Of a DNA stretch of 64,000 nt, positions 1 to 64,000 are shown in pieces. A model generated the notes under the pieces. It ran no database searches. It saw nothing but the letters and a program-made list of their open reading frames with translations, and was not told the DNA's origin. The DNA is taken from assembly GCA_903895695.1 (NCBI GenBank), contig CAITUY010000122.1, positions 94-64,093 of the forward strand. Direction: 5' to 3'. This DNA comes from an uncultured bacterium. GTDB lineage: Bacteria > Verrucomicrobiota > Kiritimatiellia > CAIKKV01 > CAITUY01. Position 1 is the first letter of the stretch. The number at the start of each line of letters is the position of its first letter. A program made the position numbers and the translations under genes.

Positions 1-246
1 CAACCCGTGGCAGTCCCAGCCGAAGCGGCGGTCAACGTAGCGGCCGCGCATGGTCTGGTAGCGCGGCACGATGTCCTTGATGGTCCCTGCGAGCAGGTGC
101 CCGTAGTGCGGCAGGCCCGTGGCAAAGGGCGGGCCGTCGTAGAAGACATACTCGGGCGCGCCGCGCCGCTGTTCGAGCGATTTCTCGAACGTGTGGTGCG
201 CGGCCCAAAATTCAAGGATCTCCCGCTCGAGCGCGGGAAAATCCAT
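1..246 (-). CDS. ileS: isoleucine--tRNA ligase, N-terminal fragment (gene runs off the window start)
   Basis: Not in the ORF track. Manual minus-strand translation from ATG (cat at 244-246) gives [82 protein letters not shown]. It carries the class-I aaRS HIGH-type signature (HYGH) in the PPFATG...WDCHGL context typical of the IleRS N-terminus. Confidence 0.85.
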
Positions 247-272
247 TTTACGCGATACCGGACTGAACATCG

Positions 273-596
273 TCATCTCCCTTTTGCCGCGGCGTCGGCT
301 TCGCCCACGGCTTTCCGAACGGCCTGGCGGAAAGCGGCCGGACCATACTTCAACTCGCGCGATCCGCGCGTGATCTTGCACAGGCTAATCCCGAGTTCCG
401 CCGCCACTGCTCGTTGCGTCTGCCCCTTCTGGAGCAGGCAGGTCAATCGCCAGCGCAACGCGATCTTCTCGCGCTCGCGGGACGTCAGCAACGCAAACAA
501 CACGTCGTAGACGGCGTCAGCGTTGTCCATCGTGGCCAACACCGCCGCCAATTCCCTCAACGTCGAATCGCTGGAGCCGGCTTGGGCCATACGCAT
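273..596 (-). CDS. TrpR-like YerC/YecD family DNA-binding protein
   Basis: ORF 273..629. The segment [48 protein letters not shown] matches the Trp-repressor-like YerC/YecD helix-turn-helix pattern. The ORF-track first codon is GTG (629). Internal ATGs at 596 and 590 give the usual ~105 aa length. It lies 27 nt upstream of ileS on the same strand. Confidence 0.7.
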
Positions 597-765
597 CCCT
601 TCCCCGGCGCAGACCGCCATGGCCCACACCGAAACGCGCCGATGATAGGGAAATTACCCCCCTCAGGCAAACCAAAGTGGGGAGGCCCCGAATCCTCGTC
701 CAACCCTTCGGCAGGGCGTGTCGAGGCCAGAGTCCCCCCGCGCAAGCGCAACGCCGTCATGCCGG

Positions 766-794
766 TTGACTGCAATACGACAATGCCGTAATGT
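766..794 (+). promoter_or_regulatory. sigma70-like promoter for the AbrB-type antitoxin gene (TTGACT, 17-nt spacer, TAATGT)
   Basis: ttgact at 766-771, 17-nt spacer, taatgt at 789-794. The ATG is at 801, only 6 nt after the -10 box, which implies a leaderless or near-leaderless mRNA. Based on consensus resemblance only. Confidence 0.35.
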
Positions 795-800
795 AGCAAT

Positions 801-1034
801 ATGACAGCTACCATACAGATCAGCGCGCGAGGCACCATGACGCTCCCCAAAGCGCTCCGCAAGGCACTGGGTGTTGACAAGGGCGGCGTCGTGATGGCGA
901 GTGCAGAGGACGACGGGATTGTTCTTCACCCGGCGGTCGCCTTCCCCATCGAGCTGTACTCCGACGCTCGTATTGCCGAGTTCGATGCCGCGGATGCGGC
1001 ACTGGCCAGGCATCTTCCGAGGAAGCGTTCGTGA
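801..1034 (+). CDS. AbrB/MazE/SpoVT-family antitoxin
   Basis: 77 aa. MTATIQISARGTMTLPKALRKALGVDKGGVVMASAEDDGIVLHP matches the swapped-hairpin SpoVT/AbrB pattern (G.vtiPk.iR..lgl..Gd.v). Its stop overlaps the GTG of the downstream PIN remnant (GTGA at 1031-1034). Confidence 0.75.
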   Translation: MTATIQISARGTMTLPKALRKALGVDKGGVVMASAEDDGIVLHPAVAFPIELYSDARIAEFDAADAALARHLPRKRS

Positions 1035-1250
1035 AGGTTTTTCTTGATGCGAACATCCTCTTCTCGGCCAGCGACGACAAGAGCGCGACGCGACAACTCT
1101 TGAACGTGTTGGCACGCCGCGGCAAACTCGTCACCAGCCTGCACGCACCTCTGGACCAGTGACCGCGTGCATTTCGGGGCCCTATACGGCGTAACGGTGC
1201 ACGGCGTCACCATCGTGTCCAGCCTCCAACTGGCCGACGAACTCGAATAG
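1031..1250 (+). pseudogene. PIN-domain (VapC-like) toxin remnant, with internal deletion and frame change
   Basis: GTG at 1031 gives VKVFLDANILFSASDDKSATRQLLNVLARRGKLVTSLHAPLDQ, then TGA at 1160-1162. This is the PIN N-terminal motif (FLDANIL). A different frame continues as DRVHFGALYGVTVHGVTIVSSLQLADELE, ending with stop 1248-1250, which looks like a PIN C-terminus. Together that is about 73 aa against roughly 130 aa for intact PIN toxins, so the central part is missing. Confidence 0.6.
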
Positions 1251-1333
1251 ACTCCTCCCCGCCAATCCGCCATTGCTTCCCCGCCAACCGCGGACCATAA
1301 TCCCCGGCCAGCCAGTAGAAGGAGACCGCTTTC

Positions 1334-2080
1334 ATGAGTTCCGACACCGCCCCCGCCCGCATCCGGCTAGTCTCTGCCGCCTTCGTCATCGGCATCAGCC
1401 TGATCTTCTGCACCCTGGTGGCCGGCAACGTGGTCATGCAGACCAAGGCCTCCGACAAGGCCATCCGCGTCAAAGGCTATGCCGAAAAACACATCTCGTC
1501 TGACTTCGGCATCTGGCACGGCCAACTCACGGCCCGGGCTGCGCAACTGCCGCAGGCTTACCAGGTGGTCGAACGCGATATGGCCAAGGTGACCGCGTGG
1601 CTGGGCCAGAAAGGCGTCGCGGCGGAGCACGTGAGCCTGTCAGCCGTCTCGATTGAAACGCAACGCAAGCGCGACACCAACGGACACGACACGAGTGAGA
1701 TTGAGTCCTACACGCTGCAGCAGTCAGTGACGATCCGCCTCCCGGACGTGAAACTCGTGGACGCGGTGTCCAAGGACAGCAGCGCCCTGATCAAGGATGG
1801 CGTCGAGCTGACCTCAGGAATGCCGGAGTATTACTACACGGGACTTGAAGGCTTGAAGATTGAGATGCTGGGTGAAGCCACGAAGGATGCCGGCCGCCGC
1901 GCCCACACCATCGTCGCCAACGCGGACGCCAAACTGGGCCGTTTGCGCTCCGCTCAGCAAGGCGTCTTCCAGATCACGCCGGTCTATTCGACCGAGGTAT
2001 CCGGCGGCGGCGAGCTCGACACCTCCTCGATCGAAAAGACCATCAAGGCCGTGGTCGACGCCGAATTCAGCGTCGAGTGA
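1334..2080 (+). CDS. SIMPL-domain (DUF541) protein with N-terminal membrane anchor
   Basis: 248 aa. GGAG lies 9 nt upstream of the ATG. One N-terminal TM helix (LVSAAFVIGISLIFCTLVAGNVV). The remainder resembles the SIMPL/DUF541 family (YTLQQSVTIRL..., ...GVFQITP...). Assigned by recalled family pattern. Confidence 0.7.
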   Translation: MSSDTAPARIRLVSAAFVIGISLIFCTLVAGNVVMQTKASDKAIRVKGYAEKHISSDFGIWHGQLTARAAQLPQAYQVVERDMAKVTAWLGQKGVAAEHVSLSAVSIETQRKRDTNGHDTSEIESYTLQQSVTIRLPDVKLVDAVSKDSSALIKDGVELTSGMPEYYYTGLEGLKIEMLGEATKDAGRRAHTIVANADAKLGRLRSAQQGVFQITPVYSTEVSGGGELDTSSIEKTIKAVVDAEFSVE

Positions 2081-2202
2081 CCGTGATGCGGGCCTGGACC
2101 TTCGGGCGGGACCGTCTCGCGGCCCGTGCGCCTGCACAGCTTCGGCGCCGACGGAGCGGCGCCCTCCAAGAAACAGAACCGAGATAGGCGCATCCCATGG
2201 AG

Positions 2203-2222
2203 GGGCACGCTTCGTCGTGCCC
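2203..2222. terminator. GC-rich hairpin between the convergent SIMPL and fmt genes
   Basis: gggcacg (2203-2209), loop cttcgt, cgtgccc (2216-2222), a perfect 7-bp stem. A second stem, ggcgcc-N8-ggcgcc, is at about 2143-2162. There is no U-tract, so terminator function is uncertain. Confidence 0.3.
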
Positions 2223-2266
2223 ACGCAGGGGTGAAGTTCATGGAAGCGCCGTGCGGCGGCTCGTCC

Positions 2267-3205
2267 TCAGCCGGCCCGGTCGCCCGCCCGCAGCGGATAC
2301 CCGCGCACGAAGGCGCTGCCGGGCATCGGTTTCTTCCCTTCGGGTTGGACCACCAGCAGGCGCAAGGCGCCGGCGCCGGTCTGCACGAGCGGGCCTGCCT
2401 CGGCGTTGGAGAGGATCGCGCCCGGACCAGCCTGGCCGTCGGGCTCCATGCCTGCTGCTAGAATCTTGACCCAACGGCCCGAACCGGCGGGTAGTTCGCA
2501 CTGGCAACCGGGCCAGGGATTGAACGCACGCAGCCGGTTTTGAATCGTCTGCGCAGGCATCGTCCAGTCAATGCGCCCGTCCGTCTTCTTCAATTTCGGC
2601 GCGACCGTGGCCGCGTTCTCATCCTGGGGCACGCGCGGCGCCCGGCCCGCGCGCAACAGGGCCATGGTCTCGGCCAAGGCGTCGGCCCCCACCGCGGCCA
2701 GCTTATCGTGCAGCGTGCCGCCGGTGTCGTCCCCGGCAATCGTCAGCTCGCGTTTGAGGATCATGTCGCCGGCATCCATGCGCTCGTTGAGGAACATGGT
2801 CGTCACGCCGGTCACCTGCTCGCCAAGGGCGACCGCCCATTGGATCGGCGCGGCGCCGCGGAACTTGGGCAGCAGCGATCCATGGACATTGATGCAGCCC
2901 AACGGCGGCAGGGCCAACAGGGCCGGCTTGAGGATCTGCCCATAAGCAACGACCACGATAACATCCGGCCGCAATGCGCCAAGGATGGCCAGACTTTCGG
3001 GCGTGTTGACTTTCTCGGGCGTGAACACGGGGATGCCGCGGTTGCCGAGTCGGTCCTTGACCGGACACGGCGCCAATTCGAGGCGCCGGCCCTTGGGCCG
3101 GTCCGGCTGGGTCACGATGCCCACGACTTCGTCGGCCGGATTCGCCAAGAGGCGTTCCAGCGACGGGCAGGCGAACGCCGCCGATCCCATGAAGATGATG
3201 CGCAT
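2267..3205 (-). CDS. fmt: methionyl-tRNA formyltransferase
   Basis: 312 aa. MRIIFMGSAAFACPSLERLL...VVGIVTQPDRPKGRRLELAPCPVK...INVHGSLLPKFRGAAPIQWA is the canonical Fmt N-terminal formyltransferase core. The C-terminal domain is also present. Confidence 0.92.
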   Translation of the reverse strand: MRIIFMGSAAFACPSLERLLANPADEVVGIVTQPDRPKGRRLELAPCPVKDRLGNRGIPVFTPEKVNTPESLAILGALRPDVIVVVAYGQILKPALLALPPLGCINVHGSLLPKFRGAAPIQWAVALGEQVTGVTTMFLNERMDAGDMILKRELTIAGDDTGGTLHDKLAAVGADALAETMALLRAGRAPRVPQDENAATVAPKLKKTDGRIDWTMPAQTIQNRLRAFNPWPGCQCELPAGSGRWVKILAAGMEPDGQAGPGAILSNAEAGPLVQTGAGALRLLVVQPEGKKPMPGSAFVRGYPLRAGDRAG

Positions 3206-3217
3206 GTGGGAAAAGAA

Positions 3218-3320
3218 GTGAACAGTGAACGGTAAACAGTGAACGGTTCCTGCGACCGTTCACCATTCGCTGCTCACTGGTCCACTGTTCACTATTTACC
3301 GGTCACTGTTCACTGTTCAA
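3218..3320. repeat. ~100-bp imperfect palindrome built from heptad GTGAACR repeats
   Basis: The left arm is gtgaaca gtgaacg gtaaaca gtgaacg (3218-3246). The central perfect hairpin is gtgaacgg (3239-3246), a 9-nt loop, then ccgttcac (3256-3263). The right arm, ctgttca ctattta ccggtca ctgttca ctgttca (to 3320), is the near reverse-complement of the left arm. It fills the fumarate hydratase beta / fmt intergenic space. Confidence 0.65.
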
Positions 3321-3325
3321 ACGGC

Positions 3326-3931
3326 TCACGCCTCGAAGCGATCGCCGTCGCGGAGCACGCGCTTGAGATGGCGGCGGGAGGCGGTCTGGATGCGTCGCAG
3401 CATGCTGCGACCGTGCGCGTCAATGGCGACAATGGCGGGGAAGTCACTCACCTCGAGTTCCCACATGGCCTCGGCGAGGCCGAATTCGCGGGCGAAGTGC
3501 AGACCCTTGACCGCCGTCACCTTCCCGGCCAGCACCTGCGCTGCGCCGCCTACCGCGTGCAGATATACGCAACCGTTTTCGGCGCACACCTGCTCGGTCC
3601 GCGGGCCCATCGACCCCTTGCCGATGATGAGGCGGACGCCGTGCTGCTTGACGATCCGGGGAAGATACGGTTCCTCGCGGATGGATGTAGTCGGACCCGC
3701 CGCCCGCACCACCCAGGCCCCATCCTGCCGGATGGCCACCGGGCCGCAGTGGTAGAGTCCGCCATCCTTCAGACTGACGGGGCACTTGCCGCCCTCGTAC
3801 AGGTGCTTGTGCAGGCGATCCCGCGCCGTGAAAAGCAATCCGCTGACCGACACGAATTGGCCGGCTTCGAGCGGCAGCACCTGCTCGGCCGTAAACGGAT
3901 AGCGCAGCGCCCGCGGGGTCAGTACAGCCAT
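3326..3931 (-). CDS. Fe-S hydro-lyase beta subunit (class I fumarate hydratase / tartrate dehydratase, C-terminal domain type)
   Basis: ORF 3326..3988. The internal ATG at 3931 (MAVLTPRALRYPF...) overlaps the alpha-subunit stop by 13 nt. GLLFTARDRLHKHL...GLYHCGPV...AAGPTTSIREEPYLPRIV...IIGKGSMG is the FumA C-terminal/TtdB pattern. Confidence 0.8.
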   Translation of the reverse strand: MAVLTPRALRYPFTAEQVLPLEAGQFVSVSGLLFTARDRLHKHLYEGGKCPVSLKDGGLYHCGPVAIRQDGAWVVRAAGPTTSIREEPYLPRIVKQHGVRLIIGKGSMGPRTEQVCAENGCVYLHAVGGAAQVLAGKVTAVKGLHFAREFGLAEAMWELEVSDFPAIVAIDAHGRSMLRRIQTASRRHLKRVLRDGDRFEA

Positions 3932-4806
3932 CGCTTCATCCCTCCGCTGGGGCTGAGCACCGCGCCGCGCCGCCGGAACGCCCAGCACATGTAGGAGACC
4001 GACACGAAAAACGATGCGGGCAGACGGCTGAGCGCCCCGATCTTCACTCCCAGCACCGCCGTCTGGCCCCCCAGGCCCATGGGGCCGATGTCGAGCGTGC
4101 GAGCCTCGCGCACGATCCGCTGCTCAAGCCGCGCTAGCACGCGGATACGGGCGCGATCGTCCAGTTTGCGCAGGAATTGCTCCTTGGCGTGTTCGCAACC
4201 GGTGCAACGGTCGCCGCCGATCGATACGCCCAGGATGCCCGGCGCGCAGCCGTTCCCCTGGGTCTGAACCAAGGCATCCAGGATGCAGCGCCGCACGCCA
4301 TCCAGATCGCGGCCTGCCGCGATCGCCTCGTCGGGCAGGCTGTACTGGCGGCCCATATTCTCGCATCCGCCGCCCTTCATCAACAGTCGCACATCCACCG
4401 TGCTGCGGGCGCATTGTTCGAAACAGAATACCGGGGCCCCGTAGGCCACGTTGGTCTGGTAGGGCTCGCCCGTCAAGGAGTCGATCGTATTCTGGCGCAG
4501 GTAGCCCAGCCGCGTGGCGCGCGCAACGGCCAACCGGGCTGCCGCCGCCAACGCGTTGGTATCGAACCCCACCGGCACATGAAACCGGAAGATCAGGCTG
4601 CCGGTGTCCTGACACAGCGGCGCATCGTTCTTCCGGGCGGCCTCCACGTTCGACAGGATCGTCTCCAGCACCCACCGGGCACGGCTGCCTTTTTTCTCAA
4701 CGGACAGGGCCCGGCGCAGGGACGATTCGACATCGGCCGGCAGGTCGACCGACGTGCGGCGGATCAGTTCGAACAGGTTGGCTTCCCACTGGGCGTGATT
4801 CTTCAT
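3919..4806 (-). CDS. Fe-S hydro-lyase alpha subunit (class I fumarate hydratase / tartrate dehydratase, N-terminal domain type)
   Basis: 295 aa. PLCQDTGSLIFRFHVPVG...RQNTIDSLTG...NVAYGAPV...KGGGCENMG...GGQTAVLGVKIG is the class-I fumarase catalytic-domain pattern with Fe-S cysteines. Confidence 0.8.
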   Translation of the reverse strand: MKNHAQWEANLFELIRRTSVDLPADVESSLRRALSVEKKGSRARWVLETILSNVEAARKNDAPLCQDTGSLIFRFHVPVGFDTNALAAAARLAVARATRLGYLRQNTIDSLTGEPYQTNVAYGAPVFCFEQCARSTVDVRLLMKGGGCENMGRQYSLPDEAIAAGRDLDGVRRCILDALVQTQGNGCAPGILGVSIGGDRCTGCEHAKEQFLRKLDDRARIRVLARLEQRIVREARTLDIGPMGLGGQTAVLGVKIGALSRLPASFFVSVSYMCWAFRRRGAVLSPSGGMKRWLY

Positions 4807-4831
4807 TCAAGTGTGGCAATGGTTAGCACAT

Positions 4832-4865
4832 TCACGGCATGAGTTCAACTGCCACGGTGTCGGCC
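4832..4865. repeat. left copy of a direct repeat; orphan duplicate of the hemW 3' end (putative island junction)
   Basis: 4836-4865 (ggcatgagttcaactgccacggtgtcggcc) matches 11284-11313 at 29/30 positions. With the stop-codon region included (4832-4865 vs 11280-11313) it matches at 31/34. The reverse complement reads ADTVAVELMP-stop, identical to the last 10 residues of HemW, but here it has no upstream reading frame. Confidence 0.65.
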
Positions 4866-4950
4866 GTGGCAATTCCCACTATGGCCACACAGATTCCGTG
4901 GGGACATCACCCTCCAGTCAAGCCGGCGCCCGGAACGACATCGCGCCCGA

Positions 4951-5358
4951 TCACATGTCGTAGGCGATCAACTCCAATCGCTTGATGGCCCGAAAATGCC
5001 CGGTGTTGCGTGTCACCAAGGGAGAACCGTGTTCGAGTGCCCAGGCGGCAATCCACAGGTCCGGTTTCGACAAACCGCCCAGTACGTTGCGCGTCCGCAG
5101 GTCGGCCACGGTTCGCGCGTAATGCTCGGCCGTCTCCAATCCAACCTGTCCCAGCGCGAACAACCGGAGGAACTCCAGCGACTCGTTGAAGCGTCGCGGC
5201 GAAACGACAGCGCCTCCTTCGAGAAACTCGCCTGCCGCGTGTGCGGGCACGGCAAACGTTTCACTTCCTGCCTCGCGCAGGAGACGGACACAACCCGCGT
5301 CCTCGCGCCCTGCACTCCTCCACAAATCGACAAGGAACGTGGTGTCAACGCAGAGCAT
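4951..5358 (-). CDS. vapC: PIN-domain ribonuclease toxin VapC
   Basis: ORF 4951..5397. The ATG at 5358 gives MLCVDTTFLVDLWR... (PIN N-terminal Asp). The C-terminal part, ...DLWIAAWALEHGSPLVTRNTGHF, is the PIN pattern. It overlaps the upstream antitoxin by 14 nt. Confidence 0.8.
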   Translation of the reverse strand: MLCVDTTFLVDLWRSAGREDAGCVRLLREAGSETFAVPAHAAGEFLEGGAVVSPRRFNESLEFLRLFALGQVGLETAEHYARTVADLRTRNVLGGLSKPDLWIAAWALEHGSPLVTRNTGHFRAIKRLELIAYDM

Positions 5359-5596
5359 GGAGTCTCCACTTTTCCTGGGTTCGATTCTCTCGGACAACCG
5401 CGAGCATCTGCTCTGCCTCGCGATCCGGCAGTGCTTCCGTTTTGTCCAAAGCCGCTACGATGCTACGGCCCGTGTGCGCTGCGGCGGCAACATTGAGCAG
5501 TCTGCCAATCACTTTGGTAAACGATTCCGACTCCCGCTTCTCGCCAGCAAGTCGGGCGTAGACAGTTGATTCAATCGCGATGGTCTTGGTGCTCAT
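5345..5596 (-). CDS. vapB: VapB-type antitoxin
   Basis: 83 aa. MSTKTIAIESTVYARLAGEKRESESFTKVIGRLL resembles the small VapB family that begins M.KTI.I...VY..L...K...ESFS.VI. It sits directly upstream of vapC and overlaps it. Confidence 0.6.
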   Translation of the reverse strand: MSTKTIAIESTVYARLAGEKRESESFTKVIGRLLNVAAAAHTGRSIVAALDKTEALPDREAEQMLAVVRENRTQEKWRLHALR

Positions 5597-5663
5597 GTAT
5601 GTATATTTGCATATCGGCGCATACGTATCAAGCGCGCCAGATGAGCCAAGATACTCACCCTTC

Positions 5664-8180
5664 TCATTCCATCTCGACCCAGTAAAACGCCGAGTCAGGC
5701 GCCCCAGTGGCAGTCGGAATCACATACTCGGTCCGTGGGGCGACGCCCGGTACACCCGTGGTAATCGTGTCGTAACCCCGTTGTGTCAGGTCCGTACGCC
5801 GGTTGACGCGATACGTCCGATCCGCGCGACCGTTCCACACGATCGACAACAGTCCGCCGACCGCCGCGTCGGCCCGCACGACTTTGAAACAGGACTCCTT
5901 GTCGTTGGGATCGGTACCCGCGGCGATCTCCATGCCGTCCGACACGCCGTCGTTATCGGAATCCGCCAGCAAAGGATTGGTGTGGTAGACGTTGATCTCG
6001 TCGCCATCCGTCAACCCGTCGCCGTCGGTGTCGGGGTTCATCGGATCCGTCAACAGCGCTGCCTCTTGGTCGTTCGATAGTCCGTCGTTGTCGGCATCAT
6101 CGAGAATTGTCACCACGATATCACAAATCTCCACAACTGCATTGGGCACCCCCCGGCTGACCAGAGTGAAAATCAGTTGATTCGTTTGGCCGGCATACTG
6201 TGCGATGGACGCGGATCCTTCCAGAGACGTGTTTCGAGACAAATCCATGTCGGAGCCGACAAAGAGCGGCGTACCATTTGTGCCCCAACGCACCGTCAGA
6301 AAATCACCATCGCCACCTGACACGAATTGGTAATGGAATCGGACCGTCTGCGCGCCGATCGGAACGACCATGGTCTTGAGGATGCCGGCGTCGGCTTCCT
6401 CCTCGACACGGAAACAACCTCCGTTCGTTCCGACAAGGCCGAACGTGTCGAATCCGGTCAATGGTTCTTCGCTGCCCGCCGCTATCCCCATCGACGTCAT
6501 CGCAGACATAGCGGACAGATCCTGACCGTGAAAGCCGTTCTGCATGAACGGCGAATAGTAGAACCCATTTTGAACGTCCGCACCGCTTGGTGTCGTCTGA
6601 TAGACATACCAGTCGTGAACGCGGGAATGCTCAGTCGGTCTGAGTGGGAACCAACTCTGAGGTTTCAAATCGTATTCGAAATATCCCGTCCCTGCCACTG
6701 GGCCACCGACCCACCACGCAACGGTTCCATAACCAGCTTCCGCGTAATACCGCTCAATCGTTGTCTTTGCACCGTTAGCGCTCGCTGGGTGCAACCAAGT
6801 GTCATCGCCCGGCACGATGAACGGAGTGTCAAGTGTCGTGACCTGAATGTTGCTGAAGCCACCGATGTTGCGCAGTTGCTTCGCGCATTCCGACACGACA
6901 AAGCCGCCGGCACTATGTCCAATGAGTTGGATTGGAGCCGATGGATCAACATTGCCCGCGCGGACCTGTGCGAGGATCCAGTTCGCGAGGTGAACGCCCT
7001 GGTCGGTGGCCGGAGCGTGGACCGCCATCAACCCCATAACAAACAACTCCGGGTACCCGAGGTACTTCAGCCACGATATCCAACTCACGCCATCAAATTG
7101 CGCACTCCAACTGTCCAGACCGGAGGGGTCAGCCAGTTCATGCCAGTCGAGGATCGCAATATTCGGGATAGGGTTGGTTATGCTTCCCAACCGGTCTTGG
7201 GCATCGGTACAGAAACTCAGCAGCCATGGGTCCGTGCCCGTGCCCTGGTAACCGTGCGTGATTACAACGAGACCAGCAGCGATCCGGTCGGTCGAGAAAG
7301 CGAAGGGATTCCCGTAGGGTCCCCCCAACATGGTCCCACCCACTGGATCTACGGCCGGAAAACGTACCGAAGGTTGTCCGTCCACCGCCGACTTGTTAAA
7401 CACCACCTTCACCGATGCCGTCGCCCGCCGGCCCTGCATGTCGGTCGCGATCACGGTCAGCAGTCGCGTGCCGGCCGCCCCGGTGACCCGCCATCCTGCC
7501 AAGGCTGGCCCAATACAGTTGGCGAGCGTCACGCCATCCAGTTGCCATTGCCAAGTAACCGAGCCGTAGGCGCCGGCTACGGTACACTCGGAGGTGTTCA
7601 AATCCCAATTGCCGGCGGAACCATTCGGCGTCGCCACACACAATCCCATCTGTACTGTCAACGCCTTGGCGATCGTCACTTCGAACGGCGGCGCCACCAC
7701 ATAACCGGAGGGCCGTTTGTAGCCCGCGCGCACATTGACGGTCGTGGGCGAGGCCGGAGTCCCGGCCGTGAATTGACCGCAGCCCACAAAGGTTCCATCC
7801 GGCGCCGCGCCGTCAACCCACCAGTCGCACAACGTGGCGACATCCGCAAATGTCCCGTCGTCGCAAGAGGCCAAACACGCCAGTTGAAGGGTCTGGCCGG
7901 GCGTGCAGTCGGTCGGCCCGCCGACGGTCAAAGACAAGACGCGCCCGCTGCGGGTGTCGAACGCGAACAACGGCGACACACCCGATGCATCGGTCCCCAA
8001 CCCACCCCGCGTGTCGAATACAAACCCGGCCGAGTCTGACACGGCTGACGCGACGCCGATTCGGGTGTCGAAGGCGAACACCCCCGAATCACCGGAGGCC
8101 GTGTCGGCCTGCGTCCCCATCGCGGCCCCCAGAATCAAGGCCCAAACGGCACAGTAGCGGCCGATATGTATTCGCGTCAT
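5664..8180 (-). CDS. secreted multidomain alpha/beta-hydrolase (lipase/esterase-like) with thrombospondin type-3 calcium-binding repeats
   Basis: ORF 5664..8480. The start was moved to ATG 8180 (MTRIHIGRYCAVWALILGAAMGTQA, a signal peptide), because the upstream extension is Gln/Arg-rich and overlaps the DGR TR. Three F-x-F-D-T-R repeats follow the signal peptide. The nucleophile elbow is IQLIGHSAGGFVV (GxSxG). The C-terminal part carries DADNDGLSNDQE...DPDTDGDGLTDGDE...DSDNDGVSDGME (TSP3-type repeats). Confidence 0.7.
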   Translation of the reverse strand: MTRIHIGRYCAVWALILGAAMGTQADTASGDSGVFAFDTRIGVASAVSDSAGFVFDTRGGLGTDASGVSPLFAFDTRSGRVLSLTVGGPTDCTPGQTLQLACLASCDDGTFADVATLCDWWVDGAAPDGTFVGCGQFTAGTPASPTTVNVRAGYKRPSGYVVAPPFEVTIAKALTVQMGLCVATPNGSAGNWDLNTSECTVAGAYGSVTWQWQLDGVTLANCIGPALAGWRVTGAAGTRLLTVIATDMQGRRATASVKVVFNKSAVDGQPSVRFPAVDPVGGTMLGGPYGNPFAFSTDRIAAGLVVITHGYQGTGTDPWLLSFCTDAQDRLGSITNPIPNIAILDWHELADPSGLDSWSAQFDGVSWISWLKYLGYPELFVMGLMAVHAPATDQGVHLANWILAQVRAGNVDPSAPIQLIGHSAGGFVVSECAKQLRNIGGFSNIQVTTLDTPFIVPGDDTWLHPASANGAKTTIERYYAEAGYGTVAWWVGGPVAGTGYFEYDLKPQSWFPLRPTEHSRVHDWYVYQTTPSGADVQNGFYYSPFMQNGFHGQDLSAMSAMTSMGIAAGSEEPLTGFDTFGLVGTNGGCFRVEEEADAGILKTMVVPIGAQTVRFHYQFVSGGDGDFLTVRWGTNGTPLFVGSDMDLSRNTSLEGSASIAQYAGQTNQLIFTLVSRGVPNAVVEICDIVVTILDDADNDGLSNDQEAALLTDPMNPDTDGDGLTDGDEINVYHTNPLLADSDNDGVSDGMEIAAGTDPNDKESCFKVVRADAAVGGLLSIVWNGRADRTYRVNRRTDLTQRGYDTITTGVPGVAPRTEYVIPTATGAPDSAFYWVEME

Positions 8181-8383
8181 CTGACACACTCCGTTTGCAT
8201 TCACGTTCGTTTCGGAGAACTGGGGCTTTCGACTTCCGTCTACCGGCCCCATTTCTCGTCCCGTCTTCGTTCCGCACGCCTCATGACCCGCGAAACAGGT
8301 CCGACCGGTGGGCTTCGAAGGGTCGCCGACGGCGTCCGTGAACGCCACCGCTCCGCCCACACCGCGACTGGCGCGGCTTCGAT

Positions 8384-8502
8384 CCCCCTCACACAACGGA
8401 AGCCATTGTTGTTGTTCGTGTTCCCCGGCCCGTTGTTGTTCCGGTAGGCGCACCGCAGGTTGTCCGTGTTGTTGTTCCACGTGCCGCCCCGCAGGACGCG
8501 TC
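8384..8502 (-). repeat. DGR template repeat (TR)
   Basis: 8384-8500 aligns without gaps to VR 9999-10115 (offset 1615). The 18 mismatches are all plus-strand T in the TR, which is A on the coding strand. In the target frame the TR reads RVLRGGTWNNNTDNLRCAYRNNNGPGNTNNNNGFRCVRG and is rich in AAC codons. Confidence 0.92.
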
Positions 8503-9573
8503 CGCTATTCCCGCCGAACCTAGAATTCCGTCAATCTGACCTCTGATCCTCTCGACAGCCGTTCCCGAATCCGCCTCCATCGCATGCCCGCGCCAACTGT
8601 ACCACCGTTGCGACAGACTGCGTGGCGACAAGGCGCCTCTCGCGCATTCCCTTGCACACCACACCAACCGCCTCCGGGCCGCTCTGACATTCGGCGCGAC
8701 AAGTCGCCGCCGATTCGGCCAGACCCTCTGCCCCAGAAACGTCAATCCATCCCTCGTTTGGTATGTCCTCGACTTGCGTTCGTTCAGACGCAATCTCATC
8801 TCTGCCAATTCCCCTTGGATCGCCGCCCGCCATTCCGTCAACTGCCGCCGTTCCTCACCAAATAGTACGAAGTCGTCCACATACCGAAGATATCCAGGAC
8901 ACCGCAACGTTTCTTTGACCCAGTGGTCGAAGTCGGAAAGATACACGCACCCAAACCACTGACTGGTCAGGTTACCGATAGGCAATCCCACCCGAACGGC
9001 GCCGGCAACCGCCAGATCGTCGCCGGGAAACACCGTGCAGACCGACTCCTGCGGATTACTCGCGTCGACAATCGTGTCCAGCAACCACAGTGTCTCGCGG
9101 CATCCGATCGTCCGCCGTAGCGTGGTCTTCAGAATGCCGTGGTCCATGCTCGGAAAGTACTTCCGAATGTCGCACTTGAGTGCGTACGGAAAACGGCGCG
9201 CGTAATGCTGGCATCGGCGAATCGCCGCGTGCGTCCCCTTGCCCTCCCGATTGGAGTACAGATCGAAAATCATTTTCTGCTCGAATAACGGCATGATGAC
9301 CCGGCACAGGGCGTGGTGCACCACCCGGTCGCGAAACGGCGCGGCGCTGATCATGCGGGTCTTCGGCCGAGTGATCGTCCTGACGCTGTAACCGCCTGGC
9401 CGATAAGTCCGTTCCGACAACTCGCGCCGCAAGGCCATCAACTCGCTCTCCAGGTTCGTGTTGAAACGCCCCACCACGTCGGCAAAGCGCTTACCGCGGC
9501 TCGCCAGGCGAGCCGCGGCCAACAGGTTGTCGAACGCGCAAATCCGTTCGTACAAATGGTTGTGGGTCTCCAT
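8389..9573 (-). CDS. DGR reverse transcriptase
   Basis: 394 aa. RT motifs are present: ISAAPFRDRVVHHAL, the YVDD catalytic box (YLRYVDDFVLF) and the DGR hallmark LPIGNLTSQWF. The ATG at 9573 abuts the avd stop at 9574. The last ~37 codons (...CGAARGTTTRTTCGAPTGTTTGRGTRTTTMASVV) are the TR read in another frame. Confidence 0.92.
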   Translation of the reverse strand: METHNHLYERICAFDNLLAAARLASRGKRFADVVGRFNTNLESELMALRRELSERTYRPGGYSVRTITRPKTRMISAAPFRDRVVHHALCRVIMPLFEQKMIFDLYSNREGKGTHAAIRRCQHYARRFPYALKCDIRKYFPSMDHGILKTTLRRTIGCRETLWLLDTIVDASNPQESVCTVFPGDDLAVAGAVRVGLPIGNLTSQWFGCVYLSDFDHWVKETLRCPGYLRYVDDFVLFGEERRQLTEWRAAIQGELAEMRLRLNERKSRTYQTRDGLTFLGQRVWPNRRRLVAPNVRAARRRLVWCARECARGALSPRSLSQRWYSWRGHAMEADSGTAVERIRGQIDGILGSAGIADASCGAARGTTTRTTCGAPTGTTTGRGTRTTTMASVV

Positions 9574-9936
9574 TCAACCTTTCGTTTCCGGCCGTTCGGT
9601 ACCACATGCATGCTTGAGCCAACCGCCGATCATACGCCCAACATCATTCAACTTCTCGGCAATGGTTCCATACCGTTGCGTGTTCAGCAGTTTCAGGTCA
9701 TGCGCCAGCCTAACGAGATGCCGTGTCACCTCAATGCCCATGTTGGCATCCGCAAGGTACTGCCGCTTGTCTTTGCTGTAGTAGGCCCGCACGCAGCACT
9801 CCTGAATGTCCAACAGCTTGATTTCAATCCTGTCGCCCAAAACGAACTTCTGATCCCGCGGGAACTTCGCCAAGACCGGAACGACGTAAAGCATCAGGTC
9901 ATGCAACCGTGTAAGGACATTGTCGGAATCAGCCAT
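9574..9936 (-). CDS. avd: DGR accessory variability determinant (Avd; four-helix-bundle, 23S rRNA intervening-sequence protein family)
   Basis: 120 aa. LAKFPRDQKFVLGDRIEIKLLDIQECCVRAYY...LVRLAHDLKLL...YGTIAEKLNDVGRMIGGWLKH is the typical Avd pattern. It is located between the target and the RT. Confidence 0.85.
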   Translation of the reverse strand: MADSDNVLTRLHDLMLYVVPVLAKFPRDQKFVLGDRIEIKLLDIQECCVRAYYSKDKRQYLADANMGIEVTRHLVRLAHDLKLLNTQRYGTIAEKLNDVGRMIGGWLKHACGTERPETKG

Positions 9937-9992
9937 CTGAAACTATCCTCAGACGAAAATCGAAAAAGGGTAAAGAAGACAGAGCAAAAAGA

Positions 9993-11189
9993 TCAAAGCC
10001 CCCTCACACAACGGAAGCCATAGCCGTAGTACGAGCCCCCCGGCCCGTCGGCGTTCCGGCAGGCGCACCGCAGGTTGACCGAGTAGTCGTACCACGCGCC
10101 GCCCCGCAGGACGCGGCTTCCAACGGTCGCGGGGCCTTTCGGGTTATCGCCCGCTTCGGCCCACCCATAGTACGTGCTGTCATACCAGTCCCAACACCAC
10201 TCCCAGACATTGCCGGCCATGTCGTACAGCCCGCAACCATTCGCCATGTCCGGTCCGGCAGGTGTCTGCGCGCCGTTGTAGTAACCGCAGGGTGTGGTCC
10301 CCGGTGATCCACTCTCGTACGGATCGCCGCTGCCTGAATAGTTGGCATTGCTCCCGCCAATGGTGTCACCCCACGGATAGCGCTTTCCCGACAGACCGCC
10401 TCGGGCCGCCTTTTCCCACTCAGCCTCGGTCGGTAGACGGTACCCGTTGGCCGTCCATTTGACGCAGGCGTTGGATAGGTTCAGATTGCTGCTTCGGTAG
10501 ACGGTGCTCTGATCGGCACTGGTGTAGTAGACGGGCGTCAGACCTTCCTTCTCGGACCTCGCGTTGCACCACTTGACTGCATCAAACCAGTTCATGGTTT
10601 GAGCCGGGTGATCGGCGGCGCGACCGGAACCGTTGCTCAGATCGTACCCGTGCGAAGCCGACCAGGTCCTGACGTCAGTCCACAACGCGTACGACACTTC
10701 GAACTTATCCATGTAGAATGCGGTAACTTGCACGGTATGGACTGGTCTTTCGTTGTCGTTGCCGTCGCCGGGATTCGTGCCCATCAGGAACGGTCCCGGC
10801 GGAATGTAGGCCATGTTGAGGGGCGGCACGGGCGTGACGCCATCGCTGGAAATAACCCGCACACGGGCCGTATCCACATACTGCCCGTTCCAGTCCAAGC
10901 CGGCGTTCCAGACAATGTGCTTGTTCGATCCGGGCGTGATCCCGGTCCCCACGTCGCCCGACAAATTGACGACGGGGATGCGATAGGTGACGCCTCCATC
11001 GGCGGAGATCAGCACCTGTACCGACTGCGCATGCCCGGTGGCATCGGTGACATCGTAATAGATATCGACCTGTTTGGTGCCGGTCCGCTGGGACGCGTGC
11101 ACGTTCGACACGACTGGCGTGGCCCAGAGAGAGCCGCACGCCAAGGTCAATCCCGCCGCCAACACTCCCGCCAACCTTAACTTGCTCAT
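9993..11189 (-). CDS. DGR target protein: signal peptide, N-terminal beta-sandwich region, and FGE-sulfatase/C-type-lectin-fold domain ending in the VR
   Basis: ORF 9993..11267. The start was set at ATG 11189 (MSKLRLAGVLAAGLTLACGSLWA). The FGE-type domain is shown by YRLPTEAEWEKAARGG...YPWGD...LYDMAGNVWEWCWDWY...RVLRGGAWY. The C-terminal 39 aa form the VR (AWYDYSVNLRCACRNADGPGGSYYGYGFRCVRGL). Confidence 0.9.
   Translation of the reverse strand: MSKLRLAGVLAAGLTLACGSLWATPVVSNVHASQRTGTKQVDIYYDVTDATGHAQSVQVLISADGGVTYRIPVVNLSGDVGTGITPGSNKHIVWNAGLDWNGQYVDTARVRVISSDGVTPVPPLNMAYIPPGPFLMGTNPGDGNDNERPVHTVQVTAFYMDKFEVSYALWTDVRTWSASHGYDLSNGSGRAADHPAQTMNWFDAVKWCNARSEKEGLTPVYYTSADQSTVYRSSNLNLSNACVKWTANGYRLPTEAEWEKAARGGLSGKRYPWGDTIGGSNANYSGSGDPYESGSPGTTPCGYYNGAQTPAGPDMANGCGLYDMAGNVWEWCWDWYDSTYYGWAEAGDNPKGPATVGSRVLRGGAWYDYSVNLRCACRNADGPGGSYYGYGFRCVRGL
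9999..10117 (-). repeat. DGR variable repeat (VR) at the 3' end of the target gene
   Basis: This is the counterpart of TR 8384-8502. The 3' 23 nt (9999-10021) are identical to the TR (an IMH-like invariant end, ...GGCTTCCGTTGTGTGAGGGGG on the coding strand). Homology ends 4 nt upstream of the target stop codon. Confidence 0.92.
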
Positions 11190-11239
11190 GGTTGTTCTCC
11201 GGCCTAATTGGATCCCATCATCAGGTAACTGTGCAGGCA

Positions 11240-11261
11240 GCGTGCGCGAATAGTCGCACGC
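11240..11261. terminator. hairpin just downstream of the hemW stop, at the island edge
   Basis: gcgtgcg (11240-11246), an 8-nt loop, cgcacgc (11255-11261), a perfect 7-bp stem. There is no clear U-tract. Confidence 0.3.
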
Positions 11262-11279
11262 CGTCAACCGAGAACGGTC

Positions 11280-11313
11280 TTATGGCATGAGTTCAACCGC
11301 CACGGTGTCGGCC
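11280..11313. repeat. right copy of the direct repeat (functional 3' end of hemW)
   Basis: See 4832-4865. This copy is in frame with the full hemW ORF (…RDLADTVAVELMP-TAA). The left copy uses TGA and a synonymous Pro codon. Confidence 0.65.
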
Positions 11314-12677
11314 AGATCGCGACCGCGGGCCGTCAACACCCGGCGCCCGCCGAGGGTGCGTACCAGACCTTCGCGCCGCAGGCGCGCGAACGTCGTTGCC
11401 CAGTGGGTGCCGAGTGCCGACTGTTCCATCGAACCGCCAGGTAGGGCGACGGCGTCCTCGCCGCGCCGTGCCTGTTGCGTGCCTGTTACGGCGCGGCGGG
11501 GACGCCGTCGCCCTACCCCAATAGGCAAGGATGCATTCCGGGCGTCCAAAGCCGCCAGGATACCGGCCGGCTCAACGCCTTCAGCCATGCGCAGCCCAAA
11601 AATCAACCGTTCCACCGCCTCTGTTTCAGGTGTCAACCGCTCGACCTCACGGGGCGGCATCGACCCCGCCCGGGCTGCCTGCAAATAGGCGTCCAGATCC
11701 GGCGCGTTCGTCCAGCGCGAGTGGTTCGCATGCGAGGCCGCCGCACAGCCCACGCCGAGATACGACTCCCCGCGCCAGCAGGATACGTTGTGACGGCACT
11801 CGAACCCGGGCCGGGCGTAGTTGGAGATCTCATACCGCCGCAAGCCGGACGCCCGCAGCAGCTGTTCCGCCGTGTGCAGGCAGGCCAGTTGCCCCTCCTC
11901 ATCCAACAGGGCCGCGTCGCCCGCCGCGATCTGGCCCGCCAACCGGCTCCCCTCCTCACTCGTCAGAGCGTAGACTGACATGTGGGGCGGCCCCAGCGCC
12001 ACCGCGGCCCGCACGGTCTCAGCCCACTGCCGCGCCATGACGCCCGGCACGCATCCGATGAGATCGAGGCTCCAGTTCCGGAAGCCTGCCGCCCGGATAA
12101 GCGCGCAGGCCTCGCGGGCCTGGGCCGCTGTGTGACGCCGTCCCAACCGGGCCAGCACCGCATCGTCCAGCGACTGCACCCCAAGGCTGATCCGGTTCAC
12201 GCCGGCGGCCTTCAGCACGGCCAGGCGTTCCGCGTCGAGCGTGCCGGGATTGGCCTCGACGGTCCATTCTTTCAGCCGCCGCAGATCCAGATGCCGGGCC
12301 GGGATCGCGCACAGGCGGGCCAACTGCCGGACCGTCAGAATCGTGGGCGTGCCACCGCCCATGTAGAGCGTGCGCGGCGCCAGCGGCACTTGCGGACTGA
12401 CAGCGGCCTGCATGCTGCTGGTCCCGCAGTCCCCGACGGCGTCTACCGGCCGGGGACGGCCGGCTCCAAGACGAGCCAACGCCGACTTGGAGCCGGCGGT
12501 CCTCCGCCGGTAGCAATGGAGTCGACTTTCCGCCTCCAGTTCCAACTCCAGGGCGTCGAGATAGTCGTCGATGTCGCCGGTCCTGCCGGACAGCGAATAG
12601 AAGGCACAGTACCCGCACTTCCCGTCGCAGAACGGGACATGCAGATAAACGCCCTCAATGGGGGACGATGCGCGCAT
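11280..12677 (-). CDS. hemW: radical SAM family heme chaperone HemW (HemN-like, oxygen-independent coproporphyrinogen oxidase family)
   Basis: 465 aa. VYLHVPFCDGKCGYCAF is the CxxxCxxC radical-SAM cluster motif. Also present are LYMGGGTPT, EANPGTL and NRISLGVQSLDD. It is longer than usual because of two Arg/Ala/Gly-rich inserts. Confidence 0.8.
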   Translation of the reverse strand: MRASSPIEGVYLHVPFCDGKCGYCAFYSLSGRTGDIDDYLDALELELEAESRLHCYRRRTAGSKSALARLGAGRPRPVDAVGDCGTSSMQAAVSPQVPLAPRTLYMGGGTPTILTVRQLARLCAIPARHLDLRRLKEWTVEANPGTLDAERLAVLKAAGVNRISLGVQSLDDAVLARLGRRHTAAQAREACALIRAAGFRNWSLDLIGCVPGVMARQWAETVRAAVALGPPHMSVYALTSEEGSRLAGQIAAGDAALLDEEGQLACLHTAEQLLRASGLRRYEISNYARPGFECRHNVSCWRGESYLGVGCAAASHANHSRWTNAPDLDAYLQAARAGSMPPREVERLTPETEAVERLIFGLRMAEGVEPAGILAALDARNASLPIGVGRRRPRRAVTGTQQARRGEDAVALPGGSMEQSALGTHWATTFARLRREGLVRTLGGRRVLTARGRDLADTVAVELMP

Positions 12678-13497
12678 GCAACAGGTCCACCAGGCTGTCG
12701 GGCACGTTGAGGTGGCCGAATCCCGTGCCCAGGTGGATATCGGGGTTGATGGCGCCGTGGAAATCCGACCCGCCGCTCACGGCCAGGCCGTTCGCCTCGG
12801 CGATCGACAGGCATTGCTTCTGTTGGTCGGTATTGTGCTCCGAGTAGTACGCCTCAATGCCCTGCAATCCCTGGCGCGTCAGGTCGGCGACATACTCGCG
12901 CAACCGCCGCCGCTCGTAGCCCAGGGTGAACGGATGCGCCAACACCGACACGCCGCCTGCCTGGCGGATCAGGGCGATGCTCTCGGCGACCGAAAGCCGG
13001 AAACGGTCCGCGTAGGCCGGCTTCCCCTTGCCCAACAGCCGGCCGAAGGCCTCGTCCTTGTCCTTCACGAAACCCTTCTCGATCAACGCCATGGCAAAGT
13101 GCGGCCGGCCGACCACGTCTTCGAGCGCAAACTTCGCCACGTCGTCCCAGGCCAGCGCGATCCCGAGTTTGTGCAGCTTTTCGAGAATCAGGCGGTTACG
13201 GTCGACCCGCATGTTCCGCAGCCGGATGAGGGCCGCATCGAGGGCCGGGTTCCGGTGGTCGAGGAAAAGCCCGAGCATGTGCAGCGTGCCGGGGCCGAAC
13301 TCCACGCTGATTTCGACGCCGGAGATGCCCCGGATTCCAGCGGTCCCGCAGGCCTCGAGAAAGGGGTCGATCCCCATCATGCCGTCGTGATCCGTCAGCG
13401 CCAGCGCGGTCAGGCCCGCCTGGCGGGCGCGGTCCACCAGCGCGGCGGGCGTAAGCGTGCCGTCCGAAAACGTCGAATGGGTGTGAAGGTCAATCAT
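12655..13497 (-). CDS. PHP-domain metal-dependent phosphoesterase (TrpH/YciV-like)
   Basis: 280 aa. MIDLHTHSTFSDGTLTPAALVDRARQAGLTALALTDHD...ISGVEIS...VLAHP...GGSDFHG is the PHP motif series. Confidence 0.8.
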   Translation of the reverse strand: MIDLHTHSTFSDGTLTPAALVDRARQAGLTALALTDHDGMMGIDPFLEACGTAGIRGISGVEISVEFGPGTLHMLGLFLDHRNPALDAALIRLRNMRVDRNRLILEKLHKLGIALAWDDVAKFALEDVVGRPHFAMALIEKGFVKDKDEAFGRLLGKGKPAYADRFRLSVAESIALIRQAGGVSVLAHPFTLGYERRRLREYVADLTRQGLQGIEAYYSEHNTDQQKQCLSIAEANGLAVSGGSDFHGAINPDIHLGTGFGHLNVPDSLVDLLHARIVPH

Positions 13498-14330
13498 GGC
13501 GTAGATTCGTTCACGGCTCTTACCCAGTCGCGCAGGCGCTGCCGCTCCGGCAGGTCGCGCAGCACCCAGGCGTCCGTGTGATTGGGGTACGGTAGATCCA
13601 GATACGTGAACGGCGCGCGGATGCCGGTCGATTCCAGGTACCGGCGCGTCGGGCTCGCGGACCCCTCATGGCTGATGAAGACGGGCCGCCCGTTCAGTCG
13701 CTGCAGGCGCCCCAGCGCGGAAGCGCGGTCGGCGCCGGCATAGGGCCAGGATTCGATCACGCCGTCGTACTGGCTGTGCGCGATGAACCCGACCCAGAGC
13801 CTGGCGATCGTGTCATCGTGCAGCCCGATGAAATTGCACGCAATCGCACCTCGCGAAAAACCGGCCAGGAACACGGCGCTTGCGTCGCCGCCGTATTGCG
13901 TGCAGATACGCGCGACGCTCTGCCGGCAGTAGTCCACCGTCGCCTCCACGTCGCCCCACCATTGCGTGGCGTTGCGTTTCCCGACCGGGTCCACGTACGG
14001 CAGGCAAGCCCAGATGAACCCGCTGCCCCCCGAGATGCCGTAGCCAAGGTTGCTGCCTTCAACGGTGCCGTTCGAGACGTCGCCCAGTCCATTCCGGTAA
14101 TCGCCGTTCCCGGCGTATTCGACGATGACCGGATGGGTGCGGCCCGGCGCCCAATCCGCCGGCAGGTACAAGGCGTGGTGTACGCCGGTCCCCCGCCATT
14201 CCGGCCAGACTTGCCGGACGCGCTTGCCGGCCGTCGGTTCGCCCTCGGAAAGCGCCGGGGTCGTCAGGTCCGCCGGCAGATCGTTAAGCGGGATTGACGC
14301 GATTTTCAAACTCGGTCCTCCCGATCTCAC
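13494..14330 (-). CDS. alpha/beta-hydrolase esterase (CE1/PHB-depolymerase-like)
   Basis: ORF 13494..14510. The first ~60 codons overlap the upstream gene and are Arg/Trp/Pro-rich, which suggests an out-of-frame shadow. The likely start is therefore GTG 14330 or TTG 14309. The motif VFLAGFSRGAIA is a GxSxG elbow. The start coordinate is uncertain. Confidence 0.55.
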   Translation of the reverse strand: MRSGGPSLKIASIPLNDLPADLTTPALSEGEPTAGKRVRQVWPEWRGTGVHHALYLPADWAPGRTHPVIVEYAGNGDYRNGLGDVSNGTVEGSNLGYGISGGSGFIWACLPYVDPVGKRNATQWWGDVEATVDYCRQSVARICTQYGGDASAVFLAGFSRGAIACNFIGLHDDTIARLWVGFIAHSQYDGVIESWPYAGADRASALGRLQRLNGRPVFISHEGSASPTRRYLESTGIRAPFTYLDLPYPNHTDAWVLRDLPERQRLRDWVRAVNESTP

Positions 14331-17300
14331 CTTTAAGGAACGCCAGGGCCAGGCGGACGTGAAGGCGGACATTGATCTCGCCGTAGTCCCAATGACGCTG
14401 GAGCACCGCAATGCTGCCGGGGCTGCCGAGGCGCGCCAGGGCCACGGGCACCTGGGCCAGGGCGGGGAAGAAATCCGTGCCCCTGGCCATGATGCGCTCC
14501 AGCGGCGCAACGGCCCGATTGTCGCCGAGGCGGCCCAACGCCGTGACCAGCGCTCGCTTCAAGCGAAACCGCTTCGTGCCTTCCACGGGGTCGATGGTCG
14601 TATCCGGCGAGCGATCGACGCCATCCTCCAACGCGCTGTTCATCTTGGACTGACTCCAGCTGTGGGTCAGGGGCGGATGCGGCGGCTTGGCGTCTTCCTC
14701 GTCCAGAAGGCGCAGCAGTTCGGGCACCGTGCTCTGCACGTCAAACTGGCCGGCTACATCGGCCGCCGCCATCTGGACGCGCCAATCGCCGGACTTCAGG
14801 CAGGCCGCCAGCCGTGCCTCCAGGTCAGCCGGAAGGCGATCCGCCAACCCATAAACGTCGTCAGCCGAGTGCACAGGCGCCGTCCCGGCCACGCCGGACG
14901 CCGGCGCCTGCCACTCGACAAGCCGGTCGCCCGGTCCGCCGCGCCGCCCCATGGCCTGGCCGTTGAGAAAACAATCGCGGGCCTCGTCCATGCGGAAGGT
15001 GAGCGCCAGCCCGGGCGCCGAGCACGACACCTGCAACACGGCCATCGAACTCACGGCCACCAAGCCCCCGGGCAGCCGCACCACGATGCGGGCGTTGACC
15101 GGCAGCGGGCCGAAGCGCATCCCGGTTTCGGACACGGACACGTCCACCGGCAGGTTGGCTTTCACACTCACACGCCGGCCCGGGAACTCGGCGACACAAA
15201 CGCCGGCCAAGGCCAGTTCGCCGCCGGCCGAGCACAGGGCATGGCGGGCGTCCGTGCGGCCGCCCTGCCAGGCAACCGTGCCCGAGTTGGCCAGCAATAC
15301 GTGGTGGCTCTGCCGGCCGATGCCGACCGTCCACTGGTTGGCCCCGGCGGACACCAGGCTTACACCGGCCACGGATATGGGCCGATGCAGCGTGACCGGC
15401 CCCCGGAGCGACTCGCCGTGAAACGAGTCAAGCGTCAGGGTAAGCTCGTTTTCGCCGGGACGACAAGCTGCCCCGAACGCAAGCAGGTGGGCAAAGGAAC
15501 TGGTGCTGCCCTCGATTTCCATGTTGCACTGCTCGTAACACGGCCGCGCCTGCACGCCGTTAACGAGAACGCGCACCGACAGCGTGGCGGTGGGGATGCG
15601 CAGGAACAGGGGGTCGCCCGCCCTATCCGCCGGCACACGAAAGCGCCGGCGGAACGTCAGCGTGCTGCCCAAGGGCATCGTGTCGGTCAGGTAGAAGGTG
15701 GAAAGGTCAACATCCTGGCTCCCGCCGCCGGTTGCCTCCAGAGTCCAGCCCCGCGACAGATCCTCCCCGGCGTCGAGCCGGTCCTGGATCACCATTCCCA
15801 TGAGCAGTCGGGCGGCCTTCACGGGTTCCGGGTGCTGGAACTGCAGCCGCGTAGAGCCGTTGCACGGCGTCTTCGGGAAACCCGGCACGGGCGTCAGCGC
15901 CCAGGTCCCGGCCTGGCCCGGCAGCAAGTCGAGCTGCATCTGGCCGCCGATATCGGCCCGAACGCCGGCGCCCGCCCGCTCCGCTCCCGGCCAGGTGAAC
16001 GCCTGCCACGCGAGGCGATGCGGGGTCTGCGAGGCCCAGTCGTCGAGGCACAGCACGACGCGGCCATCCACCAGCGCCGAAATACGCGCGACCCGCGTGA
16101 CGTCGTAGCGGTCGCGGTAGTAGTCGGCGGCCTCGCTCTCGATGACCTGCAAACCGCCCGCGTCATGGAGCGCCAGGCCCTTGCCGGACGCGGGGTGGAG
16201 CGGGACGTACCAGTTCTCGCCGTCCACGACCAGGGAGTTGCTGTCGCCGATGCTGCCACCCACGGCGTGGCGCAAAGTCCGGGCCATGCCTTCGGGGGTC
16301 TCGGGCTGCCCGAGCATGCGCCGCAGGCCCTGCATGACTCCGTCGGGCAGGTAGCGGAGCATGGCCGCCTCATCCAGGTTGAGCAGTTCCGCGGGCACCG
16401 TGGGCATGCCGTCGAGCAGCAGCGGCAGGCCGCCCGACTGCAGGTCGATGGCGTTGGGGTTGACGTTGCCTCGGCCGTTGAAGGGGCCGCCGCCGCACTC
16501 GTCCCAGTATTGGAACAGGCGCGTCTGGGTGCGGGCGTCCTGGACGGCGCCCGCAGTGGCAGGGTTGAGCCAGGAATGGAAGGGGCAGACCGGGGCCGCC
16601 TGCAGGGCTTCGGGCCACCACACCAGGGCCCACATGCGATCGTCGAATTCCCAGGAAATGTGGGCAAAGGGATACCACATCTGCGCGTCGCGGATCAGGG
16701 CCAGGGCGTCCGCATCGTGGTCGCGCCGCGCAAGGTAGGCGAGCGGCGAACGCACGGAGCTGTGGAAGACGCCGTAGGCGTCCCATCCGGGCATGAGCCC
16801 CCCGGGCCCCACCATGTCGCGCGCCATGATGAGCCAGTCGCGCAGCGGGCTAAAGCCCGGTGCCAGACCGCGTTGGTAAAGCGGCAGACCGGTCACCTCC
16901 TCCACAAACGAACCGGCGAGCGCGAGTAGAGGCGCCACGACCAGCATGTGATAGGTGCTGCCCTCGTACGAATAGCAGCTTGCCGGGAGGCGGCCGAACT
17001 GATCGAGCAGCCATTCCATCCCGACAGCATAAACGCGGCGGCCCTGAGCGCTGTCGCCCCGGCGCACGCCCAGCACATGGCCGGCCACGGCCGCGCCAAA
17101 GGCGTTGGAGAAAACCTGGTTGTCGAACGTCCGGGCGCGCCCCTGCAACTGCTGCATGGACACCTGGGTCACGAAATCAAGCGCGGCGGCGCGGAAGGCC
17201 GCGTCCTCGTCCGGCGTCAGCAGATCCGTATCCGCGATCCAGTCGTAGAGCGCCATCGTCCGCCCCAGCGGCGCGGAGGCGGTGTGGGTGTGCAACTGCA

Positions 17301-17556
17301 CCTCCTTGGTCATCAGGCCGGCATCCTTGGACTGGGTAAAGCGGATAAACAGGTCGCGGGCATGCCGCCGGTACACGTCCTCGCCGGTGATAAGGAAGGC
17401 GAAGACGTTGTAGGAGGAGAACCAGAAGGGATTCTGCCGTCCCAGCAACTGGAAGTGTTGCCAGTAGGACCGCAGCGGTTCCTCGGGATGACGTAGTTTG
17501 GCCTGCAGCGTTGCAAGGGTCTGGCCGGTCATCAACAGGGTGCGTTCAGGGTTCAT
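14284..17556 (-). CDS. large cytoplasmic polysaccharide-lyase-like protein (heparinase II/III-like, tentative) with C-terminal HEAT-type repeats
   Basis: ORF 14284..17625. The start was taken as ATG 17556 (MNPERTLLMTG...). No signal peptide is seen. The N-terminal ~650 aa resemble the alpha/alpha-toroid plus beta-sandwich layout of heparinase II/III-like proteins, from recalled similarity and not verified. The C-terminus, ...LVTALGRLGDNRAVAPLERIMARG...ALARLGSPGSIAVLQ, is a HEAT/PBS-lyase-type repeat. Confidence 0.45.
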   Translation of the reverse strand: MNPERTLLMTGQTLATLQAKLRHPEEPLRSYWQHFQLLGRQNPFWFSSYNVFAFLITGEDVYRRHARDLFIRFTQSKDAGLMTKEVQLHTHTASAPLGRTMALYDWIADTDLLTPDEDAAFRAAALDFVTQVSMQQLQGRARTFDNQVFSNAFGAAVAGHVLGVRRGDSAQGRRVYAVGMEWLLDQFGRLPASCYSYEGSTYHMLVVAPLLALAGSFVEEVTGLPLYQRGLAPGFSPLRDWLIMARDMVGPGGLMPGWDAYGVFHSSVRSPLAYLARRDHDADALALIRDAQMWYPFAHISWEFDDRMWALVWWPEALQAAPVCPFHSWLNPATAGAVQDARTQTRLFQYWDECGGGPFNGRGNVNPNAIDLQSGGLPLLLDGMPTVPAELLNLDEAAMLRYLPDGVMQGLRRMLGQPETPEGMARTLRHAVGGSIGDSNSLVVDGENWYVPLHPASGKGLALHDAGGLQVIESEAADYYRDRYDVTRVARISALVDGRVVLCLDDWASQTPHRLAWQAFTWPGAERAGAGVRADIGGQMQLDLLPGQAGTWALTPVPGFPKTPCNGSTRLQFQHPEPVKAARLLMGMVIQDRLDAGEDLSRGWTLEATGGGSQDVDLSTFYLTDTMPLGSTLTFRRRFRVPADRAGDPLFLRIPTATLSVRVLVNGVQARPCYEQCNMEIEGSTSSFAHLLAFGAACRPGENELTLTLDSFHGESLRGPVTLHRPISVAGVSLVSAGANQWTVGIGRQSHHVLLANSGTVAWQGGRTDARHALCSAGGELALAGVCVAEFPGRRVSVKANLPVDVSVSETGMRFGPLPVNARIVVRLPGGLVAVSSMAVLQVSCSAPGLALTFRMDEARDCFLNGQAMGRRGGPGDRLVEWQAPASGVAGTAPVHSADDVYGLADRLPADLEARLAACLKSGDWRVQMAAADVAGQFDVQSTVPELLRLLDEEDAKPPHPPLTHSWSQSKMNSALEDGVDRSPDTTIDPVEGTKRFRLKRALVTALGRLGDNRAVAPLERIMARGTDFFPALAQVPVALARLGSPGSIAVLQRHWDYGEINVRLHVRLALAFLKGEIGRTEFENRVNPA

Positions 17557-17629
17557 GACGTGTGTTCCATTTTCTTTTGAAGGCGGGGGTGAGGGTATCA
17601 GAAATGCCCGGCGTTCAACACCCAACTTC

Positions 17630-18703
17630 CTACGTCCGGCGGCACCACTTCATGCACTGTTCCAGCAGGGCCTCGCCCTCGCCCCGGGTCGGGCACCAGG
17701 TGTCCAGCATCAGCAACGCCGGGTCGAGTTCCCGCACCAGCGGCTCGACGTGCTGCACGGGAACCTGGACATGGACGATCCGGCCGGCGGCCTGGATCTG
17801 CCGATACATCTCAAGGTGCCCGGGGCCGTTGGGCGGCTCGCAGGGAGCCGGGACGTACTGGACTACGCGCAGGTAGGGCAACGACAGCAGCCGCGGCAGA
17901 TGCTGTCTGGCGTCGCCGCCGTCGAGGTGATACCAGAGGGCGTCGTGCGCGTACCCGTAGACGTCCAACTCCGGCACAACGAAGCGGTCGAACATTTCGG
18001 GCGAAAGCATACAGGAGACATCGGACTGCGTGGCGAGGTAAGGCTGCGGCGCCCAGAACGGCATCCACCCGGCGTTGCCATACCAATACTCATGCCCCTG
18101 CGCGCGAAGCAGCGCCTGCATTTCCTGCGCCATCCGGAGTTGGTCGCGGGCGCCGGTCAGGATCGCCTCAGCCATCCACTCGGGGTGATCCACCAGCGCG
18201 AACAGAAATTCCGCCGTGCCCATGTGCATGGAAAGCAGATCGTTGGCCGGGAGCCCCAGGGGCGAGCCGATGAGAAAGTTGTCCCGCCCCGCCTCCCGGC
18301 ACAACGCCAGCAGGAGCGTGCGGTACTTCCGCGCCCAGGGGTTGTCGGTGTCGTGGCGGAACGGCGAGGGCCCCTCAAAATCGACCGCCTGGGTGTCGAA
18401 CCAGATCGTGTCCGGCGCAAAGCGCGGGGTGCCGCCCAGGCAGTTGACCCACCCGGCCATTTGCAGGTAGGACGGGATCGACTCGCCACCCCACCAGGTG
18501 GCCGCCAGGTCACGCCGCGCCAGGGCGACCCGGTAGACGGGATCGAGCCAGCGCGCTTCATCGTCGCGGGGTTCGGGCACGGGCATCGGTTCTGCCACGG
18601 CCTGCGGCGTTCGCACCGCGATGCACGGGCGGTCGAGCCGCTCGCCCTGCCATAACGCCGTCAGCCGCCGTTGCGCCTCGGGCCAGTCGGTCTTGTATTT
18701 CAT
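17630..18703 (-). CDS. divergent uroporphyrinogen-decarboxylase (URO-D) family TIM-barrel protein
   Basis: ORF 17630..18850. The start is at ATG 18703 (MKYKTDWPEAQRRLTALWQGERLDRPCIAV). It shares family landmarks with the four other paralogs in the window: the helix LSMHMGTAEFLFALVDHPEWM and the strand ALWYHLDGGDARQHL. Confidence 0.5.
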   Translation of the reverse strand: MKYKTDWPEAQRRLTALWQGERLDRPCIAVRTPQAVAEPMPVPEPRDDEARWLDPVYRVALARRDLAATWWGGESIPSYLQMAGWVNCLGGTPRFAPDTIWFDTQAVDFEGPSPFRHDTDNPWARKYRTLLLALCREAGRDNFLIGSPLGLPANDLLSMHMGTAEFLFALVDHPEWMAEAILTGARDQLRMAQEMQALLRAQGHEYWYGNAGWMPFWAPQPYLATQSDVSCMLSPEMFDRFVVPELDVYGYAHDALWYHLDGGDARQHLPRLLSLPYLRVVQYVPAPCEPPNGPGHLEMYRQIQAAGRIVHVQVPVQHVEPLVRELDPALLMLDTWCPTRGEGEALLEQCMKWCRRT

Positions 18704-18768
18704 ATGAAAAGATTGTGATTTCCCCGTCAAATACATCAGTATCGGGAAGTTTGCGGAGGCACACAACC

Positions 18769-21700
18769 ATGAATACGTACAGAATAGTTGGCGGATGGGT
18801 TCTGGCGGCCGCACTGGCCCAAGGCATCGCGTCACCGACGCACGCCTCAACAGCGCCGGCCTACACCGAGCTCCCCCTCTCGGGCTGGAGCAAAACCGTT
18901 CGCGAAGTCACCGGATTGGAGGGCACCTTCCACTGCACCGTGGCCTGCCCCGTGAAGGAGCGTTCCGTCCTGCGGTTCAAGACCGAAACGCCCTATGAAC
19001 CCGGCCTCTACCGCCTGCGGCTCTCGCTGAGCCCGTCCGACGTGACCGACTACTGCGCGTGGAAAGGCAGCTTGTCCGTGTTCTGCGGCGCCAGTTCGAA
19101 CGAGATACGGGGCGTGTTCTTCGGCCGGGTCAACGTGCCGGAGACCCAGACGATTGACTTCGTCGTCACGCGGCGGGGTCCCATCACGTTCACGCTGGCG
19201 GCAAACCTCGGGGCCGACACGTTTGACACGCTGAAGACCAAGCGTGAACTCAAGAAAGGCGTCGCGCAGGGCGGCCCCACCCTCAGTCTGGACCAGACCA
19301 GGACGGCCTCGGACGACGAGTTGATCGGCGCATTCCAACCCATGTCACCCGCCACCCACTTCTACTACCTGCTCCACAAGGCCGAGATCGCCTGCCTGTC
19401 GAAGTCCGTTGCCGTCAATTCGGTCCGGGTCAACAAGGTCCGCTACGATCCGGGCGAAACGCTCAAGGGCACCCTCACCCTCCAGGATCCGGGTCGGTCC
19501 GGAGTTGAAGGTTCCGTCAGCCTGTACCTGGAGCGCAACCTGGGCGACCGCACGCTCGTGAAGCAGATTCCCTTCAAATTGCATGGCGATTTCGAAACGA
19601 TGCCGTTCGAGGTGCCGCTGCCCAAAGAGGAGTTCGGGTACGCGCTGGTGGCGGTCTACGAGACGGCCGACGGCCGCGACCACTCCGAGGCGGCCGAGTA
19701 CTTCAATGTCGCGGACCGTGCCTACCGCATCCCGATCTACATGTGCCGGCCCGGGATCGTGAGCCTCATGGACGAGGACAAGATCCGTTCCACCATCGAG
19801 GAACTGCACAATAACTATATCAACTGTGTCGAAATCTTCTTCTGGGGCGAGGACGACATGGTCGGGCTCAGCCCGAAGGACGACTACTGGTTCTCCGGGC
19901 AGACCTGCTACCACGTGAGCAAGAAGGGCCTTCAGGATTGGATCCGGATCGCCCACGAACACGGGATCAGCATGTCCACCTACGGCAAGTTCATCATGTC
20001 CGGCTACCTCGGCTGGAAGACCGCCTACGATTACCCCAACGACCACAAGGGCCAGTATTACTGGACGACCGGCATGTGGGAAGCCACGCGCGTGAAGACC
20101 CTCGACCGCTTCCGCTACAAGGAGTTTGCGGGACCCAACAGCCCCGCGCCCGGCGGCGGCATGTCCGTGGCGTGGCAGGACTTCATGCCGATCAACCCCG
20201 ACTGCACCCCCCAGATGGTAAGGATCGCGGCCGAAGAGATACTTCGGTCCATCGACATGTTCGGGTGGGACGCGGTCCGCTGGGACGGTCATCCGCGCGG
20301 CGTCGGCATGTTCTCCGGCCAGATCGGCGGGTCCGGGACGTACGATTACACCGTGGCCCGCGAGACCCAACTGTTCGTCCGGTATTTCAAGGACATCGTC
20401 AACGCGAAGCACCCGAAGTTCGGCCACGGCTACAACTATCTCTCGCCTCAGGATGCCCCCTCCCACGCGTGGGGCGTCGAGGACTACGAACTCGACGAAC
20501 TGGCCGCCGGCAACGGCCTCCTCATGAACGAAGGCATCAAGGGGAGTTGCCTGGGCCACCCCGTGGAGTGGTTCGCCGGCAATGTGCAGGTCGAGGGCGA
20601 CCTGGCGCGTGAGCGTGGCGGCAAGCTGCTTCTGATTACAGGAAGCGACCACTCGACGGAACAGGACAACTTCCTGCTCCAACTGCTCACCTTCGCAGGC
20701 GGCTCCTGCGGGTACAGCATGGGCAATCGCGAGATCAACCGGTACGCCACCCGGTTTTCCCAGTACTGCCTGGATGAATCCCTGCGGCGCATTGCCAAGC
20801 CCGAATCCCTGCTCCAGCCGGCCGCCACCAACGTGAACCTGTGGTGGACCCCATACGTGTTCGAGACGGCGGCCACGAACAACCGGAAACAGCTCGTCGT
20901 CAACTTGCTCAATATTTCGCCCAAGACGGCCATTGCGCCGGTCACCGGCGCCAAACCCGGCGATCAGGAGCTTGCGCCGGGTTCATCCCCCGTGGATCTG
21001 GTCGCGACCCTTCCCGCCGGCTACAGGCTGAAGGCCGCGCATCTCATCAATCCCTTCACGCTCCAGATCCAGCCGATCGAGGTGAAGAACGACCGGATAC
21101 CGCTCCCGGCCCTGCGCCTGTGGTCGGTGCTCATCCTCGACCTTGAGACTGACAAGGGCGTCGCGGCCCTCGCCGAGACCCTCGGCCCGCCCAAAACGCT
21201 GGGCGTGTTGCGGCCCGACCTGAAGGTGACGCGCCCGGCGTTCAACTTCTTCGACCTGGCCAAGACGCCGCGCGAACTGTTACAGGAGATGGACAGCCAG
21301 TTCCCTCCCCCGCCCGACCACTTCGCGGAAGCCGAATCGCTCCGGAAGCTCGATTGGGACGGGCGCAACCAGGCGATCCTTGCCATGCGCGGCACCAATC
21401 GCCCCCCGCCCGCCGCCAAGTCCGCGACACCGGCCTTCGGCGACTTGGCGCCCCTCCGCAACGGCGTCGTGGATATCCACTACGCCCGCGGCGCCATGGA
21501 CTACAACCTCCAACCGTACAACGCCTTCGCCCGCCTGGAACGATTCACGGTGGCTGAATCCCTCCTGTCCGGCGGACAGAAATGGTACGGGTTGACGCCC
21601 GGCCTGTCCTGGCGCGACTTCCCGAAGAACGACCTCATGGTCTTCGTCGATATCCCCTATGTCGCCATAGGCGCCGAGAACGCCGCGGCCCTGGTCCGGT

Positions 21701-23271
21701 ACGTCAAGGCCGGGGGCGCCGCCTTTTTCACGGGCGGCGAGTATGCATTCGGCAAGGGACTCTATACGGGCACGCCGCTGGATACTGAACTCCTGCCGGT
21801 GATCTCCGTGGAAAACGTCGATACCCGATACTCGCTTGACCCGCTCGTGCTTGAGCCGGGCCCCGACTGGAGCGATCTCCATGCCGCGGCCGACTTCACG
21901 GCCAAGCCTTCGTTCTGGTCCTGGAATCAGGTCGCCGTGCGCGAAAACGCCGGGGTCAAAGTCTTCCTCAAGTCCGGCAACCGCCCGATACTCGTGGGGT
22001 GGCAGCTCGGGCTCGGCCGCGTGGCCTGCCTGCTGGCCCAGCACCGCGGACGGTCCGTGCCGGACCAGGGGCTGACCGCGTTCTTCGACTGGAAGGACTG
22101 GCCCGGGCTGGAGGCGTCCGTGCTGAAGTGGCTGACTCCCGATGCCCAGAAGAATGAGAAACCGCCAGCGGTCGCGCTGGCAGGAAAGGATCTCGATAAG
22201 GCCCTCGAGGCCATGCAGGGGACCGAGATCGGCGACCTGGTCGAGTCCAAGCCCGTCGACAGCACCGACTCCATGGCCAGTTCCACCGGCCCCGGCTCCA
22301 CCGGGGAAAAGGAACTGACTCCCAAGCAACTCGCCAACCTGATGGAGCAGATGCGCAAGTTCCGGGGAGTGCCGGATTCCCGCGCCACCGAAATCGTCGT
22401 CCAGCAGATCGGCAAGGTGGCGAACCTGCCCGATACCGAACGCTGGACCCAACTCGATGCGATTCGAAAGGCTCCGCCTGCCAATCTCGAGGAAACCGGC
22501 AAGAAGTGCCTCAAGAGCCTGGAGCCGGGCTTGCGCGGGGTTGGGTATCATCTGTTGGCCCTGGCCGGCAGCCCGCTGTTCGCCGAGACCGCACGCGCGG
22601 TGCCGCTTCCCGGCGTCGCCACGGGACCTGACGTCGATAACAACCGGTACCTGGCGCTCGCCCTGTGCTTTTATGCGACGAATTCCCTGAAGGATCTCGG
22701 AGAACGGCATCTCGCAGACTGGCAGGCCAGGGAGTCCGAGGCCAAGACGCGCTACACCGGCGGAAAAGATTTTTCGATGGCCGCACCGGAGGTGCCCCTG
22801 CTGGACTCGGAAACACTGTTGCTTCGCATCGGCTGGCTGGCCTACCTGGGCAGGATGGACCCGGCGAAGTGGGCACCTGCCCTGGCCCGCGAATGGGCCA
22901 TGGGTTATCAGTACGCCGACTATTGCGACCGCGAAGTCCAGAACATCCAGAATGGCATGGCCTACATGGTGACGCAGAAGGAACGCAAGGGCGCCGAGGA
23001 AAACATTCGCAAAACACTTGTGTTCCGCGGCTTCTTCACGCGGCTCGACGAGGTCATCCGCCCCCAGATAACGGAACTATGCCGAACTCAGCCGCTCAAG
23101 GTGGCTGAAGGATTCCGCCAGTGCGCGTTTCGCGCCCAGGCCCAGCACTGCATCGACCTTCTGGGGCCGCTCTCGCCGGCGGAGTCGAAGGACATGCTGC
23201 AAATCCTGAAGGACTGCCGCCAGCCGCTGGTGACCGAGTTCGCCACCGTGCGGCTCGAAGCAACAAAGTAA
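18769..23271 (+). CDS. giant secreted protein: glycoside-hydrolase-like TIM-barrel core, class-I glutamine-amidotransferase-like domain and helical C-terminal region
   Basis: ORF 18715..23271. The ATG at 18769 gives the signal peptide MNTYRIVGGWVLAAALAQGIASPTHA. It is a paralog of 43436..47053 (WDAVRWDGHP vs WDGVRFDGHW; DLMVFVDIPYVAIGAENAAALVRYVKAGGAAFFTGGEYAFGKG vs DVVVFVNIGAMGLNYEGRKILKDYVEAGGGLVLLGGLYTLGQG). Its function is not assignable from sequence alone. Confidence 0.55.
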   Translation: MNTYRIVGGWVLAAALAQGIASPTHASTAPAYTELPLSGWSKTVREVTGLEGTFHCTVACPVKERSVLRFKTETPYEPGLYRLRLSLSPSDVTDYCAWKGSLSVFCGASSNEIRGVFFGRVNVPETQTIDFVVTRRGPITFTLAANLGADTFDTLKTKRELKKGVAQGGPTLSLDQTRTASDDELIGAFQPMSPATHFYYLLHKAEIACLSKSVAVNSVRVNKVRYDPGETLKGTLTLQDPGRSGVEGSVSLYLERNLGDRTLVKQIPFKLHGDFETMPFEVPLPKEEFGYALVAVYETADGRDHSEAAEYFNVADRAYRIPIYMCRPGIVSLMDEDKIRSTIEELHNNYINCVEIFFWGEDDMVGLSPKDDYWFSGQTCYHVSKKGLQDWIRIAHEHGISMSTYGKFIMSGYLGWKTAYDYPNDHKGQYYWTTGMWEATRVKTLDRFRYKEFAGPNSPAPGGGMSVAWQDFMPINPDCTPQMVRIAAEEILRSIDMFGWDAVRWDGHPRGVGMFSGQIGGSGTYDYTVARETQLFVRYFKDIVNAKHPKFGHGYNYLSPQDAPSHAWGVEDYELDELAAGNGLLMNEGIKGSCLGHPVEWFAGNVQVEGDLARERGGKLLLITGSDHSTEQDNFLLQLLTFAGGSCGYSMGNREINRYATRFSQYCLDESLRRIAKPESLLQPAATNVNLWWTPYVFETAATNNRKQLVVNLLNISPKTAIAPVTGAKPGDQELAPGSSPVDLVATLPAGYRLKAAHLINPFTLQIQPIEVKNDRIPLPALRLWSVLILDLETDKGVAALAETLGPPKTLGVLRPDLKVTRPAFNFFDLAKTPRELLQEMDSQFPPPPDHFAEAESLRKLDWDGRNQAILAMRGTNRPPPAAKSATPAFGDLAPLRNGVVDIHYARGAMDYNLQPYNAFARLERFTVAESLLSGGQKWYGLTPGLSWRDFPKNDLMVFVDIPYVAIGAENAAALVRYVKAGGAAFFTGGEYAFGKGLYTGTPLDTELLPVISVENVDTRYSLDPLVLEPGPDWSDLHAAADFTAKPSFWSWNQVAVRENAGVKVFLKSGNRPILVGWQLGLGRVACLLAQHRGRSVPDQGLTAFFDWKDWPGLEASVLKWLTPDAQKNEKPPAVALAGKDLDKALEAMQGTEIGDLVESKPVDSTDSMASSTGPGSTGEKELTPKQLANLMEQMRKFRGVPDSRATEIVVQQIGKVANLPDTERWTQLDAIRKAPPANLEETGKKCLKSLEPGLRGVGYHLLALAGSPLFAETARAVPLPGVATGPDVDNNRYLALALCFYATNSLKDLGERHLADWQARESEAKTRYTGGKDFSMAAPEVPLLDSETLLLRIGWLAYLGRMDPAKWAPALAREWAMGYQYADYCDREVQNIQNGMAYMVTQKERKGAEENIRKTLVFRGFFTRLDEVIRPQITELCRTQPLKVAEGFRQCAFRAQAQHCIDLLGPLSPAESKDMLQILKDCRQPLVTEFATVRLEATK

Positions 23272-23279
23272 AACGGGAA

Positions 23280-25928
23280 TCAGCGCGAATCCTTCCGAAC
23301 CGCCACCTTGACATAGGGCGTTTGCTTCCGCCAATCGGGCCAGAGAGTGCCCCCGCCCTCGACGCGGGCCTCGAGGTAATAAAGCATGTCGCATGAAGCG
23401 TCGCATCGATTACCGGGGATTGCGGCGCGGTAGCGCCCCTCACCTTCAGCCTGCATGGGAATGACCGTCCACGGCTGGGTCTGATCCATCGGACGAAAGC
23501 GCAACAGAACCTTCTTCAGCGGCTGTTGGCTTTCGATGCGTGCTTCGATCGTGATAGCCGTTCCCGCCACGGACGAGGTCACGGGCGTGTGGGCGATGGT
23601 GGGCAGGCGGGCCGGAGGCACTTCGCCCGGGTACACGCGAGAGGTCTTCCCTTCACCGTTGTATTCCGCAAGAAGTTTGCGGGCATAGTCCAAGTCAGCC
23701 TGGACGTTCGGCAAGCGGTCCTTCCAGTGCCCGGCATGCGCGTTGACCGGTTTCTCCCGCGTGCCTACAACCTCGCGGGCCCTGCCAAAGACCAGGTTAT
23801 CGGAGTAGACGCCGTCCGTTACCCGTGACAGCGCCTGCCACGCTTTGGTCGCCTCTTCTGCATAGTCGCGCACCTTGACAAGCCGGCCCGCTTCCTGCGT
23901 CGCATGGAAGAAAGCCAGGTGCGTGGCAGCGCGCTTCCTGGCGGCATGGTAGCGCGCGAGCCAGGCCAGCGCGCGGATATCGACGGCCGTCGCCCGGAAT
24001 TCCGCGCCGGGCGCGCCTCCCGCCTTCAGTACCGCCGCGTCGATGGCCGCCAGCGACCCTTCGGCGAGACGGTCCAGTTCGTCGGCAACCTGGATAGGAG
24101 TCCATTTGGCTTCGACATCGCCCGCAAGTGCGTCCTCGACAAACCCTTTGACCGTCCCGGACCAACCGCCATAGGTCCAGCCCGGCACGGCCTTCCAGGC
24201 GCGAATGCCATAAAACTGGCCGGTGTCGCTCGGCGGGGTGACGCTGCAGACCTCGAGCGAACCGCCCAAATCCATTTCCGGCCAGTAACTCCATTCGCTC
24301 GCGCTGGTCATCCCCGAGGCCGTCAACAGCGGCAGAATCCTGCTGGCATACCGATAACCCCGTTCGACGTCTTCGGCGGCGGTGCCAAAGCGGGCGACGA
24401 ACTCCCGATCCCAGACGGCGGGCGCCGTGTTCGGGTCATAGCCCATGCGGCCGAAGGCCAGAGGGAAGAGCCAGTAGCGTTCGGACTCCCACCGGTAGTA
24501 TTCCAGTTCGGGCCTGGCTAGGAGGCGCCAGGCGCCGGGCTCGTTGCCCCAGCCCCGGTCGGTCATCGGCGCGGATACTTCAAACCCGTCCCCGTCGCCC
24601 AGGACGCAGCTTTGCGCGAACCGCGCGGCATAGTCCGGGTCACCCCAAGTCAGGATGCGGCTCGAGCCCTGATTCCAGAGCTGGTAAGCGACGTTGTAAT
24701 TTCTCGGGCGGCGAAGCAGCGTGCCGTAGCCGTAACGGCTCGCGGAATACAGGGGATCCTGGGTTGTCGGATGGAACGGCAACCCCAGGTGCTCACACCA
24801 GAATTTGGTGGAAACGGTGACCGCGAGTCCGGTCGCCACTGCCTGGTCGATCGTTTCCTGCTTCAGGCCCTTGTAACGCAAATCGAGCTCGACTGGCCGG
24901 GGCTGGCTCTTGAGGACGGCGAAGAGCGCACGGAAGTAATCGGGCTGCATCGCCTCCGGGATGCCGCTCTCGTCATTGAGCCGGAGTTGCAGGCGATGAA
25001 TGCTAGGGCACTCGCTCAGCAGGCGGGCAAGTGCCTTGGCGCTATAGTCGACCAATTCGGCGCCCTGGGGCAGGTGGCGAAGCGATGAGTGCCCGAAGTT
25101 GCGCGCGTAGGGGCCGGGCGGCACATGCTTATCCACCACAGGCTGCTGCTGCCAGATGGCGATGGCGAAATCCAGTCCGTCCGCCGTGGCCACTTCGCCG
25201 ATCCGGCGTAACATTGCCAGGTTCGCGGCCTGCTCCTCCCTGCGCAGCCCCTCGACCCGCACCGCCGGGTACTCCGACAGATCGAACAGCCATGGGTAGG
25301 GCGGCGCCATGTAGTTGCACTGGTCCGCGAAAGTGAGGATGACCGTGTTGAAACGGTTTCTCATGAGCATCGCGAAGTACTGCTCCCAGTAGTTCTCGTC
25401 GAAGTACCAGCTACGTTCCAGGTCGGCGTTCATGAGGTGAACGCTAATGCTGCGGTATGCGACGAAGGGCGATTCGCACGCATCGCCGAGCGCGGAGAGC
25501 GGGTCGGCGCCGGCCGGGGCCAGCCGGAAGGCCTGGGCGGCTTCGCGCAACGCGTAGGCGAGGCCGCGCTCATCTCGTCCGGCGATGAGAATCCGGGTTG
25601 GATTAGTTGAGGGAATCCGCCGGATCAGGAGTGATTCGGGAGCGTCCGGGACGGACACATTCTGTTCACGCAGGGCCCGGTCAACGGCCGGGCTTTTCCC
25701 CGCAAGCCCAACGATGAGTTGAGCGCTCACACGCTCCACGGAATCGGTTGCCCGGCTCACGCCAACGCCCCGCTCCTTGAGCACCTGTTCCACCTCGGCC
25801 ACCGCGCGGGCCGCCGGCCCGTTGGTGGCCGGCAGATCGAAGACCAGTTGAACAGATCGATCGGCCTGCGTAGCCATGGCGACACTCCCGATGAAAGCGG
25901 ATAGCCAGATGAAACACGTCGTTCTCAC
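23280..25928 (-). CDS. secreted glycoside-hydrolase-like protein (family not assigned)
   Basis: 882 aa. The GTG start at 25928 overlaps the kinase stop (GTGA). The signal peptide is (M)RTTCFIWLSAFIGSVAMATQA. The N-terminal module with ILIAGRDERGLAYALREAAQ resembles the N-domain seen in GH20/GH67/GH115-type enzymes (tentative). Confidence 0.5.
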   Translation of the reverse strand: MRTTCFIWLSAFIGSVAMATQADRSVQLVFDLPATNGPAARAVAEVEQVLKERGVGVSRATDSVERVSAQLIVGLAGKSPAVDRALREQNVSVPDAPESLLIRRIPSTNPTRILIAGRDERGLAYALREAAQAFRLAPAGADPLSALGDACESPFVAYRSISVHLMNADLERSWYFDENYWEQYFAMLMRNRFNTVILTFADQCNYMAPPYPWLFDLSEYPAVRVEGLRREEQAANLAMLRRIGEVATADGLDFAIAIWQQQPVVDKHVPPGPYARNFGHSSLRHLPQGAELVDYSAKALARLLSECPSIHRLQLRLNDESGIPEAMQPDYFRALFAVLKSQPRPVELDLRYKGLKQETIDQAVATGLAVTVSTKFWCEHLGLPFHPTTQDPLYSASRYGYGTLLRRPRNYNVAYQLWNQGSSRILTWGDPDYAARFAQSCVLGDGDGFEVSAPMTDRGWGNEPGAWRLLARPELEYYRWESERYWLFPLAFGRMGYDPNTAPAVWDREFVARFGTAAEDVERGYRYASRILPLLTASGMTSASEWSYWPEMDLGGSLEVCSVTPPSDTGQFYGIRAWKAVPGWTYGGWSGTVKGFVEDALAGDVEAKWTPIQVADELDRLAEGSLAAIDAAVLKAGGAPGAEFRATAVDIRALAWLARYHAARKRAATHLAFFHATQEAGRLVKVRDYAEEATKAWQALSRVTDGVYSDNLVFGRAREVVGTREKPVNAHAGHWKDRLPNVQADLDYARKLLAEYNGEGKTSRVYPGEVPPARLPTIAHTPVTSSVAGTAITIEARIESQQPLKKVLLRFRPMDQTQPWTVIPMQAEGEGRYRAAIPGNRCDASCDMLYYLEARVEGGGTLWPDWRKQTPYVKVAVRKDSR

Positions 25929-27208
25929 GAAAGGCCTGCGTCGCGCGCCATGCGCGCCGCGCCGAAAAGCGGCGATGCGTCGGTCATCTCGAGCCTAGTC
26001 CCGAGCTTTGCCTCCAGGATGGCGCGCCAGACGGCGAAGCGGCTGCCGCCGCCCGCGATCTTGAAGGGCCGCCCGCCCGTCGCCAGTCCAAGCGCCTTCA
26101 CCATCCGCACCATCCGGTCGCTGAGCGATTCGAGAATGGCCCTGGCTAACTCCGGCGTTCCGTGCTGGAAGCCCATGCCCCGCCATTCGTAAGACGCCCC
26201 GTCGCCGTTGACGTGAAAGGTCAAGCCGTTGCAGCCAGGCGTGGCCCTTGCCGCGGCTTCGAAGAAACTCCCGCTACGGCCGCAGCCTGCAAGCACGTGG
26301 CGCGCCCAATTGATAACGCTCCCGCCGCTGCTGTCGGCGGCCATGCGATAGTACAGCCCGCCGGGGTATGGGCCCCGAATGGACGCGGCCGCCGGTCTGG
26401 GCATGGACGCATGCATCGTGTATACCACCTGGGCGGTTCCCAACGTGACCAGCACGGAGTTGTCCTCGTGAACGGCCGCGCCATAGGCGCCGGCCGTCTG
26501 ATCGTTGCCTGCGAAGACAACCGGTATCCCGGCGGCGAGTCCGAACTTGCCGGCACCGACGCCGGTCCTGGAAAACACGCGGCCTGACCGGACCACCTCC
26601 GGCAGGTGGGTCGCGCGCACGCCCGCCGCAGCCAGTGCCGAGTCTTTCCATCCATCCTCTACAAGCGAGTACAACCCGCTCATGGCGGCGAGGTTATCGT
26701 CGATCGCGCGCGCCCCGGTCAGGAGGAGCGCCACCCACGACGGCAGGAGGAGCGCCGCCTCGCCGCCACCGGGCCCGGTCCCAAGGTCCCCCAGCCTCTT
26801 CAGGTGGCATATCTGCAAGCCCGGGATGAGCGACCCGAAGCTACCGTACGATGCGAAGTCCTTCATCGACCGCATCTTCGAAAGCGCGGCGCAAGCGCCG
26901 ACGGCACGCCCGTCCTGCCAGGAAATGAAATTCATGCGTGGCCGGCCGGACCGACTCAGGATCGTGAAAGTCTGGGCCTGGCTCGTTATGGCAATGCCTC
27001 CGACCTTAGACGATCGCCCGGCCGCCTTCAGGCAACCCCTCACGGCCTTGGCAAGCGCAGCGCGAACCACACCCGGATCGATCTCGACCGTGCCCCCGTC
27101 CGCGAAGATGTGGGGGAGCGGTACGGAATGCTGTGCGAGTTCCTTCAGTTTCCCGTTGTAGAGCGCGGCCTTGATGCTCGTCGAGCCGAGGTCCAGCGCG
27201 ACGATCAC
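25925..27208 (-). CDS. FGGY-family carbohydrate kinase (xylulokinase-like)
   Basis: ORF 25925..27448. The start was set at GTG 27208, which overlaps the upstream stop (GTGA). VIVALDLGSTSIKAALY is the FGGY N-terminal phosphate-1 motif. The C-terminal part, FKIAGGGSRFAVWRAILEAKLG, is the FGGY C-domain motif. Confidence 0.75.
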   Translation of the reverse strand: MIVALDLGSTSIKAALYNGKLKELAQHSVPLPHIFADGGTVEIDPGVVRAALAKAVRGCLKAAGRSSKVGGIAITSQAQTFTILSRSGRPRMNFISWQDGRAVGACAALSKMRSMKDFASYGSFGSLIPGLQICHLKRLGDLGTGPGGGEAALLLPSWVALLLTGARAIDDNLAAMSGLYSLVEDGWKDSALAAAGVRATHLPEVVRSGRVFSRTGVGAGKFGLAAGIPVVFAGNDQTAGAYGAAVHEDNSVLVTLGTAQVVYTMHASMPRPAAASIRGPYPGGLYYRMAADSSGGSVINWARHVLAGCGRSGSFFEAAARATPGCNGLTFHVNGDGASYEWRGMGFQHGTPELARAILESLSDRMVRMVKALGLATGGRPFKIAGGGSRFAVWRAILEAKLGTRLEMTDASPLFGAARMARDAGLS

Positions 27209-28350
27209 GCCACACCCCCGACGTCCGTGAACTGCCCGCTGGCAGCCGATTCCCGCACCTTCTGAAGCAGCCGCTGGATGCGGATACCCTGCAGCAGGCC
27301 GGGATTCCCCGGCCGCCCCGCATGCACGTCGAAAAGAAAATTCGCCAGGCAGCCGATATGAATCCGCGCCCAGCCCATCGTGTACTTCGGTCCCGGGAAA
27401 GTTGTCGCCGGCGGATCCCAGCGCTGCCCGACATCCACGCCGCACCATCCGCGGAACCCGCCGAACGGCTTGGCGCTGGCATGGGTGTCGTAGATCTCAA
27501 GGTGGTGCGGATCCATGCTATTGAACCGGATGGCACCCTGGGCGCCGTGGACTTCCAGGCGCAGTTCGTCTTCCGTCCCGGTCGCCAGCTTGGTGGCCTC
27601 AATGTTGCCGATCGCGCCGTTCTGCATTCTGACCAGCATCATGACGCAGTCTTCCGCGTCGACCTTCACCCGTTCGCCGGGCTTGCCCGGGGCCGGACGG
27701 TCGGCATAGGCGATGCTGGTCACGGCGTTGATCGAGGCGAAGCCGCCCATCAGGTAGTCCAGGAGATCGAGGACATGGGAACCGAGGTCGGCGATCGCGC
27801 CGCCTCCCCGTTCGGCCGACAGGTTCCACTTCATCGGCGTATTGGGATCAGCGCTGCCGGAATGGAAATAGGCGGCGCGGAATTCGAGAATCTTTCCGAG
27901 GAACCCATCGTCGATAAGCTGCTTCGCGCGGATGATCGCCGGGAAGAATCGGTTCTGGAAGGTCATCTGTGCCGTTGCCCTGTAACCGGGCAGTGCAGCG
28001 GAAACCTTTTCCGCTTCGGCGAGCGTGGCGGTTATCGGCTTGTCGCAATAGATGTGCTTGCCGGCCGCCATGGCTGAGAGGAGCGCCTCCGCGTGCCTGT
28101 CGTTGGGGCTGCAGATGTTGACGATGTCGATGTCGGGATTCTCGGTTATGAACCTGAAATCCGTCACAGCCTTATCGGCGTTGAGGAAGGAGCGCGCCAC
28201 CTCAGCGGTGGCCGTTCCGCCCGTGCAGACCGAAGTGATCCTCGTCCGGAAAGGCAGGGGGGAAAAGTGGAATGGCAGGTTCGCGTAGGCGTAGGCGTGG
28301 ACCTTGCCGATGAAGCCGAAACCGATGATGCCGACCTTGTATTCCTTCAT
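27205..28350 (-). CDS. Gfo/Idh/MocA-family NAD(P)-dependent oxidoreductase
   Basis: 381 aa. YKVGIIGFGFIGKVHAYAY is the Rossmann GxGxxG motif. Also present are ICSPNDRHAE...AGKHIYCDKP and the EKP-type motif region. Confidence 0.85.
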   Translation of the reverse strand: MKEYKVGIIGFGFIGKVHAYAYANLPFHFSPLPFRTRITSVCTGGTATAEVARSFLNADKAVTDFRFITENPDIDIVNICSPNDRHAEALLSAMAAGKHIYCDKPITATLAEAEKVSAALPGYRATAQMTFQNRFFPAIIRAKQLIDDGFLGKILEFRAAYFHSGSADPNTPMKWNLSAERGGGAIADLGSHVLDLLDYLMGGFASINAVTSIAYADRPAPGKPGERVKVDAEDCVMMLVRMQNGAIGNIEATKLATGTEDELRLEVHGAQGAIRFNSMDPHHLEIYDTHASAKPFGGFRGWCGVDVGQRWDPPATTFPGPKYTMGWARIHIGCLANFLFDVHAGRPGNPGLLQGIRIQRLLQKVRESAASGQFTDVGGVA

Positions 28351-29678
28351 CGGCTTCTCTCCATGCTCGTCACCAACCCCAGCGCCTCTTCAATCAGTAT
28401 CGTCCCGGCTTCCGGGGCGAAGAGACTGTTTGCCGCCTCGTAGCCGCCGGCCCGCGCCGCCTCGGGAGTGACGATGTACCCCTGTAGCTCGCCGTTTACA
28501 AGGCTCACGATAAAACACTTCAGCGGCGAGTTCTTCTTCAGCGTGAAAGAGTACTCCGCGAACAATTCCCCCGGCAGGCCCACCAGCGCACAGTCGCCGA
28601 TTCGGAGCGCCTGAACCTCTATCGGCAGGTACGAGGTCATGACGCGATCGACTTCCCCGCTTTCCTGTCCCCGAGCCAGCGTAACGGTTCCCTCCGCCCC
28701 GAACACCGCGCATTCCGCGGTGCGTAGCGGGCCATGCGGCGCACTCTGCCGCTTCAGCCGCTCGTATTCAGCTACCCCGCTCTGAAGCAAGGCTTGCGCG
28801 GAATTCACATCCGGAAGCGTTCTTCGCGGCAGTTCGACCGCAGCCAACCGGGCTGAGAGCGCCGGCTCCACCGAGAATTGATCGTCCTTCAGGTTGTTGA
28901 CCGCGGCGGCGGCGGCCACTCCCAGCTTTCGCCCCAGCCGCTCCGCCTCTTCAAAGGTCTGGCCTTTGACGAAATAGCGCGGGCTCTGATCGCCGGCGGG
29001 CCCGGTGTGATAGACCACAACCGGCCGGCCTCTGACCGATTCCTGGATCTGAAGCCGCGCGTAGTGGGGAAAATCCGAAGAAACAGGAGTCGAGTCCTCA
29101 TGCATCACCGTGGGATGCATGCCATAGACCACCACGACGGCCAGGCACTGGTCATCGGCGGCGTTCTTCACGGCTACAAGCCCGACTTCTTTATCCGTGA
29201 TGCCGGTCGCGCTGTGGCGGCTGCCGCCCACTCCCGAGCCGTCGGCGCTGGTACAGGCCAGACGGGCCGGGACGAGCGACTTTGAGGCCGCTGCGGCGGC
29301 TTCAACGGTCTTGTCTTCTAGCAGCCGCATGTAAGACGGATCGGGCGGCGGCACGCAAGAATCGGAGGACCAGGCCAGCAGCCTCGACGTCACGGGCCCG
29401 GAGTGCGTGTGCGTGCAACTGATGAAGACCGAAGACTCAGGAATCCCGGCCGCGCCCGCAACCCGTTTCCGGATCGACCGCGCCGTGGGCGGATCGAGCA
29501 TGAGTATGTCCAGGGCCACAAGCAGCGCCGAGGAGCCGCCGCAGTCGAGGCGGAGCACCGAGGCGAGAAGCGGGTCGTGCGTCCCGGTGGAGACACGCTT
29601 GACGTGGGGATAGCCGAACAGGTCCGTTGCCATGGTCGGCGAAATGTCCCGCACGGCCGTGCCTGCTTTGAGGCTCAT
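28347..29678 (-). CDS. neutral/alkaline non-lysosomal ceramidase-like N-terminal-domain hydrolase (cytoplasmic)
   Basis: ORF 28347..29687. The ATG at 29678 (MSLKAGTAVRDISP...) forms an ATGA overlap with the cupin stop. An alternative ATG is at 29687. GYPHVKRVSTGTHDPLLASVLRLD...VFISCTHTHSGP is the ceramidase N-domain pattern. No signal peptide is seen. Confidence 0.6.
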   Translation of the reverse strand: MSLKAGTAVRDISPTMATDLFGYPHVKRVSTGTHDPLLASVLRLDCGGSSALLVALDILMLDPPTARSIRKRVAGAAGIPESSVFISCTHTHSGPVTSRLLAWSSDSCVPPPDPSYMRLLEDKTVEAAAAASKSLVPARLACTSADGSGVGGSRHSATGITDKEVGLVAVKNAADDQCLAVVVVYGMHPTVMHEDSTPVSSDFPHYARLQIQESVRGRPVVVYHTGPAGDQSPRYFVKGQTFEEAERLGRKLGVAAAAAVNNLKDDQFSVEPALSARLAAVELPRRTLPDVNSAQALLQSGVAEYERLKRQSAPHGPLRTAECAVFGAEGTVTLARGQESGEVDRVMTSYLPIEVQALRIGDCALVGLPGELFAEYSFTLKKNSPLKCFIVSLVNGELQGYIVTPEAARAGGYEAANSLFAPEAGTILIEEALGLVTSMERSR

Positions 29679-30220
29679 CGCCGCCATGCCCTTCGGTAGT
29701 TGCCGCCAATGGGTATGGCGCGGTTCTCGAAATAGTTGTCGTCGACCTCACAGGGGGTCGACACCTCCAGCAGGAGGGCCGGTCCCCTGCCCGTGAAGCT
29801 GTGGTAGGTCCAACGCGGGACGGGGAATACGTCGCCGGGCTTCATGATCCAGTTCCTCGCCCCGCTGCACATGCGAACGCGCCCCTGCACGATGAAAAAG
29901 GTCTCGTGCTTGGTCTTGTGCCGGTGCATCGGGCACGTCTGGCCGTCGAAGACGAAGAGATATTTGCCGCAGTAGCCGGCCCGGCCCTCATTGGCTATCC
30001 AGTACTCGATGAGCCCGGTCTTGTCGAACTCGCCCAATCCGAAGTCCAGCACCAGTGGCGGCACAGGCGGCATCGGCAGGCGCCACTTCTTGATCTGTGC
30101 CTTGAACCGGACCAGAGCCTTGTCGGCGGCTTTGCCCTTGAGGCAGATATCCAGCGCCTTCTTCAGTTCTTTCATGGTTGCTCCGAATCCCTTCCTGCTT
30201 GTCTTGTGGTCGCTGGTCAT
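29675..30220 (-). CDS. cupin-fold D-lyxose/D-mannose-type sugar isomerase
   Basis: ORF 29675..30301. The ATG at 30220 overlaps the vapC stop (ATGA). An alternative ATG is at 30175 (MKELKKAL). GKYLFVFDGQTCPMHRHKTKHETFFIVQGRV...GDVFPVP...HSF is the D-lyxose ketol-isomerase cupin metal-site pattern. Confidence 0.65.
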   Translation of the reverse strand: MTSDHKTSRKGFGATMKELKKALDICLKGKAADKALVRFKAQIKKWRLPMPPVPPLVLDFGLGEFDKTGLIEYWIANEGRAGYCGKYLFVFDGQTCPMHRHKTKHETFFIVQGRVRMCSGARNWIMKPGDVFPVPRWTYHSFTGRGPALLLEVSTPCEVDDNYFENRAIPIGGNYRRAWRR

Positions 30221-30630
30221 ATCTGTTGCGTCTTCAGTCCAGCCCGTTTTGCCGCGTGCAACTGTTGTGCATCGGAGGACACAAACAGTTCCGCACCCCA
30301 TTCAAGAGCACAGGCTACGTGTAGGGCGTCCATCGCACGGACAGGGCTTTGCTCCAGAATTCCGAGCGCTGACCCAATCACGGTTGGAGTCAGATTGATG
30401 ATATCCGCGTCGCGGACGTCCTCCAACAGGTGCCGTTTCGCCTGCACGTATTGCGGTTGCGTCAACAGCCTTTCGCGAAGACGCCGGTTCAGTGCCGAGA
30501 CAATCTCCGGCACGCAGATCACGCTCAGCCCGAGTTCGCTGGCCCGGGCGCAGATGGCCTCGGTCTTCTCGCTCCCGACTTCCTCGATGAAGCGCTTCGC
30601 AAACACGGAGGAATCAAGAAACAGCTTCAT
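30217..30630 (-). CDS. vapC: PIN-domain ribonuclease toxin VapC
   Basis: 137 aa. MKLFLDSSVFAKRFIEE...MDALHVACALEWGAELFVSSDAQQ has the PIN acidic residues in canonical positions. Confidence 0.85.
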   Translation of the reverse strand: MKLFLDSSVFAKRFIEEVGSEKTEAICARASELGLSVICVPEIVSALNRRLRERLLTQPQYVQAKRHLLEDVRDADIINLTPTVIGSALGILEQSPVRAMDALHVACALEWGAELFVSSDAQQLHAAKRAGLKTQQI

Positions 30631-30853
30631 GATCCCGTTCCGCCATTATGGCCGAAGAAAGACCCGCCCCCTTGGTGGTTAGACGGAGGGCTGGCTGTTT
30701 CCACGAAGGGTGCGCTCGCCCCGACACCGATACCGGGGTCACCTCGGCAATGGGTCTGCCGTGCCGCAGGACCACCAAAGTCTCGCCCTGTTCCACCCGA
30801 TTGAGCATACCCGACGCGTGGCTCCTGAACTCAGTCAACGTGACACTGGTCAT
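30614..30853 (-). CDS. Phd/YefM-family antitoxin
   Basis: This is the C-terminal part of ORF 30614..31267, taken from ATG 30853. MTSVTLTEFRSHASGMLNRVEQGETLVVLRHGRPIAEVTPV is the Phd/YefM N-terminal fold pattern. It overlaps vapC by 17 nt. Confidence 0.75.
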   Translation of the reverse strand: MTSVTLTEFRSHASGMLNRVEQGETLVVLRHGRPIAEVTPVSVSGRAHPSWKQPALRLTTKGAGLSSAIMAERDHEAVS

Positions 30854-30866
30854 CCCGCACCTCCAA

Positions 30867-30888
30867 ATCTGTACATCAGCGTACAGAT
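30867..30888. promoter_or_regulatory. putative operator palindrome upstream of phd-vapC
   Basis: atctgtac (30867-30874), a 6-nt spacer, gtacagat (30881-30888). This is a perfect 8-bp inverted repeat 14 nt upstream of the antitoxin ATG. Confidence 0.4.
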
Positions 30889-30963
30889 GGCTGTGCATTC
30901 CGTCAATGTAGCGCTTTCGGCCAGAGCCCACGCTCTGACTGCGAGGGCCGGTGCGGACCGGAG

Positions 30964-31323
30964 CTAGCCACCCGTGTGTTCTTGAGCCAACCTTGAACGG
31001 CGGCGCTGTAGGCCAATTGCGAAGGACGTTCCATCCACTATCAACCATAGGGACAACGGATAGGCTGCTACTCGTTCGACTCCTCCAACACCTATCCCGA
31101 CATAATGACCGGAGACGAAAAGTCCTGTGGCCAGCAGCCCTATCACACCCGAGAAATCGCTGATGAAGTTGTGCATCAGGCTGAACGGGGTCACCCAGGC
31201 CGATTGGACCGCGATTTGGGCAACGAAGAACTGGACAGCAAGAATCCACACCACGCCCCCGAGCCACACGCTTCGTTCAGGCCCGCATCCGAAAGATAGT
31301 GAAGCTGAATCAGAGTTGGTCAT
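30964..31323 (-). CDS. small membrane protein, DUF998-like, possibly internally deleted
   Basis: 119 aa. VWLGGVVWILAVQFFVAQIAVQSAWVTPFSLMHNFISD resembles the DUF998 N-terminus, and ERVAAYPLSLWLIV resembles its C-terminus. The usual central helices are missing. The assignment is weak. Confidence 0.35.
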   Translation of the reverse strand: MTNSDSASLSFGCGPERSVWLGGVVWILAVQFFVAQIAVQSAWVTPFSLMHNFISDFSGVIGLLATGLFVSGHYVGIGVGGVERVAAYPLSLWLIVDGTSFAIGLQRRRSRLAQEHTGG

Positions 31324-31361
31324 GTTTCATGTTTGCCAACGCCGCGCTGGTTGGCGCCTAC

Positions 31362-31679
31362 TTACTCGTTGAGGGCGATGGCAAAAACAATGGCGGTCCG
31401 AATCTCACGCATACGAGTCGCGGATAGCGAGGTGAGCAGGGACCCGATCTTGGCCTTGGCAACAGTCTGCATGTGATCGCAGTTGACTGCGCATTTTCTT
31501 GGCATCCCGTCCCCACTATCCAAGAGCACTTCGCTAGGAATATCCCGGATGGTGGAGGTCACCGGTGCGACGGTCACCTCGCTAATGTGGGGGATAATGG
31601 AGTCTCGGGTCAAAACGACAACCGGGCGACTCTTGTCCGGCTTCTCGAATTTGTACCAGCGGACATCGCCACGCTTCAT
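31362..31679 (-). CDS. mazF: MazF/PemK-family endoribonuclease toxin
   Basis: 105 aa. MKRGDVRWYKFEKPDKSRPVVVLTRD...VAPVTSTIRDIPSEVLL...VNCDHMQTV is the PemK/MazF pattern. An ATGA overlap links it to the upstream antitoxin. Confidence 0.85.
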   Translation of the reverse strand: MKRGDVRWYKFEKPDKSRPVVVLTRDSIIPHISEVTVAPVTSTIRDIPSEVLLDSGDGMPRKCAVNCDHMQTVAKAKIGSLLTSLSATRMREIRTAIVFAIALNE

Positions 31680-31909
31680 TCATCACCCCACTTCTGTTCC
31701 TTCTCCCAGACTGCAAATTCATCGGCGGCCGCGGGTTGGCGGAGATACGCTTGGCGATGCTTGGCCTCAAGCATCCGCGTCTTGACCCGGGCAAGGGCCT
31801 GCTGCAGCGCTTCGCGCGCAAAAGCAGAGCGTGTCGTGTGCAGTTCCCTCGCAACCTTGTCCACGTTCTGGACCAGATCCTCATCAAGTGTCATCTGGAC
31901 TGTTCTCAT
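31676..31909 (-). CDS. ribbon-helix-helix (CopG-like) antitoxin
   Basis: 77 aa. MRTVQMTLDEDLVQNVDKVARELHTTRSAFAREALQQAL is an RHH motif. It is paired with mazF. Confidence 0.75.
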   Translation of the reverse strand: MRTVQMTLDEDLVQNVDKVARELHTTRSAFAREALQQALARVKTRMLEAKHRQAYLRQPAAADEFAVWEKEQKWGDE

Positions 31910-31930
31910 ACAAACATCTCCATGTGGCTT

Positions 31931-31952
31931 TGTATAGCTATGATAATATACA
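31931..31952. promoter_or_regulatory. A/T-rich inverted repeat upstream of the RHH-mazF operon (putative operator/-10 region)
   Basis: tgtata (31931-31936), 10 nt, tataca (31947-31952). It lies 22 nt upstream of ATG 31909 and is embedded in gataatata. Confidence 0.3.
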
Positions 31953-32048
31953 TGGCAGCGGAGTCAATCGGCCTCTTTCTTGCCAGAGCCAACGCGACGT
32001 GTCATGCGCGCGCTCGTTGGCGGTTGTCGTGCCTTCCTCTTGATCGTC

Positions 32049-32300
32049 TTAGGTGGGGGCACTTCCTCGCGCCACCGATGCCAGACGGCGCAGCGCCCTG
32101 CCTGCACGCCAGAACACGAGCAGTCCGACGAGCAATTGGATGGCGCACGTCCCAGCGGCTGGCAGCATGATCGGTCGAGAAAACTCCCTGATATCTTGAT
32201 CCCCGAACCACATTCGTGAAAGCTGGTAGAAACCAAGAAGTGCCCCGACACCGAGAAGCGCCCCGAATGCCATCCAGAAGACCAACCATTTTCTCTTCAT
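32049..32300 (-). CDS. hypothetical small membrane protein (two predicted TM helices)
   Basis: 83 aa. MKRKWLVFWMAFGALLGVGALLGFY ... AAGTCAIQLLVGLLVFW. No family was recognised. Confidence 0.35.
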   Translation of the reverse strand: MKRKWLVFWMAFGALLGVGALLGFYQLSRMWFGDQDIREFSRPIMLPAAGTCAIQLLVGLLVFWRAGRALRRLASVARGSAPT

Positions 32301-32358
32301 CCGTTACCCCATCCGTCAGCGTTGCCAACCAAACCGTGAGTGGGACGCGAATCGACAT

Positions 32359-35300
32359 CTACTCAATCAACACAAACCGGAAGTCGTAGGCATTCACCGT
32401 GATGGCTGGACCGTTCTGCAATTGCTGCCAGTTTTCGGCATCCACCGTCTGCCGCTCGCCAAACCCGAGAAGCGCCGGTTCGATGACATGCGCCCAATGC
32501 ACGAACTCCACCGGCTTGTCGGTCGGGTTGGCGATCACCAACAGCGCCTTGCCGCGCCCACGGTAGACCGTCACGAGCAGGGCGTTGGCCGGCGACTTCT
32601 CCTGCCCCGGCTTCACATGCACGTAGGCTTTGCTGCGCCAGTAAGGGATGCATTCCCCATCGCCCTCGTAGGCGCCGACCTGATCGAGCATCATACGGAT
32701 GCGGTTCTGCTCGATGGGGATGCGCCCGCTGTTGACGGCCTCGTAATCTTGCTGCCCGTGCATATAAGCGCCGATGTCGTGCAGCGCGCACATGCCGTAG
32801 GCGGTGCGGTTGAAGTGCGACTGCTCGGCGGCGGTCAGATCCTGATCGGCGCGAGGGGCCAGGCGCGGGATGATGCCCCCGCGTGAGCGCGTGACAGCGC
32901 GGAACTGATCCGGCGAGAGCACGCCGAAGTAGCCCTTGCCCTTCGTCTGCCCATAGAAGACCTCCTCGATGTACCAGCCGATCTGGTTCCAGGAGAAGTC
33001 GGCATGCTGATTCTGAATCCACAGCGGTTCGCGGCCCAATTGCGCGCCGATGACGTTCAGCCGTCGGGTGAGTTGCCGCCGCGCCAGGAACCACCATTGA
33101 TTCACGAACTTCCCGCGGCGGGCGTCCCAATCGGTGATGGCACCCAGGCCGCCGTCATCCCACCAAGTGCCGTTGAAGCCGGAAAGGCGCAGATACTTCT
33201 CGTAGTACCAGACGTATTGATCAACAAGGCTCTGCGTCCAGTTCACCCGGTAGGGAACGGTGAGCTGCATGGCGCTGGTCCAGCGGACCGTCTTCGTGGC
33301 ATTCCACTGCCCGTCGAAGTCCGATTCCGGCTGCGCCAGCCACTGACTGTTGCCCAGCCACTCGCCGCCAAATGTGTGGAAGTCGTCGTTCAAGCCGGTC
33401 CGCCACCCGGAACCGTAGAGCGCGATGGGTTTGCCGGCAATGCGCTGGCGCACGCCCGGTCCGGGACGCGCCGCGGCGTCTTTGTCCCCCGCGTACCAGG
33501 GCTTGCCGTTGATGAGGTCGGCGAGTTTGCGGTAGTCGTCAACGGTCGGCAGCGTGTAGCCGTCCACCTGCGCGCCGTAGTAGCGATACCCGCTCGTGTC
33601 ATGGGTATAGTGCGCGGTGGGATACGCCCAGGCGATCGCGCGCCAGTCCTTGGGGAGCGGCTTCACCGGCTCCGGCAGCAGGATTAGGTCGAAAAGGCGC
33701 GGGGTGTCCAACGCCGTCTGCCCGGCGAGAAAGCGGATGCGGAGCTGCGGCTTGCCGTCCACGCGCTCCAGAGTCACCGTGCTGCGCTTTGGGTTCAGCA
33801 CCCAGTCTTCGCGGTTCGGCGCCAGCACCCACAGACCCTTGTCGCCGGTGCCGATGAACATCTGCGGCACAAAGGAACCCCAGTCGTCGCCCGCCGGCGC
33901 GAGCCTGCTGCTTTCCCACACCACGCCCGTACCGGTGGGGATGGCGCCGGCATAACGACCGTTGTCGTTCATGAACCAGCCGCGCATGAAGTCGACGGTG
34001 TCGGCTTGTTCCCAGAGCGGGATGACCAGATCCAGGCTGCCCACCGTTCCGGTGCCCGTGCCCAGTTTCACCGCCAATTGATACCAGCCGTCATACTCCA
34101 GCACGGCGTCGACGGCGACCGGCGCGCCGGCCACCTGCGCCGTGCCGTGCAGTTCCACGCGGTCGTCGGCTTTCCGAGTCACTTTCACCGCCGCCGGTGC
34201 CCAGTCCTGCGGCTTGCCGTCCACCAGCGCTTCCAGGCGCAGGGGCGCGCTCAGAACGTTCTCGCCCTGGTTGACGATCTTGCCGGGTAACCCACCCGGC
34301 GCCACCTCCAGCTCGCGCCCCCACACCGAGAGCGTCGTCTTCTTCACGGTGATCGGCGTATACGGTGGGATGATGGTGTGTTCGGTCCCTAGGACGTTGT
34401 GCTCCCAGGGGAGGATCTCCCGGGTGAGTTTGGCTTCCTTCTTCTCGTCCAGCACCTTACCGGCCGCATCGAGCAGCCGCAGCTTGAGCGTGTAAGCGCC
34501 AGCCGGCAGCTCGGGCACGTCCAAGTTCATGTCGCCTTTCTTCGCGGTCAGCTCGCCCTCCCGCCGGGCGAGTGGCGTGCCGGCGGTATCGACCAGAGTG
34601 ACATCGTATCTCGGCGCGGCGAGGAGATCCTGGTCGACACCGAGAAAATCCAGGTCCACACCGACGCGGATCTTGTTGTAGTAGGGCCAATAGGCGACGT
34701 TGAAACCATAATCGCCCGTCCGCCGCTTGGTGGCCCGCCAGGGGTTCAGGTACTTGTCCCTGTAATCCTGGGTCATCTTCTTGATTGGATTCGTCTGGCG
34801 ATACAGTAACGCGCCGTTCGCCGACGCCGTGAGCAGGAAGGTATTGCCCACGTCATCCAGCGCAAGTGCCCCCTTTGTGAAGGCGGCCTCCGCGCCGGCG
34901 GCAACAGTCTTTTCCTCCTCGTAGAGAGCTGTGCCGGCCTTGTTCAGCACGCTGACCTTCACCGCCACCGCCGTGCCGGCCTTGCCAGCCACGCGTACGC
35001 GAGTGTCCAGGTTGCCGTCCTGAAGGTCGCCCACGCCGGTGCACTGTACCGCCGGCGCTTGCGGGTCGAGCACGACCTCCGGGAAGGCAGGCCAGTTCTG
35101 CCAGTCGCCCGCCGCCCATCCGACGTAGTACACGCCGCCGCAGGTGTCCGCGCGCACGAACTGCATGATGAAATCGGCGTTGTCCGGCGTGCCGTCGGCG
35201 GGGAGAATCGCCTTCAGCGGGATGGCCATCTCCATGTCCCAGCGGTCGTCGTGCACTCCGGATTTCACCCGCGCGCCAGACGTCCACGTTTTCTCACTGC

Positions 35301-35811
35301 CGGCTGTGGAGGTGAAGTACCAGAGGTCGGAAAGGTTGTTCAGCGGGTTGGCGCAAATCTTGTAGAAGCCCGCGCCGGGGCGGAAGACGTTCTCGCGGCC
35401 GTGGTTGGAGATCTGGATTTCCACGTGGTCCTCGAAGATCATCGCACTTTCGTTGTCCGGCTCCTTGCACGTAGCCTTCAGCACCATGTCCGTCGGCTTG
35501 GGCGAATACATACGCAGGTACAGATTCTCCGCGTCATATCCCAAGTAGAGCACGACCTGCTGGAAGGCGGGCACGACCGTACCGAAATAGGTGGCCAGGC
35601 CGCTGACGGCGGAGGCGCCATCCCATTCGTTCGACCCGATCACCCCATCAATGGTCGGCGGAACCGCCATCTTCGGCACGTGCAGCAGCCGCGCCGACGG
35701 GGCCGTCGTTCCGTCCGTCGCCATCGCGCTTCCCCAGCCCACTGCCCAGGCTGCCGTCGTGGCCAGAATCGTCTTTGCCAGCGTTGTCAGTTGTCCGCCA
35801 ACAGTGCTCAT
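32359..35811 (-). CDS. large secreted protein with N-terminal CBM9-like carbohydrate-binding module and glycoside-hydrolase-like C-terminal region
   Basis: 1150 aa. The signal-like N-terminus is LAKTILATTAAWAVGWGSAMA. PPTIDGVIGSNEWDGASAVSG...LGYDAENLYLRM is the CBM9/DOMON-like motif. The remainder resembles DUF/GH123-like proteins (tentative). Confidence 0.55.
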   Translation of the reverse strand: MSTVGGQLTTLAKTILATTAAWAVGWGSAMATDGTTAPSARLLHVPKMAVPPTIDGVIGSNEWDGASAVSGLATYFGTVVPAFQQVVLYLGYDAENLYLRMYSPKPTDMVLKATCKEPDNESAMIFEDHVEIQISNHGRENVFRPGAGFYKICANPLNNLSDLWYFTSTAGSEKTWTSGARVKSGVHDDRWDMEMAIPLKAILPADGTPDNADFIMQFVRADTCGGVYYVGWAAGDWQNWPAFPEVVLDPQAPAVQCTGVGDLQDGNLDTRVRVAGKAGTAVAVKVSVLNKAGTALYEEEKTVAAGAEAAFTKGALALDDVGNTFLLTASANGALLYRQTNPIKKMTQDYRDKYLNPWRATKRRTGDYGFNVAYWPYYNKIRVGVDLDFLGVDQDLLAAPRYDVTLVDTAGTPLARREGELTAKKGDMNLDVPELPAGAYTLKLRLLDAAGKVLDEKKEAKLTREILPWEHNVLGTEHTIIPPYTPITVKKTTLSVWGRELEVAPGGLPGKIVNQGENVLSAPLRLEALVDGKPQDWAPAAVKVTRKADDRVELHGTAQVAGAPVAVDAVLEYDGWYQLAVKLGTGTGTVGSLDLVIPLWEQADTVDFMRGWFMNDNGRYAGAIPTGTGVVWESSRLAPAGDDWGSFVPQMFIGTGDKGLWVLAPNREDWVLNPKRSTVTLERVDGKPQLRIRFLAGQTALDTPRLFDLILLPEPVKPLPKDWRAIAWAYPTAHYTHDTSGYRYYGAQVDGYTLPTVDDYRKLADLINGKPWYAGDKDAAARPGPGVRQRIAGKPIALYGSGWRTGLNDDFHTFGGEWLGNSQWLAQPESDFDGQWNATKTVRWTSAMQLTVPYRVNWTQSLVDQYVWYYEKYLRLSGFNGTWWDDGGLGAITDWDARRGKFVNQWWFLARRQLTRRLNVIGAQLGREPLWIQNQHADFSWNQIGWYIEEVFYGQTKGKGYFGVLSPDQFRAVTRSRGGIIPRLAPRADQDLTAAEQSHFNRTAYGMCALHDIGAYMHGQQDYEAVNSGRIPIEQNRIRMMLDQVGAYEGDGECIPYWRSKAYVHVKPGQEKSPANALLVTVYRGRGKALLVIANPTDKPVEFVHWAHVIEPALLGFGERQTVDAENWQQLQNGPAITVNAYDFRFVLIE

Positions 35812-35918
35812 CTGTGCTTTCGACCTCTCATGGTTTCGTCATTCCACGAACGTGGCCGGTCAGGGTCGCCGCGCTTGCGAGGCGTACCCTGGGGCGGCGT
35901 GTTGGCTTGTCGTTTGTC

Positions 35919-36539
35919 TCACATCTCTATAGACACCGTCGTCACCTCTGACACCGTGTCCCGCTTGATCGTGACACGCTTCGCCTGCTTCAGAGGTGTC
36001 GCTGCAAGTGCTTCCTCGATTACGGCAATGTATTGCGAGTATGGCGACTCAACCATTTGCGCGGGATCAATCACAACTGTTGTGCTGCACCATGGGTCGT
36101 ACTCGCGTATAGACAGGACGCATTCGGCTGCATTCGTCCTCGGATTAGGGTCGTCCTTCATGTCGAAGGCATTCACTGCCAGTGCTGCCTGCCAGAAGTG
36201 TTGGTAATTCGTTCGTGGCATCTCTCCTGAAAAGTACCGAGGCGCTGATGTGTCGGCATCAAGAAGGACCGAGACGCTCACTCGCTGTTCGTCTTCCACA
36301 ATCTCGACATCCCTCGAACTCCCGCTCTGTGACCTGACACAAAGACTTAAGAAGCTCACTAATGGTGGTGCCGTCACCAAGCCGCAGACGAACTGGCGTT
36401 GTGGATGCCCAAAGAGGGGGACGAGACAAAACCGGACAGCGAGCGCTACCGCAGCCAGGAGGAGGCAAAGCCATACCGCCAGTTCCAGTTTCCGGTTTTT
36501 GTCATGCCACTTCACTCTGTGACCGAGCACCCTTTCCAT
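35919..36539 (-). CDS. hypothetical membrane-anchored protein
   Basis: This is the C-terminal 206 codons of ORF 35919..37067, from ATG 36539 (MERVLGHRVKWHDKNRKLELAVWLCLLLAAVALAVRFCLVPLF...). It has one or two TM helices followed by a ~140-aa soluble domain. The upstream part of the track ORF overlaps the neighbouring gene in another frame and is His/Gly/Arg-rich. No family was recognised. Confidence 0.45.
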   Translation of the reverse strand: MERVLGHRVKWHDKNRKLELAVWLCLLLAAVALAVRFCLVPLFGHPQRQFVCGLVTAPPLVSFLSLCVRSQSGSSRDVEIVEDEQRVSVSVLLDADTSAPRYFSGEMPRTNYQHFWQAALAVNAFDMKDDPNPRTNAAECVLSIREYDPWCSTTVVIDPAQMVESPYSQYIAVIEEALAATPLKQAKRVTIKRDTVSEVTTVSIEM

Positions 36540-36553
36540 GCTTAAGCCAACGT

Positions 36554-37060
36554 CTACGGGGCATGCGCGGCGGGCACGCCGTCGCTTGGACCCGTTGGTT
36601 GGCGGTCTTGCGTCTTTGTGATAGGCGGAAGCATTAGCCGATAGCCGCGGCAGACCGCATGTGACAGGATGCCGAGGGACAGCACCGTGCAAGCATAGGA
36701 TAGCGAGATGCTCGCCATGGCCTGCTGCGCTTTCCCCCACACCGTCGTGCCGTTCACATAGAGAACGTACTGCACTCTGGAGATGAACTCCACGGTGGTT
36801 GCGATGGCGACGATAAGGGCCGCTAGCGATATTATCCGCGGCTGCCAGTAAGACTCCTGTCCACGGCGCGCCAGTTTCCAGTATCGGATGAACGACAGAG
36901 TGCAGACCACCGGCATCAGGAACGTGCAGACTGCCCAGACTACAAATCCCATGTGCAGGGGCTGGCGGCATGAAACGAGGGCAATGTCTTGCGCCACGTT
37001 CGTGACCGCAGGCGCTGCCGCCAGTACATTGATGTCCGTCGTCATGATGTTGTCCGCCAA
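36554..37060 (-). CDS. hypothetical integral membrane protein (about 3 TM helices)
   Basis: 168 aa. The track start is TTG (37060), and the first ATG is at 37045 (MTTDINV...). Hydrophobic segments are HMGFVVWAVCTFLMPVVCTLSFI, IISLAALIVAIATTVEFI and ISLSYACTVLSLGILSHAV. No family was recognised. Confidence 0.45.
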   Translation of the reverse strand: MADNIMTTDINVLAAAPAVTNVAQDIALVSCRQPLHMGFVVWAVCTFLMPVVCTLSFIRYWKLARRGQESYWQPRIISLAALIVAIATTVEFISRVQYVLYVNGTTVWGKAQQAMASISLSYACTVLSLGILSHAVCRGYRLMLPPITKTQDRQPTGPSDGVPAAHAP

Positions 37061-37516
37061 CGTTCAATCTGTAAGCGCTTACATTTACTGGGAGTTGACC
37101 GTATCGCAGGCGGTTGGGGGCGTCAACCGCGTTTCCGCAGTGATGTCTCGGTTCAATAACGGCGCGCCCATTCGGCTATCGCAAGTTGTTGCCTGCTTAT
37201 GCTGTGCGGTCACGCCCGCAGTCAGGGCGCCGTCCAGACACACTGGGCGCAAACTTCAGTGCTAGAATTAGCAGGTTAAGAAGTTTACATTTGGCGGCAA
37301 TACTGGATGCCGCAGGCAATTACCAATTGCCCCCTTCGTGCTCTCCGTGCTCTTCGTGGTCAAGTCTTCGAATGCGCGCACCGGTTTTGGCGCACTTTTT
37401 GGAAGGCATTAACCTGCTGATACAGAATGCGTTGCGCCAAAGTCCAATCGAATGGACTCGCGCGGGCATTTCTTTTCATCTGCACCACGTTCACTTCATG
37501 GACCAGAGTTGAATCC

Positions 37517-37568
37517 GGAACTCAGGAACTCATGAATCCGACGTTCCGTTCCTGATTTCCTGAGTTCC
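37517..37568. repeat. perfect 12-bp inverted repeat (ggaactcaggaa ... ttcctgagttcc) in a long spacer
   Basis: The arms are at 37517-37528 and 37557-37568, separated by 28 nt. It lies in the 620-bp non-coding region 37068-37686. Confidence 0.6.
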
Positions 37569-37686
37569 AGATCGTCCCGGTTTCCAGTTCTTCCGATCCA
37601 TCGGGCATCCATGCCAACAGGTAGCTCGACATTCTGGAGGGCGCGGTTCCACCCGCTCCGTTCCCTAGCGGCGGCCATCAGGGCGT

Positions 37687-38937
37687 CTACGACCAGACCT
37701 GGTCCGCCACTTCCCGCACGAGCTTCACCCAGCGGCCCAGGCGGGTCACATCGTCCTCGACGGTCTCGACGTCCTTCAGGTGGATGTGCGGATGACAGCC
37801 TTTGCAGGCGGTCAGGCCGTCGCCGATGATGCGGCGCACCCGGTCCTCATTATACCCATAGCACACCATGTCCGTCGGGTTTGGCCGCCACGAAAGGGCA
37901 TAGTCGGCGCCGATCTGCTCCGCGCAGAGCCGCACGTTCGCCACGGGGGTCACGGCAATGCTGCGCAGGTTCTTAAGCTGTCGCAGCATGTCGATCTTGC
38001 GGCCCAGATCTTCGCAGCAACCGTAGTGGACCAGGCCGAAACGCTCGAGGATCGGTTTCTGATACCGGAACATGAACTCTTCGTGGAACTCCGGCGAGAT
38101 CAGGGTGAACTCCTGGGCCGCGCCGAAGCCCCAGAGGTCTTTGCGCCGACGGGTGCCGCTGTTGGGATGAGGGCGCTCCAAGGTGTCGGCATAGCAAAGG
38201 GCCTGGTTCTGGCCGGAGGTGACGGTGTAATCGCCGGCCTCCTCGGCCTCCGCGTTGTTCTCCAGAATGCCGTCGCGCATGAACGCAAGCAGGCGGTGAA
38301 GCTCGGCCGGGTACTCGTACATGTCGGTCATGAGCGTCTCCAGTCCCCGCAACTTGGCGATGCTGGTGGAGATATCGCCGGAGAACCCGGTACACGCGGG
38401 CGTGCGGAGAACATCAACCGTCAGCAGGTCGCCAATGGCGCCTGAGAGGCGCTCGACATTGCGGGCCGTCTCCACCTCATCCACTTCATGGTGGGTAATC
38501 CGCAGCTTCGCCACATCGTCCCAGCTCTTGAGCGGCGGATCGTAGGCCGCCGCGCCGCCCTCCACGCCGGAGCCATGCATCGTCTCTGCCACGCCCCACA
38601 ACGTCCCCCACCCGCCCTTGACGCTGGCACCCAGCGGCAGCCACGGCTCCTGGATGCTGTCATCGCCAACCACCTCATGCTGGAAGATGCGCATCTTGAG
38701 TTCACGCTCATGCACGCGGAAGAAGGGATCTTCACATTCCATGCGATCGTCCCCGAACACCTCCCGGCACCAGACGTTCCACATGCCGTACGTCGCCAGG
38801 ATCGGCACGCGGGATCGCTTGAGACTGAAATGATCGGTCCACAGTTTGCGTTTTTCCTCCTGGATCGGCAGCGCCGCAATCTCTGCATAGCGCGCGGCCA
38901 ACTTACGGAGGACCTCGATATCATTCCCAGGTTTCAT
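37687..38937 (-). CDS. divergent URO-D-family TIM-barrel protein
   Basis: 416 aa. The shared landmarks are the helix AKLRGLETLMTDMYEYPAELHRLLAFM and the strand FGLVHYGCCEDLGRKIDML (H-x-C position as in the MtaA/URO-D family). Confidence 0.5.
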   Translation of the reverse strand: MKPGNDIEVLRKLAARYAEIAALPIQEEKRKLWTDHFSLKRSRVPILATYGMWNVWCREVFGDDRMECEDPFFRVHERELKMRIFQHEVVGDDSIQEPWLPLGASVKGGWGTLWGVAETMHGSGVEGGAAAYDPPLKSWDDVAKLRITHHEVDEVETARNVERLSGAIGDLLTVDVLRTPACTGFSGDISTSIAKLRGLETLMTDMYEYPAELHRLLAFMRDGILENNAEAEEAGDYTVTSGQNQALCYADTLERPHPNSGTRRRKDLWGFGAAQEFTLISPEFHEEFMFRYQKPILERFGLVHYGCCEDLGRKIDMLRQLKNLRSIAVTPVANVRLCAEQIGADYALSWRPNPTDMVCYGYNEDRVRRIIGDGLTACKGCHPHIHLKDVETVEDDVTRLGRWVKLVREVADQVWS

Positions 38938-38951
38938 GTCGTATTCCTTGT

Positions 38952-41879
38952 TCAGTGCGTTTCAAATGCGAGCCGCAGGTCCAGATATTCCGCGTCCGGG
39001 TCCGGATACATGGCATCCAGGATGCGTGGCACTCCAGCGGGGCAAGCCGCCAGCGCGGCCAGGTCGAGGCCGCTGCCATGGATTGGGGCGTGGGTGTCGT
39101 AGACCTGGCCGATCAGATCACGGGTCGGTGCGCACAGCAAGACCATTCCAAGCCGGTCGCCGGCTTGGGCAATCGTCTCGGCTAGCGGTTCGTCATACAT
39201 GGCGGCATGCCCTGTGTTGAGTGCGAGCCGCAGGTTGGGCTCGGCCCATTCGCGGATCAATCCCAAGTGCGCGAGCGCCGTGCCATAGCCCCCCTGCCAC
39301 GGCCGGTACCAGCGCAGCGGATGATGCTGCAGATGCAGGCTGACGCCGCGGGCGGCGGCCCGGCGGCAAAACGCTTTCACGTTGGCCGTGAATCGCTCGT
39401 GCGCCAGTTCCGGCGGACAATGATTCTCGGGCCGGCGGTGCAGCGTAAAGATGGCGTCCCGCGCGCCCCAAACGGCCATCTTTTCGAGAACGTCGTCCAT
39501 GGCCGCCCGGGCCGCCTCGAATTGAGGCGGATAGGTGTCGAGCAGGCAAAGATCCGGATAGAAGTTCGTGCGATGGCTGAAGTCGATCACCAGGCACACC
39601 TGCTGCCGTTCCAGCCAGCCCGACTCGCGCCGAACCTGATCGACGCCACGTTGGTGCAGATACGTCCAGTCCACTTTCACGCCGTCGAAATGCTGGAAGA
39701 AAGTCGGCCGCGCCTCGATCTGCTCCTGGATGGACTGGATGCCCCGCAACGCCAGGAGGCGTCCAGCCGGACGCGCAGTCGGGCGACTCTCCGGCAGACA
39801 GACCACGCGGGCCTCGTCAAGCGTCACGGCAAAGAGCCGAACATCGCCCCCGGCCATGGTCAGGGCTTCGTCGCGCCCTTCGCTGGCCGACGCCCGGGCC
39901 TTGTGCCGATCCGTCGCTTTGGCCTCCCGGCCCATGGAGTTGCCGTCATTATCGGCCATGCCTTCGGGCCAGTAGCCGGGCCGGCCCTTCTCCAACTGGT
40001 CGAGGACGATCTCCCGAACGGCGCGGAGGGTTCCCCCCTCGGAGCGGATGCGGACGGGCTGGGCGGTCAACCCGTTGTTGTGAATGCCCAGCCAGTATTC
40101 CCCGGGGCCCCGGCGGCAGGTGATGTAGCCGACATCGCCCTCGACGTTGAAGATCTGCTGCCGGGCCAAGGCGTTCCCGATGGCGCGCCGGACGTGCGCG
40201 AGCAGGACGAACGGGCAGGCCAGCGGTTTTTCGGTCGCATTCTCCACGGCGCCCTTCACCTGCGGTTCGACGTTGATCCCGTGGGGCGAGAAGAGCAGCA
40301 AAACGCTGCCCTTGCCGGAGGCGATGCGCGCCACGGCGGGCCGTTTGCCCGCGAAGGCCAGGATCTCGGCGCCATCGGGCAGTGCCAGGGAGGCGAGGTC
40401 AAAGGCGTGCGCTTCGGTGTCGCGGGTCCCGTCGACCCGCTTCACAATGGTACCCGCCTCCAGACGCTGCGGGGCCGCCGCGGGAGCCGCCCACTCGGGG
40501 AAAAGCCAGGCGGCATTCACCGCGGTGACAACCAATTCGCCGCCATCATCGACGAAGGTCCGCAGCTTGTCGCGGAGCTCGAGCGATGGCGTCAGCGCGC
40601 CGGCGGCGACGACGAGACCGTACTGCCGCAAGACCGAGGCGGGCGCGTCAGAAAGCAAGGCGTCGGCCATATCGCCATAGGGTGTGTCGGCCAGGAAGCC
40701 GCGCTCGTCGCGGTAGTAACTGGCATTCTCGTAACCCGGGTAGAGCAGCGACAGTACGCCGTGGGTCAGGTAATCGCCGGCCTCGTAGGGCAGAGCGCCC
40801 CAGACCTGGTAGATGTTGCCGGTGTAAAGGTGGCGGGGCATGGCCCAGCCTGCGTGAAAATCCAGCAGCAAGGCCACGGGCGTGTGCATCACGCCGGGGT
40901 GTCCCTCGCGGGCGATGAGTCGGCCAATCCCGCGCTGAATGGCGCCGACCGGCGACAGGTACCACGGTTGCGCCTTGTCGCCATCCTCTACGGCGAACCG
41001 GACTTCATCGGTCAGGTAACCCAACTCGAAGCCAACTCCGATGCAGTTGTAGAGGTAGTGCGTGTAGATCAGGCGTTTGAGCAGGTTGAGGCTGGTGCCC
41101 CGCTCCGGCCCGAACTCGGACATGCCTTCGCCGTCCTTCATGGCGCCGGGCGCCTTGTAGAGCTTGTAGCCCCAGCGATTGAAGCAGGAGGCGTTGCCGA
41201 ACCAGTGAATGCCATACTGCTTCCCGGCGCCGCGAATGAAGGCGTAGTAGACTTGGCTGTTCGGCAGGGCCTGGGCGGCCTCGGCGCCCAGCAGTGAGTG
41301 GTTGCCCTCTTTCAAGAAATAGTGACCGAAGCAGAGCGACACGAGGGCGCTGAGGTGGTTGCCCAGGTCATTGCCCAGCCGCTCGAAGTGGCGCTTGAAG
41401 TTCAGGTACTGCCCGAAGCGACCGGCCGGCGAGGGACACTGCTGCGGCGCGTAGCCGCCTACGTAGCGGCCATCCTGCTCGCCGTTGTCCATGCCCAGGA
41501 AACGATCGCCCAGGACGCGCCGGAGCTGATTCACCATGCCCGGAGGCGGCGTCAGGTTGGCCCAGGGGCCGACCGTGGCGGAGCCGGGGACATACCCCCA
41601 AAGGTCGAAAAGAAACAGGTCGCGCTTGAGAATCTCCTCGATAACCTGATCGACGTGGGACGTGTAGAGCAGGTAACTGTTCGGCCAGACGATCCGGCCC
41701 AATTCGAACGTCACGGTATAGCGCTCCAGGTCCTCCTTCCACGTCGGCTGGGCCAGGTCGCGAAGGGTCATGAGCTGGGGCCGGTCGCCGAACGTGGTCC
41801 ACGTCGGGACCTTGATCGGCCGGCGCGCAAAGTCGGGATGGGCCGCGGCATCCAGATGGAAAGGATAGTGCGTGGGCAT
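38952..41879 (-). CDS. fusion protein: unassigned ~650-aa N-terminal glycan-enzyme-like region plus C-terminal xylose-isomerase-like TIM barrel (sugar phosphate isomerase/epimerase fold)
   Basis: ORF 38952..41909 has a GTG first codon. The first ATG is at 41879 (MPTHYPFHLD...). The C-terminal ~280 aa, ...AARGVSLHLQHHP...EPNLRLALNTGHAAMYDEPLAETIAQAGDRLGMVLLCAP, follow the PF01261-type pattern (E/H metal ligands). Confidence 0.55.
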   Translation of the reverse strand: MPTHYPFHLDAAAHPDFARRPIKVPTWTTFGDRPQLMTLRDLAQPTWKEDLERYTVTFELGRIVWPNSYLLYTSHVDQVIEEILKRDLFLFDLWGYVPGSATVGPWANLTPPPGMVNQLRRVLGDRFLGMDNGEQDGRYVGGYAPQQCPSPAGRFGQYLNFKRHFERLGNDLGNHLSALVSLCFGHYFLKEGNHSLLGAEAAQALPNSQVYYAFIRGAGKQYGIHWFGNASCFNRWGYKLYKAPGAMKDGEGMSEFGPERGTSLNLLKRLIYTHYLYNCIGVGFELGYLTDEVRFAVEDGDKAQPWYLSPVGAIQRGIGRLIAREGHPGVMHTPVALLLDFHAGWAMPRHLYTGNIYQVWGALPYEAGDYLTHGVLSLLYPGYENASYYRDERGFLADTPYGDMADALLSDAPASVLRQYGLVVAAGALTPSLELRDKLRTFVDDGGELVVTAVNAAWLFPEWAAPAAAPQRLEAGTIVKRVDGTRDTEAHAFDLASLALPDGAEILAFAGKRPAVARIASGKGSVLLLFSPHGINVEPQVKGAVENATEKPLACPFVLLAHVRRAIGNALARQQIFNVEGDVGYITCRRGPGEYWLGIHNNGLTAQPVRIRSEGGTLRAVREIVLDQLEKGRPGYWPEGMADNDGNSMGREAKATDRHKARASASEGRDEALTMAGGDVRLFAVTLDEARVVCLPESRPTARPAGRLLALRGIQSIQEQIEARPTFFQHFDGVKVDWTYLHQRGVDQVRRESGWLERQQVCLVIDFSHRTNFYPDLCLLDTYPPQFEAARAAMDDVLEKMAVWGARDAIFTLHRRPENHCPPELAHERFTANVKAFCRRAAARGVSLHLQHHPLRWYRPWQGGYGTALAHLGLIREWAEPNLRLALNTGHAAMYDEPLAETIAQAGDRLGMVLLCAPTRDLIGQVYDTHAPIHGSGLDLAALAACPAGVPRILDAMYPDPDAEYLDLRLAFETH

Positions 41880-41954
41880 GGCGGTTCGATCTCCGGTCGC
41901 GGTCACCACGACCTATCGTTCAACTCGCGGCTCGGTGACACGGACGGGCGTTCC

Positions 41955-43361
41955 CTATATGGCCGTTTCCAGCAGCAGATCCGTGAACCAGGCCGTACCC
42001 GGCCCGGCCAGTTCCATCTGTGGCATCACATAGGCGGCGTCGCCGCTGTCCAACTCGATCTCCACCCGGGTCCAATCCGAAGTCCCGGCGACCGGAACCG
42101 ACACGGCCGAATTCATGATGTTGCCATATCGGTAGGCGTAGGCCTGGAGGAGCAGACGGGCCTGCCCCTTCGCATCCGCGGTGCGAATCCACCCGCTGAA
42201 CCGGCACCGGGAATGGGGCCGCACGCGGCAGACGGCGCCGCCCGGATAGAGTTGGAGCGGTTCACCGGCCGCCGCCGACTGCAGGCGGATGGAGCGCGAG
42301 CCGCCCCGTCCGATCCGATCCCACGCGATGACGCCATCCGGGGCGGTCGGGATCCTGAACAGGGGGCACTCTTCAGGCGCCCAGGGATCCAGCGCCGCGT
42401 CGAAGCGGTTCGGCCGATCGAGGTGGAACGGCAACGCCAGCATCTCATGGCGCCACTGCTTCGGCCGCACCGGATCAGCCGCCTTGGCAAGCAGATCCCG
42501 CGCAAGCGGGGCCGGCAGATTGACGAGCTCAAGTTCCATCTCGTAGTGGAAAAATCCGTCGTCGCCCACATTGTCCTGGCCGGCGGTGTTCCAGATTATG
42601 TGTTCGTCAAAGAGCTGGTCGCAGGTCGCCCCAAGGAGCGGCACGCTGGTCCTATGGATCAGCACCGCCGGGTTGAAGGAGGCATGCGCCGCGTACGCCA
42701 CCCACGCGCTTGGGTAAGGCAGATTGCGGTGCCGCCACGGCCCGTGGCCTTCGCGGGCATTGCCGTAGTCGGTGCAGAACAAAAGGGCGTTGGAATGGAC
42801 GAGCCGCCGCAGCGCACCATCCTGGTTCTCCCAGACGCTGTGGGTCCAGCGCCGTTTCTCAGGACGTTCCGCCAGCGCGCCGGCCAGCATCATGTTGAAC
42901 GGCTCGAAGCCCTGCGGATCCAGCTTGCGGGCGGCAATGGAGAAGCGATAGCAGTAGCGAGCCCGGGCCGGATCGTAGGCAACGGTCAAGCGCCAGACGC
43001 AATTCTCGCCATCCGGCCCGTTCGTCGCGATACGGGCTTCGAGTTCCGGCCCGGTGGTTCGCAGCCAAGTCCAGTCGAGAGGCTTCCCGCCCCAATGCCG
43101 GGGCGGGAAACCGAAATTGATATAGGTGTTGTGCACGGTGTGCAGGTCCACCACCTTCCCCGGCGGTTCGACGTTGGCCATTTCGTCAGGCTCGAACGGC
43201 GAGTAGGCCCAGATATCCAGGTTCGTTTGCCGGAACAGCGCCAACGCCCGCTTGCCGTCGAATATGCGCCAGTCCTCACCTTCGGCCTCCACGTGGAAGG
43301 CGGGGGTGTACGGCCGCGGTGCGGCCCGGCGCAAGGAATTCAGGATGGTCTCAAGATACAT
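41955..43361 (-). CDS. hypothetical protein with C-terminal beta-sandwich (CBM-like) region
   Basis: 468 aa and no signal peptide. The codon usage and composition are consistent with neighbouring genes. The C-terminal segment, ...CRFSGWIRTADAKGQARLLLQAYA...WTRVEIELD...AWFTDLLLE, looks like a galactose-binding-like/CBM4_9 jelly roll (tentative). Confidence 0.5.
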   Translation of the reverse strand: MYLETILNSLRRAAPRPYTPAFHVEAEGEDWRIFDGKRALALFRQTNLDIWAYSPFEPDEMANVEPPGKVVDLHTVHNTYINFGFPPRHWGGKPLDWTWLRTTGPELEARIATNGPDGENCVWRLTVAYDPARARYCYRFSIAARKLDPQGFEPFNMMLAGALAERPEKRRWTHSVWENQDGALRRLVHSNALLFCTDYGNAREGHGPWRHRNLPYPSAWVAYAAHASFNPAVLIHRTSVPLLGATCDQLFDEHIIWNTAGQDNVGDDGFFHYEMELELVNLPAPLARDLLAKAADPVRPKQWRHEMLALPFHLDRPNRFDAALDPWAPEECPLFRIPTAPDGVIAWDRIGRGGSRSIRLQSAAAGEPLQLYPGGAVCRVRPHSRCRFSGWIRTADAKGQARLLLQAYAYRYGNIMNSAVSVPVAGTSDWTRVEIELDSGDAAYVMPQMELAGPGTAWFTDLLLETAI

Positions 43362-43435
43362 GGGTGTCTGTGCCTCGATGGGGTATTAGTTATAGTTAAA
43401 CTCTCGATTTTGGTTCCGACTATGCCGGGCCAGGT

Positions 43436-46400
43436 TCAATCCCGCTGCCCTGCCGCGTAACCGACCATGCGCTTGAGCAGGACCGGCCAGCCATCCCAGT
43501 TCCAGAAGGGCAATTCGCCTTCCTCGCCTGTGCCCAACGCCGTGCCGGCAAACACGACCACCGTGCCCTTACCGACCTTCCATGAAATCACGGCTGGCTC
43601 CCCGCCCGCCAGCACGTGCACATCCGCCCCGGCTTTCACCTTTACCGCATGCCGCCAATAGACCGTGGGGGCGCGTTTCCATTGAGCCGGTGAAACGGCG
43701 CTGGCGATCCCGTCACGGGGAGCGCCGCCGGCGGGGGTGAGGATCCACGGCGCCGCCGCCGTCACAACGTCACGGGGACTCAGCTCAACGGGCAGCAGGG
43801 CCTCCATGAATGTATTCTTCATATCCCCCTGGCCCAGCGTATACAGCCCGCCCAGCAGCACCAACCCGCCGCCGGCTTCAACATAATCCTTCAGAATCTT
43901 CCGCCCCTCGTAGTTCAAGCCCATGGCCCCTATGTTCACGAAAACCACCACGTCCTGCTTGAACACGTCCTCATGTTTCTGCGGGAATTTATCCGCGTCG
44001 CCCGTGTTCGACCACAGCTCGGTCACGCGAAACGTTCCACCCGTGGGCGGCAGCACCTTGTCGATGCCGTAAGTTTGCCAGGTCCACCCCTTGACCACGA
44101 GCGCGCTGGGCCCGTTGTCGCCGCCCACCTTCAGCCCCGCCGGCACCGGTTTCGGATTCGCCACGAGCATCCGGTCGTCCGTATAGACCTCGTCCTGTTC
44201 CATTAGGATGTGATCCATCATCAAGCGATGGTCGCCTTCGTCCGGCGTCGAGGCATTCCCGATAAAAGAGGGCCACCCTGTCATCGACTTCATTTCAACA
44301 GGGATGTCATAGTAGTGGTACGCATTGTCGGCAATGAGCGTCTGCTCTTTCGGCAGACCCGCATCGGCGGTGGCAAAGCGCACGTTATAGTCGAACGTCT
44401 TATTGTTGCAGAGCACGCGGACCGTCACGCTCTGGCGACGCGGGGTGGCGGCCGTATCTTCCAGTTTGATGCGCAGCCGGGCACGCCATTTTCCGGGCGA
44501 TATCGGCCCGATCCACGTCCTGCCGACGTCGGCATTCTTGACGCCGGCGTCGCGTACCTGCGCCATTCCGTTCATGGCGCCCGCATCGGCAATCCCCTTG
44601 GCACCGACGCTGTTGTACCCCCCATCGGTCTCGAAAAGCAGTTGGTTGGGTTTCAGGTTGGAGATGCCCGGGCGCAGTGGATCCACGGCGACCGGGCCGC
44701 TGTTGCCCCCCCGGCCTTCGGCCACTTTCACCGGGTCAGGCGGCTCCGTGAACTTCGGGCGGGGCTCGGGCAGTTTGAACCGGCCGCTGAATTCCGTCAC
44801 AACCAAACTCCAGCCCTGCACGGCCGGCACGGTCATCACCGCCCAATCGCCCTCCCGCTTGACAGCCAGCGGCGTGCGCGTCTCACCCATCGGCTCCAGC
44901 AACAGGGCTTGCGTGAGGGTCTGCCCGGCCGGCACCTTCACGCGGACACCGACATTGGCCAGCGGCGCGGGCATGGGTCGCCCCAGTGCCTCGATCCGGT
45001 CATCCACGGGCGGGTTGATCAGATGGACAATCACCTGCCGCGTTTTCTCGTCCGCAATTCGTTCCTTGACCCATTCCGGCCACCAAATCGGACCGGCGGC
45101 TTTCACCTCCACATTGCCTTCCGCCGCCAGCGGCTTGAGGTTGAGATCCCACACCAGGCCTGACCAGCGCGTCAGGAAACGCCCCCAGTTCTCACATCCC
45201 GCGATGTTTCCCAGGAGACCGTAGGCGGGATGCACGCCGGCCGCCGAACCGAGGATGAATTTATAGTAAGGACTGTTACCGTAGATGAAGTGGTAACTGC
45301 CGCCCGTCTCACGCAGGCCGTTGGCGGCGGCCGCTTCCTTCACCGCATAGTCGCGCCACGACGTGTAACTGCCGCTCTCGCTGAAGCCGTAGCGCTGGCC
45401 GATGGCCTCCTGCATGAACATCCCGCCGCCGGCCATGGACTCCCGGAACTCATGCTTGAACGAGACCATGCCGAGTTTGTTGAGGTGACTGGTCTGGTGG
45501 CCGTAGCTCCAACTGTAGTTGAAGCCGAACAAGAAGTTCGGGTCATAGCTCCAGAGCGCCTCCTTGAGGCGGCGCATGTTGGACGTCGATAGTTCGTCGT
45601 TGCCGGCCGTCCAGTGTCCGTCGAACCGCACGCCGTCCCAGCCAAACCGCCGGGAGGACTCGATCAACTCGCGGATGCCGTGCTCCAGGGGCTCAGTCTT
45701 GCGGAAGTCGGGGCTGACATCCCAGCCGCCGGTATTCATGAACGTCGAATGGCTGAACTTTCCATTCACCATGTGAAACGCAAAATCGTTCCAGTGAAAC
45801 AGATCGAAGGTGTGGAACGATCCGTAGGGATGCCCCCGGTCATCCATATAGAACCATTCGGGGTGGCGGCGGACCAGTTCCCAGCCCTCGTTGTTCATCG
45901 CCACATGCTTGCCATAGGTGATCGACTTGATGCCGTGGGGTTTGCAGGCCGCCACCATGGCCTTGATATTGGCGGCGTTTTCCCAGCGGGCGCTCTGGCC
46001 GCTGATCCACTCCGCGGTCTCCGGCGTCATGCAGCCCCAGTCATCCGGCGGCCAGAAGGTCTTCTCCCACCAGTTCACGTAGTCCGCCCGCAGTTGCAGC
46101 ACGCCGGCGGGAATCGCCTTGGGATCGCACATCGCCGAATGCCCGGTCATGACCGTGGGCCCGCCCATGGCCACGGACCACAGGCTGTCGCTGACGTTGA
46201 ACACGTCGCTGTTGACGTCCAGGACCTTCTCGCCCTGCCGCAGTTCCACCCGCGCCTCGTGTCCGTACTCGGCCTGGCCGCAGGCAAACGGCATGTCCAT
46301 GGCCAGTTCTTCACCAGCCGGCACGGTCACGTCCGACTCGCCGGCCGGCCGGGTGGTGTTCAAGTCACGGACCAGCGTCAGAGCCAGTTTTCCGGACATC

Positions 46401-47053
46401 GGCTGTGCCGTGAAATTGCGCACCGTTACCGCCACCGTGCCCGTTTCACCACGCCGATAGAGCAGCTTGTTCGGGAAGACCTTCACGACACCCAGGCCGC
46501 CATCCAAACGGTGGACGGTAATGTCGTAGATGTGAACGGCGGTCAGGTCCTTGTTCACCGGGGCCTTGGCCGCCGCATCGCCTGCCAGCTCGTTGATGTC
46601 CGGCAGCTTGGCAATGATGTCCGGGTTGCCCGCCCAGTTGACGGTGCAGACCAACGCGGCCGGTTTGGGCAGCACGACGACGAATCGGACCTGGCGCGGC
46701 GAAGCATCCTGCGGAAGGTCCGGGCAGTGCAGCGACCTTGACTGGCCCGGCTGCCCCGGCGCCTGCACCTGGCAGGTTATGACCGGGTCGGCTTTGAGGC
46801 CGAACGCCGGAGCAGCAAGACGGAAATCAACCGCGTACCGGCCCGGGGCCAGGCTGGCGGTCTGGGCCTTGGCCGCCTGCCCGTCCTTGGCGGCGGCAGG
46901 CACAACATAATGCGCCCCGGCCCCGCTGCCGTCCGACTCTGCCGTTGCCGGCACCTCGAGCTTTTCTCCACGCGGCACCGCGTCCTGCGCGCAGGCAACG
47001 CCCATCGCGAATGTCGCCGCCAAGACAGCCCCTGTCGTGATGATCTTAATCAT
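43436..47053 (-). CDS. giant secreted glycoside-hydrolase-like protein with GATase1-like C-terminal domain (paralog of 18769..23271)
   Basis: ORF 43436..47110. The ATG at 47053 gives the signal peptide MIKIITTGAVLAATFAMGVACAQ. The shared motifs are listed under 18769..23271. Confidence 0.55.
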   Translation of the reverse strand: MIKIITTGAVLAATFAMGVACAQDAVPRGEKLEVPATAESDGSGAGAHYVVPAAAKDGQAAKAQTASLAPGRYAVDFRLAAPAFGLKADPVITCQVQAPGQPGQSRSLHCPDLPQDASPRQVRFVVVLPKPAALVCTVNWAGNPDIIAKLPDINELAGDAAAKAPVNKDLTAVHIYDITVHRLDGGLGVVKVFPNKLLYRRGETGTVAVTVRNFTAQPMSGKLALTLVRDLNTTRPAGESDVTVPAGEELAMDMPFACGQAEYGHEARVELRQGEKVLDVNSDVFNVSDSLWSVAMGGPTVMTGHSAMCDPKAIPAGVLQLRADYVNWWEKTFWPPDDWGCMTPETAEWISGQSARWENAANIKAMVAACKPHGIKSITYGKHVAMNNEGWELVRRHPEWFYMDDRGHPYGSFHTFDLFHWNDFAFHMVNGKFSHSTFMNTGGWDVSPDFRKTEPLEHGIRELIESSRRFGWDGVRFDGHWTAGNDELSTSNMRRLKEALWSYDPNFLFGFNYSWSYGHQTSHLNKLGMVSFKHEFRESMAGGGMFMQEAIGQRYGFSESGSYTSWRDYAVKEAAAANGLRETGGSYHFIYGNSPYYKFILGSAAGVHPAYGLLGNIAGCENWGRFLTRWSGLVWDLNLKPLAAEGNVEVKAAGPIWWPEWVKERIADEKTRQVIVHLINPPVDDRIEALGRPMPAPLANVGVRVKVPAGQTLTQALLLEPMGETRTPLAVKREGDWAVMTVPAVQGWSLVVTEFSGRFKLPEPRPKFTEPPDPVKVAEGRGGNSGPVAVDPLRPGISNLKPNQLLFETDGGYNSVGAKGIADAGAMNGMAQVRDAGVKNADVGRTWIGPISPGKWRARLRIKLEDTAATPRRQSVTVRVLCNNKTFDYNVRFATADAGLPKEQTLIADNAYHYYDIPVEMKSMTGWPSFIGNASTPDEGDHRLMMDHILMEQDEVYTDDRMLVANPKPVPAGLKVGGDNGPSALVVKGWTWQTYGIDKVLPPTGGTFRVTELWSNTGDADKFPQKHEDVFKQDVVVFVNIGAMGLNYEGRKILKDYVEAGGGLVLLGGLYTLGQGDMKNTFMEALLPVELSPRDVVTAAAPWILTPAGGAPRDGIASAVSPAQWKRAPTVYWRHAVKVKAGADVHVLAGGEPAVISWKVGKGTVVVFAGTALGTGEEGELPFWNWDGWPVLLKRMVGYAAGQRD

Positions 47054-47070
47054 GATATCGATGACCTTTG

Positions 47071-48312
47071 TTACGGCAACCGGATAACGTTGCGTTTGAC
47101 AGCCCGCCAATACGCGGCAATGGGGTAGAACAAGGCATACGTGATGCTGGCATCAAAGTCGGTCTGAAGCAGCATCTGTCTCAACAGATCGAGTTGGTCC
47201 GCCGGGAACGGCCGATCCGGCACCATGAGTTGCGCCAGCAGCGCCTCGGCGGGTTCGCGGATCGTCTCGCCTTCGCCGGACGACCGGTCGGTCTCGTAGT
47301 TCCAGGCCAGCCGATTGGGGTAGATCGGCGCTCGGTGTCCCTCGGCGTCCATCTTGCTCAGCTCCCAGTGCCGCCAGTCCAAGTCATAGGCCTCCACGTG
47401 GAGCGGCTTGTAGCCGTTCAGGCATTGCCAGGAAAAGCCTTCCATGCGCCCGGCGTAAAAATCCATGGCCCGCATCCAGGCGGCGCGCAGGTTCAGGTCG
47501 TCGCGTTCCAGCGCCACCAGCGGTTCAAGCGAGAACACGGCCTGCTGATAGGCGTAGGCGACCCGGAACCAGATCGGCGACGTGACGGACTCGCGCGCCG
47601 CCTTCCAGGCATAGCGGCGGTACTGATCGCGCCAGTGCTCGTCGCCGGTCAGGTCCCAGCCGATCAAGTAGATCATCGGCAGGCGCGCCCATTCGTGGCA
47701 CCAGACCTCCCACATCTTGGTCACGCCGCTGAAGGCGCCGTCCTCGCGACAAAGCGAAAAATTGCGCTCGCCCGGCACCACGAACGCCTCGGCCCGGGTG
47801 CAAATGTCGGCGATGATCCGGCGCATGGCGGCGCGCTGCTTCTCGTCGGCCAGCGGCGAGTGATAGAAGCGCCAGAGACCGTGGCAGTAGTGCGTGTATT
47901 GGTCGCGCGAACTCTCGCTGTAGTGGCTCTGTCTGTCCTCCGGGCAGACGCTGCGCGGCAGGAAACCCGGCGCCTTGGAGACGGCCATCAGCAATTCCAT
48001 GCCCGCCCACACCTGGTCGGCGCAGCGCTTCATCGCCGCGTCGCCGGTGGCGTCGAAGCGATCACAGATCGTCGCCATCCAGACCCCGGCGCTGATGGCG
48101 CTATCCTCCATCCCGGTTCCCCAGCCGCAGGTGTTGGGAAACTGCCGTTTCACCTCGTCGGCCGTGGGCAGGTGCGCTTGGCTCTTGGCCGGGTCCTTGC
48201 CGGACACGTAGTCGTAGAACAGGCCGGTCTCCGAACGGAAGTAACGGGCCCAGGAAATGGTCCACGCTTGTTCGGCCTTGTCCAGAAGCTGCTGTTCCTG
48301 CCTGATGCTCAT
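47071..48312 (-). CDS. hypothetical cytoplasmic protein, alpha/alpha-toroid (six-hairpin glycosidase-like) suspected
   Basis: 413 aa. It is Trp/aromatic-rich with helical periodicity (…GWGTGMEDSAISAGVWMATICDRF…). No confident family was recognised. Confidence 0.45.
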   Translation of the reverse strand: MSIRQEQQLLDKAEQAWTISWARYFRSETGLFYDYVSGKDPAKSQAHLPTADEVKRQFPNTCGWGTGMEDSAISAGVWMATICDRFDATGDAAMKRCADQVWAGMELLMAVSKAPGFLPRSVCPEDRQSHYSESSRDQYTHYCHGLWRFYHSPLADEKQRAAMRRIIADICTRAEAFVVPGERNFSLCREDGAFSGVTKMWEVWCHEWARLPMIYLIGWDLTGDEHWRDQYRRYAWKAARESVTSPIWFRVAYAYQQAVFSLEPLVALERDDLNLRAAWMRAMDFYAGRMEGFSWQCLNGYKPLHVEAYDLDWRHWELSKMDAEGHRAPIYPNRLAWNYETDRSSGEGETIREPAEALLAQLMVPDRPFPADQLDLLRQMLLQTDFDASITYALFYPIAAYWRAVKRNVIRLP

Positions 48313-48430
48313 GGCACTCTCCGTTGCTGAGAAATTGAGGGCCTATAGATTAGCCTTGAACCGGCGAATGTGCAACCTGACCGCGTCACCGCGTCACCGT
48401 CATTGAATCCAATTCGTTGATATCTGCGGG

Positions 48431-49939
48431 TTACTCGGCCCAGACTTCCAACACACTCATCACGTGCGTCTGTGGCTCTTCTCCCAACGCCAGCGCCGTG
48501 ATTTCAAGTTCGTTGCGAAAGCCCAGGGCCGGCGCGGTTACCAAGTCCACTTCGAAGTGCATGTGCTCGGGCAGGCCTTTGCCGGCGCCGGGATCCTTGC
48601 CTTCCTGCAGCCGATGGGACGCCGCCACCGCGTGATCAGGCAGCAACACACCATTGAGGCGAAAGCGCCACTGGTCAGCAGGTACACTGCCGAAGATGCG
48701 CCAGGAAAGGCTGCCCCTGGCGTTCCGGCCCTGCTCTCCGGTCTGGAAGACAAAACGTTGCGGTGCGTTCACATCGGCCGGGGTGAAACGCAAAATCTGC
48801 CAGCGCACCGTGCCGCTCAGGCCGTCGCTGCCATCCGCATCTGCCGGCAGGTTCTGATAATGCCGGGGGCCGGCATAGATGTCGGATACCGATCCCATGG
48901 CGTGCAAGGCGGCCTGCATTTCCTCGCGTCGCTCTGGAAATTCGCAACAGACGTTGAAGGTGTGCAGTCCGTCGGCGCCGGCCGCATGGGCGACGGCCGC
49001 CAGCGCGCGGAACTCCGCCAGGCCGATGGAAAACGCACGTGCAAGTTGTGTCTGCGGTTCACCCCAGTCCGCCATCGCACGGGGCTGAATGGAATACAGG
49101 ATGCGGCAGTCCGACCCCTTGATCGCCGCGGCATAGTCGTCCATCGGAATGGTATAGTCCGCGAAGAGCCATTGGCAGGGATTCAGGTAATCGACCAGCC
49201 CCTCCCGCGCCCAGGCTGCCGGGTCCAGGCCGTTGGGCGCGCAATCGGCCAGCATGGCCGGCACCCGGGTCCCGAGCGCCAGCCGGTCAGTCCGTCCCCG
49301 GCCCGCAGCCACGCGGTCGAGCAGGCTGCGAATCTGGCGGACAAACCCGGTCATGGTCTCAATCTGCTCAGCCGTCGCGGGCCGTTGAAAATGGACGCAG
49401 AAGCGCATGAAGTCCAGTTCCAGCCCGTCGATCGGGTAGTTCTCGGCGATTTCAGTGATGATCGCGAAGATATGCGCCCGCACCTCGGGGATGGCGTAAT
49501 CCATGTACCAATCCGTCGTGCCGTCGGTCTTGCGGATGCGCCATTCCGGATGCTCCACAAAAAAATCGGGCGGCCCGCCGCACCACGACCATTGATAATG
49601 GGCGTCGCTCATGCGGATGGCAGCGAGGAAGCGTTTGCCGCGCTCGTGCACCCGGTCGGCCTGTATGCGTAACGGATCCGTACCGGCGCGCTGGAGTTCG
49701 TCCAGTATCAGCGTCGCTCGTTCTTCGAGGTCCGTTCGCGCAGAGGCCTTGCGTCCGTAGGTCTGGCCGATCGCCGTCGGATAGTAGCACTCGAAGGGGC
49801 TGGCGGCATGCGCCGCGTAGGTGTCGACCGGCGTCTCCATGATCCAGTCGACCCATTGGAGATAGTCCGCTTGCGCGTGGCCGGGACGCACAAAGGCGAG
49901 CGGCGCGGTGGCGTCGTCGTTATGAACAAAGGATATCAA
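48431..49939 (-). CDS. glycoside-hydrolase-like TIM-barrel protein (GHL10/DUF187-like, tentative)
   Basis: 502 aa. The first codon is TTG (49939), overlapping the upstream stop (TTGA). ...YPIDGLELDFMRF... resembles the GHL-type strand motif. No signal peptide is seen. Confidence 0.45.
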   Translation of the reverse strand: MISFVHNDDATAPLAFVRPGHAQADYLQWVDWIMETPVDTYAAHAASPFECYYPTAIGQTYGRKASARTDLEERATLILDELQRAGTDPLRIQADRVHERGKRFLAAIRMSDAHYQWSWCGGPPDFFVEHPEWRIRKTDGTTDWYMDYAIPEVRAHIFAIITEIAENYPIDGLELDFMRFCVHFQRPATAEQIETMTGFVRQIRSLLDRVAAGRGRTDRLALGTRVPAMLADCAPNGLDPAAWAREGLVDYLNPCQWLFADYTIPMDDYAAAIKGSDCRILYSIQPRAMADWGEPQTQLARAFSIGLAEFRALAAVAHAAGADGLHTFNVCCEFPERREEMQAALHAMGSVSDIYAGPRHYQNLPADADGSDGLSGTVRWQILRFTPADVNAPQRFVFQTGEQGRNARGSLSWRIFGSVPADQWRFRLNGVLLPDHAVAASHRLQEGKDPGAGKGLPEHMHFEVDLVTAPALGFRNELEITALALGEEPQTHVMSVLEVWAE

Positions 49940-51072
49940 TCAACCCTCTGCCAAGTTCCATTTCTGGAACTCCTGATAACGCCCCTCGCCCGCCTGTTGT
50001 CGGCCGAGGACTCGTTGTTTCGGCGATAATCGTTCAGGCTCGCGGCGGTTGCCACGGCCTCCTCGCGCGTCTGGGCGCCGAACTCCAGCACGACCCGCGC
50101 CCCGGGCGGGTACTGGGCCGGCCAGGTGGCGACAGGACCGGTGGCGATGTTCGCGTGCATCTGGGCGCAGTGCGGGGCGAACTCGCGGTAAGCCTCGACG
50201 GTCGTTTCCCGCGGCTGGCAGAGATTCAGAATGCGTAGCCCGCGAATCCGCTTGAAGTGCTCCCACTGATGCCGGGCGGTCGCGCAGCAGTGCATCCCGA
50301 TACCGCCGTAGCGGTCCGACAAGGCGTTCAGGTGCGGCAGGAAGAACTCGACGAACATATCGCCATTGACGACACCCACCTCGTCTTCGGAAAGGGTGAT
50401 TCCCCGCGGCATGTAGTAATCGGGAAAGTGCGCCACGAACCCTGAGCCATAGCGCCGGAACCACTCGTCAAGAAACGCGGCCAGCAACTGCCGCGTCTTG
50501 TCGGCCAGTTCGCGCACCGCTTCCGGGGCATCCAGCAAAGCCGTCAGGAACGCCGACTTCTCCATAACCAGGGCCGCGATGTCCATTGGACTCTGGACAT
50601 CGACCATGCGAAACGCAGCCTCCGGACCGGCGCGCCGGGACAACTCGTCCGCCATCTCGAAAAGATAGGCGAGCGAAGACTGGCTCAACTCCGGCACGCG
50701 CACACGCGATACGTCCGCCGGCGAGTGGATCAGCGGCAGCGCGAACGGCATGTTGTCGGTGGGCCGGTGAACGGCGCACCCGAATGCCTCGGCGAAAATT
50801 TCGGTGCCGGTCAGCATCTTCAAGGCCGGAACGAGGTCGTCGTGAAGCCATTCGGCACGCACGCGGTGCGCCTCGTAGTCCTGCCAGATCCACTCCAGCC
50901 GCTCGCGGCGGAACTCCGGCCAGAGTGCGGGGCACGGCGGCGCCTCGGGCATGCCCAGCCGGATCAGGAACATGAACCCCGGCGCCGAACCGGGCCGCAG
51001 GAACTCCTCCCAGCGCCGCTTCCGGTCGGCAATACCCAAACCCCCGTGCGATTCGCAACCTGTTATAGCCAT
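49936..51072 (-). CDS. URO-D-family TIM-barrel protein
   Basis: ORF 49936..51183. The ATG at 51072 (MAITGCESHGG...) overlaps the MFS stop by 10 nt. The landmarks are LTGTEIFAEAFGCAV, AALVMEKSAFLTALLDAPEAVRELADK and YGGIGMHCCATARHQWEHF. Confidence 0.55.
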   Translation of the reverse strand: MAITGCESHGGLGIADRKRRWEEFLRPGSAPGFMFLIRLGMPEAPPCPALWPEFRRERLEWIWQDYEAHRVRAEWLHDDLVPALKMLTGTEIFAEAFGCAVHRPTDNMPFALPLIHSPADVSRVRVPELSQSSLAYLFEMADELSRRAGPEAAFRMVDVQSPMDIAALVMEKSAFLTALLDAPEAVRELADKTRQLLAAFLDEWFRRYGSGFVAHFPDYYMPRGITLSEDEVGVVNGDMFVEFFLPHLNALSDRYGGIGMHCCATARHQWEHFKRIRGLRILNLCQPRETTVEAYREFAPHCAQMHANIATGPVATWPAQYPPGARVVLEFGAQTREEAVATAASLNDYRRNNESSADNRRARGVIRSSRNGTWQRVD

Positions 51073-52466
51073 CCTGCATTCCCCTTTACGCGCTCTTGCC
51101 GGAACCCATGGACGATAAGCCGGCGCAGTACGCTGCGCGTGGTATGGATGTCGTCGGGCTTCACCCGGCCGAAAAGAAACCAACCAAACGCCAGCGGTCC
51201 CAAGGCCAGCATGAAAAGGATGGTATGCCCATCAACAACAACCGGCCCCAGGCGCGTCTGCCAGCCGTGACAAAGTGACAGCAGGCCGCCTGCCAGAAGC
51301 GGGCCGATGCCGCCGGTGATTCCGATCCAGGCGTAGTAGATGGCCGTGTAGGCGGTGCTCTTTTCCGGCGGCACCACTGCATTGAAAAGCAGGCGTCCGG
51401 ATCCAATCACCAAGCACGTACTCACGACACCATAGAAGAAGTAGAGCGCCGCACACCAGACCACGAGATGCGGCACCTGCCGCGGCAGTAGCAACCAACC
51501 CAGCGGCAACAGCACGCTTAGCGCCGCGGCCGGCATCAGCACCGGCCGGCTGCCAACCCGGTCCGCCAGGTACCCCGCGGCGAGACTCGACAACGCGCCT
51601 CCGAGCATCACCAGGGCATCCAGCCGCACGACGGTCCCGGCGCTCAGTCCCAGCCGGTCTTTGAGATAGAGCGGCAGAAAGGCGACCAATAAGGCCATGC
51701 CGACCGCAACCGCCCCCACGCCCCCTAGAAAGGCGACGAAATTACGGTCGCGCAGCGAAGCCCGCAGGTTCGCCCGATGGGCGCCCGAAGCCGCGGCCAC
51801 CGGCACGGGCGCGCCGCCCGGCACCTTCACCATCACGGCAACGCCCGCCAGGCCGAGCAGGCTACCCAGTCCGATGAGCCAAAGGAAGCGGTTCAGGCCC
51901 ACCCCGGAGGCGAGCACGTGCCCGGCCAACAACAGAGCCAGACTCGATGCCAGCAGTCCCAGCACCGTGCTCCAGGCCGAGAATGTTCCGCGCACTTCGT
52001 TCGGCACGAATTCCTGGCTCCAAGGATAGTAGGCGGTTTCGGCCAGGGCGCGAAGCACGGCGAACGTGATGACGATGCCGTACAAGTAAACTATCGCCGG
52101 CGTGCGGCCGGCCTGGACCAGGATCCAGGGCAGCAGGACCAGCCCGGCCATGGCCACCTTGCGCAGACCATAACCCGCCAGGAAAACCCGTTTTCGTCCC
52201 AACCGGGTGGCCACCGGGGCAAAACCCAGCGCCAGCAGGCCGCAAAAGGGAAAGAGGGAAAGCAGAAACCCAATCTGCCCCTTAGGCAATCCCAGTTCAT
52301 CCAAAAACAAGAGGAAGACCGAACCGCCAAAGGTCCAGAAATAGAACACGCTGTTCAACACGCCTTGGGCCAGGCACCACGGCAACCCCCGGCGTTGTGC
52401 TGCCGCGAAATCGGGCGATACCGTGCGGCGGGCGATGCCGTCTTCAGCGTTGAGCATCTCTCCCAT
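51063..52466 (-). CDS. MFS transporter
   Basis: 467 aa with about 12 hydrophobic segments. The loop ATRLGRKRVFLAGYG is the MFS D/G-R-x-G-R-K/R-like motif between TM2 and TM3. Confidence 0.85.
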   Translation of the reverse strand: MGEMLNAEDGIARRTVSPDFAAAQRRGLPWCLAQGVLNSVFYFWTFGGSVFLLFLDELGLPKGQIGFLLSLFPFCGLLALGFAPVATRLGRKRVFLAGYGLRKVAMAGLVLLPWILVQAGRTPAIVYLYGIVITFAVLRALAETAYYPWSQEFVPNEVRGTFSAWSTVLGLLASSLALLLAGHVLASGVGLNRFLWLIGLGSLLGLAGVAVMVKVPGGAPVPVAAASGAHRANLRASLRDRNFVAFLGGVGAVAVGMALLVAFLPLYLKDRLGLSAGTVVRLDALVMLGGALSSLAAGYLADRVGSRPVLMPAAALSVLLPLGWLLLPRQVPHLVVWCAALYFFYGVVSTCLVIGSGRLLFNAVVPPEKSTAYTAIYYAWIGITGGIGPLLAGGLLSLCHGWQTRLGPVVVDGHTILFMLALGPLAFGWFLFGRVKPDDIHTTRSVLRRLIVHGFRQERVKGNAGWL

Positions 52467-52495
52467 GAAGAGCGTTCTCGGATCCCGGCTTCGGG

Positions 52496-53539
52496 CTACT
52501 TCAACGCCGAGTAATCCAGGTCGGTGGCGGCGCCGACCATGGCGAAGTAGTTCGCTTGGGGCACGTATTCGGGCACGCTGTTGCCGGTACCGAGCGCAAA
52601 CCCGCCATCACGCTTGCAGCGCTCGAGCATCGCCAGCGAGCGTTGCCGGACCTGTTCCGGGGCGGAACGGACCACGAAATCAAGATCGATCCCGCCCATA
52701 ATCGCGATCCGCTTATGGTATTTGTCATAGGTCTGTTCGACAGGCATGATCGTGTCCTCATACGAGTGTTTGCCGTCGTACTTCAGGTCATCGATGATGT
52801 CGTCCATGATGGTTTCCAGATTGCCGCAGGAATGCAGAATGGCGGGCCGGCCGGCGGCGTGGATGGTCTCGACGATCTTGCGGTGCCAGGGGAAGACAAA
52901 TTCGCGCATGGCGTCCGGCGACAGCATGGGTTGACTCTTGAATCCCCAGTCGTCATTGGAAATCATGGCCCCGACGGTGTCGTAGCGGCCGACGATCTGG
53001 TAATGGCGGACGAGCCGTGTCCCGACGGCGGCAAAGATATCGGCGGCCAGACGGGGGTCGTCCAACGTCAGGTAACAGGTGGCTTCGTAGCCCACCAGGT
53101 TCATGACGTTTTCGAGCACGCCGCCGGGACCGCAAACGATCAGTTTCATGCCCTCGGGCAGGTCGGGCCGGATAGCCTCCAGCGCTGAATAGTCCATCGC
53201 ATCGGGATCCGGCCAGGCGTAGGCCTCGAATGAGGCGCGATCGTTGATAACCGCGCCTTCATTCATGGATACGGTGCTCCCGCCGTGGCCCCGTGCGCCG
53301 GCGGGAAACCCAAGCCTGCTGCCGCTGACGGTGGCATAGTCGTAGCCTGCAGCCTGGAAGGCGGCCACCAGCAAGCGCATCTGCGCGATGGGCGCCGGGT
53401 CCACGGTAAACGCCGGACCGGATAGCTTCTTGTACAACGGGCCGTTGAGGAAGAATTCGAACAACGTGGGACGCTCCGGCGCCTGACGGTTGAGTACGCG
53501 GAGCAGATTGTTGAACTGAGGCCGGCGTTTCGCATCCAT
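52496..53539 (-). CDS. uroporphyrinogen decarboxylase family protein (MtaA/CmuA-like size and layout)
   Basis: 347 aa. The landmarks are NNLLRVLNRQAPERPTLFEF, VMNLVGYEATCYLTLDDPRLAADIFAAV, PAILHSCGNLETIMDDII and GGFALGTGNSVPEYVP. It is the most canonical of the five paralogs. Confidence 0.75.
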   Translation of the reverse strand: MDAKRRPQFNNLLRVLNRQAPERPTLFEFFLNGPLYKKLSGPAFTVDPAPIAQMRLLVAAFQAAGYDYATVSGSRLGFPAGARGHGGSTVSMNEGAVINDRASFEAYAWPDPDAMDYSALEAIRPDLPEGMKLIVCGPGGVLENVMNLVGYEATCYLTLDDPRLAADIFAAVGTRLVRHYQIVGRYDTVGAMISNDDWGFKSQPMLSPDAMREFVFPWHRKIVETIHAAGRPAILHSCGNLETIMDDIIDDLKYDGKHSYEDTIMPVEQTYDKYHKRIAIMGGIDLDFVVRSAPEQVRQRSLAMLERCKRDGGFALGTGNSVPEYVPQANYFAMVGAATDLDYSALK

Positions 53540-53671
53540 GGTTTCTCTCCCTTTGATCCTTCTGTCGGTCCAAACGTTTATCCGCGGGGCGCATCAAATG
53601 CAACCCCCGATCCTCTCGTCAGACTGCACGCCGCCAGAAAGGCCCTTGCCAGCGACGTCGGCGCGCCCAAT

Positions 53672-55447
53672 TCAGCCAAACCCTTCCGGCACCTGGCGGA
53701 ACACACGCGCGATACGCGACATCTCAAACTTAAGGGTGCGGTCGTAACTGTAAATGCCGTTTTGCTCCTGCTCCACGTCGGTGAGTTGGGTGTAGCAATA
53801 GCCGCTGATGTGCTTCTGCCGCAGGATCGCCTCCACCTGTCCGGCCAGGCGGCTGTAAAACTCCTCCAGCGAGTTCGGCCCTTCGCCGTAGCCCCATGAG
53901 TTGTCCGCCCAGGCCCGGCGTTCCTCGGGAATCCATTTGATACCACCGAACTCGTCCACCAGGTACGGCTGCCCCTCATAGGGCGCCTCGCGGTCCGGGA
54001 CGTTCCGAAACACGGCGCCGGCAGCAGACGGCGCAAGCTGCCCGGCCAGCTTCTGCGGATCCTGCTCGTAGGTGTGGACGGTCCACAGGTCGGTGCGGAC
54101 GTGTACGTAACCGCTGGCGTCATTGACCGGGCGCGTGGGATCGAGTGCGCGGCAAAGCGCATAGGCGTCGGCATGCAGGCGCTTGTGCAGATTCCAGTCG
54201 CACGCGCCGTTCGTCTCGTTGAACGGCGTCCAGGCAATGATCGACGGATGATTGCGATCGCGTTCCAGGATCTCGCGCCACTCAGCCAGCCAGGCCCAGG
54301 CCACGTCGCCGGCAACGGCCTGGCCCTTGGTGTCGAAAATGCCCATGCCCCAACTGGATGACTCGCCCCACGTCAAATACCCAAGTCTATCGGCCCAGTA
54401 ATGGAAGCGTTCCTCAAACACCTTCTGATGCAACCGGGCGCCATTGAAGCCGGCCTGCATGGACAGCTCGATGTCGTGCTTCAGGGCCGCATCGGTCGGC
54501 GCCGTCCAGATGCCATCGGGATAGAACCCCTGGTCCAGCACCAGCCGCTGGTACAACGGCGCGTTGTTCAGATACACGCGGTTGCCCGCGACGTGCACCT
54601 TGCGCAGGCCAGCATAGCTTTGGACCGTATCCACGGTCTCGCCGTCCTGGAGCACCTCGAACGTGAGGTCATAGAGAAAGGGGTCCTCGGGAGACCACGG
54701 CCGGGCTGACGGCACCGGCAGTACCAGGGGCGCGCCCTGCATCGCCGTGCCTTCGGCCTGCGCGATGCTCGACCCGCCGGAGTGCAGCGAGGCGCGCCAA
54801 CTCAGGCCGTGCTCCAGGGCATAGAACCGGGGCACGACCACAAAGCGACCCCCGTCAAGATCGGGCAGGATCTGAACATTTTGCAGCCCGCACGGATGCA
54901 CGGCCTCAAGCCAGACCGTTTGCCAGATGCCGGTCGTGCGCGTGTAGTGACAGCCGGCCGACTTGAACTGGCCGCACTGCTTCCCCACGGGTTGTCGGCC
55001 GCCACGCACATCGTCCAGCGCATGGATGATCAGGTTATGCGTGCCGCCGGCTTTGACATAACGTGTGAGGTCGTGGGAGAAACCGGCCGTCCCGCCGTAG
55101 TGCCGGCCGACCTCCTGCCCATCAATGAAGACGCCGCTTTCGAAGTCAATGCCTCCGCAATGGATCAGGATGCGGCGGCCTTGCCAGTCGGGCGGGATGA
55201 CGATCTTGCGGTGATACCAGAGCGAATCGATGAAATCGGTATAGCCCACGCCGCTCAGTTTGCTCTCCGGGCAGAACGGCACGGTAATCTCCCGGTCGAA
55301 CCCGGCCGACTTCTGCCATCCATGCCCCTGGTGCCAACCGGAACGGCCGAAATCGAAGGCAAACGTCCAGCGCCCGTTCAGATTGAGCCAGGAATCTCGG
55401 ACGAACTGCGGGCGGGGATGCTCGGCTCGGGGCACTGCTTCATTCAT
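53672..55447 (-). CDS. glycoside hydrolase family 2 (beta-galactosidase/beta-glucuronidase-like)
   Basis: ORF 53672..55480. The start is ATG 55447 (MNEAVPRAEHPRPQFVRDSWLNLNGRWTFAFD). ...GFNGARLHQKV...RDRNHPSIIAWTPFNE carries the GH2 acid/base NE motif. No signal peptide is seen. Confidence 0.8.
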   Translation of the reverse strand: MNEAVPRAEHPRPQFVRDSWLNLNGRWTFAFDFGRSGWHQGHGWQKSAGFDREITVPFCPESKLSGVGYTDFIDSLWYHRKIVIPPDWQGRRILIHCGGIDFESGVFIDGQEVGRHYGGTAGFSHDLTRYVKAGGTHNLIIHALDDVRGGRQPVGKQCGQFKSAGCHYTRTTGIWQTVWLEAVHPCGLQNVQILPDLDGGRFVVVPRFYALEHGLSWRASLHSGGSSIAQAEGTAMQGAPLVLPVPSARPWSPEDPFLYDLTFEVLQDGETVDTVQSYAGLRKVHVAGNRVYLNNAPLYQRLVLDQGFYPDGIWTAPTDAALKHDIELSMQAGFNGARLHQKVFEERFHYWADRLGYLTWGESSSWGMGIFDTKGQAVAGDVAWAWLAEWREILERDRNHPSIIAWTPFNETNGACDWNLHKRLHADAYALCRALDPTRPVNDASGYVHVRTDLWTVHTYEQDPQKLAGQLAPSAAGAVFRNVPDREAPYEGQPYLVDEFGGIKWIPEERRAWADNSWGYGEGPNSLEEFYSRLAGQVEAILRQKHISGYCYTQLTDVEQEQNGIYSYDRTLKFEMSRIARVFRQVPEGFG

Positions 55448-55449
55448 GG

Positions 55450-55872
55450 TCACTCCTTCACACTCTTGAAAGGGTTGCATACGGTGAGACCATCGAACTT
55501 CTGGCCGTCATTGAGGTCCTCTGTATAAAGGATGTCACACCGGGCTTTCTGGGCGGCAACGATGACGAGAGCGTCCCAGAACGAGACCCGCCACAGAATA
55601 TTGCCTTCTATTGCCCTGCCGATGTCATCCAATTCGATCGTCACCGTTCTCAAGTTCCTGAACGAATGGATGATGTCCTTCACCTTCAGCGGAGCTATGT
55701 TCAGCTTGCGGGTGGCTGTGACGTAGAACTCCTGGACAACCTGGGTGGATATGCACGGCGGGAGAGCGCCCGATTCCCGCCTCATGATCTCCCTGGCCGC
55801 TTTCCGCTTGGCGGGTTGGTCCAGGTCACAGGCATAGACCAGGATGTTGGTATCCAGAAATCGGTTAGACAT
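55450..55872 (-). CDS. vapC: PIN-domain toxin (VapC-like)
   Basis: ORF 55450..55926. The start is ATG 55872 (MSNRFLDTNILVYACD...). ...FWDALIVAAAQ-type and ...ILYTEDL motifs are present (FWDALVIVAAQKARCDILYTEDLNDG). Its stop is 2 nt from the GH2 start codon. Confidence 0.8.
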   Translation of the reverse strand: MSNRFLDTNILVYACDLDQPAKRKAAREIMRRESGALPPCISTQVVQEFYVTATRKLNIAPLKVKDIIHSFRNLRTVTIELDDIGRAIEGNILWRVSFWDALVIVAAQKARCDILYTEDLNDGQKFDGLTVCNPFKSVKE

Positions 55873-56089
55873 CGTAGAGGTCCTCCCGTTTCCATTTCTT
55901 CCCGCCGGAGTGCCCTTTAGCCTCATCCATCTTGGCCAGGCATTCCACGACCCAGTCCGTACGCTCCTCCCTGACTACCTGCGTTAGAAGATCGCGGACG
56001 AGCGCATTGAGGGTCGTATGGTGCTCCTGCGCATAGCGTCGCCCCTGTTCGACCAACTCCTCTGAAACCGACAATGTCAGGTTCTTCAT
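55865..56089 (-). CDS. antitoxin (RHH/CopG-like) paired with the PIN toxin
   Basis: 74 aa from ATG 56089. MKNLTLSVSEELVEQGRRYAQEHHTTLNALVRDLLTQ is an RHH-like pattern. It overlaps the toxin by 8 nt. Confidence 0.6.
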   Translation of the reverse strand: MKNLTLSVSEELVEQGRRYAQEHHTTLNALVRDLLTQVVREERTDWVVECLAKMDEAKGHSGGKKWKREDLYDV

Positions 56090-56107
56090 CTTGGCCACCT
56101 CGCATTC

Positions 56108-56137
56108 ACACGTAATACGTTTGCACGTATTATGTGT
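56108..56137. promoter_or_regulatory. putative operator: 13-bp inverted repeat upstream of the antitoxin
   Basis: acacgtaatacgt, ttgc, acgtattatgtgt. The arms are complementary at 12/13 positions. It starts 19 nt upstream of ATG 56089. Confidence 0.45.
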
Positions 56138-56179
56138 AATGTCAATCCCGCCCTTCCCGGCGCGGGCGACGACCATCCT

Positions 56180-56260
56180 GCGTGGCACGGGCGTCTCGCC
56201 CGTAGCCGCTTCTCCTCGCCCAACCATTCGCCGGCTACGGGCTGGAAGCCCGTGCCACGC
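56180..56260. repeat. REP-like GC-rich double-hairpin element
   Basis: The outer arms are gcgtggcacgggc (56180-56192) and gcccgtgccacgc (56248-56260). The inner arms are cccgtagccg (56199-56208) and cggctacggg (56232-56241). Each half can also fold locally (acgggc-N5-gcccgt). It lies between the 56296 gene stop and the TA promoter. Confidence 0.6.
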
Positions 56261-56295
56261 CCGTCGCCTCTTTCCTCGCACGCCGTGCCGCCGAC

Positions 56296-58266
56296 CTACT
56301 TCCAGCGCTCGCTCACGAATTTCGGGTCGAGCCGGGCCGCCTGCATCAGGAAGACCATCGCCCAATCCTGGTCGTTGGCCAGGGGGTCCCAGAAGCGGCC
56401 GGGGTTCCCGTTCACGGCGTCGGGATAAATGTAGACGCAGCAGGCGCTGCCGTCCGCGCGAAAGGCACTGAGGTTGTTCAGCAGGATCTCGCGGCCGCGC
56501 CGCCGGTAGGTCTCGTCCCCCGTCGCCTGCCAGTACCTGTAAAACGCCCACCCGGACGCCGCGCTCCAGTAGTGCGGGAACGTGTCGCCCCATGTCCGCC
56601 GGCCACCGAACCAGAACCCATCCCAGTGGCGGATGGCGATGTCGTGCAGGTGATGGTCCGGCTGACGCCCGTTGAATGCGTCCAGCGCCGGCAGCAATTG
56701 GCGCGCGCCGTCGAGGTAACGGGCCTCGCGCGTGAGCAGATAGCACTCGAGCGCGATGAGAACGGCCGGGCCCACGATGGTCTGCTCGTAGTTGACCTCG
56801 TGCGGCGGCAGCTTGAGCCCGGCCTGAACCACCCGGTCACCATGACGCAAAAAATCCGCCGTCAGGAGCGCCGCCTCGCGCTCACGCCCGGCCGCCTTGA
56901 AGGTGTCGACCGTGTCGACCATCGGAATGCCGATGGCATAAAACGCATCGCCGCCGCGCTGGTAGTAGCTGCGCAACGTCCGGAAACAATCGGTCAGGAA
57001 ACGCGGCTCGCCCAAGGCCCGGTTCATTTCCAAGTGAAGCTGGGCCACCCAGGGGTAGTTGTAAAGACGCTGCCCTTTGTCACCCACCGCGCCATAGACC
57101 GTTCCATCGGTCTCCTGCAGCTTTGTCCGAACAAAACGCTGATGGAGCCGCACGGACGCCTCGGTCTTGGCATTGGGCCAGCGTTGCAGGGATTGCGCCA
57201 GCAGCACGCCCATGCCGATTCGCTCGCGTCCCTCATCCTGATCGGCCCACGCCGGGTTGCAGAGTTGGGCCTGCAGGTTGTTATCGTACGAGAGCAGCGC
57301 GCCATAATTCTGGTGGCGCCGGTCGCGCACTTGCTGCCGGTCGCGGATGAACGCCACACGCTGCCGCACAAGCTCGCTCACGCTCGCGATATGCTGGATA
57401 CGCAGCCATGTCTCGCGGTTGCCCGGCAGGTGAACCTTGATGGTGTCGCCTTCCGCCTTGTCGACGGTCGCCGCTGGATCGCTCACCGTGATGCGCGGCC
57501 TGGCCGACCCGGTCACGGTATAGGTCGACGCGCGCACCTCGACGAAACCCGGGACCGCCCGTGCCTTGGCGAAGAAGTCATCCCAACCCTGGTGCCAGAA
57601 GCATGTCCAGGCAATACGGTACACCTGGCCGGCTTTCAGGGTCAGGCCGTTCGAGTTGAACACCATGCTACCGCGCATGTTCGAGCCGCCGTTCATGAGC
57701 CCGCGGCCGTCGATGCTGTACCCGCCGACAAACCCTTCGGTCAGCACCAGGCCGAGGTGCGGCGCGGTCCCGCCCATGCGCAGGCAGCACGCATACGCCA
57801 CATTCCCGCCGCACCACAGATGCGCGTTGCAGCGCTTGGTGACGCACGTGGCGGCATTCGGATAGTTGTCGTTGAAAGGAACATACAGGCCAATTCCCCA
57901 GATCGGCTGCTCGTCCTTCGAGCGATTCCGGAACTCGAAGGTCTCATCAAAGCGCTCGCCCCGGAGGCGCCGGGTGACGGTCACCTCCACGGGGCCCACC
58001 TGGTACCGGCTGCGGGCCGCGTTGCGCGTGACGCTGACCGCTGCGGGCCGCTGCCAGCGCTGCGGACCGTTGCCTCCGGGCATGGCGAGAAATCCCAGGC
58101 CCCAGCCGTGCGAGTCGAGCAGGGCCGAATTCTCGGCGCTGTCGCAGACCCAGTTCATGGCGTGCGGGTCGGCCGGATGGCTCACCCGGGCCACGGCGCC
58201 GGTGTACGGATTGATGCCGATGGCCCAGCGTTTGCCGGCAAGTTTCAGAGTCCGATAGCCGCTCAT
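56296..58266 (-). CDS. hypothetical cytoplasmic glycoside-hydrolase-like protein (beta-sandwich plus alpha/alpha-toroid suspected)
   Basis: 656 aa. The C-terminal half has helical-repeat character (…YNYPWVAQLHLEM…, …HYWSAASGWAFYRYWQATGDETY…). No confident family was recognised. Confidence 0.45.
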   Translation of the reverse strand: MSGYRTLKLAGKRWAIGINPYTGAVARVSHPADPHAMNWVCDSAENSALLDSHGWGLGFLAMPGGNGPQRWQRPAAVSVTRNAARSRYQVGPVEVTVTRRLRGERFDETFEFRNRSKDEQPIWGIGLYVPFNDNYPNAATCVTKRCNAHLWCGGNVAYACCLRMGGTAPHLGLVLTEGFVGGYSIDGRGLMNGGSNMRGSMVFNSNGLTLKAGQVYRIAWTCFWHQGWDDFFAKARAVPGFVEVRASTYTVTGSARPRITVSDPAATVDKAEGDTIKVHLPGNRETWLRIQHIASVSELVRQRVAFIRDRQQVRDRRHQNYGALLSYDNNLQAQLCNPAWADQDEGRERIGMGVLLAQSLQRWPNAKTEASVRLHQRFVRTKLQETDGTVYGAVGDKGQRLYNYPWVAQLHLEMNRALGEPRFLTDCFRTLRSYYQRGGDAFYAIGIPMVDTVDTFKAAGREREAALLTADFLRHGDRVVQAGLKLPPHEVNYEQTIVGPAVLIALECYLLTREARYLDGARQLLPALDAFNGRQPDHHLHDIAIRHWDGFWFGGRRTWGDTFPHYWSAASGWAFYRYWQATGDETYRRRGREILLNNLSAFRADGSACCVYIYPDAVNGNPGRFWDPLANDQDWAMVFLMQAARLDPKFVSERWK

Positions 58267-58298
58267 GGTATTAATCCTCCTCCGCAGTCAATCCGATG

Positions 58299-60476
58299 TC
58301 ACTCAAGCCCCTCGCCCCAGACGCCAACCTCGCCATCACTCCGGCGGCGCAGGACGCCGTGCCGGCACCCGCGGCAGACAATGCGTCGACCCTCCCAGAC
58401 AAAGGCGCCGTCTACCGGTGCCGCATGTCGGGCACAGAGGACGAGCAGGCGTTCATCGCCGCGCACATACGGGAACGCGAACAAACCGGCGGGAGCCGCA
58501 GGAGTGACTGGCAGCAAAGCCGCTAGCGCCCCCGGGATCTGCGGCAGTTCGGTCGTCACCGTCGTCACCGTGCCGCGCCGGATGCCGATCACCCGTTCGC
58601 CCCAGCGCGCGATGGGTTCGCCGCCTGCGAGTTCCCACACCTTGGCGTTGTCGGCGTAAGTATTGTCGGGATTGGATCGCCAGTTGGGCACCAGGAGTCC
58701 GGGATCGAGAACCCAGGCGCGCCCCGCGATGTCAACGGTCGCGCCGTAAGGCATCGCCAGCGCCGCCTCGCGCGCGACCGGGGCACACCCGGCCAGCGCG
58801 GCCCAGCGCGCATGCATGTCCGCGCCGGAATCGTTCTTCCAAGCCGGCGGCCCGATCAGCACGACCTCGACGCCGGCGGCCGCCGCCTGCTCCAACGCGC
58901 CCCAGGCCGCAACCTCGAGGCGACTGGGCCACAGCGCGACGATGCGCCGGAAGTTACCCAGCCCGGTCGCCCAGCGCCCGGCCTCGGCATGTCCGGCCGC
59001 CAGCGTCGGCGGATCCACGACCGTAATCGCCGCCTGGGCCACGCTCAGTTCCAGGCAGGCCATGAGCAAATCGCGCCGGTGCTGGTGATGATAGTTCCCG
59101 GGGAAGTCGGCCAGGCCGCGCCAATGGTATAGCACGGCGGTGTCGGGCGCCGGCGTGGCGCAGGCCAGTTGATCCAACAAGCCGCGATGCGCCGCGAGAT
59201 ACCCGCCCATGCCCGCCCAGGTCGGATGATGCGGATAGCCCGGGCCGAACATCCCGCTGCCGTGATAGACGTGGCCGAGCCAGCGTACGCCGAGGCAACC
59301 CATCAGCCGCAGGTAATAGGCCAGGTGCTCCGCGGTCGGACGAAAACCCCAGGAGTTGTTCCAGGCTTCCCCGCTCGGCGATAGCGCCGCCATGGCGCGG
59401 GCGAGCAGGCCCATCGTCACCATGCTGTCCTCGCGTTCAAAGACCGAGTCGGTGCAACCGGCGGTCAGCCCCTGGTTGTGGCGGAAGTAGTCGACGCTGC
59501 CGATGCGGAAGTCGTCGGATAACTCCTCGTGCATGGTGCGGTGAATGCCGACCATCAGCCCCGGATTGCGGCCGCCGAGCTTCGGATGCGCCAGAGCCCG
59601 GCGCTTGAAGTCGCCCTCGAGCAGGGCGAGTTGCGACTCCAGCAGCTCGGCGAAATCGAGCCGCACCTTGCCGGAATCGCGCCCGGCCACATCCAGCCAG
59701 AGATCAACCAGCCGGGTGCGCAGGTCGTAGCCGAAGCGCTCGGCAAAAACGCCGTACAGGCGCTCGCTGACCGGATAGGCGTCATCCAGGAAATCGAAAC
59801 CGAAATGCGGTTCGTCCCAGACCACGCCGGCCACGGGGTGCTCGCCGGCAAAGTCGCACATCCGGTCGAGATACACGCCCTGTGCGGGATGCCCGAGGTC
59901 GCGGTTGGCGTAGGCGAAACGCTGGCGCACGACCACGAGCAGTTCGCCCGCGGCCACGCCGTCCAGTGCCCAGTCCTGCCGGGTCACGGCGCCGCCGCGC
60001 TGCCGGGTCATGGCGCACCCGCCGCCTTCGCTGGTCTGCGTGAGCAGGCGGCAACGCGACCCGACCTCTTCGACTTGCCACGAGGCTCCCTGCGGCCGCA
60101 GCAACCAGGCATTCTCGAGCACCCGGGTCGAGGGGTCGCCCCAGCCGACCTCCAGCGTGAACCGGCCCTCGCGCACGGGAACCCGGTTATGCGCCAGGGA
60201 GTCGGTGAAGAGTTCCGGATGATCGGCCACCATGTCGCCGGCACAATGGTTGAGACTGGCATCGAGCGCGACGTCCAACCCGACCCGGCGCGCCTCCTCG
60301 CAAACGCGCGCCGCCGCCGCCCGGAAGCGCGGCGACCGGAACGGCGCCCGGGTGTTGCGAAACTCCAGGTAGATGGAGTCGAAGCCCTTGGACTTGATGT
60401 CAGCCAGGCTGCGTGCGCTGATCGCCGGATCGAAGACCTCAGCCTCGGTCAAACCATAGAAAAGCATCTGGCGCAT
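58299..60476 (-). CDS. hypothetical cytoplasmic TIM-barrel glycoside-hydrolase-like protein
   Basis: 725 aa. MRQMLFYGLTEAEVFDP...KSKGFDSIYLEFRN... The C-terminal part resembles the GATase-like trimerisation domain of GH42-type enzymes (tentative). Confidence 0.45.
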   Translation of the reverse strand: MRQMLFYGLTEAEVFDPAISARSLADIKSKGFDSIYLEFRNTRAPFRSPRFRAAAARVCEEARRVGLDVALDASLNHCAGDMVADHPELFTDSLAHNRVPVREGRFTLEVGWGDPSTRVLENAWLLRPQGASWQVEEVGSRCRLLTQTSEGGGCAMTRQRGGAVTRQDWALDGVAAGELLVVVRQRFAYANRDLGHPAQGVYLDRMCDFAGEHPVAGVVWDEPHFGFDFLDDAYPVSERLYGVFAERFGYDLRTRLVDLWLDVAGRDSGKVRLDFAELLESQLALLEGDFKRRALAHPKLGGRNPGLMVGIHRTMHEELSDDFRIGSVDYFRHNQGLTAGCTDSVFEREDSMVTMGLLARAMAALSPSGEAWNNSWGFRPTAEHLAYYLRLMGCLGVRWLGHVYHGSGMFGPGYPHHPTWAGMGGYLAAHRGLLDQLACATPAPDTAVLYHWRGLADFPGNYHHQHRRDLLMACLELSVAQAAITVVDPPTLAAGHAEAGRWATGLGNFRRIVALWPSRLEVAAWGALEQAAAAGVEVVLIGPPAWKNDSGADMHARWAALAGCAPVAREAALAMPYGATVDIAGRAWVLDPGLLVPNWRSNPDNTYADNAKVWELAGGEPIARWGERVIGIRRGTVTTVTTELPQIPGALAALLPVTPAAPAGLFAFPYVRGDERLLVLCARHAAPVDGAFVWEGRRIVCRGCRHGVLRRRSDGEVGVWGEGLE

Positions 60477-60506
60477 AACGATCGCTCCCGCCTAAGGAAG
60501 GACAAC

Positions 60507-61580
60507 TCAGAACCGCAAGGCCCGGACCTGGTCCAAGTACCAACGGTAGTCGGCCAGCGAAACCCCGGGTGTAATGAGGTGGTCCGGCATCATCATGAAG
60601 CCGCCATCCTTCATGAGCGGGATCAGGCGCTGGAGTTCGGCGGTGACGGCCGCATGGCTCTTCTCCAGGGTCATCTTGTCGAACTGGCCGATAATGTGGA
60701 GATCCCTGCCGTACTTCTTGCGGTACGCCATTCCGTCCGCCTTCCAGACACCCACTTCGATGGGGAACTGGACGTTGACGCCTGCGTCGAGCCAGGGCCC
60801 AACCAGGGCCGTCACATCGCCATCCGAATCGATGCCGTACAACTTGCAGCCGTACTGCTCCAGCTTGTTGCGGATCTTCAGGTAACCCGGCGCCACGCAC
60901 TCACGGAAGATGTCCGGGCTCACAAACGGCCCGCTGCGGCCGCAGATGTCTTCCCAGCCGAACCCCATGTCGACCTTGATCTTGGGCAGCACTTGATCGG
61001 CCGCCCAGCAGACCAGGTCGGCGATCGTCATGACCATCTCGCCAAATGTGTCGCGATGGTCATACATGAAGTACGCCAGGTTCTCGACCCCCATCCAATC
61101 GCGGAGCCAGCCCATCAGCGAACCGGTCCAGAAGGTGATCGGCAACCCCGAGGCCAGGGCTCGCGCCACTTGCGCGTCGAGGTCGGCCGGTATCGGTATG
61201 CGCTTGGGGTCGGGCTGGAGCCGCCACTTGTAGTGCTCCTCCCAGTCCCGCGGCGTCTTCAGCGTGAAGTCAATGTAGTGGGGAATGTTGCTTTGCCGCT
61301 TCCACGCCTGGCAGACGACACCGCTGCCATCCCGGTAGGTCCGGGTCTCTTCCGTCTCGGAGATCGTCTGCTCCTCGAACGCTGGGAACAGCCCGACATT
61401 GGCGCCGACTCCCGTCCAATGCGGTCTCGTGCCCAGGATCTCATGGATGTCACGGTCCCGCGGCAACCCTTCCGCGTACCAGCGTTCCAGGGTCTCTGTC
61501 CAGCCCGACCAATGCACGACAGGCATCCGGTCGGCTCCGCGATAGTTCATCAAGTTAAGAAACAATTCTCGATTGGTCAT
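60507..61580 (-). CDS. divergent URO-D-family TIM-barrel protein
   Basis: ORF 60507..61715. The start is ATG 61580 (MTNRELFLNLMNYRGADRMPVVHW...). The landmarks are LRDWMGVENLAYFMYDHRDTFGEMV and the strand KLYGIDSDGDVTALV. Its start lies 2 nt after the GH94 stop. Confidence 0.55.
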   Translation of the reverse strand: MTNRELFLNLMNYRGADRMPVVHWSGWTETLERWYAEGLPRDRDIHEILGTRPHWTGVGANVGLFPAFEEQTISETEETRTYRDGSGVVCQAWKRQSNIPHYIDFTLKTPRDWEEHYKWRLQPDPKRIPIPADLDAQVARALASGLPITFWTGSLMGWLRDWMGVENLAYFMYDHRDTFGEMVMTIADLVCWAADQVLPKIKVDMGFGWEDICGRSGPFVSPDIFRECVAPGYLKIRNKLEQYGCKLYGIDSDGDVTALVGPWLDAGVNVQFPIEVGVWKADGMAYRKKYGRDLHIIGQFDKMTLEKSHAAVTAELQRLIPLMKDGGFMMMPDHLITPGVSLADYRWYLDQVRALRF

Positions 61581-61582
61581 GA

Positions 61583-63985
61583 TTAGCCTTCCGCTTCCTT
61601 CTGGCCCAGTTGGACGCTTACAACATTGGTATCGACACATCGTTCGATCGGCAAAATATTCCCCGGAATCGCCCGGCCGTTGAGGGTCAGGGCAACATCG
61701 TTGCCCGGGCCACACCGGCGGATTGCGATCTTGAACCGCTTGCCGCGAAAGACACGCGTCACATTGATCGACTTCCAGTCGGCCGGCAGGCAGGGCGCAA
61801 GACGCAAGCCGTCATAGTCCGGCTGGATGCCGAGGATGTAATGCGTCGCGGCGTGATAGGACCAGGCCGCGGCTCCCGTCAGCCAGGGCAGCCGTGAGAC
61901 GCCCTCCTTGCGGCTGAGCCGGCTGTGCGTGGACTGGCTGCACACATAGGGTTCGGTCTCGCGAATGTCGGCGCGAGTGTTGCTGGCCGCCGGCATGGAG
62001 GCGCGGAAATACTCGTACGCCCGGTCGCCGCGTCCGAGCAGGGCGGCGGCGATCACCGCCCAACCCTGGGTATGGCAGAAGACGCCGGCGTTCTCCTTGA
62101 TGCCGGGATTGCCCAGGATGTTGGCGGCGGCGGTGGGATCGAGCTTGGTGAAGCCCGGCGAACACAGCATCAAGCCGTAGGGCGTGAACAGCTCTTCGTG
62201 GATCGCGGCCATGGTCGAATCGGCCTGCTCCGGCGTGGCCGCGCCGCTGATGATGGCCCAGGAATTCGATTCCAGGAAGATGCGCCCCTGCTGGTTGCGG
62301 GCCACGCCGAGCGCGGTACCGTCGTCGCGGAAGGCGCGCACGAACCAGCGACCGTCCCAGCAGTGCTTCTGGATCGCGGCATCAATGGTCCGCTTGCGCT
62401 CCTCGGCCCAGGCGACCTCGCCGGGGAGGTTCGAGCGCGTGCAGATCTCGGCGTAGACCCCGAGCGCGTAGCGCAACTGGAAGGCGACAAAGACACTCTC
62501 GCCGTTGCGCCCTAGACCGAGGCAATCGTTCCAGTCGGCGGTCATGGCCGCGGGTAACCCGTGCGCGCCGCTGTAGTGGAAGCTGAACTCGATCGCCCGC
62601 TTGAGGTGACCAAGTACCGTGTCCTCGCCATGGTCGGCGTAGGGCAGCACCTTCTTGTAGAAGTCGAAGTCGCCGGTTTCCTTCACGTAGGCTGGCACGG
62701 TGTTGAAGAGCCAGTGACAATCGTCACTGCGGTATTCGTTCTCGGCCGGGGTCTTCTCGTGGCCGGGATGGTGCTCGAACGGCTTGATCACCGATATGGC
62801 CCCGCCGCTGGCGCACTGGCCGGTGATCATGAGTTCGAGCCGCTTGCCCGCCTCCTCCGGAATGAGAGGCATGACGCCCAGCAGATCCTGGACCGTGTCG
62901 CGGTAGCCGAGGCCGTCGCGCTCGCCGTTGTAGATCAGGCTGGCCGCACGCGACCAGGCGTAGGTGATCAGGCAGTTGTAGGCGTTCCAGACGTTGATCG
63001 TGCTGTCGAACTCGGCGTCCGGCGTGGAGCAGGTCAGGCTGCCGAGGCGGCCGTGCCAGTAAGCCTTGAGCTTCGCCAGTTCGGTCCGGGCGCGTTCAGG
63101 CGTGCCGAACTCGGCGCGGATGCGCCGGCCCTCGGTCTCGGCCATGCCCATGCCCATCAGGACGACGATCTCGCGCGATTCGCCGGGCGCGAGTTCGATA
63201 TCCATCTGCAGCGTGCCGCAGGCGTTGTCGCCCCAGGCGAGCGAACCGGTGCAGCGGCCCTGTTCCACGACGAGCGGGTTGGCGTAGGTGCGGTACGGTC
63301 CGCCGAGGAACTTCTCGCGATCCGTATCGTAGCCGGCGATCTCCGCCCCGGTGGCGGCGAGGAACGTGTGCAGGCGCTGGCGCGGCAGGCCCAGCGTGAC
63401 CAGCGGCAGGTCGTTGCAGATGATGTGATCCACCATGTTGTCGACGATGTTGGCACGCACGATCGTGAACGAGTACTGGATGTCGATCATGTCGGCCTTG
63501 GCGTTCCACTCGCTGGCGTACTCGACGAAGGTGAAGGCCGACAGCTTGCGGGGCTTCTTCGTCTTGTTGGTCAACTTGAGCAGCCAGTATTCGAAGTGTT
63601 CGCCGAGCGGCACGAAATAGGTCGTCTCCGTGGCGATGCCGGAATAGCGCGAGTCAATCCGGGTATAGGCGGTGCCGTGGCGGCAGGTGCTCTTGTACTT
63701 GGCCAGCGGCTTGCCCACCGGCTGCCAGGATGTGGTCCAGTAGTCGCCGCTGTCCTGGTCGCGCAGGTAGAAATAGCGCCCGGGCTGGTCGAGCGGCACG
63801 GCGTTGAAGCGCAGGCGCGTGAAGCGGCCCGCCGCCGAGGAGCGGAAGAAGCTGTAGCCGCCGGCGTGATTGGTGATGACCGCGCCATACTCGGTCGAGC
63901 CCAGGTAGTTACTCCACGGCTTGGGCGTGTCCGGCCGGTCGATCACGTACTCCTTGTTCTTGTCGTCAAAGTGTCCGTACTGCAT
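61583..63985 (-). CDS. GH94 glycoside phosphorylase (cellobiose/chitobiose/cellodextrin phosphorylase family)
   Basis: 800 aa. MQYGHFDDKNKEYVIDRPDTPKPWSNYLG...GRYFYLRD...YRDTVQD...ADWND...CHTQGW... is the full-length GH94 layout with catalytic-region motifs. Confidence 0.88.
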   Translation of the reverse strand: MQYGHFDDKNKEYVIDRPDTPKPWSNYLGSTEYGAVITNHAGGYSFFRSSAAGRFTRLRFNAVPLDQPGRYFYLRDQDSGDYWTTSWQPVGKPLAKYKSTCRHGTAYTRIDSRYSGIATETTYFVPLGEHFEYWLLKLTNKTKKPRKLSAFTFVEYASEWNAKADMIDIQYSFTIVRANIVDNMVDHIICNDLPLVTLGLPRQRLHTFLAATGAEIAGYDTDREKFLGGPYRTYANPLVVEQGRCTGSLAWGDNACGTLQMDIELAPGESREIVVLMGMGMAETEGRRIRAEFGTPERARTELAKLKAYWHGRLGSLTCSTPDAEFDSTINVWNAYNCLITYAWSRAASLIYNGERDGLGYRDTVQDLLGVMPLIPEEAGKRLELMITGQCASGGAISVIKPFEHHPGHEKTPAENEYRSDDCHWLFNTVPAYVKETGDFDFYKKVLPYADHGEDTVLGHLKRAIEFSFHYSGAHGLPAAMTADWNDCLGLGRNGESVFVAFQLRYALGVYAEICTRSNLPGEVAWAEERKRTIDAAIQKHCWDGRWFVRAFRDDGTALGVARNQQGRIFLESNSWAIISGAATPEQADSTMAAIHEELFTPYGLMLCSPGFTKLDPTAAANILGNPGIKENAGVFCHTQGWAVIAAALLGRGDRAYEYFRASMPAASNTRADIRETEPYVCSQSTHSRLSRKEGVSRLPWLTGAAAWSYHAATHYILGIQPDYDGLRLAPCLPADWKSINVTRVFRGKRFKIAIRRCGPGNDVALTLNGRAIPGNILPIERCVDTNVVSVQLGQKEAEG

Positions 63986-64000
63986 GGTTTTCTTTCGCGA

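Follow-up and report, generated by a model that had tools for sequence, protein, structure and literature searches.

A small integrase-free island carrying a DGR at the 3' end of hemW in a Kiritimatiellia-like bacterium

The DGR island described here occupies positions 4866-11283 of the window, the 64,000-nucleotide stretch of DNA that was analysed, where it lies between hemW (11280-12677, minus strand), which encodes the radical-SAM heme chaperone HemW, and fumA (3919-4806, minus strand), which encodes the alpha subunit of a class I fumarate hydratase. The island is 6.4 kb long and carries six genes, all co-oriented on the minus strand; about 93% of it is coding, and the non-coding DNA, no more than about 0.45-0.5 kb in all, is confined to short gaps that hold no pseudogene debris. 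Its GC content is 60.0%, whereas the remainder of the window has 64.3%, and no other stretch of 6.4 kb in the window is as low. The GC3 of its genes (0.61-0.77) lies below that of the flanking genes (0.80-0.87). By both measures its composition is foreign relative to its flanks, in agreement with the higher A/T content first noticed by eye. The Pfam families found at the locus are Fumerase, PIN, VapB antitoxin, TSP3_bac, RVT_1, bAvd, FGE-sulfatase and radical-SAM HemW, in line with the cargo of vapBC, secreted hydrolase and DGR that an earlier note on this DNA had described. No terminal inverted repeats are present on the island, and a promoter and terminator scan gave nothing above shuffle expectation.

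The DGR cassette takes up the hemW-proximal part of the island. Its variable-protein gene (9993-11189) encodes a signal peptide and a FGE-sulfatase (C-type-lectin-like) fold (PF03781, 3e-54, residues 152-422), with the variable repeat (VR, 9999-10115) forming the last ~40 codons at the 3' end of the gene. The template repeat (TR, 8384-8500) was identified by a repeat search and TR-VR comparison, and all 18 mismatches between TR and VR fall at TR adenines, of which the TR holds 30. The accessory gene avd (9574-9936; PF22296 bAvd, 2e-21) is followed by the gene of the reverse transcriptase (8389-9573; RVT_1, 3e-15), which has the motif IGNLTSQ and whose reading frame extends into the TR; its DGR-type homologues number in the thousands at 50-77% identity. 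The adenine rule between TR and VR, a DGR-type RT together with Avd, and a C-terminal VR on a target of FGE-sulfatase fold are thus all present and the system is a bona fide DGR, the cassette of which appears functional. The VR is identical in five same-species metagenome contigs from at least four samples, a contig consensus being a weak test of variation within a population. No literature on DGRs in Kiritimatiellae was found.

The remainder of the cargo consists of a toxin-antitoxin pair and a large secreted protein. The antitoxin gene vapB (5345-5596; PF02697, 1e-9) and the gene of the PIN-domain toxin vapC (4951-5358; PF01850, 4e-10; called as 135 aa in L001-L003) lie next to fumA, and the gene at 5664-8180 encodes a multidomain protein of 838 aa that was characterised by Pfam, motif and predicted-fold comparison. 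It has a signal peptide, three N-terminal FxxDTR repeats, Ig/CBM-like sandwich domains, TSP3 calcium-binding repeats and a pancreatic-lipase-like alpha/beta-hydrolase domain with a GHSAG nucleophile elbow at residue 421. The predicted fold matches pancreatic-lipase/phospholipase-A1 structures, and with the signal peptide and the nucleophile elbow this bears out the secreted hydrolase proposed earlier. A possible second VR in its gene was dismissed, the only match to the TR being one of 27 nt at 81% that was judged to be chance.

Secreted lipase-like proteins of this kind are rare. A DGR-lipase module with 49-77% protein identity is found in L009 in a different chromosomal context, and the module is therefore transferable. 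Related DGR-lipase-TA modules were recognised in five other contexts, in four of which they sit among housekeeping genes without an integrase; in the fifth (L130-L132) an IS66 transposase and a TrwC relaxase occur, along with a faint match to an integrase. No flanking repeats surround the related DGR modules of L009 and L139. The comparison shows that members of this DGR clade are accompanied by the rare lipase-like secreted protein and by a toxin-antitoxin module that varies.

The island is bracketed by two copies of the hemW 3' end in direct orientation. The orphan copy reads tcacggcatgagttcaactgccacggtgtcggcc on the plus strand (4832-4865) and the copy at the end of hemW reads ttatggcatgagttcaaccgccacggtgtcggcc (11280-11313); they are identical at 29 of 30 positions in the core (4836-4865 and 11284-11313) and at 31 of 34 over the whole length. 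Translated from the minus strand, both give A-D-T-V-A-V-E-L-M-P-stop; the 34-nt copies differ in one Ala codon (GCG/GCA), one Pro codon (CCA/CCG) and the stop codon (TAA/TGA), and every one of these changes is silent (P=0.016 under random substitutions), a statistic that is suggestive only. When up to three mismatches were allowed, the repeat pattern matched nowhere in the 64 kb other than at these two sites and had no match in 100 dinucleotide-preserving shuffles, and the 30-nt repeat is not a chance product. Beyond it the flanks of the two copies share no similarity of 11 nt or more. The duplication, its degree of identity, the different stop codons and synonymous Pro codon, and the dissimilar surroundings had all been pointed out in the earlier note and are confirmed here; its further suggestion, that the 30-bp core might recur at other island junctions in the genome, was followed within the 64-kb window, which contains no further copy.

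The ancestral state of the locus is preserved in eight related lineages, where hemW (43-70% identical) is directly followed by fumA. This empty site, which the earlier note had proposed looking for, is seen at the nucleotide level in L004/5, L006, L007/8 and L014 and by gene order in L022, L023 and L025. Alignments of L004, L006 and L007 to the window end exactly at 4865 and 11284, and only the 30-nt core aligns twice. Since the alignments of these three close relatives break precisely at the repeat, the insertion is real: 4866-11283 is an insertion between two normally adjacent genes, in the 3' end of hemW, as had been claimed. The attL-type copy (11284-11313, minus strand) comprises the last 10 hemW codons, the relatives' hemW alignments stopping exactly at 11284, and the end of the present hemW gene (11280-11283, the stop codon and, before it, the last base of the Pro codon) is supplied by the island. 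The attR-type copy (4836-4865, minus strand) is the orphan hemW 3' end, located 25 nt upstream of fumA; beyond it come the stop TGA (4832-4834) and the 25-nt hemW-fumA spacer, both ancestral, since they align with the sequence joining hemW to fumA in L004, L006 and L007. A larger segmental duplication is rejected, because the empty-site loci align twice in the core alone and no match of 11 nt or longer connects the flanks.

Other sequence collections provide further views of the locus. HemW has 465 aa in the window against about 385 aa in relatives, owing to two in-frame palindromic insertions. Same-species ENA contigs all carry parts of the island, and none spans attL because the assemblies break in a hemW palindrome. 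The organism is present in the samples ERZ18626419, ERZ18626558, ERZ18626337, ERZ27313095/6 and ERZ1426627. A search of JGI metagenomes with a 20-nt core pattern returned nine loci, namely one hemW locus, which is the empty site of a 70%-identical relative, and eight chance matches, with no att junction among the nine. No same-species empty site, attP or circular junction was present in any collection searched. RNA genes that might be the real target, including tRNA genes, are absent. Whether hemW is used as a recurrent integration hot spot was judged on 23 other PVC hemW loci (from 80 loci of a GTDB scan). None of the 23 has a duplicated hemW 3' end and no integrase is among the 25 most frequent of the 102 families encoded downstream of hemW, which leaves the gene without evidence as a recurrent att site; the hot spot is rejected on these loci, a weak negative given that the scan missed close relatives (best match 45% identity). 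No literature reports of hemW as attB or attachment site were found.

The island does not encode the means of its own mobility. A scan of all six frames of 4866-11283 against Pfam (E<=1), as the earlier note had advised, recovered six expected families and three weak chance-level matches only, with no recombinase or transposase, no recombinase remnants, and no integration, excision or transfer genes. Given this result and the shortness of the non-coding gaps, a hidden or decayed recombinase within the island is rejected. About 48 other ORFs tested in the 64-kb window likewise include no recombinase, and no cognate integrase or helper element was found, nor any related element with an integrase at a hemW site in the 23 PVC loci, judged by their 25 commonest downstream families. 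Phage structural, replication and packaging genes gave no Pfam matches, and in IMG/VR the best RT match is 39% identical, the lipase-like protein has no relative and the core is absent, so that neither Pfam nor IMG/VR lends support to a prophage or satellite origin. The absence of integrase, transposase and phage genes inside the island thus stands as originally described.

A candidate for the site on which a recombinase acted is located at the fumA-proximal junction. A perfect 8-6-8 palindrome, TGCCACGG-CCGACA-CCGTGGCA, spans 4850-4871, partly in the island arm and partly in the repeat, and is a candidate core-type recombinase site. Such palindromes are rare, with only 13 of the 8-6-8 type in the 64 kb, and 0.018 would be expected within the junction zones, a value (~0.02) that is suggestive only. 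In the attL copy just the right half of the palindrome is present. The block of identity starts at the palindrome, where island and core meet, and stops where the hemW coding sequence ends, a layout that is typical of integrases targeting the 3' ends of genes. Directly after ...ATGCC the island contributes A+TAA, by which the length of HemW is preserved. Together the palindrome and the in-frame stop favour integration of the tyrosine-recombinase type, by an enzyme that would have been lost or have acted in trans.

We consider it reasonably probable that 4866-11283 is a horizontally acquired islet that entered conservatively and site-specifically at the hemW 3' end, most likely by means of a tyrosine-type integrase; it is CIME-like in that attL and attR are retained while a recombinase and integration genes of its own are missing. 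We infer the class of the recombinase, the structure of attP and the source of the enzyme as follows. A circular form would have carried an attP made of the dyad-symmetric core (TGCCACGG-CCGACA-CCGTGG...) and then a mimic of the last hemW codons and stop, the junction in the circle reading ...GGGAATTGCCAC-core-ATAAGACCG..., and the empty attB would have been hemW-core-GTGAATGTGC-fumA. Recombination with the matching hemW sequence would set the island between hemW and fumA and duplicate the 30-nt identity block, and as the island's own copy completes hemW, HemW would keep its exact C-terminus. A helper element or the host may have provided the recombinase in trans, or the enzyme may have been encoded on a larger or tandem element since lost, and the VapBC module would stabilise the island once in place. 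A compact, debris-free and ~93% coding island is not usually what remains after the simple decay of a larger element. The earlier note had offered a decayed or a trans-mobilised element, which the data do not separate, and a recombinase-independent route, for which no positive support emerged; the palindromic core-type site speaks for a conventional site-specific recombinase that acted from outside the island.

An unlikely alternative to such site-specific entry is target-site duplication, in which a staggered break about 30 nt wide led to the host's own 30 nt being copied on both sides, by a transposition-like event, by end-joining or, most exotically, by target-primed reverse transcription of a six-gene transcript by the island RT. 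Where relatives read GAT TAC or GAC CAC, both repeat copies have GAC ACC, codons specific to this lineage, which would be equally expected if the repeat were duplicated host sequence, and this explanation is also consistent with a difference at only 1 of 30 positions, the lack of a recombinase, and the presence of six co-oriented genes, one of which encodes an RT. However, terminal inverted repeats and a transposase are both missing, and duplications of 30 nt are not known from any class of prokaryotic transposon. The A+TAA at the island start would maintain the length of HemW only by chance (~3/64), and the junction palindrome would be a coincidence. For the target-primed version in particular, DGR RTs make short cDNAs of ~100 nt and not 6-kb copies, and the 3' end of the island has neither poly-A nor any other mark of retrotransposition.

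It is very unlikely that the island was integrated in the manner of Campbell by RecA, a circle with a short hemW 3' fragment from a relative recombining with the resident hemW and duplicating 30-34 nt. The copies do resemble two slightly diverged hemW ends that differ by silent changes only, hemW of L014 has the alleles GCA and CCA, which also occur in the copies of the window, and no recombinase was found in either the island or the window. Yet 30-34 nt lies at the lower limit for RecA-dependent recombination, the circle would need to have the island already joined to a hemW end, which merely pushes the original insertion back by one step, and a dyad-symmetric site exactly at the boundary of homology is left unexplained.

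Little credence is likewise given to a module of the IMEX/pdif type, that is a naturally integrase-free cassette moved by a housekeeping tyrosine recombinase of the chromosome, Xer-like or other, with specificity for the palindromic core. The compact and debris-free island, the dyad-symmetric x-6-x site at its boundary and the related modules without integrase in four of five other contexts would all fit, but the site is within a coding gene and not at a chromosomal dif, the modules in L009 and L139 lack flanking repeats, and there is no second copy of the core in the 64 kb. Judged by eye, the core also appears unlike the canonical dif consensus. On a wider and rather doubtful reading, PVC bacteria would harbour a family of compact, integrase-free DGR-lipase-TA cassettes that move between housekeeping loci by means of a trans-acting recombinase of the host or a helper, each with a coding mimic of the 3' end of its target.

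Islands that keep attL and attR without integration genes are a recognised class, the CIMEs (cis-mobilizable elements; PMC5704250), of which ICEberg 2.0 has 235 entries (PMC6323972). The present island is CIME-like and a well-documented case of a genomic island of the familiar stranded or hitchhiking sort. Like CIME19258 and CIMEL3catR3 of Streptococcus thermophilus, it lies at a conserved gene's 3' end between direct repeats of the attL/attR type, has no integration or transfer genes and bears cargo of foreign composition (PMC5704250, PMC6323972). Known CIMEs are recognisably derived from an ICE or IME and have att sites in common with an integrase-bearing partner, whereas no partner, ICE/IME-derived sequence or decay debris was found here; the island differs further in its target, hemW, and in its Kiritimatiellia-like PVC host. 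The DGR-bearing ICEs of Bacteroides, which are flanked by direct repeats at tRNA-Lys, also place a DGR that diversifies a bacterial protein on a site-specifically integrated, repeat-flanked island (bioRxiv 10.1101/2024.11.15.621889), but are large and encode an integrase, excision regulators and conjugation genes, none of which occurs in the 6.4-kb island. Tyrosine-integrase islands at tRNA/tmRNA genes and gene 3' ends (P4-like, lambda-like; for example the ssrA-integrated vcr islands of Dehalococcoides, PMC3146451) share the dyad-symmetric core and the supply of a replacement 3' end by which the target gene stays intact, and differ in the defining integrase gene next to the att site, which is absent here. 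IMEX and the pdif modules of Acinetobacter, which depend on host XerCD, resemble the island in having no encoded recombinase, a small size, often toxin-antitoxin genes, and bounding sites of the x-6-x architecture that the candidate site here shows; their dif/pdif sites, however, follow a conserved consensus in non-coding DNA, while the site of the island is in the hemW coding sequence.

The spread of DGRs that diversify bacterial and not phage proteins is little explored, and the documented route is that of large ICEs. The hemW locus represents a minimal DGR cargo island resolved to the base pair, with exact junctions, a known ancestral empty site and a candidate 22-bp recombination site, and the reconstructed pair of attP and attB is therefore directly testable against candidate recombinases. 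Mobilisation of the island in trans, if it proves possible, would bring DGRs and the PVC superphylum within the CIME/satellite concept; otherwise the island would be a stranded one of ordinary type. A true family of integrase-free cassettes would amount to a satellite-like route for targeted hypermutation without a cis-encoded recombinase. That lipase and toxin-antitoxin genes accompany the DGR may point to a functional unit that extends beyond the canonical target-Avd-RT cassette.

Every gene of the region lies on the minus strand. The gene order and identities taken from Pfam run from a PHP-domain protein (12655-13497) and hemW (11280-12677) through an FGE-sulfatase-fold protein (9993-11189), the accessory protein Avd (9574-9936), a reverse transcriptase (RT, 8389-9573), an 838-aa TSP3-repeat protein (5664-8180), VapB (5345-5596) and the PIN protein VapC (4951-5358) to fumA (3919-4806), fumB (3326-3988) and fmt (2267-3205), with an orphan repeat (4836-4865) between vapC and fumA. 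Coding sequence makes up about 93% of the island (4866-11283), and gaps of 85 and 94 nt separate its outermost genes from the repeats. As the earlier note had claimed, the island is more A/T-rich than its flanks: GC is 60.0% vs 64.3% in the remainder of the window, GC3 is 0.61-0.77 in island genes vs 0.80-0.87 in flanking genes, and no 6.4-kb stretch of the window is lower in GC than the island, which lies about 2.3 SD under the mean. On the plus strand the extended orphan copy (4832-4865) reads tcacggcatgagttcaactgccacggtgtcggcc and the extended hemW-end copy (11280-11313) reads ttatggcatgagttcaaccgccacggtgtcggcc. Direct reading of both copies bears out the duplicated hemW 3' end: the cores (4836-4865 and 11284-11313) are identical at 29/30 nt, or 31/34 with the stop region added, both translate on the minus strand as A-D-T-V-A-V-E-L-M-P-stop, and they differ in GCG/GCA (Ala), CCA/CCG (Pro) and TAA/TGA (stop). 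With up to three mismatches allowed, the repeat pattern matches only these two sites in the 64-kb window and none in 100 of 100 dinucleotide-preserving shuffles; a repeat finder returns the same pair, spaced 6448 nt apart, as its family D4.

Judged by sequence comparison, the island is a real insertion between hemW and fumA. By its hemW protein the organism belongs with the Kiritimatiellia-like PVC bacteria, and its closest relatives, with hemW identities of 70% (P0002, loci L004/L005), 67% (P0003, L006) and 61% (P0004, L007/L008), have the order PHP-hemW-fumA-fumB-fmt with a hemW-fumA gap of just 25-29 nt. When L004, L006 and L007 are aligned to the window by blastn, the fumA-side alignment ends at exactly 4865 and the hemW-side alignment at exactly 11284; the 30-nt core is the sole segment aligning to both places, which agrees with the claim that similarity is confined to the repeat copies. 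Homology to the relatives' hemW stop codon and to the spacer behind it extends over the TGA of the orphan copy and the next 25 nt. These breakpoints, this homology and the relatives' empty sites indicate that the orphan copy is the ancestral hemW end and that 6.4 kb were inserted immediately upstream of it. The proposed empty site (hemW followed by fumA) is thus present in L004-L008, and also in a JGI metagenome locus (L014) and in three GTDB MAGs of 43-44% hemW identity (L022, L023, L025).

In hemW orientation, attL (the hemW-end copy) reads hemW...CTG / GGCCGACACCGTGGCGGTTGAACTCATGCC / ATAAGACCG...island and attR (the orphan copy) reads island...GGGAATTGCCAC / GGCCGACACCGTGGCAGTTGAACTCATGCC / GTGAATGTGC...fumA. 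At attR the island arm and the repeat start form a perfect 8-6-8 palindrome, TGCCACGG-CCGACA-CCGTGGCA (4850-4871), whose architecture is that of a tyrosine-recombinase core site and is suggestive of a candidate site. The window holds 13 palindromes of this class, with 0.018 expected within the junction zones. The identity block stretches from the palindrome as far as hemW's last sense codon, a layout like that of elements targeting tRNA or protein genes at their 3' ends. Because the island supplies A+TAA, HemW stops at the residue where every relative's protein stops. The three differences between the 34-nt copies are without exception silent (P=0.016 under random substitution); this and the palindrome statistic are only suggestive as support for site-specific recombination. 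The favoured model, of moderate confidence, is that conservative site-specific recombination would have put the island at the hemW 3' end, the repeat copies being att sites. A staggered-cut duplication, its RT-mediated version included, is an unlikely source of the repeat: the GAC ACC codons common to both copies are lineage-specific (relatives have GAT TAC or GAC CAC) and would also fit copying of host sequence, but the palindrome, the extent of the identity block and the preserved HemW end point away from duplication at insertion and favour conservative recombination. RecA-mediated Campbell integration via a short hemW fragment is improbable. The same low probability attaches to movement of the module by a host, Xer-like recombinase; IMEX elements and pdif modules, which are integrase-free and moved by host XerCD, are a further analogue of the island.

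The island had been described as free of integrase, transposase and phage genes, and a six-frame Pfam scan gave no recombinase remnant. The three antisense frames match no family at E<=1; the three sense frames return FGE-sulfatase, bAvd/23S_rRNA_IVP, RVT_1, TSP3_bac, VapB and PIN, with sub-threshold matches to alpha/beta-hydrolase and to three others judged chance. Integrases, resolvases and transposases are missing from about 48 other ORFs spread over the 64 kb, the window has no tRNA genes, Rfam gives no match in the scanned 3000-13500 region and the island ends carry no inverted repeats. Matches to the 20-nt core pattern turn up at nine loci of JGI metagenomes, of which the empty site L014 alone is a hemW locus, the other eight being unrelated chance matches; both this pattern and the palindrome are absent from IMG/VR. 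The duplicated hemW 3' end is found in 0/23 other PVC hemW loci, downstream of which no integrase family recurs among the commonest families listed. Same-species contigs bearing parts of the island come from at least five ENA samples, and contigs L001-L003 (99.8-100% identical) include the attR junction. No such contig spans attL because the assemblies break in a palindrome inside hemW, and in this set no empty site or circle junction is seen. The island is compact and holds no pseudogene debris; slow decay would explain this less well than a natural hitchhiker, or a tandem partner that was cleanly lost.

By its sequence features the diversity-generating retroelement (DGR) is genuine: template (TR, 8384-8500) and variable repeat (VR, 9999-10115), each 117 nt, show 18 differences, 18/18 at TR adenines, and the RT has an IGNLTSQ motif. 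The VR is identical across five same-species contigs from other metagenomes, so current diversification is not visible at the consensus level. The RT ORF (394 aa; 385 aa in L009) continues into the TR (8389-8500), and its final ~37 codons are therefore TR sequence; in most relatives a 356-aa RT ends before the TR. RT homologues number thousands. IMG/VR holds no close relatives (best match 39% identical), and the best match among PLSDB plasmids is 51%, in cyanobacteria. The nearest RT homologues (77%, L009-L012) have a four-gene module of the same make-up (target, Avd, RT/TR and a TSP3 protein of 859 aa), which sits between E1 dehydrogenase/UPF0175 antitoxin and mreBCD and has no flanking repeat. 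Just upstream of that module, a 30-nt direct repeat (90% identical; L009:2655-2684 and 3171-3200) flanks the UPF0175 gene, contains a GC-rich hairpin (GCCGAGC-CCCA-GCTCGGC) and may be a REP-like element or mini-insertion junctions. Among other related modules (L130/L132, L133, L139, L142; RT 64-70% identical), L133 and L142 combine target, Avd and RT with an MNT/HEPN toxin-antitoxin pair and a ~730-aa CarboxypepD_reg and Lipase (PF00151) protein, while L139 has ParE upstream and a 1402-aa protein, then HicAB, downstream. The flanks of related modules are housekeeping genes, different each time and without integrases, except that L130/L132 adjoin an IS66 transposase, a TrwC relaxase and a faint integrase match.

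The family of the 838-aa protein is very rare, with 13 members among 5.8 billion proteins, and IMG/VR holds no relative of this protein. Its AlphaFold model (mean pLDDT 72) matches pancreatic lipase, PLRP2, Bacillus lipase and hornet phospholipase A1, as well as Ig- and CBM-like sandwich domains; with the GHSAG nucleophile elbow and signal peptide, this model makes the predicted secreted hydrolase of the earlier note the right reading. Three FxxDTR repeats follow the signal peptide, and such repeats are common to otherwise dissimilar large proteins adjoining related DGRs. Downstream of related DGRs (RT 64-77% identical) there is nearly always a large secreted protein (window 5664-8180; L009:6967-9546; L133:12179-14392; L142:8949-11123; L139:8365-12573) with 2-3 FxxDTR repeats after the signal peptide and usually a pancreatic-lipase-like domain (GHSxG), the remainder varying by locus (TSP3, CarboxypepD_reg or fn3); it may work together with the DGR variable protein. 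Every related module also comes with a different type II toxin-antitoxin pair, be it VapBC, UPF0175, MNT/HEPN, ParE or HicAB (window 4951-5596; L009:2850-3104; L133:11469-12192; L142:6542-7199, inserted between target gene and avd; L139:4769-5221 and 12845-13233). The DGR, the lipase-like protein and the toxin-antitoxin pair apparently move together. That these form a family of integrase-free cassettes spreading with a recombinase borrowed in trans is doubtful.

The repeat-bracketed, integrase-less island is a real finding, and the overall reading of a site-specific-type island lacking its own recombinase is supported by the repeats, the relatives' empty sites and the recombinase search. It is best classed as an att-flanked genomic islet that has DGR cargo and no integrase, a kind already known. 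Specialists should not be greatly surprised by it. Cis-mobilizable elements (CIMEs) have lost integration and transfer genes and retain attL and attR (PMC5704250), and ICEberg 2.0 has 235 such entries (PMC6323972). The island matches this structural definition in its repeats, empty site and absent integration genes, but has no demonstrable derivation from, or att site shared with, an integrase-bearing element. Some ICEs at tRNA-Lys, flanked by direct repeats, are known to carry DGRs whose targets are bacterial proteins, and the mobility of such DGRs has been called 'relatively unexplored' (bioRxiv 10.1101/2024.11.15.621889). A literature search gave no report of hemW serving as an attachment site, nor of any DGR from Kiritimatiellae. 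The insertion history is unusually clean and resolved to the base pair, and the locus supplies an attP/attB pair open to direct testing and points to a conserved DGR-lipase-toxin-antitoxin unit.

The window has further toxin genes, namely two PIN-domain proteins and a PemK/MazF-like protein (30217-30630, 31362-31679, 55450-55926), and a second small accessory islet may lie at ~30.2-32.3 kb, where a cupin gene and a GH123-like gene border the stretch. Two in-frame insertions specific to the window (11448-11553 and 12384-12537, minus strand) lengthen the hemW product to 465 aa, vs ~385 aa in relatives. Each is a long, near-perfect hairpin-forming palindrome unique in the window (arms 11440-11469/11488-11517, 97%; 12443-12473/12483-12513, 87%), with predicted RNA folds of -88 and -92 kcal/mol. 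At least the 12384-12537 insertion is found in same-species contigs of other samples, and one of these contigs breaks off within the other palindrome. The fumB-fmt spacer (3206-3325, 120 nt) is an inverted array of GTGAACA-like heptamers able to form a large hairpin, with 7 matches to GTGAACAGTGAAC vs ~1 expected; since the gap in relatives is only 6-29 nt, this spacer is another small lineage-specific insertion.
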